The notes: generated by a model from the sequence alone, not told the origin. Numbered from the stretch's first letter, positions 1-35,031 are shown. The stretch: 35,031 nt of DNA from Ignavibacteriota bacterium (GCA_025357895.1 JANYLL010000084.1:1-35031); one strand, 5' to 3'. Made by a program: numbers and translations.

Positions 1-3000
1 CTTTTGGGAAGACGAAGAATAACTTCCTTGGTTCATTCTTTTTTGAACGCAAGGTTTAAAATTAACGATCTCAGCTCTCACTTATACTCAAATAGCGATG
101 AACATATACTTAAACTTTGGAATGAGAGCTTATATGAAATCATCAACTTTCAAATTCTGGACAAAGTAGATATTCCGTTTTTCGACCGCTTATTATCAGC
201 AAAAGTTTCAAAATCTGCCGGACGCCAGCGGGCATCTGATGCTCTTACAGCTTATGGAGCAGCAACATCGACAGGCGAACAAGTTAAGGCATATCAGGAA
301 CTTGTAGCCGCATTCTTTACTAAAGAATTCAAACTTCGGGAAGTTCTTTTAACGAAGGATACAAAGGAAGATATCCGAGAGTCTGCAGATGTTTTAATAC
401 AGCCATATATAAAATATTCCTCGCTGATCAATGCTTATATTGAGTGTTTAAATAGTCCGGATATATTAAAGGTTTATTTGGAATATTCTCGTCATCTACT
501 AAATATTTATACGCGTGTTCTTAATAACTATACAGGACAGAAAATTAATTACAGTTTTCTCGACTATGACGACCTTATAGAGTACGCCTTGCGCCTTGTA
601 CATATACCGGAGATTCAAGCCGAGTTAATCAAGAGATTCTCCCATATTCTTATTGATGAATATCAAGACACGGATGCCGCACAATACGCAATCGCCAAAG
701 CTCTTACCGGAAGTTTTCAACGTGAGAACAGATTGACTGTTGTCGGTGATCCAAAACAATCCATTTATTCATTCCGTAATGCCGATCTTGAGCTTTATTA
801 TAATACAATCGATCAGATATCAGCAGCGCAATTCAATAAAGAGCCAATCGTACTTGCGGAAAGTTTTCGGATGCTTTCACATCCTGCAGCTTTTATTAAT
901 AAAGTATTCACAAGTACTTTTATAAATGATTCTTCACACAAATTTGCTTATGCTGACTCTCACTTAATAGAAGGTCGGAATGAATCTAAAGACGGATCAG
1001 TGGAATTGTTGCTTCCGCTGCCATCTGAAGAGGATCGACAAAATGATACTGATGAAACTACGGAGTCTATTGAAGACGTAATAAGTCCTAGTGAAGTTAA
1101 GCTAATTGCTTTAAAAATAAGAGAAATTATCGTAAATTCAAACAAAAAATATTCTTTGATTGAAAAGAACGATAGTGACTCTATCACGCGTCACCCAGCA
1201 TACAACGATATTGCGATTTTACTTCGTAGTCGCTCTCATCAAAGTGAAATAGAATCCGAACTGCGAAGAAATAGTATTCCCTTCGTCACCTATGGCGGAA
1301 GAGGATTTTATTCTCGGGCAGAGATTATAGATATTACAAATTATCTGCGATTCCTGATAAATTCCAATGATGATATAGCACTAGCCGGGGTTTTGCGCTC
1401 GCCGTATTTTGGGTTAAGCGATATTGATCTTTATCGTCTCGTCCCCGAACACGGTTCGACTTTAAATCTTTGGCAGCGACTTTCACTTTACCTTTCTAAT
1501 CAGAATGATAAACATATCCATCGTGCCCATAAGCAATTAAGCGAGAATTTGCAGCTTGTCGGAAGAGTAAGCACGCAATTCTTATTACAAAAGATTATTA
1601 CAGAATCCGGTATACTTGGCACGTTACAGTCTCTCCCTGATGGCATTCAAAAAATAGCTAATATAGAAAAATATCAGCGCTTAGCACTTGCATTCGGTAA
1701 AGAAGGCTATTCAGGCACCTATGATTTCATTGAACGAATAACTCTTCTTATGGAAAGAGAGGAAATGGAAGCGCAAGCCGAACCGCAGAAAGACATAAAC
1801 GCTGTTCATTTGATGACGATTCACAACGCTAAGGGACTTGAATTTCCTATAGTATTTCTTCCTTATTTACATACATCTCTCCTAAGTGGAGATGCCCGTA
1901 GAATATGGAATGCCCTTGATAAAAACCTTGGTATCGGTGTTGATCTGCCTGAACAGACAAAAAAACAGCCGATCGTAGAGCTAATAAAAATACGTAATAA
2001 AGAGAAGGAAATAGAAGAAGAAAAAAGAATTTTTTATGTTGCTATGACTCGCGCACGAGATCATCTAATTCTTTCGGCCTCTCCAAAAAGAAATTATAAA
2101 AATGCCCGAATTGCCTGGGTTTTCGATTCACTTGGCGTAAGTGATATAGCGGCAGAAAATTCACTTGTCCTTCATACCTCAATTACACGTTATCGGACAA
2201 TAAACGATTTACCGCAAACGTATATTGATTCTATTGAATTTGAAATCCCTATTATTCGTAGTATTACTGATATTGTATTATCTTCAGAACCTAAGAAGGC
2301 TGACATTGAAGTTTTGAAGCCATTTGAAATACAATTAAGGAGAGTCGAGCCATCTGAAAGCATCGGACGCTACAGTCCTTCTCAACTTCTTACTTACTTA
2401 GAGTGCCCGACAAAATATTATCTCCGTTACCAATTGGGTTTACCTGAAGACATAAAGCTCCCCTATTACAACGAAGCTGATACACTCGCTGAGAATGTGC
2501 AAGGGACATTGTTTGGTCAAATTCTTCATCGTCTTCTTGAAAAATCAACTGCCTATATTACCGATGGAATTATAGATCATGCACTGTTGGATGAGAGATT
2601 TAATATATTATGCAATGAACTTCATCTCTCGGATAACGATCGCAAAAGATTTATTGAACGCTTGAGATCCGATATAACGAATGTCTATTCGACTTCATTA
2701 GGCAAACAAACCTTGAATGCAAAGCAGTATTATACTGAACTTGCTTTGCGCTCCGAGTTACAGAGCGGTCAAATGCTTTCCGGTATCATTGACAGACTTT
2801 TTCTGGATGAAGAGGGCATTTGGAATATTCTCGATTATAAAACGGATGTACGGGAAAGCACCAAAAAGAAAAAAAGATATGAATTCCAATTGCAATTTTA
2901 TGCATATCTCGTTTCATTGCTTTACGACCAAGAAATTGTAAAGGCTCATGTTTTATATACTCACACTGGAAATGCACTTTCATTTATATTCACTGAAAAA

Positions 3001-3204
3001 GATTTTACCGGTGTCGGTGATCGACTAGAAATTCTCATATCCAAGATCAGATCACAAAAAAAAATAAAGTCACTTGAAGATATTGAGCATACTATTTCTC
3101 ATTGCTCCGAATGCCCGTATTTTAATCTGTCCCAAAATTTATGTATCGCGGGATCGGGTAAAGAACCGATTCAACTCCAAACGAAATTGCTTTTTATAGA
3201 CTAA
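1..3204 (+). CDS. UvrD/AddA-type ATP-dependent DNA helicase with a C-terminal PD-(D/E)XK (RecB/Cas4-like) nuclease domain; 5' end cut by the window edge
   Basis: Frame 1 is open from base 1 to TAA at 3202-3204. Helicase motifs are ILIDEYQDTD (II), VVGDPKQSIYSFRNA (III), MTIHNAKGLEFPIVFL (V) and FYVAMTRARDHLILS (VI). Nuclease motifs are DRLFLDEEGIWNILDYKTD and QLQFYAYL. There is a Cys in LECPTKYY plus a C-terminal CSEC-x9-C. Confidence 0.85.
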   Translation, partial: LLGRRRITSLVHSFLNARFKINDLSSHLYSNSDEHILKLWNESLYEIINFQILDKVDIPFFDRLLSAKVSKSAGRQRASDALTAYGAATSTGEQVKAYQELVAAFFTKEFKLREVLLTKDTKEDIRESADVLIQPYIKYSSLINAYIECLNSPDILKVYLEYSRHLLNIYTRVLNNYTGQKINYSFLDYDDLIEYALRLVHIPEIQAELIKRFSHILIDEYQDTDAAQYAIAKALTGSFQRENRLTVVGDPKQSIYSFRNADLELYYNTIDQISAAQFNKEPIVLAESFRMLSHPAAFINKVFTSTFINDSSHKFAYADSHLIEGRNESKDGSVELLLPLPSEEDRQNDTDETTESIEDVISPSEVKLIALKIREIIVNSNKKYSLIEKNDSDSITRHPAYNDIAILLRSRSHQSEIESELRRNSIPFVTYGGRGFYSRAEIIDITNYLRFLINSNDDIALAGVLRSPYFGLSDIDLYRLVPEHGSTLNLWQRLSLYLSNQNDKHIHRAHKQLSENLQLVGRVSTQFLLQKIITESGILGTLQSLPDGIQKIANIEKYQRLALAFGKEGYSGTYDFIERITLLMEREEMEAQAEPQKDINAVHLMTIHNAKGLEFPIVFLPYLHTSLLSGDARRIWNALDKNLGIGVDLPEQTKKQPIVELIKIRNKEKEIEEEKRIFYVAMTRARDHLILSASPKRNYKNARIAWVFDSLGVSDIAAENSLVLHTSITRYRTINDLPQTYIDSIEFEIPIIRSITDIVLSSEPKKADIEVLKPFEIQLRRVEPSESIGRYSPSQLLTYLECPTKYYLRYQLGLPEDIKLPYYNEADTLAENVQGTLFGQILHRLLEKSTAYITDGIIDHALLDERFNILCNELHLSDNDRKRFIERLRSDITNVYSTSLGKQTLNAKQYYTELALRSELQSGQMLSGIIDRLFLDEEGIWNILDYKTDVRESTKKKKRYEFQLQFYAYLVSLLYDQEIVKAHVLYTHTGNALSFIFTEKDFTGVGDRLEILISKIRSQKKIKSLEDIEHTISHCSECPYFNLSQNLCIAGSGKEPIQLQTKLLFID

Positions 3205-3205
3205 T

Positions 3206-3940
3206 CTATTTCAATCCCACTGAGACTCCCGCAAGATACCCAACTTCGAAAATACTTCGAAGATCCGGGCCATTATACGTACTCTGGGAAACTGTGAGAG
3301 GACCGATCGAGGGGAATCCCCACAATCTTATTGATCCAGTAATTCCAATGTCGAATGAATTATTTGTATAGATCGTAATTCTTCCACGAATAAAGGTCGA
3401 GATAAAAAAAGCATTCCAGACATCTTCAGACTCAAAGGATTGCTGAGTTCCGTCAGCTATTTTTTTAACTGAGGCCGTTGCTCCTCCTAAACCGTAACCG
3501 AGACTAATGCCTACACCAAGTCGGAATTCGTCGGTGCGAATAAAAGTCCGACTTCCTTCTAAACCAAGTGTTGTCATATAAAGGCGTTCGGCTATATCAG
3601 CATTATACGCTCCCGTTGAAGAACTTGGAATGCCATTCCAAAGACCTGTTCGAGTTCTCTGTTCATTAACGTGCTCAATAACGATCGCAAGAGATTGAAT
3701 ATAATTTGTTGCAACCTGATAACGTAGATTCAAAATCAATGGCTGACGGAAAAAACCTGTCGGATCATTATTCGACAAAAATAAAGGAGTCTGTCCGGCA
3801 TAAGCAAAAGAAATTCCAATTTCCTGATTGGTATGTTGAGCTTCAGCAGAGCCAGTCAGGAGTACTGTTACAATAAAAAAGGTACGGATGCCGATTCGGT
3901 GGAATCCATACCTATATTTTCGGAGTCGTATCGTGATCAA
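3206..3940 (-). CDS. Hypothetical exported protein, possibly an outer-membrane beta-barrel
   Basis: 244-aa ORF. The N-terminus has a basic stretch, a hydrophobic core and AEA-Q (IRTFFIVTVLLTGSAEAQ), which reads as a signal peptide. The rest is Gly/aromatic-rich with alternating strand-like segments (LGVGISLGYGLGG, IGITGSIRLWGF). The only available start is TTG at 3940, overlapping the sdhA stop (TTGA). No family was recognised. Confidence 0.5.
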   Translation of the reverse strand: MITIRLRKYRYGFHRIGIRTFFIVTVLLTGSAEAQHTNQEIGISFAYAGQTPLFLSNNDPTGFFRQPLILNLRYQVATNYIQSLAIVIEHVNEQRTRTGLWNGIPSSSTGAYNADIAERLYMTTLGLEGSRTFIRTDEFRLGVGISLGYGLGGATASVKKIADGTQQSFESEDVWNAFFISTFIRGRITIYTNNSFDIGITGSIRLWGFPSIGPLTVSQSTYNGPDLRSIFEVGYLAGVSVGLK

Positions 3941-5694
3941 TATACCCTCTTCTTCGGTTGGTATTTTGTGATTGTCGCAGCTTTGTAATCAAGTCCGATC
4001 TTGTCGTTTGCATCTTTTGTAGCAAATGTATGCTTTAAGAAATTTATATCATCGCGTTCAGTAAAATCCTCCCTTGCATGAGCTCCGCGAGATTCCTTAC
4101 GCGCAATCCCTGAAACTGCAACGATCTCAGCAGTATCCAAAAGATTTCCAAGTTCGATTGCTTCCAGAACATCCGTATTGAACTGCATACCTTTATCGTC
4201 AACCGAAACATGCTTAAATCGCTCTTTCAATTCACCAAGTTTATCTATGGCTTTTTGCATTCCCAATTCATTACGGAAAATACCTACATCTTCCATCATA
4301 AAGTTTTGCATTTCAGTACGAATATCGGAGCAATTCTCACCTTTCGGATGTGCTTTTAGGTCGGCGACTTTCTTTTTCGTCCATTCACCGGCATCATTGG
4401 GAAGAGGAGGCAATACAGCCGTTTTCAGGAATTCCACAATAGCTTTTCCGCCTCGGCGACCGAAAACAATGAGATCGAGCAATGAATTTGTACCGAGACG
4501 ATTTGCTCCATGGACACTGACGCAAGCGCACTCTCCAGCAGCATAAAAACCCGTTGTCTTCTCCCCTTTGGCATTCTTCAAAACACGTCCATCTATATCA
4601 GTCGGAATACCACCCATTGTATAATGAGCGGTTGGCTGAATCGGCACTCCTTCTTTTGTTGGCTCAACTCCCAGGTAAGTTCTGGCAAATCCGGTAATCT
4701 CTGGAAGCTTTTCGTTAATTATTTTTGGATCTAAATGAGTCAAATCCAAATCGACATAACTTGTTCCATCTGAACCTGTTATACCTCTGCCTTCACGTAT
4801 CTCTGTAATGATAGCACGGCTTACCATATCACGGGGAGCAAGATCTTTAACGGTCGGAGCGTAACGCTCCATGAACCGTTCTCCATCTTTATTACGAAGA
4901 ATACCGCCTTCGCCTCGCGCGGCTTCACTAACGAGAATACCAAGTTTCCAAAGTCCGGTTGGATGGAATTGCATGAATTCCATATCTTCAAGAGGAATGC
5001 CTTTATTATAAGAAAGAATAAATCCGTCACCTGTTCCGACATGCGCATTCGACGTGATGCGCCAGATTCTACCATCGCCGCCAGTGGCGAACATCACTGC
5101 TTTCGCATGGAAAGTATTTATTTCGCCGGAAAGAATATCTATAGCGACAACGCCGGAGCAAACACCATCTTCATAGAGAAGCTCAGTTACAAAATATTCA
5201 CTAAAAAAATTTATTTTATTTTTAATGCAATTCTCATACAGCGTATGAAGCATTACATGTCCCGTTCTATCAGCAGAGTAACACGCGCGTTTAACGGGAA
5301 TACGCTTTGAATCGGGATCATTACGATCGATCGGCTTCGTGTGTCCGCCGAAAGGACGCTGAGCAATTTTTCCCTCATCTGTACGCGAAAAAGGCATACC
5401 CATGTGCTCAAGTTCAACAATAGCGCGAGGCGCGTCATTACACATGACTTCTATAGCATCCTGATCACCAAGGTAATCAGAGCCTTTAACAGTATCGAAG
5501 GCATGCCACTCAGGATTATCTTCTTCGAGATTGCCGAGCGCTGCACATACACCGCCCTGAGCGGCACCTGTATGAGATCGCAATGGATGGACTTTGGTCA
5601 GTACAGAACATGTATAATTCGCAGGAATTTCTACTGCGGCGCGCAACCCCGCACCACCTGCTCCAACGATAACAACATCGAAAGTATGAGTCAT
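3937..5694 (-). CDS. sdhA: Succinate dehydrogenase / fumarate reductase flavoprotein subunit
   Basis: 585 aa. It has the N-terminal FAD fold DVVIVGAGGAGLRAA and LRSHTGAAQGG, which contains the His used for covalent FAD in SdhA/FrdA. It also has FHPTG, ESRGAHAREDF and the typical C-terminal KKRVY. Confidence 0.9.
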   Translation of the reverse strand: MTHTFDVVIVGAGGAGLRAAVEIPANYTCSVLTKVHPLRSHTGAAQGGVCAALGNLEEDNPEWHAFDTVKGSDYLGDQDAIEVMCNDAPRAIVELEHMGMPFSRTDEGKIAQRPFGGHTKPIDRNDPDSKRIPVKRACYSADRTGHVMLHTLYENCIKNKINFFSEYFVTELLYEDGVCSGVVAIDILSGEINTFHAKAVMFATGGDGRIWRITSNAHVGTGDGFILSYNKGIPLEDMEFMQFHPTGLWKLGILVSEAARGEGGILRNKDGERFMERYAPTVKDLAPRDMVSRAIITEIREGRGITGSDGTSYVDLDLTHLDPKIINEKLPEITGFARTYLGVEPTKEGVPIQPTAHYTMGGIPTDIDGRVLKNAKGEKTTGFYAAGECACVSVHGANRLGTNSLLDLIVFGRRGGKAIVEFLKTAVLPPLPNDAGEWTKKKVADLKAHPKGENCSDIRTEMQNFMMEDVGIFRNELGMQKAIDKLGELKERFKHVSVDDKGMQFNTDVLEAIELGNLLDTAEIVAVSGIARKESRGAHAREDFTERDDINFLKHTFATKDANDKIGLDYKAATITKYQPKKRVY

Positions 5695-5711
5695 AAAATT
5701 ATATTAGAATA

Positions 5712-5719
5712 CAAAAATA
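5712..5719 (-). promoter_or_regulatory. Candidate Bacteroidota-type -7 promoter element (TAnnTTTG) upstream of sdhA
   Basis: The minus strand reads TATTTTTG, ending 17 nt before the sdhA ATG, inside the 73-nt gap after the CDF gene. This is a motif match only, and chance hits are plausible in AT-rich spacers. Confidence 0.3.
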
Positions 5720-5767
5720 CGAAAATGAAGCACCAATGTTTAAATTTTTAGTATTAGATCGTGATAA

Positions 5768-7168
5768 CTACTCAGGCTCGGAATGAATAACTATCCTTGC
5801 AAGATAAGGATATTCTTTATGAAGTGCTTGCTCAACTACTGTTACAATTGTATGAGCATCTGCGAGTGAAAGATTTTTTTCAAGTATGATTGTGAGTGAA
5901 AGTTTTAATTCTTTATTCGGTTGTGATTGCAAAAGTGTCAGGTCACATACGTCTTGAACAGAAATGTCCGCATTTTTCGCAAGACGAGACATTTCATCAA
6001 CTAAAACAGGCTTCGATGTGGTGATGTCGCGAACAACTGTCATATCGTAATCCGGACGCTCCTCTTCTAAATGCATGATGATTTTAGAGATTGCAGGCAA
6101 ATGCTCTTTGATGCGTGCTTCTATGATCTCGCTTTTTTTATGGGCATCACCCAAACTGCTTGCCGGTGGAAATTCAAGATGGAGATCAAGTGTCACACTT
6201 CCCTGCTCATCTTTACTTAGTTCGATATTATGCGGAAGCAAGCCCTCTTCAGAGATGATAAGCTTTATCGTTTCAAAAGTCGATTCATGTTCTAATTTTA
6301 CCGGAAACGGGCGCAGATTAATCTGTGAGCCGGGAAATTCCTTTAGCAAGTCCTCTTTTACTTCACTTAAAATATGCTCGACCGAAGCAAAGGGAAGCAC
6401 GCGGTTAACGCCAACTTTTGCATCAATAAAAAGATCAGGACCGGAGTGACGCATCCGCAGATCTTCGATTTCATGAACAGCTTCCGCACCCCCAATGAGT
6501 TTCGAGGCTCTTTGAAAATCTTCTGTATGAGAAAAACGGTCACTAAGTACATCAAACGCTTGTCTGCCTTGACGAATGCTGAGTGTTGCTACAAAACCTG
6601 AAACAAGCATTGCAGCGTAGGAATCTGCGCCATCAAGTTTTAAATATTTCGAGAAAAGAAGACCTATAAGTACAACAACAACACTTAAACTATCGGCAAA
6701 AAAATGAACGGCATCTGTTTGCATCGCCTGTGACTTTGCTGCCTTGCCAACTGTGCCAAGTTTCCTCGAACGCCACAAATCAAGAAAGAATGAGCCGATC
6801 AAAATGATAAACGTCACATAATCAATGGATAGATTAATATTACTCGGATGAATAAGCCTATAAAGCGCTTCATAAAATATCCATATCGATACGCCCAGCA
6901 AAAGAATACTTTGAAACAACGATGAAAGATTATCGAATTTTCCGTGACCATAAGGATGATCTTTATCGGCAGGCTTAGCAGTAATGCGAATTGCAAAAAG
7001 AGTAAGAAGAACGGAAAGCAGGTCAAGAGCAGATTCAGATGCAAGAGAAATGAGTGCAAGAGAACCTGAAAGCAAACCGCCGACCAACTTTGCCGCGATG
7101 AGGATAACCGTAACGAGGATCGAAATCCAGGCAGTCCTAAGTGTTGTAGTTTTGACTTCTGGTGCCAT
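5768..7168 (-). CDS. Cation diffusion facilitator (CDF) family metal transporter with an extended C-terminus
   Basis: 466 aa with six hydrophobic segments. The CDF signature region is SESALDLLSVLLTLFAIRITAKPADKDHPYGHGKFDNL. The cytoplasmic domain is followed by about 170 extra residues (see findings). Confidence 0.85.
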   Translation of the reverse strand: MAPEVKTTTLRTAWISILVTVILIAAKLVGGLLSGSLALISLASESALDLLSVLLTLFAIRITAKPADKDHPYGHGKFDNLSSLFQSILLLGVSIWIFYEALYRLIHPSNINLSIDYVTFIILIGSFFLDLWRSRKLGTVGKAAKSQAMQTDAVHFFADSLSVVVVLIGLLFSKYLKLDGADSYAAMLVSGFVATLSIRQGRQAFDVLSDRFSHTEDFQRASKLIGGAEAVHEIEDLRMRHSGPDLFIDAKVGVNRVLPFASVEHILSEVKEDLLKEFPGSQINLRPFPVKLEHESTFETIKLIISEEGLLPHNIELSKDEQGSVTLDLHLEFPPASSLGDAHKKSEIIEARIKEHLPAISKIIMHLEEERPDYDMTVVRDITTSKPVLVDEMSRLAKNADISVQDVCDLTLLQSQPNKELKLSLTIILEKNLSLADAHTIVTVVEQALHKEYPYLARIVIHSEPE

Positions 7169-7193
7169 TAAATTATGAAATAGAAGGAAATTT

Positions 7194-7221
7194 CATCCTT
7201 CATCATTCATCTTCCATCCTT
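7194..7221. repeat. Four tandem 7-nt units (CATCCTT CATCATT CATCTTC CATCCTT)
   Basis: Read directly from the sequence between tRNA-Leu and the CDF start codon. On the transcribed minus strand the units are AAGGATG GAAGATG AATGATG AAGGATG. Confidence 0.6.
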
Positions 7222-7228
7222 TGTTTTG

Positions 7229-7311
7229 TGCCCGAGGCCGGACTTGAACCGGCACAGCCTTTCGACTACTGCCACCTGAAGACAGCGTGTCTGCCATTTC
7301 ACCACTCGGGC
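7229..7311 (-). tRNA. tRNA-Leu, anticodon CAG, class II with a long variable arm; no encoded CCA
   Basis: The minus strand is GCCCGAG TG GTGAAATGGCAGACAC G CTGTC TTCAGGT GGCAG TAGTCGAAAGGCTGT GCCGG TTCAAGT CCGGC CTCGGGC A. It forms a 7-bp acceptor stem, a 5-bp anticodon stem with loop TT-CAG-GT, a 4-bp variable-arm stem and a GTTCAAGT T-loop. Confidence 0.92.
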
Positions 7312-7456
7312 TAAGAGCGCGACTAAACAGCCGTGTTGCGAAGAGGATTCCTATTTCTGATGTTCAAAATGAATCCTCTTTATGAAAATTGTGTTATAAA
7401 GTTTCCCAATAATTATAGGATGTGCCTTTTTATTGAATTTTATAAGTTTATTAATA

Positions 7457-8332
7457 ATGCTGCGTTATAAGGCTGATCGCCGAACTCTTGCCTACATGTT
7501 TATTACCACCGCTCTTTTATTTGTGCAGTGGAATTTGGTATCTTTTAATATTTTTCTATACATTATTAGCCTCTTCCTTGCTATCGCCGTAGCAGTTATT
7601 GCCCATAATCACAACCACTTACCAATGTGGCGCTCCAAGACATTAAATGTTCTTACAGATTATTGGCTTACACTTTTCTATGGCTTCCCGGCGTTCGGAT
7701 GGATCCCAACACATAATAAGAACCATCATGTTTTAAATAATAAAGAAGGCGATTATACGATTACCTATAGGATTACTGAAAAAAACAACTTCTTTTCTCT
7801 TGTAAGCTATCCGTCTATTTCAAGCTTCTATCAACAAAAGCCGATCAGGGATTATTTAAAAATGCTGTGGAGAACAGATCGCACAGAGTTCTATTTTGCA
7901 TTTCTCCAATATTTCGCTCTTGCAGCACTATATATTATTGCCTTTTATTTTGATTGGAAAAAAGCCTTAATCTTTATTGCCATTCCGCATCAGATATCAT
8001 TATTCAGCGTACTTATATTTAATTACGTGCAACATGTACATGCAGATGAAGAATCTGAGTATAATCATTCAAGAAATTTTGTTGGCTTTCTAAATAAAAT
8101 GCTATTTAATAACGGCTACCACACGGTTCATCATCAGCGTGCAGGTACGCATTGGAGTGAAACTCCTCTGGCTCATAAAAAAGTAGAGCATCTTATCGAT
8201 CCTGTTCTCAATGAAAGAGGATTTTGGGGTTACATAGCACGATCCTATTTTGTTGCCCCGTTCTCTAAGAAATTTGCAACAAATTCTATGCGACTTGAGC
8301 GAATGAAAAAAACTTATCACAAACCAGTGTAG
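7457..8332 (+). CDS. Fatty acid desaturase family membrane protein (di-iron, three His boxes)
   Basis: The His boxes are HNHNH, HNKNHH and HTVHH, spaced as in membrane desaturases, with hydrophobic segments between them. I chose the ATG at 7457; an in-frame TTG at 7433 is the ORF-track start. Substrate unknown. Confidence 0.75.
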   Translation: MLRYKADRRTLAYMFITTALLFVQWNLVSFNIFLYIISLFLAIAVAVIAHNHNHLPMWRSKTLNVLTDYWLTLFYGFPAFGWIPTHNKNHHVLNNKEGDYTITYRITEKNNFFSLVSYPSISSFYQQKPIRDYLKMLWRTDRTEFYFAFLQYFALAALYIIAFYFDWKKALIFIAIPHQISLFSVLIFNYVQHVHADEESEYNHSRNFVGFLNKMLFNNGYHTVHHQRAGTHWSETPLAHKKVEHLIDPVLNERGFWGYIARSYFVAPFSKKFATNSMRLERMKKTYHKPV

Positions 8333-8446
8333 TTTTAATATCGCCAAGTAGCATTCTACATTTTCCTGAGAGTTATTTCCTTTCTAACTTGTTAGTAGTA
8401 CCTAACCTGTATACTTTTTTAATATTTTACCTCATTTATACTGCCG

Positions 8447-10447
8447 ATGACGACAGAGACGCTGGATTGGACAACAGAAGATGCTATTGGTACTTATAAT
8501 GTAGATCGCTGGGGTTTAGGATATTTCTCCGTAAACGAAATTGGCAATGTCACAGTGTCTCCATTGCGTGGTAAAGGAGCGACGATTGACATTATGCAGG
8601 TTATTGCAGAAGCTCCCGATCGTGGCTTAAACTTCCCCATTGTACTCCGGTTTCAAGATCTGCTTCGTGACCGAGTAGACTGGCTTAATCGGGCATTTAA
8701 TGATGCGATTGCCGAAATGAAATACACAGGCAAATATTTTGGAGTCTTCCCTATCAAGGTAAATCAACTTCGGGAAGTTGTCGAAGAGATCGAAGATGCT
8801 GGCCGACCTTTTAATTATGGTTTAGAGGCAGGTTCAAAACCCGAGTTATTCTCTGCTCTTGCAATCCATAAAAATCCTGAATCACTTATCATCTGCAACG
8901 GGTATAAAGATAGTGCTTTTATTCGTCTAGCACTTAACGGCAGAAGACTTGGCAAAAAAGTAATAATGATAGCGGAGAAGCTTGAAGAGATCAAGTCTAT
9001 TTTGCAAAACGCCAGAGAGATTGGTGTCGAACCGTGGATTGGCATCCGCGTCCGGCTCGCAGCAAAATCGAGCGGCATCTGGGCTACTTCAGGCGGCGAA
9101 TCAGCTAAGTTCGGGCTCTCGACGATGGACTTAATGGAAGCCGTTGAATATCTTCGCAAAGAAAATGCCATGAATATTTTGAAAATGGTACATTTTCATA
9201 TTGGTTCTCAAATTCCTGATATTCAATCCATTAAAAAAGCGACCCGGGAGGCAACAAGATATTTTGCAAAACTTAAGAAAATGGGTTTTGAAGAATTAAA
9301 TTATCTTGACATTGGAGGCGGTCTTGGCGTTGATTACGACGGCAGTCGGTCATTCTTCCATTCTTCAACTAATTATACGCTCGAGGAATATTGCACTGAT
9401 TGTGTGTATAATATCATGGATGTTTGTGATGAAGAAGGCGTAGCACATCCACATATTGTTTCCGAATCAGGTCGTGCGATAGTTGCTCATCATTCCGTTT
9501 TAGTAGTTCAGGTATTCGGAGCTATCGAGAAAACAAAGTCTGCATACGATCTCAGCGTTTCGCCGAAAGATCATAAATGGGTGAAGCAGCTTGTGGAGAT
9601 CAAGGATAATATGCTTATCAATCCCCGAGTGGCTTTGCATGATGCACTGCAGATAAAAGAAGAATCACAGAATGCTTTTGATCTCGGAATCCTCGATCTT
9701 CTGACAAAGGCTAAGATCGAAACATTCTATTGGCATATCATCGAAGAAATTTCTGAATACTATAAATTAAGCGCCGATGATCCAGATAATGATGATGTTA
9801 TCCCGGAAGAAATTGCCGAACTTGCACCGCATCTTGCAGACCAGTATCTCTGCAATTTTTCTGTTTTTCAAAGTTTGCTCGATCATTGGGCTCTTGGGCA
9901 GATATTCCCTATTCTTCCAATTCACCGCTTAAATGAGCCGCCGACCGTACACGGAACGTTGGTTGATATTACGTGTGATTCCGATGGGAAGATAAGCAAG
10001 TTTGCTGATATTCGTGATATTCGCAAGACTCTTCCACTGCATCCTCTTAATCCCGGCGAGCCGTATTTTATTGGTATTTTCATGACCGGTGCGTATCAGG
10101 ATATTATGGGAGATCTTCATAATCTCTTTGGAAGAGTTAACGAAGCACATATTTTCCTGGATCCGGATGAAGAAACAGGATTTTATATCGAGGAGACGAT
10201 CGAGGGAAATTCTATTGCACAGGTCCTTGAATACACGCAGTACCATTCGAAAGAATTAGTGCGTAACCTCAAAGAACAGATTAACGAGGCGATCAAGTCT
10301 GACAGGATCAAACCGAATGAAGGTATGCGCCTATTGGCTGAATATGAAAAAGGTTTGCAAGATCATACTTATCTGACATTTCCGAATCTCAGCGTAAGTC
10401 AAATTACGCCGCCGCTGCAAACTGCTCTTTCCGTAAACGGACACTGA
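8447..10447 (+). CDS. speA: Biosynthetic arginine decarboxylase (PLP-dependent)
   Basis: 666 aa. The N-terminus WTTEDAIGTYNVDRWGLGYFSVNEIGNV is typical of SpeA. The PLP-Lys context is FPIKVNQ, followed by HFHIGSQ and GGGLGVDYDG. Length and architecture match SpeA. Confidence 0.92.
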   Translation: MTTETLDWTTEDAIGTYNVDRWGLGYFSVNEIGNVTVSPLRGKGATIDIMQVIAEAPDRGLNFPIVLRFQDLLRDRVDWLNRAFNDAIAEMKYTGKYFGVFPIKVNQLREVVEEIEDAGRPFNYGLEAGSKPELFSALAIHKNPESLIICNGYKDSAFIRLALNGRRLGKKVIMIAEKLEEIKSILQNAREIGVEPWIGIRVRLAAKSSGIWATSGGESAKFGLSTMDLMEAVEYLRKENAMNILKMVHFHIGSQIPDIQSIKKATREATRYFAKLKKMGFEELNYLDIGGGLGVDYDGSRSFFHSSTNYTLEEYCTDCVYNIMDVCDEEGVAHPHIVSESGRAIVAHHSVLVVQVFGAIEKTKSAYDLSVSPKDHKWVKQLVEIKDNMLINPRVALHDALQIKEESQNAFDLGILDLLTKAKIETFYWHIIEEISEYYKLSADDPDNDDVIPEEIAELAPHLADQYLCNFSVFQSLLDHWALGQIFPILPIHRLNEPPTVHGTLVDITCDSDGKISKFADIRDIRKTLPLHPLNPGEPYFIGIFMTGAYQDIMGDLHNLFGRVNEAHIFLDPDEETGFYIEETIEGNSIAQVLEYTQYHSKELVRNLKEQINEAIKSDRIKPNEGMRLLAEYEKGLQDHTYLTFPNLSVSQITPPLQTALSVNGH

Positions 10448-13400
10448 CAATTTTTGATATTCCATCCTCTTCCTGCGTGACTCCATAGAGTGCATCGGCA
10501 GAAGCCATTGTGCGCTTGTTATGGGTAACAACAATGAACTGTGTCTCTTTTGCAAAACGTTTTACGAGTTGTAAGAACCGGTCGATATTTGCATCATCAA
10601 GGGGTGCATCGACTTCATCAAGAATACAGAACGGACTTGGTTTGACAAGATAGATCGCAAAGAGAAGAGCGATGGCTGTCATTGTTTTCTCCCCTCCGGA
10701 AAGTGATTCTATACCATGGGGTTTTTTGCCGCGAGGACGAGCAATGATCTCGATTTGTGCTTCAAGCGGATCCTGACCTTCCTCTAATGTTAATTCGCAT
10801 TCATCACCTTCGGTAAAGAGCGAACGGAAAATATCACGGAAATAAATTTGCACCTGAGCGAATGTTTCGAGAAATTTCGCCGTCGCCGTTGTATTGATCT
10901 CTTCGATGGTCTCAAGCAAAGTTGATTGTGCATCCGCAAGATCCTTACGCTGCGTCGTCAGGAATTCCATTCGTTCTTTTTCACGGGTAAATTCTTCGTA
11001 AGCAAGTTGGTTAACATTGCCGAGATTACGAATTGATTGTTTTAATTGCTGAATAGTCTCACGAGCCTCTCCGAAACTAAACGTATCGTCTTCAGCATAT
11101 TCTTTTATTGCAAGTTCTTCCATTTGAAACTCTTCAAGAGCGCGAAGGGAAATATTTGTTATTTTCGATTCGATCTCCTGTATCTTTAACTCCAGTTCGT
11201 GCGTTGCGCTTATCGTCTTTTCATGTTCCTGACGCTGTTCACGTAGACCATCGCGATATTTTTGCGCAAGAGTTTGCTTTTCTTTCTTTTGTTCCAATAC
11301 AGAGCGATGTTGAGTTTCTGATAGTCCGATCTCGGATTCCAGGGCAAGAAGCATAGCTTGCAACTCACCAATCTTACCTTCATTGGAAGTTTTTTCAGTT
11401 ACAAATCGCTGGCAATCAGCCCGCTTTTCTTCTAATAATAATTTACCCGTAGATATCTCACCTTCAAGACGAGATATCTCGGAGCGGGTGCGATCAACGA
11501 TAGATTGCGCCTCGGCTGCACGAACTTGTGCTTCAGTATAAATTTCAGAAGCATTCGAAAGTGCCTGCTCGGCACTTACAACTTCTGATTGTGCATGTGC
11601 GAGCCTTTTGTTTGCACTCTGGTATTTTTCTTCGAGTTCTTCGAGAGCTGGTGCAATTTCTTCAAGTTGCCGAGTTTGCTCGGCATTTCTTATGGCAAGT
11701 TCTTGCTTTTCTTTAGCAATTGCAGCCAACTGTTCAATTATTCGTTTTAATTCATAAGTTACTTGTTCTAACGTTCGCTCTGCATTACGGAAGTTTTGCT
11801 GCGCTTGTTGCAATTTTTGTTCAAAATCTTTCAAGCCGATTTTCTCATAATCAGAATTCGCTTCTTGAATTTCTTTATCAATCGCTTCCACTTGATCACG
11901 GAGCGCATTGGCTTTCTTCTCGAGCTCAGCTATCTGCTGCTGTTTGCCGATCATCGAACCTTCTGAATTCTTTTTTGATCCGCCTCGGAGAATGCCGCTG
12001 CGCGTTACTACTTCGCCTTCAAGCGTCACGACTTTTTCAATTCCGCTTCTTGATTTAAGAAGATCGAATGCACTTGGAAGTGTTGATGCAGTTGCTGTTG
12101 TACCAAGCAAAATCGTATAAAGATTCCGATATTTAGCATCAAAAGTCGTTACATCAAACGCAGATTGATCAGTAGATAGTTGAGAACCGGTTGGGATCTC
12201 ATCTAAGCAAATAAATGTAGCTTTTCCTTTTTGCGAATGTCGTAATGACTCAATAGCATTCATTGCTTCAGCGCGTGTATCAGCAATAAAATATTGTCCG
12301 GTTTCCCCAAGAGCATTTTCAATCGCGACCCGATACTCAGGGGTTGTATTGATTGCATCAAGAACAGTAATGGGTCCTCCCGATTTGGACCAACTATGAT
12401 TTTTCATCAGGAACTCCGCTCCTTCGCTCGTTCCAAGTGAGCGTTCGACGAGGCTTGTCAGGAATTCTATTTTTGATAAATGCTGGCCGATCTCTTTTTG
12501 CAAACCAAAGGATGTTGTTTGTAAACCTTCGATCTTTAATTTCAGTCCTTCCCTTCCATGTTGAGCTTCGCGTCGCGCTTGTTCAGAATCAGCTAATATA
12601 CGCAATGCACTTTCGTGCTCTATGGCGTTGGAAGTCTCCTGTACCTTTAACTCGTTTTCAAGAATAACTAAACGCTCTTCTTCACTTTTAATATTTTCAG
12701 AGCGGTGGGAAAGTTCTTCGAGTCGAGCTTTTGCTTGGGCAGCACCTGAGGATAATTCATTTCGTTCATCCAACAGTGAGCTAACTTCGCGCTGTGCTGT
12801 TTGAAATCCGGAATGCTTTGCATCAAGTACTGATCGCGCATCAGTATATGCAGTGGAAGCCTCTTCCTTATGTTTGGTATGCAGTTCGGAATCCCGTTCA
12901 AGCCCGCTGATTGCGCCTGATTGATGAGATAATGTTTCACTTAGAGCTTTACCGTCATTCTCAAGACGTTCGATATCTTTTTGTGCACCATCAAATTGAG
13001 CACCTAGAGATATAATTCGTTCTTCTGTGCCAACGATCGTTTCGCGAAGTCTTCCGAATGTTTCATTCTTCTCTTTCAGCGTACGCTCGGAAATACGCAA
13101 CTGATCTTCGATCTCTTGCTCTTCTTTATTTATCAGATCAATCAGCGACTCAAATTTTGCAAGTTCTGTTGCAAGATGCGACCGCGATTCTTCATGCTCT
13201 TTTAATACATTGCGAAGCGGAATTAGTTTGCTGTGATTGGTTGAGAATTCCCTTTCCATCAAATCAACTTCCGATTCACGTAGGGTTTTAGAAAATGCAT
13301 TATACTTTTCTGCTTTTTCTGCCTGACGTTCAAGCAATCCAACGTTCTTTGTTACTTCCTTTATGATAGAATCGATTTTTTCTAAGTCTGTCGTTACCTG

Positions 13401-13946
13401 ATCTAATCTGCGAAGCGCTTCTTTGCGGCGCGCTTTATATTTCGTGACTCCGGCAGCCTCTTCGAATAGTTTTCTGCGCTCTTCGGTGCGGTCGCTTAAG
13501 ATCGTCTCGATCATTTTCAATTCGATGACTGAATAAGCATTCGCTCCCATGCCTGTATCCATGAAAAGCTCTATAATATCTTTGAGGCGGCACTGTGCTT
13601 TATTAAGAAGATATTCTGATTCACCTGAACGGAATAGACGACGCGTTATGGTAACCTCAGAATATTCTGTTGGGAGAATACCTTTTGTGTTTTCGATCGT
13701 CAGCGAAACCTCGGACATGCCGAGCGGCTTGCGGGTTCGCGAACCATTGAAGATCACATTCTCCATCACATCGGAGCGAAGCGTACTTGATTTCTGCTCG
13801 CCAAGCGCCCAGCGAATCGCATCTACGACGTTTGTCTTGCCGCAGCCATTCGGTCCCACGATAGACGTCATGCCTGAATCGAATTTTAGTAGTGTACGAT
13901 TGGCAAAAGACTTGAAACCGATAAGTTCGAGTTTGGATAGATACAT
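10404..13946 (-). CDS. smc: Chromosome segregation protein SMC
   Basis: 1180 aa. The N-terminus MYLSKLELIGFKSF with Walker A GPNGCGKTN is followed by long coiled coils and a hinge. The C-terminus carries the signature LSGGEKTMTAIALLFA and Walker B FCILDEVDAPLD. Confidence 0.95.
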   Translation of the reverse strand: MYLSKLELIGFKSFANRTLLKFDSGMTSIVGPNGCGKTNVVDAIRWALGEQKSSTLRSDVMENVIFNGSRTRKPLGMSEVSLTIENTKGILPTEYSEVTITRRLFRSGESEYLLNKAQCRLKDIIELFMDTGMGANAYSVIELKMIETILSDRTEERRKLFEEAAGVTKYKARRKEALRRLDQVTTDLEKIDSIIKEVTKNVGLLERQAEKAEKYNAFSKTLRESEVDLMEREFSTNHSKLIPLRNVLKEHEESRSHLATELAKFESLIDLINKEEQEIEDQLRISERTLKEKNETFGRLRETIVGTEERIISLGAQFDGAQKDIERLENDGKALSETLSHQSGAISGLERDSELHTKHKEEASTAYTDARSVLDAKHSGFQTAQREVSSLLDERNELSSGAAQAKARLEELSHRSENIKSEEERLVILENELKVQETSNAIEHESALRILADSEQARREAQHGREGLKLKIEGLQTTSFGLQKEIGQHLSKIEFLTSLVERSLGTSEGAEFLMKNHSWSKSGGPITVLDAINTTPEYRVAIENALGETGQYFIADTRAEAMNAIESLRHSQKGKATFICLDEIPTGSQLSTDQSAFDVTTFDAKYRNLYTILLGTTATASTLPSAFDLLKSRSGIEKVVTLEGEVVTRSGILRGGSKKNSEGSMIGKQQQIAELEKKANALRDQVEAIDKEIQEANSDYEKIGLKDFEQKLQQAQQNFRNAERTLEQVTYELKRIIEQLAAIAKEKQELAIRNAEQTRQLEEIAPALEELEEKYQSANKRLAHAQSEVVSAEQALSNASEIYTEAQVRAAEAQSIVDRTRSEISRLEGEISTGKLLLEEKRADCQRFVTEKTSNEGKIGELQAMLLALESEIGLSETQHRSVLEQKKEKQTLAQKYRDGLREQRQEHEKTISATHELELKIQEIESKITNISLRALEEFQMEELAIKEYAEDDTFSFGEARETIQQLKQSIRNLGNVNQLAYEEFTREKERMEFLTTQRKDLADAQSTLLETIEEINTTATAKFLETFAQVQIYFRDIFRSLFTEGDECELTLEEGQDPLEAQIEIIARPRGKKPHGIESLSGGEKTMTAIALLFAIYLVKPSPFCILDEVDAPLDDANIDRFLQLVKRFAKETQFIVVTHNKRTMASADALYGVTQEEDGISKIVSVRLRKEQFAAAA

Positions 13947-14032
13947 AGATGTGCTGTAAAATTACTATGGTATATAATCATTTCGCGGTCGCGATTGTTT
14001 CACAAATGTGCTTTTAAATTACTTTATGAGTA

Positions 14033-14040
14033 CAAAAATA
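14033..14040 (-). promoter_or_regulatory. Candidate TAnnTTTG -7 element upstream of smc
   Basis: The minus strand reads TATTTTTG, 86 nt upstream of the smc ATG in the divergent spacer. Motif match only. Confidence 0.25.
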
Positions 14041-14077
14041 GAGATTTGAGGATAGTGTTGTGTACTTATTTTAAAAA

Positions 14078-14827
14078 ATGTTATTAATTATTCCATCCAT
14101 CACCATCAAGGACGGTCACTGTATAGGAAAAATCTGGCATCATACGGCCAGAGAAAATGTGTCGGACTATAAAAAACCTGAAGACCGTGCACGTCTGCTT
14201 CGCAAAGAAAATGCTAAGGCTTTGCATTTGATCTTTGAGGACTCTTGGAATACTGAAACGTGTGATATCATTGAGCGTATTCGTCAGTCAGTAGATATCC
14301 CAATTTCGATAGCTCTTCCCTCATTGCCTGAAGATATAATGCTCGTGAAGCAAATCATGGCATCAGGTATTTATCGCTTATTTTTGCCATCTAATGCCAG
14401 CGATAATTTCCTGAATCTTTGCATCCATGATTTTAGCCGTCAGAAGGTGGTTGTTTCTATATCGTTAGGGAATGTATCTCGTGATCTACTTATGCGCTTA
14501 AAAGATGATGGATTGATACGCCTTTGCATTACACTTCCAGAGAATGAGAGAACACTGCCATTAGACAAACTGCAGGAAATAGCGGCACTTGGGCGTGAGA
14601 TAGGGATGCGCCTTTCTTTGCTTTTTGGTGTTTATTCTTATGGGGCACTTATGGATATTGCCGGCTTAGCTCCGGGATTCGATTCCGTTATTTTAGGTGC
14701 AGCTTTAGATGAGAATTCTTTTCCCTGCCAGGGAATCTGGCGAGATATGGAATTGAAAGCATATACTCAAAACGGTGCGGAAGCTAATCTCTGGAAAAAT
14801 CCGTTAGAACTTGTGCCACACATATAA
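14078..14827 (+). CDS. Divergent HisA/HisF-family (beta/alpha)8-barrel protein, probably not a canonical histidine-biosynthesis enzyme
   Basis: 249 aa. The N-terminus LLIIPSITIKDGHC resembles HisA/HisF beta-1 (IPAIDLKDG). The C-terminal SVILGAALDENSF resembles the GxxVGxAxxxG phosphate-binding end. Both catalytic Asp positions appear substituted. Confidence 0.5.
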   Translation: MLLIIPSITIKDGHCIGKIWHHTARENVSDYKKPEDRARLLRKENAKALHLIFEDSWNTETCDIIERIRQSVDIPISIALPSLPEDIMLVKQIMASGIYRLFLPSNASDNFLNLCIHDFSRQKVVVSISLGNVSRDLLMRLKDDGLIRLCITLPENERTLPLDKLQEIAALGREIGMRLSLLFGVYSYGALMDIAGLAPGFDSVILGAALDENSFPCQGIWRDMELKAYTQNGAEANLWKNPLELVPHI

Positions 14828-14857
14828 TTATTGGCATTCTATAATATAAGTAGTAAC

Positions 14858-17800
14858 ATGAAATATATCAAAAAATTTGTTGCAGCGAGTTTATCAATCT
14901 TTGCAATTCTTATCTTTTTGGCGCAAGGTGCTAATTCCCAATGGTTAAAAGATGGCACTGAAGAGCCAAGAGAAGATCATGCAGAAGATGCTTTAAAATG
15001 GTTCTATGGAATGCGCACTTTTGGATTAGGCTATATACCTCAGGATGCTTGGCTTAATGCATTAAAACAAAAAGACGCGTTACGAAATAAATATTTTCCA
15101 ACTGGGAATGGATATTCCGTTCAATCCCCTTTTGCACCTCAGGCAAGCGTAAACTGGACTAATGTCGGTCCCATAAATATTCAGCCAGGAAATAATCCCC
15201 CTACTCATGCAGGCAGAGTCAATACTATTGTTGGCGATCCGTTATCAGGAAAAATTGCATACCTGGGAGCTGCAAACGGAGGCGTTTGGAAAACAATAAA
15301 TGCCGGGAAGTCTTGGAAACCACTTATGGATAATGCGCTTTCTCTTGCTATGGGGGCACTTGCAATCGATCCGACAAACTCCAATGTTCTTTATGCAGGT
15401 ACCGGAGAGTTTTCCAAAGGTGTTGGTGCTTTTTTCGGCGCAGGAATTTTGAAATCGACAGATGCCGGGATTTCCTGGAATTCGATCGGTCTTCCTAATG
15501 TGGGTGCTTTTAGCACAATAATCGTTAATCCTCACAAAACCTCAACTATTTATGCCGCAGGAGCCGGTTCAGGCGGAGGACTCTATATTTCTGATAATTC
15601 AGGAACTTCATGGACAAAGCTTTCCGGCGGTCTTCCTCCCGGAGATGTAACTGATCTTTCGTATGCACAATCAGGCAGCAATGATATACTCTATGCAGCG
15701 ATTCCGAGTCATGGGGTTTGGCTATCGAAAGATGGAGGAAAAAATTGGAGTGATCTTCAGGCACCGTTTACTCAAATGAGACGTGTTCATGTTGCTGTTG
15801 ATCCAAATAATTGGAAAGATGCTGTTGCGCTGTCAGTCAATTTTACAGGTGGATTGGAAGGTATCTTCCAAACTACCGACGGCGGAGTTACCTGGCCAAG
15901 TGATTTGAATAACGGTCTTGATGGTGGAACTGGTATTTTTGGTTCTAACAATCAGGGATGGTATGATGCCTTTGTACGTCGAAATCCGCTAAAACCCGGA
16001 AGCATTCTTGTTGGCGGTATTTCTGTATGGAAGACAGATGATAACGGAGCTTCATGGGAAGATGTTGGACGAGCTTACCAGGGCGGTATTCACCCTGACC
16101 AACATACTGCAGCCATTCTTCATAGTTCAGATATTTCTATCGTCTATTCCGGCTCCGATGGCGGAATTGCTGTTTCAACCGATGACGGAAGCAATTATAC
16201 AATCTATCAGGATAGTCTGGCAATTACTGAATCTTATGGCATTGCTATCGATCAAACTGTCGCTGATGTTACGTATACAGGAAATCAGGATAACGGAACA
16301 CTCGTTGGCGGCCGTAACGGAGAATGGCAAGAAATAGGCGGCGGCGACGGGGGTACTGTAGTAGTCGATGCTGCCAATCATAATAATGTTTATTACACAA
16401 TACCGGGAAGGATAGACGTATTCCCAAATAACAGCAGCGGTCTTGATCAATCTGATAGTGTTGGATGGGTATTACCATTGGTTCAGGATGAAATTAAACA
16501 CAATCTTTATACCGGTACGCAATACCTCTATGTTGAAACTGCCGGAGCCGCATCATGGACGAAACGAGCCAAGAAACTTGCTTCGCAGAGTTACCTCTCT
16601 GCCATTGCCCCGGCTGGAGACGGCAAAACTCTTCTCGTAGGTACGACAGGTGGGAAAGTTTGGTCAACCGTTGATAACGGTATAACATTTACTGACCGCT
16701 CTACAGGTTTGCCGGGTAGAGATGTTACTTCTATAAAAGTCAGCCCTACAGATACAAAAACTTATTACGTCGCTCTTTCAGGTTTCGGCGCTGGGCATGT
16801 ATATAAAACAACTGACCTCGGTGCAACTTGGAAGAATATCAGCTCAACCCTCCCTGATATTTCTTGTAATGCACTGATCGTTGACGCCGAACATCCGACA
16901 GATCTTTATGCTGGTACCGACGTCGGAGTTTTTTTCTCCCCTAATGATGGCGCAGATTGGATCCCATTCGGAACGGGACTTCCGAATGTTGCGGTTACCG
17001 ATATTGCTTATCATAAATCCAATCGTGTTATTCGTGCAGGAACACATGGCAGATCAATGTGGGAAGCGCCGATGGCAATTACTATATCAGGCATTACAAC
17101 TCCCACCGTTTCAAACGTGTGGTATGTTGGTGAATCAGCGCAGATCGGCTGGTATGGCACTGCATCTCCTGTAAAGATCGAAATCAGTACAGACAATGCT
17201 GCCTCATGGAAATTAGTAAAAGATGGTGCTACTGGAAATACCTTTACGATCGGTGACGTTCGGTTTCCTCCTGTAGAAACAGCTCTTATTCGCATTACTG
17301 ACGGAACGCAAACTCTGCAGTCACAAATGTTCAGAATTCGTACACGTTCAGCAGGTACTACTCTTAGCACATTTAGTGAACAGCAGCTTTACATGTATGA
17401 TATAGCATACGATAAAGATGACAACATACTCTGGGTAACAAATTTTAATCCCGGCGATAATAAAATTTATAAGATTGATCCTAATACCGGTGCACGCACC
17501 GGCTCAATAAGTGTTTCCGGCGGCAGAGATTTTACCGGAATAAAATACGACCCTTCGACGAAACATTTATTTGTTCATCAGTCAAATACTTCGACCAGTT
17601 CAAGTTTTGTATTTGAATTAGATATGACCGGGAAAGTTCTAAATCAGTGGGCTTCGCCAAGTACGTATGGTACGGGTATCTTTGTCGCCGGTGATTCTCT
17701 TTTTCTTGCCGATCGAAATCATAATGTCATCCATGTTGTCAGCAAAAAGGATCCTACAAATACCTACTATGATATTGATCTGACAACGATCGGAAGAGTA

Positions 17801-18391
17801 GCTCCATTCGGTCCGCGTTGTATAACGCTAGATCCCGCTACCGGAAATCTTCTTCACACGTGGACGGATTTTCAAGGAACAGACGCCAATGCAACGCTCT
17901 ATGATAGTTATATTCTTCGGCTCAAACGTGATGAAGGAACCGAGCTTGGATCATATTTCGTGCAAGACGGTACAAATTCAGGGACAAATGTCCGAGGACT
18001 TGAACTTGATCCCCGTTCAGGTGGAACCAGCGTTTGGGTAACAGTACTAAACTCCGGAAATTCATCAAAGATACTAAAGATAACACTTATTGACGGTCCT
18101 AAGGATGGTGTGGCATCAATTCAAAATAAAGCAGCTTCCTTTGGAGCAAATTATCCTAATCCATTTACAGATTACACAACGCTGCTTTATTCTACTGAGC
18201 ATGAAGGCTCAGTAAAAATTCTTATCCGCGATATGCTCGGAAGAGAGGTATATTCAACTGCTCCGCAAGTTCAGAGCAGCGGCGATCACCGCGTCATACT
18301 TCCCTTGCAGTCACTTTCTAGCGGAAGATATTTCTCCGAACTTTATATCAACGGAATTCGCTCCGATATAAAAGCAATTGTTAAAGAATAA
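14858..18391 (+). CDS. Secreted BNR/Asp-box repeat protein (sortilin/GH74-like propellers) with a beta-sandwich, an NHL-like region and a T9SS C-terminal sorting domain
   Basis: The signal peptide is MKYIKKFVAASLSIFAILIFLAQGANSQ (ATG at 14858; the ORF track starts at TTG 14831). At least 9 Asp-boxes are present (STDAGISW, SDNSGTSW, SKDGGKNW, TTDGGVTW, TDDNGASW, STDDGSNY, VDNGITF, TTDLGATW, PNDGADW). The C-terminus NYPNPFTDYTTLLY...VKILIRDMLGREV...SGRYF matches the T9SS CTD pattern. Confidence 0.8.
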   Translation: MKYIKKFVAASLSIFAILIFLAQGANSQWLKDGTEEPREDHAEDALKWFYGMRTFGLGYIPQDAWLNALKQKDALRNKYFPTGNGYSVQSPFAPQASVNWTNVGPINIQPGNNPPTHAGRVNTIVGDPLSGKIAYLGAANGGVWKTINAGKSWKPLMDNALSLAMGALAIDPTNSNVLYAGTGEFSKGVGAFFGAGILKSTDAGISWNSIGLPNVGAFSTIIVNPHKTSTIYAAGAGSGGGLYISDNSGTSWTKLSGGLPPGDVTDLSYAQSGSNDILYAAIPSHGVWLSKDGGKNWSDLQAPFTQMRRVHVAVDPNNWKDAVALSVNFTGGLEGIFQTTDGGVTWPSDLNNGLDGGTGIFGSNNQGWYDAFVRRNPLKPGSILVGGISVWKTDDNGASWEDVGRAYQGGIHPDQHTAAILHSSDISIVYSGSDGGIAVSTDDGSNYTIYQDSLAITESYGIAIDQTVADVTYTGNQDNGTLVGGRNGEWQEIGGGDGGTVVVDAANHNNVYYTIPGRIDVFPNNSSGLDQSDSVGWVLPLVQDEIKHNLYTGTQYLYVETAGAASWTKRAKKLASQSYLSAIAPAGDGKTLLVGTTGGKVWSTVDNGITFTDRSTGLPGRDVTSIKVSPTDTKTYYVALSGFGAGHVYKTTDLGATWKNISSTLPDISCNALIVDAEHPTDLYAGTDVGVFFSPNDGADWIPFGTGLPNVAVTDIAYHKSNRVIRAGTHGRSMWEAPMAITISGITTPTVSNVWYVGESAQIGWYGTASPVKIEISTDNAASWKLVKDGATGNTFTIGDVRFPPVETALIRITDGTQTLQSQMFRIRTRSAGTTLSTFSEQQLYMYDIAYDKDDNILWVTNFNPGDNKIYKIDPNTGARTGSISVSGGRDFTGIKYDPSTKHLFVHQSNTSTSSSFVFELDMTGKVLNQWASPSTYGTGIFVAGDSLFLADRNHNVIHVVSKKDPTNTYYDIDLTTIGRVAPFGPRCITLDPATGNLLHTWTDFQGTDANATLYDSYILRLKRDEGTELGSYFVQDGTNSGTNVRGLELDPRSGGTSVWVTVLNSGNSSKILKITLIDGPKDGVASIQNKAASFGANYPNPFTDYTTLLYSTEHEGSVKILIRDMLGREVYSTAPQVQSSGDHRVILPLQSLSSGRYFSELYINGIRSDIKAIVKE

Positions 18392-18459
18392 AATGTACAA
18401 GTTAAAAGTCGAAAATATAAAATCAAAAGTAAAACACATCCTTTTGTCTATTGACTTTA

Positions 18460-18467
18460 TAATTTTG
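18460..18467 (+). promoter_or_regulatory. Candidate TAnnTTTG -7 element upstream of the RmlD-like gene
   Basis: TAATTTTG ends 8 nt before the ATG at 18476, and a TTTG lies at 18443-18446. This would imply a very short leader. Motif match only. Confidence 0.3.
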
Positions 18468-18475
18468 ACTTCCAG

Positions 18476-19435
18476 ATGAAAAGTCGTCATCGCGACCTTG
18501 TACTCATCACCGGTGTCCACGGTTTTCTTGGGCAGCATGTGCTTCGTACGTTTCTTGATGAAACACATTGCGACCTTATCGTTACTTCCCGTAATGAAAA
18601 ATTGCAGTTCACAGATGTTGCCGATGAGCCTCGTCTTCTTGCTTACCATAAACTTGATGTAACTGATCGCGCCTCAGTAAAAGATACTATTGGATTATTC
18701 AAGCCCGACGTGATCGTTAATTGTGCTGCAATGGTCAATGTTGATCTTGCTGAACATGAACGTGAATTAGCATGGAAAACAAATGTCAAGTCTGTAGAAC
18801 ATATCATTGAAGCAGCACGAAAAACCGATGGGCGGGTTGTTCATGTTTCATCAGATTATATTTTTGACGGGTCGAAAACTCCGTATGCTGAAAATGCGTC
18901 ACCGAGTCCTCTCAATTATTATGGCAGAACAAAACTTGCGAGTGAAAATGCTTTGCGAAGTTCAGGCGTGAATTATTGCATCATCCGCGCTGCATTTTTT
19001 TACGGAATTGAAGTTCAAAAAAAACCGAGCTTTGCTTTTAATGTCATCAAAAATTTAATTAACGACGAAACTTTCGAAGCGTTCGATGATCTTTTTGCTC
19101 CTCCCACATTGATCGATGATGTTGCTCTTGGTGTGGTTCGTGCAACTGAATATAATAAAAATGGAATATATCATATCGCTGGACCTGAAATGATCTCGCG
19201 TTATGAATTCGCTAAACGCATTGCAACCACGCTCCGTCTGAATCCTGAACTCATCATTCCAATTCCTTTCTCTGTAACGGATACTCGCGCTGAGCGTCCG
19301 CGGCATTCTTCCTTTATTACCTTAAAAGCACAAACCGAACTCGGTCTTCGCATCACCGGTATTGACGAAGGCTTACATGTTATGGTCAGAGGAATCCATG
19401 ACATGGAAGATGCAAGACAGATTGTGTATCAATAA
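18476..19435 (+). CDS. dTDP-4-dehydrorhamnose reductase (RmlD)-like NAD(P)-dependent sugar reductase/epimerase
   Basis: 319 aa. It has the Rossmann motif ITGVHGFLGQH, then KPDVIVNCAAMVNVDLAE, VHVSSDYIFDG and the catalytic YGRTK (YxxxK). Confidence 0.8.
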   Translation: MKSRHRDLVLITGVHGFLGQHVLRTFLDETHCDLIVTSRNEKLQFTDVADEPRLLAYHKLDVTDRASVKDTIGLFKPDVIVNCAAMVNVDLAEHERELAWKTNVKSVEHIIEAARKTDGRVVHVSSDYIFDGSKTPYAENASPSPLNYYGRTKLASENALRSSGVNYCIIRAAFFYGIEVQKKPSFAFNVIKNLINDETFEAFDDLFAPPTLIDDVALGVVRATEYNKNGIYHIAGPEMISRYEFAKRIATTLRLNPELIIPIPFSVTDTRAERPRHSSFITLKAQTELGLRITGIDEGLHVMVRGIHDMEDARQIVYQ

Positions 19436-19524
19436 ATTTTGCACATATTGATTAAATTAATTCCCAAAATTTAAAAAAAGGTTCTCACCTGAAATCGAAT
19501 CAGGAAATTCCTGCTTGACATCTT

Positions 19525-20748
19525 CTATTCCTTCACAAACCGAATTGTCGATGCGTCATTTCGTATAAGATAAACACCAGATGGGTAATTTCTGATATTA
19601 ATAGCAATTTCATTGTTAAAAAAAGAATTGGCATTATTATAGATAATTCTTCCAAGAAAGTCGAAGATTTTGATATGACCAGAGACGTTTCGAACTGTAA
19701 CTGAGCTAGTCGCTGGATTTGGAGTGATTGAAAGTGAAGTACTCTTTTGTTCAGATGAAACAGTATTTATCGCTCCCGGTGTCAATACTTCTACATCATT
19801 CGTCGAATGATGTGGTCTGTAGCCGCCAAAGGTATAGAACAATCCGTTGTATACTTCCCCATTCAGACCAATTCTACTTGTAAATTCCCCGGAATAATGA
19901 GACGTTGTCCATGTCTTTGTCGCTGGATCAAAAATTTGCTGTTCAGTTGTATCCGGGTGGTTTAACCATTCGATCGGAAATGCAGAGCCACCTCCACCCA
20001 CGACATAGATTTTTCCACCGATGACTCCACTTGTGTGGAAACCTCTTCCTGTAAATATGTCAGAAACTATATGGTCTATGAATGTGGACGTCGTTGGATC
20101 GAATATCTGAACAGTACTTAAAAGGCTAACTGCGTCTTGTCCACCAATCAAATAGATTTTACCATCGATAACGTTCGAGCTCATACCTATCAGAGGAGTA
20201 TATTGCCCTGTCGTTTTAATGCCGCTCCAAGTATTTGAAGCAAGGTCAAATACTTCAATTGTATCAACTGCAGGAGCGCCGAAGCCACCAGAGCTACCTC
20301 CAAAAAGGTAGATACGACCATTTACTTCTGCACAAGTACTATTATCACGCGGTGTATAATGTCCAATCGTGGGTAGAGTCATCAAAGTTTTCGCCCGAGG
20401 GTCAACGATGACAATCTCCGTGTTCGTTTGGTTTTTATGATATCCTCCTATAAGATAGATTTTATTCCCAGCTGTGCAGTAAGCCATCTCAGAGTATGAG
20501 CTATCATCACCGACAAAGACTGGCGAGCTCCAGAGTTCTTTGACAGGATCAAAGCACTGTATTTGTGCTGTAGACTCGTCACCACCGATGAGATAGATTT
20601 TATCGTCGACGATTCCTGATGCTGCGTGATATCGAGCGTTAAAACCCGTTGCTATGTCTCGCGTCCAAACGCCCTGAGATAATATTATGTTTGGCGCAAC
20701 GAGCGCAATGAAGAATAATGCAATTCCGGAGTATGCCTTATTGTACAT
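19525..20748 (-). CDS. Secreted Kelch-repeat beta-propeller protein with a T9SS C-terminal sorting domain
   Basis: Six Kelch-type motifs are present (KIYLIGG x3, RIYLFGG, KIYVVGG, LFYTFGG). The signal peptide begins at MYNKAYSGIALFFIALVAPNIILSQ. The CTD is ITPNPATSSVTV...IKIFDFLGRII...SGVYLI. I placed the start at 20748 because the longer ORF-track start (20823) runs through the fusA terminator hairpin. Confidence 0.8.
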   Translation of the reverse strand: MYNKAYSGIALFFIALVAPNIILSQGVWTRDIATGFNARYHAASGIVDDKIYLIGGDESTAQIQCFDPVKELWSSPVFVGDDSSYSEMAYCTAGNKIYLIGGYHKNQTNTEIVIVDPRAKTLMTLPTIGHYTPRDNSTCAEVNGRIYLFGGSSGGFGAPAVDTIEVFDLASNTWSGIKTTGQYTPLIGMSSNVIDGKIYLIGGQDAVSLLSTVQIFDPTTSTFIDHIVSDIFTGRGFHTSGVIGGKIYVVGGGGSAFPIEWLNHPDTTEQQIFDPATKTWTTSHYSGEFTSRIGLNGEVYNGLFYTFGGYRPHHSTNDVEVLTPGAINTVSSEQKSTSLSITPNPATSSVTVRNVSGHIKIFDFLGRIIYNNANSFFNNEIAINIRNYPSGVYLIRNDASTIRFVKE

Positions 20749-20802
20749 AGTAACTACGGAACGCTGAAATGAAGGAGGTAATTCCGAGTAAGAACCACAA
20801 CC

Positions 20803-20834
20803 AAAATATAAAAAAGGGCACATGCAATGTGCCC
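20803..20834 (-). terminator. Rho-independent terminator of fusA
   Basis: The minus strand is GGGCACAT-TGC-ATGTGCCC, a perfect 8-bp GC-rich stem. It is followed directly by TTTTTTATATTTT and lies 32 nt after the fusA TAA. Confidence 0.7.
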
Positions 20835-20866
20835 CTACGATTCGTAATTTTAATTAGTAATTATCT

Positions 20867-22963
20867 TTACGCAGCCACAGCTTTCCCCTTCTGCATTTCG
20901 ATGATCTGCTCCTGAACTGATTTCGGAGCGTCTTCGTAGCGGGCAAATTGCATCGAATAGATGGCGCGTCCCTGTGTCATCGAGCGAAGCGTTGTTGCAT
21001 AGCCGAACATATCCGATAACGGAACGCTGGCTTTGATGATCTGTGCATCGTTACGCGAGATCATACCTTCGATCTTGCCGCGGCGCGATGACAAGTCACC
21101 CATGACATCACCCATGTAATCTTCAGGTGTAATGACTTCAACATCCATGATCGGCTCAAGCAGAACAGGCGTTGCTTTTCTGCAGGCTTCCTTAAATGCC
21201 ATCGAACCTGCGATCTTAAATGCCATTTCATTCGAATCAACTTCATGGAAGCTTCCGTCGAATAAACGCACTTTAATATCTTCAACAGGATATCCTGCAA
21301 GCACACCGGTTTTCATAGCTTCCTGAATACCTGCGCTGACCGGCTGAATATATTCTTTCGGCACCGTACCACCGACGATGTCATTAATAAATTCATAACC
21401 CTTTCCTGATTCATTCGGCTCGACATCGATCCAAACGTGACCGAACTGTCCGCGTCCGCCGGATTGGCGAACGAACTTACCTTCCTGTGTAACCTTTTTC
21501 TTGATTGATTCTTTGTAAGCTACCTGTGGCTTGCCGACATTTGCTTCGATCTTGAACTCGCGTCTCATGCGGTCAACGAGAATTTCAAGATGCAATTCGC
21601 CCATTCCCGATAGAATGGTCTGTCCTGTTTCTTCGTCAGTCTTGACTCGGAAGGTCGGATCTTCATCGGAAAGTTTTTGTAACGCTTCGCCCATCTTTTC
21701 CGAATCTGCTTTTGTCTTAGGCTCAACTGCCAAAGAGATAACAGGCTCAGGAAAGATCATGCGCTCTAAAATTATCGGATCGTCTTCGTCGCAAAGCGTA
21801 TCGCCCGTGCGAGTTTGCTTCAAACCAACGGCTGCGCAAATATCACCTGTATATGCCTGCTCAACATCTTCACGGTGATTAGCATGCATACGCAAAATGC
21901 GGCCGATACGTTCTTTCCTTCCTGAAACAGTATTGAGCACATACGAACCCGCTTTCAGAGTACCTGAATAGACGCGGAAGAATGTAAGTTTTCCAACAAA
22001 AGGATCGGACATGATCTTGAACGCAATAGCTGCAAACTTCTCATCGTCACGCGGTTCGCGTTTGATATGGTCGGTAAGATTGAGATGATGACCTTCGACA
22101 GCACCAACATCTACAGGGCTTGGAAGGTAATCCACGACGGCATCAAGAAGCTGCTGAACTCCTTTATTCTTGAATGCAGATCCGCAAAGCACAGGAATGA
22201 TGCGGCTTTCGATCGTTGCCTGACGAAGAACTTTCATAACTTCTTCAGGAGTGATATCTTCACCTTCAAGATATTTCATCAGAAGTGAGTCATCAACTTC
22301 TGCAACAGCTTCAAATAATTTCGTGCGCCACTCTTTTGTGATCTCTTTTAAGCTTTCAGGAATTTCCTGAATATCAAAATTCTTGCCAAGTGTAGAATCG
22401 TTGTTATAGATCATTGCCTTATTTGCGACAAGATCAATAACTCCGGCATAAATATCCCCCTGTCCGATCGGAAGATTGATCGGAATAGGGTTAGCGCCTA
22501 AACGCTCTTTGATCATTTTAATGACATGATAGAAATCTGCGCCCGTGCGATCCATCTTATTGACGAATGCAATGCGAGGGACTTCGTATTTATTTGCCTG
22601 ACGCCAAACAGTTTCTGACTGTGGCTCGACTCCGCCAACGGCGCAAAAAAGCGCAACAGCTCCATCAAGCACGCGAAGTGAACGCTCAACCTCAACGGTA
22701 AAATCAACGTGACCGGGAGTATCGATGATCTGGATCTGATGCTCACGCCAATCGCAGGTCGTAGCAGCGGATGTAATAGTGATACCGCGCTCTTTTTCCT
22801 GCTCCATCCAGTCCATAGTAGCACCGCCTTCATGAACTTCGCCCATGCGGTGAACAACGCCTGTATAAAAGAGAATGCGCTCGGTCGTTGTTGTTTTTCC
22901 GGCGTCGATATGCGCCATAATACCGATATTGCGCGTTTTATCTAATGTGAATTTGCGTGCCAT
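20867..22963 (-). CDS. fusA: Translation elongation factor G
   Basis: 698 aa. The motifs are [20 protein letters not shown] (G1), DTPGHVDFT (G3), NKMDR (G4), SAFKNKGVQ (G5) and the domain IV tip [10 protein letters not shown]. Confidence 0.93.
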
Positions 22964-23015
22964 ACGAATCCTTGTCTTAAAATACCTTAAATTTGTACTG
23001 AATTATAACTTGATC

Positions 23016-23046
23016 TATATAAGAAAACGCCAAAGCTGGCGTTCTC
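23016..23046 (-). terminator. Terminator-like hairpin plus U-rich tail on the minus strand, in the fusA upstream region; function unclear
   Basis: The minus strand is GAGAACGCCA-GCTT-TGGCGTTTTC: a 7-bp perfect core extendable to 10 bp with one mismatch. It runs into TTTTCTTATATA. No minus-strand gene lies upstream of it. Confidence 0.3.
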
Positions 23047-23085
23047 CAAAGCTTGTTTTATAGCCTGTTATAAACGATAAAGGTA

Positions 23086-23093
23086 TATTTTTG
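23086..23093 (+). promoter_or_regulatory. Candidate TAnnTTTG -7 element upstream of the 307-aa/DUF421 gene pair
   Basis: TATTTTTG lies 81 nt before the ATG at 23175. Motif match only. Confidence 0.25.
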
Positions 23094-23174
23094 GTTCAAA
23101 TTCTAGGGAAAATTTCTTGAACATATCAATAAATATCCCTGTTTGCCTACAAATTGATTTCCAATCCATTTATT

Positions 23175-24077
23175 ATGAAAAAATTCTTTCTGTTTTTTAG
23201 TAATCTTCTATTTATTGCTGCCAATCTCCACGCTCAATCTGCCCTGCCAGACACAGAAAAAATTAAGGCTATGACAACTCAGCTCAATGCTGCGATGCAA
23301 GCACAAGATTACAAAACTTCCGCTTCGATCGGCAAACAACTTATTGGTATTGGCATGAATGGCAACGATATCTATTTTGCCGAGGCTGCCGCATTGGGAC
23401 TTTCAGGTGATAAGACAGGCGCAGTTCTGTATTTCGATACTGCCGCATCCAAGGGTTTCAATAATGCCAATAATTGGCAGATGTTCACCGCGATGCTCGG
23501 CATTTCAAACGATCCGGTTATAACGAAGGATGGAGAGATCGTCAAAAAAAACAGCGAGAAAAATTCTTCCGTTGAAGCCAAGGATGTCAATCCAGAATTA
23601 CATAAACTTTATCTTGCGGATCAGAATGAGCGTACCGGAATATTTTCATCGAAGGGTCTGGATACGGTAAAAGTACTTCAACTAGTACATAACGATAGCC
23701 TGCGCAACAAACAAACGTATGCGTTATTAAAGAACAACTCTCTCAAAACCGCCCGAGATTTCGAAGAAGCAGGATTAATATTACAACATGGACATGATAC
23801 GAGCGATTACTGGACAGGACATCAACTGGCGCTTGCCTCGATAAAACTTGGCAACAATGGCGCCAAATGGCTTGCCGCCGCAACGCTCGACCGCTATTTT
23901 GTTGCCCAGCATAAACCTCAGAAATATGGGACGCAAAGTTTTTTTAATGAAAAGACAGACAAGCTAGAACTCTATGCAGTTGATCCCGCAGTAACCGACG
24001 CCGAACGCGCCGAATGGAACTGCCCACCACTTGCTCATGCTCTCGATGCAGCGAGTGCAGTTTATGATAAGAAATGA
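23175..24077 (+). CDS. Hypothetical secreted protein
   Basis: The signal peptide is MKKFFLFFSNLLFIAANLHAQ (ATG at 23175; the ORF track starts at TTG 23154). The mature protein looks helical. No family was recognised with confidence. The stop overlaps the next start (ATGA). Confidence 0.6.
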   Translation: MKKFFLFFSNLLFIAANLHAQSALPDTEKIKAMTTQLNAAMQAQDYKTSASIGKQLIGIGMNGNDIYFAEAAALGLSGDKTGAVLYFDTAASKGFNNANNWQMFTAMLGISNDPVITKDGEIVKKNSEKNSSVEAKDVNPELHKLYLADQNERTGIFSSKGLDTVKVLQLVHNDSLRNKQTYALLKNNSLKTARDFEEAGLILQHGHDTSDYWTGHQLALASIKLGNNGAKWLAAATLDRYFVAQHKPQKYGTQSFFNEKTDKLELYAVDPAVTDAERAEWNCPPLAHALDAASAVYDKK

Positions 24078-24622
24078 TTCTGCCTATGCTTGGCGATTAC
24101 CATCAATTCCCGGAAATAATACTGCGATCCGTCGTTGTCTATCTTGTCATTCTCGGAGCTTTCAGACTTGCAGGAAAGCGGCATATATCACAGCTTTCGC
24201 TGATTGATTTTGCACTGATCTTACTTATCTCAAACGCTGTTCAGAATGCAATGGTGGGTACAGACTCATCGCTTGGCGGAGGAATAGTTGCTGCCTTTTC
24301 ACTTCTTGCAGTAAATCTTATACTTTCGCGATTTATTTTTAAGAATAAATCATCACGTGAGTTTTTAGTAGGCGAACCAAAATTGCTTGTACGCAACAGT
24401 CAGGTAATTACATCCACAATGGATCATGAAGAGTTATCCGAAGATGATCTCAATGAAGCAATTCGCGAACACGGTTTTGCATCATTGAAAGAAGTACGAA
24501 CGGCGATTTTAGAATTAGATGGTTCAATTTCAATAATCCCCTACCCGCAAGACGGAGAACATATCGAGCACCATCTTGCGCCGATCATGAGGAAAAGACG
24601 GGGAAAGAAGAGGATGCTTTAA
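24074..24622 (+). CDS. DUF421 (YetF-like) membrane protein
   Basis: 182 aa. The N-terminal TM helices carry RLAGKRHISQLSLIDFALILLISNAVQNAM. The C-terminal ELSEDDLNEAIREHGFASLKEVRTAILELDGSISII is typical of the YetF/DUF421 family. Confidence 0.75.
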   Translation: MILPMLGDYHQFPEIILRSVVVYLVILGAFRLAGKRHISQLSLIDFALILLISNAVQNAMVGTDSSLGGGIVAAFSLLAVNLILSRFIFKNKSSREFLVGEPKLLVRNSQVITSTMDHEELSEDDLNEAIREHGFASLKEVRTAILELDGSISIIPYPQDGEHIEHHLAPIMRKRRGKKRML

Positions 24623-24632
24623 GGGTTAGTAG

Positions 24633-24685
24633 AACGGACATTCCTGTCCGTTAGGGGAAGTGACTGACGGATAAGAATGTCCGTC
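24633..24685. repeat. Two adjacent hairpins sharing the same arm sequence (ACGGA.A / TGTCCGT) between convergent genes
   Basis: 24633-24652 is AACGGACA-TTCC-TGTCCGTT, a perfect 8-bp stem. 24666-24685 is GACGGA-TAAGAATG-TCCGTC, a 6-bp stem. Neither has a U-tract on either strand. Confidence 0.5.
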
Positions 24686-24698
24686 CCACCGATCAAAT

Positions 24699-26963
24699 CT
24701 ATTGTATGTCGACACTTACCTTATCTGATAGCAGAGACTCTCCTCCGCTCTTCATCATCACCTTTATCGCATAAGAGGCTTTTTTAGATTTATAAAGCGA
24801 TGCATCACTGAATTTCATTTCGGATTTTGCAGTCGATTGATATTTTGAAATAGGTGCTCCATCTAAAGAACGATATATGACGAACCAATAATCTTCGTTT
24901 GATCCAGGATAAGTCCATGTCATGTTCACAGATTTTTTTGTAGGATCATATATCGCGGTAATATTAGATACTCCGGGTCTGACTCCGTTATCATAAGGTT
25001 TTCCGTGAACTGCATACGGGGAGAATGAATGATTGCCCGTTGTATCAAATGCTTCAAGCTGGTATTCATAATCGGTATTCTTTTTCACCATCGTATCGGT
25101 ATAACTTTCAACGTCAGCTTTGAAGGTCATAATTTCTTTCCAGTCGTCATTCTTCCCTATCCGTCGGTTCAACATATATTTCGCAATATCCTCGCTTGAG
25201 CTTTTTGCCCAATAGAGATGAATGGAATTGTCGGTTACTTTTACATCAGTGAATACAGGCGGTACAGGCGGAATTTTATCAGGCCGTTTGATCGCAAGTA
25301 TAGGAGAAAGATCGGAGTTGGCGTAGGACTTCTTAACCGCAGCAATCTTATAATATGCATAGGGCGTCAGCGTTTCTACTGAAGCAGTGTCAGTATACGA
25401 AGTATCCTGAATTGGATCTCCGTTGCGCGGCGTGAATTCATGTGAAGGATCATTCGCAAAAAATAATCGGTAGCCGAGAAGTGACCTTTCCATTCCGAGA
25501 TTCCAATGCAGACGAACTACTCCGTTCGTATCCATCGTCCCTGCAAAACCTGTTGGTATAGAAGGTGGGAATGTATCAACATACGGAGCATACACAGGCA
25601 GCGACTGTGCAACATTACCTGCCGTATCAACCGATGCAACAATATAATATGGTTCATCAAGCGCAGTATTTGCGTCGGTGAATGTCCGTAGAGTTTTCGG
25701 AAGCAATTGTTTTTTCAATTCTTCCTCAATCCGGCTCGAATCTAATTTTGAAAGATCGAATAATGGGTGAAAGCCATACATCGAGTTAAAACTTCGAAGG
25801 ATAATAAATCCCGCGAGATCACCTGTCGTATCTGCTATATCCCAATCAAGTTTTAAGGATGTAGTCGTAACTTCCGTTGGCGGTTTTACGAACGGACGTG
25901 CAGGAGGAGTAAGATCACGAGCATACGATTCTATTTCTGCATATTCACTTGTCTCGGCGAACGGAGTAATACCTGCGATACGGTATTTATAGACTTTATA
26001 ATTTACTGCATTGGTATCGGTATAAGAAGGGGCTTCTTCCTTGATCCCTTTTGGTGAAGAAAAAATAGTATAGGGATCTTTATTCATCGGATAGTAATGT
26101 TTTCCGCCATCCTCTGAACGGTCAAGATAATACCCTGAAAATTGAGTAATGCTCGGAGTTTTCCAGCGAAGCGTAACTTTCTTTTCACCAGGCTCTGCTG
26201 ATATATCGATCGGCGCCTGAGCTTTTCCGGGATCACTTGCATCGGCAAATGCATATCCATCATCGATCTTATAAAGACTATCTTTCGCAGCAAGATAAAT
26301 CCTATATGCATACTGCTTCCCTTTCTCAACTGATTTATCTACATATCGCAGACCAAGTCCTTCGGCACTGACGACATCAAAATCTGCAGAAAGGAGCGAA
26401 AAGCCGAATCTGCCGTTTAATTCATCAATTGCATTTCGAATTTGATTAGCACTTTCAGATCCGACATCAGTAGTTTGTGTAAATCTTTTTCCGTACAACG
26501 CTTGCGCTGATATTGCCGCAAATTTATTTCTGTCCTTTACCTGCTCTTTCCACACTGCTTCCGTCCATGGTTTTATGGGAGAAGCAGTAAGTTTTTTCTT
26601 CGACGCTTTGTTTATCGTGCCGTCTTTACTATAGGTGTATCGTTCAATCGAATACCCTATTCGGTTGGCAGTAATCCAGCCACCCGGTTTTGAGGGAGCC
26701 CACCGTAAAATAATTGAATCGTTGTATGATCTGGAAAATGCTTTAATACTTGCCCGATTTGGAACGCGATCAGAAGTATCTTGGCGAAGAGTTTCATTTT
26801 TCAAACGCTTCAGCGCAGTCGAATCCCCATGCTCAATAAGCGATTGAAAGATTTTCAGGCTATCTTCTGTAGGTGTAAGATCTTTCGCCTTTTTTTGAGC
26901 GAAAACATCGCTGCATAAAAAAGCGGTAATGAAGATGATAGTATAAAATATTCTTATCTTCAT
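24699..26963 (-). CDS. Secreted protein made of six fibronectin type III-like modules
   Basis: The signal peptide is MKIRIFYTIIFITAFLCSDVFAQ. Six modules each contain the pattern L-x-W ... (S/T)(Y/F)xD ... YxYx(I/V/L)xA, for example VTLRWK..SYTDT..YKYRIAG, VRLHWN..SYTDT..YYKIAAV and IHLYWA..SYTDT..YEYQLEAFD. The ATG overlaps the stop of the upstream gene (ATGA). Confidence 0.8.
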   Translation of the reverse strand: MKIRIFYTIIFITAFLCSDVFAQKKAKDLTPTEDSLKIFQSLIEHGDSTALKRLKNETLRQDTSDRVPNRASIKAFSRSYNDSIILRWAPSKPGGWITANRIGYSIERYTYSKDGTINKASKKKLTASPIKPWTEAVWKEQVKDRNKFAAISAQALYGKRFTQTTDVGSESANQIRNAIDELNGRFGFSLLSADFDVVSAEGLGLRYVDKSVEKGKQYAYRIYLAAKDSLYKIDDGYAFADASDPGKAQAPIDISAEPGEKKVTLRWKTPSITQFSGYYLDRSEDGGKHYYPMNKDPYTIFSSPKGIKEEAPSYTDTNAVNYKVYKYRIAGITPFAETSEYAEIESYARDLTPPARPFVKPPTEVTTTSLKLDWDIADTTGDLAGFIILRSFNSMYGFHPLFDLSKLDSSRIEEELKKQLLPKTLRTFTDANTALDEPYYIVASVDTAGNVAQSLPVYAPYVDTFPPSIPTGFAGTMDTNGVVRLHWNLGMERSLLGYRLFFANDPSHEFTPRNGDPIQDTSYTDTASVETLTPYAYYKIAAVKKSYANSDLSPILAIKRPDKIPPVPPVFTDVKVTDNSIHLYWAKSSSEDIAKYMLNRRIGKNDDWKEIMTFKADVESYTDTMVKKNTDYEYQLEAFDTTGNHSFSPYAVHGKPYDNGVRPGVSNITAIYDPTKKSVNMTWTYPGSNEDYWFVIYRSLDGAPISKYQSTAKSEMKFSDASLYKSKKASYAIKVMMKSGGESLLSDKVSVDIQ

Positions 26964-29900
26964 TTTTTAAACTTCATGATCTTCATTGCAGATTTATCAA
27001 TGTTCGATTTTTCGCCGGCGCTTCCGACGAAAAATTGTTTTTGCACCCAAGGCGAACCGATAGGAATCATCTCCTGAAATTTTTCACCTTGCACAAAATT
27101 GATATTGTAATAATTGTGATCGATCAAATGATATGTATCGGAAAAATTACCGAGATACAATCCATTGAAGTAGTTCAGCCAACTTGCATTATTATTGATC
27201 CAATCGTCTTTGCCATAGAGATATGAATCTTCATCGTTCGTCGCTCCGTTCGAATAATCGAGCATTACCATTTTCGATTTGAACCAGACGGCAAAATAAT
27301 CGTCAGGGATCCACTCCGTATGTTTGTAGGCGAGTTTCAAAGTATATTGAATACTGCCGAACATGATCGAACTTTTGAATGACTTCATCGAAGAAAATTT
27401 ACTTGACGATGATGGAGACGGAGCAGAAGAGATCGATAACTTCGAATCCGGTTTCGATACATACTGGACTGATTGCTGCTCCGAACTGTAATTATAAAAC
27501 GTCGGCCAGCCAAAAAAGAAAGCAAATTTATCCGTTCGAGGACCATCCCATATACCATTCCATACCATCGTCCAATAATGATCGTAAATATTCGGATATA
27601 CCCAATTTTTGTACCAAGCCTCTCTTACACTTGGAGCACGTGGTATTATGTATTGCGGACGGTAATCGGTCCAGAAAGATTTCGTCAAAGTTGCAGGTTG
27701 CATATCATAGATATCCCAACCTTCATTCGAATGATAATTCGCTGTGACCGCTTCATGATCTCCCCAATATTTATAATAATCAGTTGAAAGCCAGGAAAGC
27801 TGACTTACTTTATCAGCTACCGTATTATATTTACTCGTCCTGAAATAGAGACTGAAAAGTTCTTTTTCATTTTTGCTGACAGCCGTCGATTTCAGTTTAT
27901 TCGTTGTCATGCTTACAGTCGATGACGTGGTGTTCGTTCTCGATTGTGCAGCTGCGCTGCCGATACTCGATACAGTCTTCGATGCAGCATTGTTTTGCAA
28001 GGCAGCGATAGAGAATGATGTCGCAGCAAATATTGATCCGGGCTCTTTTCGAACGATCTGAAATATATAATTCTGTTCATTAGTCAGGCTCGGCAAATGA
28101 TAATAGATATATCTTCCGCTTGGTGTTGCACTGGTTTCCAGCGGCGGTCCGATTCCTCCCCCATTTCCGTTTACCGGTGTGAAACGGGCAACATACGTCC
28201 CGGGCATATCAAAAAGATATGATTGACTCTTCCACTCTTTCACAAATCCATTGATATGCTCACTCTGCAGTAAATAGCGCTGACCGTCTAAAGGTATAGT
28301 ATAGATGACATTACTCTTATCCACATAATCCGGACGAGGACCGGTCTTGAACTCACACGATGTATCTTGTGTGATCGCTGATTTATTCCGTTTTAATGCC
28401 GGGCTCCAACTTCCGCTGATGAGCTCTTCGCCATGAACTTTTACACGGCTGCGAAGCCATGTATATTCCGGAAATGTTTCTGTAGAAAGAAATCCTATGC
28501 TGTTGAGATCACTTGAAACTTTCCAATCTCCTGCTATACGAGCGTTATTATCTTTACGCTCTACGAAATAATCGTCAACGATGAGGCGGAATGTGCGTAT
28601 TCTGGTATTTCCATTACCATCAGTATAGGAATATTCATGTGGCTCATCAACCGATACGTTGAACCCGGCCTGAGGCGCGGCGAAGACACTTTGGTCTGTA
28701 CCGGTCGGATTCATATCCGATACAAAGTTCATCGAAAAAGGACTTTCACTCGAAACAACGCATTTATCCCCAAGTTCAAAGCTGAAACTACAGTTACCCT
28801 TTATGAGTCCATTTAAAATATTATAATGACCTCCTACAGTGCCCTCAACCCAAATGGGATTCGGTGCCATCACAATACATCGGGCGCCTGCACCAATATC
28901 AAGGATCGTAAAGTCATCATCATAAAAAAGTACATCAACATGCAAACCGATCGCACCGCTGACATAAGCATAAAGCTGGCCCATTGCATACCATCCATTA
29001 ATACCCGGAGGTTTGCCCGTATTATCGCAGAGTTTTGTCGGATCATGTGTTAAGGCAACATCAAATCCATACCCAAGTGAGAACTGTGCAAAGAATATAA
29101 GGAAGCGCTGCTTCCCTGTATTGATGCTCATGCTTGCGCCCATTGCAAATCCTTCCGTCGTTCCTCCGGAAATAGGCATGTGGACAGTCGGCAACGGACT
29201 TCCGATCGCTTCTTCAATATCTGACTTATGTTCGAAACTATTAAAATCCGGAGCAGGGATATCGGTGCCTGCCATGAGGTAGGCATCTACTTGTGCTAAG
29301 GTGAGGAGTTCAAGTTTTATTCGTTTATCAGGTGTTCCAATAAGTAAGTGCCAATTCGTTTGATCGATATGAAAATTCATCCATCCGGAAGCATAAAAAA
29401 TAGATTTAAAACTCTTATTGGTATTAAAGCCGATATTTGCATCGAAGATCTGGTTGACAAAATCATAAGAAAGATTAACGGTCAGAAACATCAAGGCATT
29501 ATCTCTATCCATAATAGATTTACAGATCAGCCAGCCGCTTCCTTGAATTCCGAGCATACCGAGTCCGCCGCCTGAAGTGAATTGTGCTGAGATCAGCACA
29601 TCGGCATTAAAAAGTACTGGTGAGGGAAACGTACCAAAACTTAACCCTGCGGCAATGCCGAAAGCGATACTGGAATTTGGAGTATAGGTAACACCGGAAT
29701 TTGATTTGCCCGGCTGATCGCTTGCATCCGCCGGTACTGCCATCGGATCCTTTCCTGATGTTCCGGCATGAAGATCGAAGGTTGGCAATTTTTTATCCAT
29801 GTGGTACCATACGCCGCCAAGGAATCCGTAAATACCTACGCCGGTCGAACCTATCGGAATGCCTGCATCAAGAAGAACACCTCCATCAATATACCAATAT

Positions 29901-32900
29901 CTATATCCGTTGACTGCTCCGAACTGTGCCGTAACATGAGCAGTAAGCAGTTTTGCAATTGTTGCAGTTATCGCCCCTTTGAATCCATCTCCATAGGTTG
30001 CATCGCTTTTATAAATATCTATTTGCCCTTTTATGCTTACGGCGCCGATATCTCCGCTAACTTTTACCTGATTGAGCTGGAATCCACCAAATTCAAACAT
30101 GGAGCCGCCGGTTGAGCGCGTGCCTATCTTGCCACAGACAGTAAGATTTGTCGAAGCAGAGAATGAACTTGTTTCGCCAGTTAATGCAAGATCAAAATCG
30201 AATGAGATACCCGCCCCTGGTGTCGCATCACAACCCGCTACTAATTTTAGATTCGAAATGCTGATCGGAAATCCGGAAACGGAATGATCCGGTGAAGCAA
30301 AGGACCACGACTTACACGTTATTCCTGTTTTCGTGGAGAACTCAAGATGCTCGAATTTAATACCCGCAAGATCTACTTTTAGCGATGAGCCTTTCTTTTC
30401 GTCATCTAATTTTCCGAGCGTTATTTTTCCGCTAATATCGGCATAAGCTTCGAAATCTGTTTTCGCGCCGCCTTTTAATCCGATGACCGATGTTTTTTCT
30501 ATTGTTGCAGTTGCGATCCAGAGTGGAATATTAATATCAGTATGGGGTGTGATTGTAAATGCATATTGCAAACCTGCATCTTTAACATTCAGAAGCGTTG
30601 CCCGATAATCAAGACCTGAATCAGTGATCGGCATGAGAATCTTCCCGCTCAAGAAAGCCTGAGTCATACTACTTGCTACAAAATCCAATCCGATTGTATC
30701 AAGGCTTGCACCCCATGAGCCGAAATCACCATCTCCAAGTTGTAAGATATGCAAAGCCCGAATACTTGCGCTGAAACCCATCTTATCTATTATGAGGCTC
30801 TTAACTGAGATCGAAGGCGGCTTTCCATCTTTGAATGTCTTGAGGGCTTTCGGAAGACGGATAACTGCGCTATCCATATAAAATCCATTCCAAGTCAATC
30901 CTTTATCTCCGCCATATCCATTAGGAAATTTTATTCCGGCAGGATTTTCAATATCCGATTCATCAAGCACGAGCTTTGAAACTTTGAACACAAAATCGGG
31001 CGCTGCAGCAGGAGCAAAATTCGGCATACTTCCCGTCAGCATCCAGTTACCTGCTTTCTTGAAATTTCCTACAAACCTTGCAATGACTTTCTTAGATATG
31101 TCATCGATAGGCTCATCTTTAATAGGATCGATAGGCACAAGCCAGTCACGCGGGAATATTGCTTCTGCGACAATATTAAATTCCTGAAAACCTTTGCAAT
31201 CCCACCGTATGAACGTGCCGGTATCCGGTCCGCCTTTGAAATGAAATTCGAAAGAGCCAACATTGGAAAATCCGAGATCGGCAGCCAGATACACCTTTGC
31301 TGTTCCATCGCCGCCGAGACCATCAGGAGAGATACAAACATCTTTCGCACCAAGGGCAAGTTTTTCTCCGGCGCCAAGGAACGGCAGATCGATCGAAGAG
31401 ACGGCATTGATACTTGCTTTTGTGGGAGTAAAAACAGCTCCGATAATTCCAAGAGTAACATGCTCACCTCCGCCTAAATCTTTATCAATTCCAAATGGCA
31501 ATTTGAATGGAATTCCGGTGAAATTATCAATTGTCTGGCTAAGTGAAGCTTTATGTGCCTTAAGTAAATCATCTTTTGTAAGTGAAGTGCCCTTATCTAA
31601 GTTATCAGCAACCTCATCTGCTATACTCACTGAAGGATCAACTACCCCCAAAGCATTACCATCATAGACTTCATTCTTAGAATTTACTTTAAGTCCGGAA
31701 AACTTAACCGCTAATTTTATTGACTTTAAATACGGAATCTCAACTGAGCCATCACCTGATAAACCTGACCCGCCGCCTGAAGCAGTCTTTAATGTTAAAT
31801 GAAATTTTCCAAGGGTTAGTATATCACCCGATTTGAACGATCCGCCCGATGGAGTCTTATCTGATGGAAGCGACGCTGTACAATCTCCTTTACATGCGCC
31901 TGATGCTGTGTCTTTTTTTGTAAGAGTCGAATCTTTCGATGTAGAATCTTTTTTAGTTATTATAGAATCCTTCAAAGAATCTTTAGGATTCTTATTCCCA
32001 TTATTTCTATTAGCGCTGCCATACGTGAAACTGCATGCCGAGCTATATCCGTCATTACGGATGCTCGTAGATTTTTGCGGGTCAATTGCCCGAACACGCC
32101 AGGCATAACTATTTCCAGGGATTAGCGCAGGCTCGGATGGTCCATAGGTAAAGATCGAAGTGCTCTGCGTTGTCTGGAAAAACGGATTTCCCATAAATGA
32201 TTTGAACGCGGCTTCAGGCTGCTGATTTCCTTTCAGATCGATCAGTGAGAATTCATATTGCGGACTACTTCCTGAAAGTGCGATTGGCGTCCATTGAAAT
32301 TGCACGAGCTGCGGATTTACTGGAGAAACGATGCTGCTGCAAGCCGGATTAATAGTCTGCGGAGGATCGACATACGCAATGTTAAAAGTCTTACAATCTT
32401 GATTCGATAGCTGAATATTAGGATTGTTATAATCAACAACTTGAACGCAAATCCGGTACGTGCCTTCAGGAAGCATCTTCGTCCTAATGATCGTATTCTT
32501 ATCACCTCCGGTTACATCAACAGAGCCGGCATCATTGATCGGAAAATCGTTTAAGTTTAATGGAAGAGATGCATTCGGTCCGATGAGAATAGGTCTTCCG
32601 GCATAATTTTTCTTGATCGTGATCGTCGTTCCACCACCGAGTTTTTCTGCGAAACCTGCGAAGCGTACTTGGTAAGACTTTTGAGAAGTATTGACAAGGA
32701 CAATAATGAGTTGATTTGGATTGGATGACCATCGTGATAGATCAGCGGGTACAGGTTGTGAAACCGTAATATTGCAAATGATGGGAGTTGGCTGTGCTTT
32801 AAGATTCGATGCAACCAGGACAATAAAAAGCACTCCGATAAATAATGATCGGATAATGACTTCAACACTCTTCCTCACAGGCAACTCTTTCTGAATAAAC

Positions 32901-32902
32901 AT
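26960..32902 (-). CDS. Giant (1980 aa) exported protein of unknown family
   Basis: An uninterrupted 5.9-kb ORF with AAGGAG 6 nt upstream of the ATG. The N-terminal signal/anchor is SLFIGVLFIVLVASNLKAQ. Two Cys-containing beta-sandwich-like modules are followed by a K/D/S/T linker and long strand-rich regions. No catalytic motif, T9SS CTD or lipobox was recognised. Confidence 0.85.
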   Translation of the reverse strand: MFIQKELPVRKSVEVIIRSLFIGVLFIVLVASNLKAQPTPIICNITVSQPVPADLSRWSSNPNQLIIVLVNTSQKSYQVRFAGFAEKLGGGTTITIKKNYAGRPILIGPNASLPLNLNDFPINDAGSVDVTGGDKNTIIRTKMLPEGTYRICVQVVDYNNPNIQLSNQDCKTFNIAYVDPPQTINPACSSIVSPVNPQLVQFQWTPIALSGSSPQYEFSLIDLKGNQQPEAAFKSFMGNPFFQTTQSTSIFTYGPSEPALIPGNSYAWRVRAIDPQKSTSIRNDGYSSACSFTYGSANRNNGNKNPKDSLKDSIITKKDSTSKDSTLTKKDTASGACKGDCTASLPSDKTPSGGSFKSGDILTLGKFHLTLKTASGGGSGLSGDGSVEIPYLKSIKLAVKFSGLKVNSKNEVYDGNALGVVDPSVSIADEVADNLDKGTSLTKDDLLKAHKASLSQTIDNFTGIPFKLPFGIDKDLGGGEHVTLGIIGAVFTPTKASINAVSSIDLPFLGAGEKLALGAKDVCISPDGLGGDGTAKVYLAADLGFSNVGSFEFHFKGGPDTGTFIRWDCKGFQEFNIVAEAIFPRDWLVPIDPIKDEPIDDISKKVIARFVGNFKKAGNWMLTGSMPNFAPAAAPDFVFKVSKLVLDESDIENPAGIKFPNGYGGDKGLTWNGFYMDSAVIRLPKALKTFKDGKPPSISVKSLIIDKMGFSASIRALHILQLGDGDFGSWGASLDTIGLDFVASSMTQAFLSGKILMPITDSGLDYRATLLNVKDAGLQYAFTITPHTDINIPLWIATATIEKTSVIGLKGGAKTDFEAYADISGKITLGKLDDEKKGSSLKVDLAGIKFEHLEFSTKTGITCKSWSFASPDHSVSGFPISISNLKLVAGCDATPGAGISFDFDLALTGETSSFSASTNLTVCGKIGTRSTGGSMFEFGGFQLNQVKVSGDIGAVSIKGQIDIYKSDATYGDGFKGAITATIAKLLTAHVTAQFGAVNGYRYWYIDGGVLLDAGIPIGSTGVGIYGFLGGVWYHMDKKLPTFDLHAGTSGKDPMAVPADASDQPGKSNSGVTYTPNSSIAFGIAAGLSFGTFPSPVLFNADVLISAQFTSGGGLGMLGIQGSGWLICKSIMDRDNALMFLTVNLSYDFVNQIFDANIGFNTNKSFKSIFYASGWMNFHIDQTNWHLLIGTPDKRIKLELLTLAQVDAYLMAGTDIPAPDFNSFEHKSDIEEAIGSPLPTVHMPISGGTTEGFAMGASMSINTGKQRFLIFFAQFSLGYGFDVALTHDPTKLCDNTGKPPGINGWYAMGQLYAYVSGAIGLHVDVLFYDDDFTILDIGAGARCIVMAPNPIWVEGTVGGHYNILNGLIKGNCSFSFELGDKCVVSSESPFSMNFVSDMNPTGTDQSVFAAPQAGFNVSVDEPHEYSYTDGNGNTRIRTFRLIVDDYFVERKDNNARIAGDWKVSSDLNSIGFLSTETFPEYTWLRSRVKVHGEELISGSWSPALKRNKSAITQDTSCEFKTGPRPDYVDKSNVIYTIPLDGQRYLLQSEHINGFVKEWKSQSYLFDMPGTYVARFTPVNGNGGGIGPPLETSATPSGRYIYYHLPSLTNEQNYIFQIVRKEPGSIFAATSFSIAALQNNAASKTVSSIGSAAAQSRTNTTSSTVSMTTNKLKSTAVSKNEKELFSLYFRTSKYNTVADKVSQLSWLSTDYYKYWGDHEAVTANYHSNEGWDIYDMQPATLTKSFWTDYRPQYIIPRAPSVREAWYKNWVYPNIYDHYWTMVWNGIWDGPRTDKFAFFFGWPTFYNYSSEQQSVQYVSKPDSKLSISSAPSPSSSSKFSSMKSFKSSIMFGSIQYTLKLAYKHTEWIPDDYFAVWFKSKMVMLDYSNGATNDEDSYLYGKDDWINNNASWLNYFNGLYLGNFSDTYHLIDHNYYNINFVQGEKFQEMIPIGSPWVQKQFFVGSAGEKSNIDKSAMKIMKFKK

Positions 32903-32908
32903 TTCTCA

Positions 32909-32914
32909 CTCCTT
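32909..32914 (-). promoter_or_regulatory. Shine-Dalgarno (AAGGAG) of the giant gene
   Basis: The minus strand reads GCAAAGGAGTGAGAAATG, so AGGAG is spaced 6 nt from the ATG at 32902. Confidence 0.6.
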
Positions 32915-32983
32915 TGCAAAAACACACACAGGCAAATAACCTTTTATTTCCACAGGAGCCATAATTTCCGTCTGGGTGTGTTA

Positions 32984-32991
32984 CAAATATA
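32984..32991 (-). promoter_or_regulatory. Candidate TAnnTTTG -7 element upstream of the giant gene
   Basis: The minus strand reads TATATTTG, 81 nt before the ATG in the 281-nt divergent spacer. Motif match only. Confidence 0.3.
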
Positions 32992-33183
32992 CAACAAAAT
33001 TACGTGAAGCCGCCAATAAAATTGAAATATTTTTTGTTGTAACTTAACCTGTCAATCCCTACTTCGTTTAGCTAAAATCCCAATATCCCCCCTATCCTTA
33101 GGAATGACAGACCACTTCTTGCTGTTATCGCCCCGCGCAACGGCAAAAACTGATAGCTGTTCGCTGTTAAATATTACCTATAA

Positions 33184-35031
33184 ATGATCGCACTCGAACA
33201 TCTTGCAGTACAATTCGGCGGAAAGTATCTTTTCCGCGATGTGACCTTTACTATCCGAATCGGTGATCGCGTCGGGCTTATCGGTCCTAATGGCGCTGGT
33301 AAATCCACGATGATGAAGATCATTGCCGGTTTTCAGAGTCCAGAAGAAGGCGAAGTCCAGATTCCTCGTGATTATACACTTGGTTATCTGCCTCAGGAGC
33401 CAACGCTTGAAGAAGGAGCATTAGACCGTAGCATTCTGGCTGAAGCACTTCGTTCGAAAGAAGACCTGCTGGCAATTACTGAAGAACTTGAAGTTGTTCA
33501 GCAGGCATTAACTGATGATTCTGACGACCATGAATCACAGGCATATCATGACTTGCTCGATAGATTCGGAGAGCTTCATCATAAATTTGAAGATTTAGGT
33601 GGATTCACCATAGAGGCAGAATCTGCAAAGGTCCTAGCCGGACTTGGATTTACTGAAAAAGATTTCGAACGACCGCTTCGTGAATTCTCAGGAGGCTGGC
33701 AGATGAGAGTTTTGCTTGCAAAGCAGCTCATAAAACGACCTGATATACTTCTTCTTGATGAACCGACAAACCATCTTGATCTTGAGAGTATGATGTGGCT
33801 TGAAGAATTCCTAAACGGCTACGAAGGTTCAATGCTGCTTATTTCGCATGACAGAAAATTTTTGAATGATGTTACGGGGAGAACTGCTGAGATTTCTCCT
33901 GGCGGCAAATGCGAAGTTTTCCCTGGCAATTACGACTATTACGAAAAAGCCAAAGCCGAACGCGAAGCATTGCTTGAAGCGCAATCGGCAACTCTTGATC
34001 TAAGAAGAAAAGAACTTGAGAGATTCGTCGAGCGATTCAAATCGAAGGCTTCGAAAGCTAAGCAGGCGCAGTCCCGCGTAAAAATGCTTGAGCGTATGGA
34101 GCGCGTTGAACTTGCTTCAAAAGCTCCGAGTGTTCACTTCTCCTTCCCTACTGCTCAGCAATCCGGGCGAACTCCATTCGAAATCGAGGATGCAGCAAAG
34201 AGCTATGACGGAGTTCGTGATATTTTTTCTCATTGCGATCTTCGCATTGAGCGCGGCGAACGAATTGCCTTCCTCGGAAAAAATGGCGAGGGAAAAACGA
34301 CGATGGGTAAAATTCTCGCTGGCTCCGAAGAATTTACAAAAGGCGCATTAAAGTTAGGGCATAACGTGACCATCGGATATTATGCTCAGCATCAGGCTGA
34401 TGATCTTGATCCGAAACTTACAGTACTTGAAACAGTTGATTCACTTGCCAGAGCTTCCTTCTTCAATGGTGGCGAAAAAAATGGCATCAATTATACTGAA
34501 GGTCAGCTTCGCAGTTTGCTTGGCGCATTCTTATTCCGCGGCGATGATGTTTTTAAGCAGGTACGAGTCTTATCCGGCGGTGAGAAATCACGCCTTGCAA
34601 TTGCCAAGATGTTACTTGAGCCTTGCAATACCCTCATCCTCGATGAGCCAACGAACCATCTTGACATGCGTTCGAAGGAAGTATTGAAACAGGCTATCAT
34701 GGCATTCGAGGGTACGGTAATTGTTATCAGCCATGATCGCGATTTCCTTGAAGATCTTGTTGAGCGCATCATTACTTTTGGTAAAGGCGTAGTTAAAGAT
34801 TATATGGGTTCGCTTGAGCAATATCTCGATGAACTCCATGAGACAGAGCTTGCACGCATCAGAGGAAAGAAAACATTTAAAGATGAAAAGCCAAAACAGC
34901 AAGTTATTGAGAAAAATGAACCGGCAAAAAACGGCAAAGAAGATAAGCGCTCAAAAGCAGAGAATCGTAATGCCAATTCCCAAAAGGAAAAACCTCTGAG
35001 AAATAAGATCAAAAAGATCGAAGATGAAATT
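33184..35031 (+). CDS. ABC-F family ATPase (two ABC domains, no TM domain) with a Lys-rich C-terminal extension; 3' end cut by the window edge
   Basis: I translated frame 1 by hand from the ATG at 33184 and it stays open to base 35031. It is absent from the ORF track because no stop falls inside the window. Domain 1 has GPNGAGKST, LSGGWQMRVLLAKQL and LLLDEPTNHLD. Domain 2 has GKNGEGKTT, LSGGEKSRLAIAKML and LILDEPTNHLD. The tail is K/E-rich. Confidence 0.9.
   Translation, partial: MIALEHLAVQFGGKYLFRDVTFTIRIGDRVGLIGPNGAGKSTMMKIIAGFQSPEEGEVQIPRDYTLGYLPQEPTLEEGALDRSILAEALRSKEDLLAITEELEVVQQALTDDSDDHESQAYHDLLDRFGELHHKFEDLGGFTIEAESAKVLAGLGFTEKDFERPLREFSGGWQMRVLLAKQLIKRPDILLLDEPTNHLDLESMMWLEEFLNGYEGSMLLISHDRKFLNDVTGRTAEISPGGKCEVFPGNYDYYEKAKAEREALLEAQSATLDLRRKELERFVERFKSKASKAKQAQSRVKMLERMERVELASKAPSVHFSFPTAQQSGRTPFEIEDAAKSYDGVRDIFSHCDLRIERGERIAFLGKNGEGKTTMGKILAGSEEFTKGALKLGHNVTIGYYAQHQADDLDPKLTVLETVDSLARASFFNGGEKNGINYTEGQLRSLLGAFLFRGDDVFKQVRVLSGGEKSRLAIAKMLLEPCNTLILDEPTNHLDMRSKEVLKQAIMAFEGTVIVISHDRDFLEDLVERIITFGKGVVKDYMGSLEQYLDELHETELARIRGKKTFKDEKPKQQVIEKNEPAKNGKEDKRSKAENRNANSQKEKPLRNKIKKIEDEI

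Follow-up and report, generated by a model that had tools for sequence, protein, structure and literature searches.

A giant TANFOR-related exported protein and its FN3 partner belong to a widespread envelope gene module of Bacteroidota-like bacteria

The gene pair and its export signals

The window, a 35,031-nt stretch of DNA from an Ignavibacteriota bacterium, contains two minus-strand ORFs, both starting with ATG, that encode a giant exported protein of 1980 aa (26960..32902) and a 754-aa FN3 partner (24699..26963). As described in the first-pass annotation, the stop codon of the giant gene and the start codon of the FN3 gene share a 4-nt ATGA overlap (26960..26963, minus strand) that couples the two ORFs, and in most orthologous loci the two genes are joined just as closely (-3 to +20 nt). 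Given their length and homologues at E=0, both ORFs are far beyond chance. A candidate promoter, TTG ... 21 nt ... TAtaTTTG (32984..33015, minus strand), was read from the sequence ~80 nt ahead of the start of the giant gene; it resembles the Bacteroidetes -33/-7 consensus. The next gene after the FN3 gene encodes a DUF421 protein in convergent orientation, and between the two gene ends lies an inverted repeat read from the sequence, ACGGACATTC ... GAATGTCCGT (24640..24690), which received no score in a terminator scan and is a possible bidirectional terminator. Housekeeping genes surround the locus.

Judged by reading the sequence, both proteins begin with a Sec-type leader, consisting of a K/R n-region and a hydrophobic core followed by LKA|Q in the giant protein (predicted signal peptide, residues 1-36; 32795..32902, minus strand) and VFA|Q in the FN3 protein; the AQ immediately preceding the mature start is conserved in family alignments (A1 and A2). 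It had been claimed that neither protein carries a lipobox, a T9SS C-terminal domain (CTD), or an enzymatic, nucleotide-binding or toxin motif, and each of these claims held. By eye, the giant leader has no Cys, and the "AFLC" of the FN3 leader is an atypical lipobox (Leu at -1) that fits less well than a type I site at VFA|Q. Neither protein matched a type A or type B CTD (Por_Secre_tail or CHU_C) at E≤1, whereas two exported proteins encoded within 12 kb in the window (14831-18391 and 19525-20823) matched in this search and served as positive controls. No enzymatic, nucleotide-binding or toxin family matched either protein, and the sole family match was fn3 (PF00041) on the 754-aa protein (56.9 bits, gathering score 25, three scored stretches), which also matched titin/RPTP FN3 chains in PDB. 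The FN3 partner consists of a signal peptide (residues 1-22), a helical N-region (23-71) and six FN3-like modules assigned by eye (72-245, 246-353, 354-466, 467-565, 566-661 and 662-754).

Architecture of the giant protein and its relationship to TANFOR proteins

The giant protein has no match in Pfam, NCBIfam or PDB, and its homologues align at E=0 to 1e-100. The modular layout proposed earlier is broadly right; however, the beta-rich stretch is better described as one continuous core (residues ~461-1400) followed by a post-core region. On the minus strand, the signal peptide is followed by a TANFOR-like beta-sandwich (residues ~37-175; 32378..32794) and, based on alignment A1, a second, FN3-like sandwich with the motifs FQWTP and YAWRVRA (residues ~176-296; 32015..32377). 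A low-complexity K/D/S/T linker read from the sequence (residues ~297-343; 31874..32014) leads to an adaptor beta domain (residues ~344-425, core-HMM positions ~5-100; 31628..31873), a helical linker with an LPxGI motif (residues ~426-460; 31523..31627) and the all-beta core of ~940 aa (28703..31522). The post-core region (residues ~1401-1780; 27563..28702) contains beta-sandwich-like parts, an S/T-rich linker and an FRTSxY motif, and 59-98 of the homologues that we collected, split-type core proteins among them, align with it. The Trp/Tyr-rich C-terminal tail (residues ~1781-1980; 26963..27562) is lineage-specific, with matches in only about 10-18 closer relatives.

AlphaFold predicted the adaptor as a small domain of five strands and placed the helices of the helical linker at residues 100-126 of the modelled segment; pLDDT was <50 at the start of this segment, which is part of the K/D/S/T linker. 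The core was modelled with long strands throughout (pLDDT 77.5), and its global packing is uncertain (pTM 0.44). Its most conserved stretch reads NGWYAxGQxYAY / LPNPxW. Foldseek returned no informative structural homologue of the core (TM ≤0.16), and SprA was absent from its top 50 hits. Searches with Pfam, NCBIfam, PDB and Foldseek did not place the giant protein in the SprA/Sov, TamB/AsmA or adhesin families; according to the first-pass annotation, a match to any of these would have spoken against a new system.

The giant protein had been called unassignable, but its N-terminal module can be placed: it is distantly related to the TANFOR domain (TIGR02542). Residues 36-307 align with homologue P0022 at 42% identity (E=5e-63), and P0022 itself matches TIGR02542 over residues 34-147 (E=1e-8), as does P0010 over residues 28-150 (E=4e-11). 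The ~150 aa that follow the Sec signal are thus homologous to proteins that match TIGR02542, as 13 of 25 aligned homologous N-termini do. These homologues score 17-43 bits (E down to 3.6e-11), below the curated cut-off of 67 bits, and the giant protein itself has no match to the model at E≤1. The FN3-like sandwich is kept alongside the TANFOR sandwich across the 25 N-termini (A1), and members of this N-terminal module family match fn3-like Pfam families.

This homology ties the giant protein to the TANFOR proteins, which Jana, Salomon & Bosis (2020, PMC7073777) proposed as Bacteroidetes polymorphic toxins and whose secretion route they left open. Like those proteins, it is large and Sec-exported, with a conserved Ig-like module directly after the signal and an Fn3 gene nearby; Fn3 (COG3401) is enriched around TANFOR genes (P=1e-56; PMC7073777). 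In contrast, a conserved beta-rich core takes up most of the giant protein, and the gene module described below is absent from PMC7073777. Compared with a TANFOR polymorphic toxin, it has no C-terminal toxin domain, its C-terminus is conserved, and no immunity gene lies downstream. One T. forsythia TANFOR protein has been detected in published vesicle proteomes.

Conserved gene pairing and an outer-membrane barrel

The core family comprises 2164 clusters at 50% identity, and a search with the most conserved core stretch located relatives in the genomes of at least 266 species. Synteny was counted in 41 well-flanked species loci, in 38 of which the FN3 partner lies within 2.5 kb of the core gene (within 250 nt in 33); it is missing in three. 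In all six loci L001-L006, the giant gene is followed by one for a full-length FN3 orthologue (29-41% identity across ~700 aa), and the window likewise combines a core gene with an adjacent orthologous FN3 gene of ~700 aa. Because gene order varies among loci, selection for inheriting the genes together is a better explanation than descent of one arrangement. This co-inherited pairing supports the earlier proposal of a dedicated envelope module. The proposal that it has two components needs revision, because most relatives have a third, a ~560-aa outer-membrane barrel gene: it lies within 8.1 kb in 32 of the 41 loci, accompanied by the FN3 gene in 30, and a linked barrel is missing in about a quarter. 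The literature that we searched contained no description of a module of barrel, core and FN3 genes, which is a widespread, undescribed envelope module of Bacteroidota-like bacteria; its hosts are Kapabacteria/Ignavibacteriota, Bacteroidota and relatives (FCB group). The module genes are multi-copy and patchy, and one genome contains two paralogous systems (L002 and L043).

The barrel protein starts with a signal peptide and usually ends in an aromatic residue. Its AlphaFold model has 24-26 strands and no periplasmic domain (pLDDT 87.6, pTM 0.72). The top fold match is MtrB (6r2q_B; E=3e-10, TMq 0.44), and FimD/PapC usher pores (TMq up to 0.48) and SlpA-type barrels are also among the matches. 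Both MtrB and the usher pores are barrels in which folded protein is held or through which it passes. The family has no sequence match in Pfam, NCBIfam or PDB, and it is unrelated to PorP/SprF, PorV and SprA. Searches of the 35-kb window with tblastn and HMMs gave no barrel homologue, and the gene is likewise absent beside the core in the loci of the closest relatives (L001, L007, L002 and L043); the third part is therefore assumed for this organism.

The combination of a ~560-aa outer-membrane protein gene with a giant all-beta gene recalls tamA-tamB, and the core could be a barrel-docked beta-taco or groove of a TamA/TamB-like or Lpt-like machine for lipid movement or outer-membrane biogenesis, in which the FN3 protein would be a spacer in the periplasm. 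Many core strands do have one strongly hydrophobic, uncharged face, and Foldseek ranked LptD and the ApoB100 beta-belt highest for the core, but with TM-scores of only 0.10-0.16. There is also no AsmA/DUF490 match, the leader with its conserved A|Q looks cleavable rather than like an inner-membrane anchor, and a barrel of 24-26 strands without POTRA is not Omp85. A housekeeping lipid transporter would explain neither the link to enzyme- and toxin-bearing TANFOR proteins nor the multi-copy, patchy genes, as in L002/L043, and we consider this reading quite improbable.

Other known systems resemble parts of the module. In two-partner secretion (FhaC/FHA, CdiB/CdiA), a ~560-aa barrel is likewise encoded beside giant Sec-exported proteins that share a conserved N-module and can carry polymorphic C-terminal toxins; however, the giant protein has no TPS (Haemagg_act) domain or beta-helix, the barrel lacks the POTRA domains and 16-strand fold of Omp85 (ShlB/POTRA_2), and the FN3 protein is an additional obligatory part. 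Folded Ig-like domains pass through the pore of an usher, and both the clients and the accessory of the module consist of Ig-like units. Searches found neither a match to the usher or PapD-chaperone families nor a pilin-type subunit, and the barrel has no plug or periplasmic domains. MtrB is a 26-strand barrel that sheathes another protein across the outer membrane in MtrAB, whereas the module barrel has no sequence relationship to it and the module includes no cytochromes.

Fusions, fissions and a candidate export route

In the window, the TANFOR module is fused to the core in one protein. In 21 of the 41 loci, the core protein lacks a TANFOR module and carries a signal peptide of its own, and separate proteins with TANFOR and adaptor domains are encoded nearby; core and TANFOR cargo are separate genes in many Bacteroidia, as in a Maribacter operon that encodes the barrel, a TANFOR protein, the core and the FN3 partner. 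Split-type core proteins start with a signal peptide followed by the helical linker (~426-460 in the giant protein), and the adaptor sits on the separate TANFOR proteins instead. Its presence on 11 of ~15 such proteins near split-type core genes suggests that clients dock on the core. Passengers on these proteins include an M12 peptidase or an alpha/beta-hydrolase. A metagenome scan seeded with TANFOR identified TANFOR proteins without a core that are flanked by barrel and FN3-type genes, as well as TANFOR-barrel fusions as single ORFs (L115, with two tandem ORFs, L122 and L125). These TANFOR-linker-barrel fusions share with classical autotransporters (type Va) the order of N-terminal passenger and C-terminal barrel; however, the module barrel has 24-26 rather than 12 strands and no homology to theirs, and the window parts are separate proteins. 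SprB and CTD genes adjoin the module in the Maribacter and Flammeovirga loci.

Membership in the wider class of proposed polymorphic toxins, glycine/aromatic amphipathic strands and a lineage-specific final ~200 aa would suit an antagonistic effector, in which the core forms a pore or translocator into a target cell and the Trp/Tyr-rich tail is a toxin or receptor-binding tip. We give this little credence: no toxin domain is present, the next gene downstream is the convergent DUF421 gene rather than an immunity-type gene, and housekeeping genes surround the locus. The tail is 54-84% identical to those of the orthologues P0002 and P0003 and is thus not swapped as a polymorphic toxin tip would be. 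In split loci, the core is invariant and the toxin- or enzyme-bearing proteins are separate.

The T9SS is present in module-bearing organisms, and Jana et al. hypothesized that TANFOR proteins are T9SS substrates (PMC7073777). Under this hypothesis, the giant and other TANFOR proteins would carry an unrecognised sorting signal, and the FN3 protein and barrel would be surface-attachment accessories, likened to the SprF/PorP-type partners of SprB. SprB and Por_Secre_tail genes are enriched in TANFOR neighbourhoods, and >95% of TANFOR genomes encode a T9SS (PMC7073777); the two CTD proteins in the window and the SprB/CTD genes beside the Maribacter and Flammeovirga modules agree with this. The giant protein resembles T9SS cargo in its hosts, its neighbourhoods and its large, beta-rich, exported nature. 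On the other hand, neither protein has a CTD of either type, the conserved element is N-terminal rather than C-terminal, and the co-inherited large barrel is of a different family from PorP/SprF, PorV and SprA and in some cases forms one protein with the TANFOR module. We regard the giant protein as unlikely to be a T9SS substrate.

A surface layer or adhesin pair that is structural only and exports no other proteins, in which the barrel is an anchor and the TANFOR link reflects a shuffled Ig-like anchor domain, seems to us rather unlikely. Large size, beta-rich and Ig-like content, the six-FN3 partner and the SlpA-type fold matches of the barrel would fit such a pair, as would the fused lineages such as the window, in which no client TANFOR gene was seen nearby. 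The retention of the adaptor on most separate TANFOR proteins beside split-type core genes speaks against it. This reading overlaps with the explanation that we prefer, because both anchor through the barrel.

That explanation, to which we assign a probability of about one half, is that the ORF pair encodes the core and FN3 subunits of an FCB envelope module that exports or displays TANFOR proteins independently of the T9SS. The module would be a dedicated, probably T9SS-independent, apparatus for export or anchoring, and the pattern of fusions and fissions points to export or anchoring of TANFOR-module proteins at the outer membrane rather than to a periplasm-spanning bridge. The analysis shows the homology, the conserved synteny, the gene fusions and fissions and the fold of the barrel; from these we infer a topology, a direction of transport and a role for each part. 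The giant and FN3 proteins would cross the inner membrane by Sec, and the N-terminal TANFOR module would then engage a dedicated large-lumen barrel, encoded elsewhere in this genome if it has one, that would export the giant protein or anchor it at the cell surface. The coupled FN3 protein may act as a stoichiometric accessory, either a periplasmic chaperone or a stalk that runs through the barrel or is attached to it. In split relatives, the barrel, core and FN3 proteins would form the invariant apparatus, and TANFOR-adaptor proteins with peptidase, hydrolase or toxin passengers would be its variable clients. With such an invariant apparatus and variable clients, the module would be a T9SS-independent route for the export or display of TANFOR proteins, and it may be the missing export or anchoring route of the TANFOR exported toxins.

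The gene pair and its surroundings

Two minus-strand ORFs encode a 1980-aa protein (26960..32902; hereafter, the giant protein) and a 754-aa protein (24699..26963; hereafter, the FN3 partner). Both had been described in the first-pass annotation and were recovered here, with the TGA stop codon of the giant ORF and the ATG start codon of the FN3 partner sharing the sequence ATGA at 26963-26960. That annotation also assigned Sec-type leaders to both products, and this agrees with the leaders read from the sequence (…VLVASNLKA followed by QPTP in the giant protein; …FLCSDVFA followed by QKK in the FN3 partner) and with the “AQ” immediately ahead of the mature N-terminus, which is kept in homologue alignments. 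It had further stated that the pair lacks a type IX secretion system (T9SS) C-terminal sorting domain (CTD); neither protein matched this domain at E≤1, whereas both neighbouring exported proteins did, namely a Sortilin/Vps10-like protein (14831-18391, plus strand) and a Kelch propeller protein (19525-20823, minus strand). The giant protein had zero Pfam, NCBIfam or PDB sequence matches. The FN3 partner, in which six FN3-like modules were delimited by eye, matched fn3 (56.9 bits) and FN3 chains, titin among them, and nothing else.

The flanking genes encode AddA-like helicase, SdhA-like, CDF transporter, desaturase, arginine decarboxylase, SMC, EF-G and ABC-F proteins; because these are housekeeping genes, a mobile-element or prophage origin of the pair was ruled out. 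Downstream, a 307-aa ORF without a Pfam match (23154-24077, plus strand) shares its last 4 nt with the start of a gene for a DUF421 (YetF C-terminal) protein (24074-24622, plus strand), and this second pair is convergent with the FN3 partner gene. An inverted repeat between the convergent gene ends (ACGGACATTC ... GAATGTCCGT, 24640-24690; 10 bp, ~30-nt loop) may be a bidirectional terminator. On the other side, the gene for an ABC-F type ATPase (33184-35031, plus strand) points away from the giant ORF and continues past the end of the window. The same divergent arrangement is present in locus L001, which encodes an 84%-identical giant; there, a PIN_3 gene and a 79-aa gene resembling a toxin-antitoxin pair (18274-18916) lie between the FN3 and DUF421 genes, and the window is without them. 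A scan for sigma-70 promoters and terminators gave background-level signals, an Rfam scan of the window gave no matches, and a tRNA-Leu (CAG) gene (7228-7311, minus strand) was the sole RNA gene found in the window.

A TANFOR-type N-terminus and a large beta-rich core

We searched the giant protein against 5.8 billion proteins; this search identified two close full-length orthologues (84% and 77% identity), ~20 giants of 1,800-3,400 aa with 24-35% identity over most of their length, and ~25 more proteins that have only the first ~300 residues in common with it. One match carries the name “TANFOR domain-containing protein.” In an NCBIfam scan, 13 of 25 aligned homologous N-termini matched the TANFOR domain (TIGR02542), including those of homologues P0010 (residues 28-150, E=3.6e-11) and P0022 (residues 34-147, E=1.2e-8), with all matches falling below the curated 67-bit cut-off. 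The window's giant protein did not match TIGR02542 at E≤1; its residues 36-307, however, aligned to P0022 with 42% identity (E=5e-63), and because P0022 itself matches TIGR02542, we consider the first N-terminal beta-sandwich of the giant protein a predicted remote TANFOR domain. The second is an FN3-like domain, which always accompanies the TANFOR domain. Both beta-sandwiches reported in the first-pass annotation are thus present and can be specified further, whereas its statement that no family could be named for the 1980-aa protein did not hold: the giant protein is distantly related to TANFOR proteins and has a new architecture. A profile search of the TANFOR module against the PDB returned nothing meaningful.

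The one substantive paper on TANFOR that we found (Jana, Salomon & Bosis, 2020; PMC7073777) described a Sec signal together with variable toxins at the C-terminus, and it proposed these proteins as Bacteroidetes polymorphic toxins. It reported enrichment of Fn3 (COG3401, P=1e-56), SprB and T9SS-CTD genes near TANFOR genes, and it left the secretion route open, with T9SS as a guess. A later paper counted TANFOR among “trafficking domains,” and a TANFOR protein from T. forsythia has turned up in vesicle proteomes. Given the two CTD proteins nearby, the organism studied here has T9SS cargo near its TANFOR-type pair, and these genes parallel the published neighbourhood enrichment.

The N-terminal module is followed by a core, which AlphaFold modelled (residues 330-1440, 26 sequences; mean pLDDT 77.5, pTM 0.44) as long beta-strands nearly throughout, apart from a helical linker around residues 430-455. 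Foldseek identified no real structural neighbour of this model in the PDB and nothing among viral structures. The top PDB matches were LptD, SlpA, the ApoB100 beta-belt and ushers, and homology to these was rejected, as they are generic large-beta-sheet matches with TM-scores of 0.10-0.16. A profile search of the conserved core stretch against the PDB also returned nothing meaningful. Comparison of core segments with each other using hhalign gave weak signs of internal repetition (probabilities 46% and 69%). A count of amphipathicity on the predicted strands was set aside as evidence: the barrel serving as positive control gave values similar to those of the core, and the measure does not tell a membrane barrel apart from a sandwich or a groove. 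With HMMER, 1.84 billion representatives clustered at 50% identity were searched exhaustively; the core family came to 2,164 clusters at E≤1e-3 and to 1,394 at the stricter E≤1e-30. In three still larger homologues (P0174, 5511 aa; P0268, 3698 aa; P0274, 4237 aa), the core was matched in 6-7 separate stretches, which suggests tandemly repeated core-like regions.

Family-wide conservation continues past the core through residues ~1441-1780, and the last ~200 residues are common to closer relatives only. This tail is 54-84% identical in the two orthologues and is therefore not a swapped toxin tip. If the giant protein were itself an effector or pore-former, a toxin, an immunity gene or C-terminal polymorphism would be expected, and we found none of these.

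A conserved neighbourhood with fusions and fissions

The first six loci came from Kapabacteria, Rhodothermales, Spirosoma and metagenomes, with giants 31-84% identical. In all six, the giant gene is directly followed by a gene for a ~700-aa FN3 protein that is a full-length orthologue of the window's FN3 partner (29-41% identity over ~700 aa), and in four of the six, a gene for a ~560-aa protein without a Pfam match lies directly upstream; the four are mutually homologous. We then used the most conserved core stretch (NGWYAxGQ) to query one genome per species (GTDB); core relatives were found in 266 species, and 80 loci were kept. They derive from Kapabacteria, Ignavibacteriota, Chlorobiota-labelled MAGs, Kryptonia, Bacteroidales and Cytophagales, as well as Saprospiraceae, Aquimarina, Niastella, Persicobacter, Marinigracilibium and Perlabentimonas, the closest being a Candidatus Kapaibacterium MAG (86%).

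Our own HMMs for four elements were run on every ORF of the kept loci, and counts were taken from 41 well-flanked loci. An FN3 partner was encoded on the same strand within 2.5 kb of the core gene in 38 of the 41, so the pairing noted in the first-pass annotation extends across related genomes; in 33 loci, the distance was ≤250 nt. The gene for the ~560-aa protein was within 8.1 kb of the core gene in 32 loci, and 30 loci had both. Gene order is variable (with OMP denoting the ~560-aa protein: OMP-core-FN3, core-OMP-FN3 or OMP-FN3-core). Neither the window nor the loci of its closest relatives (L001, L007, L002 and L043) have a linked ~560-aa gene, and looking for it in the 35-kb window, L001 and L002 did not find it. 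The pair in the window very probably belongs to a conserved module of barrel, core and FN3 partner. L002 and L043 lie in one genome (GCA_038210275.1, Ca. Kapaibacterium) as two paralogous pairs of fused giant and FN3 genes. At L003 (10001-17258; the same as L055), the giant gene is present as 1817-aa and 611-aa ORFs ahead of the FN3 gene, reflecting either a frameshift or assembly error or a genuine split.

Proteins of the ~560-aa family begin with a signal peptide, show beta-hairpin sequence as soon as the mature part starts and usually end in an aromatic residue (…YSF, …ISF). At least 280 homologues exist, every one annotated as hypothetical; the family had no Pfam, NCBIfam or PDB sequence match and nothing meaningful in a profile search against the PDB, and a few homologues carry a precomputed OMP_b-brl match. 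AlphaFold predicted 24-26 long strands and no separate periplasmic domain (73 sequences; pLDDT 87.6, pTM 0.72), and based on this model, the third module component is a predicted large outer-membrane barrel. The best Foldseek match was MtrB (E=3e-10, TMq 0.44), alongside FimD/PapC usher pores (TMq up to 0.48) and, at lower rank, SlpA, LptD and TonB-dependent receptors. Both MtrB and the ushers are barrels whose large lumen accommodates folded protein or lets it through.

The TANFOR module, adaptor and core are fused in one protein, as in the window, at 20 of the 41 loci. The remaining 21, mostly from Bacteroidia, Cytophagia and Flavobacteriia, are split: the core protein (~1,450-1,570 aa) has its own signal peptide, is without the TANFOR module and begins at the helical linker with an LPxGI motif. 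Separate TANFOR proteins are encoded near the core gene in 12 of the 21 split loci, and ~11 of 15 such ORFs keep a ~90-aa adaptor segment (core-HMM positions ~5-100), which in the window's giant protein is covalently joined to the core. Their passengers differ and include a reprolysin-like M12 peptidase (L082, L017), an alpha/beta-hydrolase (L080) and domains without assignment; nucleases and other toxins have also been reported as TANFOR passengers (PMC7073777). In a Maribacter sp. (L087, 10001-22409), the order is barrel, TANFOR protein P0030, a 332-aa ORF, core and FN3 partner, with an SprB/T9SS-CTD giant after the split module. This species and Persicobacter diffluens (L079, 5707-20675) are cultured species with the split module.

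A TANFOR-seeded scan of metagenome contigs, which is not biased towards the core, identified coreless TANFOR proteins flanked by barrel and FN3-type genes (L096, L097, L103, L120 and L123; also L089). It also identified single-ORF fusions of the TANFOR module, a Pro/Ala-rich linker and a ~500-aa barrel at L115 (6046-8775 and 8805-11191, in tandem), L122 (3577-6387) and L125 (5960-8857; TANFOR module at residues 43-317, barrel at 463-963). Products of these metagenome contigs are rich in Ala, Pro and Arg. With an N-terminal passenger and a C-terminal barrel, the fusions resemble autotransporters, and by the Rosetta-stone argument the TANFOR fusions suggest physical cooperation of the TANFOR module with both the barrel and the core.

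A possible route for export or anchoring

Beside the TANFOR homology of the N-terminus, the large conserved core family, the core/FN3/barrel synteny, the barrel fold and the fusions and fissions, all of which are shown by the analysis, we propose a mechanism. After Sec export, the TANFOR module would engage its dedicated barrel, which would export the TANFOR-bearing protein or anchor it at the cell surface. The FN3 partner, translationally coupled here and in most relatives, would be a stoichiometric accessory, acting as chaperone or stalk, and the core would be either the commonest passenger or a platform where adaptor-bearing TANFOR clients dock. With TANFOR module, adaptor and core in one polypeptide, the window's giant protein would be a “self-loaded” form without a recognisable toxin. 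We give this export or anchoring function roughly even odds (about 0.5); its main weakness for this organism is that the barrel gene was not seen in the window.

The published guess, T9SS export through an unrecognised signal, is disfavoured because the proteins have no CTD whatever, the conserved element is N-terminal and a dedicated barrel exists. A lipid or biogenesis machine of the TamAB or Lpt type is suggested by the gene pairing and by the LptD and ApoB matches, but family membership, barrel type and leader type all contradict it, and it leaves the link to enzymes and toxins unexplained. For fused lineages, a purely structural adhesin or S-layer-like complex with the barrel as anchor is possible, and it overlaps with the export or anchoring explanation.

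Among known systems, the module is most like two-partner secretion or chaperone-usher export in its dedicated barrel, N-terminal targeting module, Ig-like parts and polymorphic passengers; however, membership tests for both families were negative. They were also negative for TamB/AsmA, SprA and T9SS cargo, so the known families that the first-pass annotation had named as potential matches (SprA, TamB/AsmA) do not account for it. We found no description of a barrel, core and FN3 module in the searchable literature. As a tentative extension, the barrel and FN3 partner, with the core as platform, could form an unrecognised, T9SS-independent export or anchoring system of the FCB group; the TANFOR module would be its targeting signal, the system would be the missing route for TANFOR toxins and hydrolases, and the window would hold its “self-loaded” fused form. 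We see a substantial, if less than even, chance that the module represents an entirely new category of secretion or anchoring system.

Until now, only the T9SS guess addressed how TANFOR proteins leave the cell. The TANFOR module is now tied genetically, by synteny across dozens of species and by gene fusions of two kinds, to three co-inherited, uncharacterised families: the barrel, the giant beta-rich protein and the six-FN3 protein. If the module is an exporter or anchor, it would be a new outer-membrane secretion or display route in a phylum with an important place in the microbiomes of gut, mouth, soil and sea, and its genes would be concrete deletion targets for interbacterial antagonism. 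If it is merely a structural surface complex, it would all the same be a large, widespread and unannotated component of the envelope.
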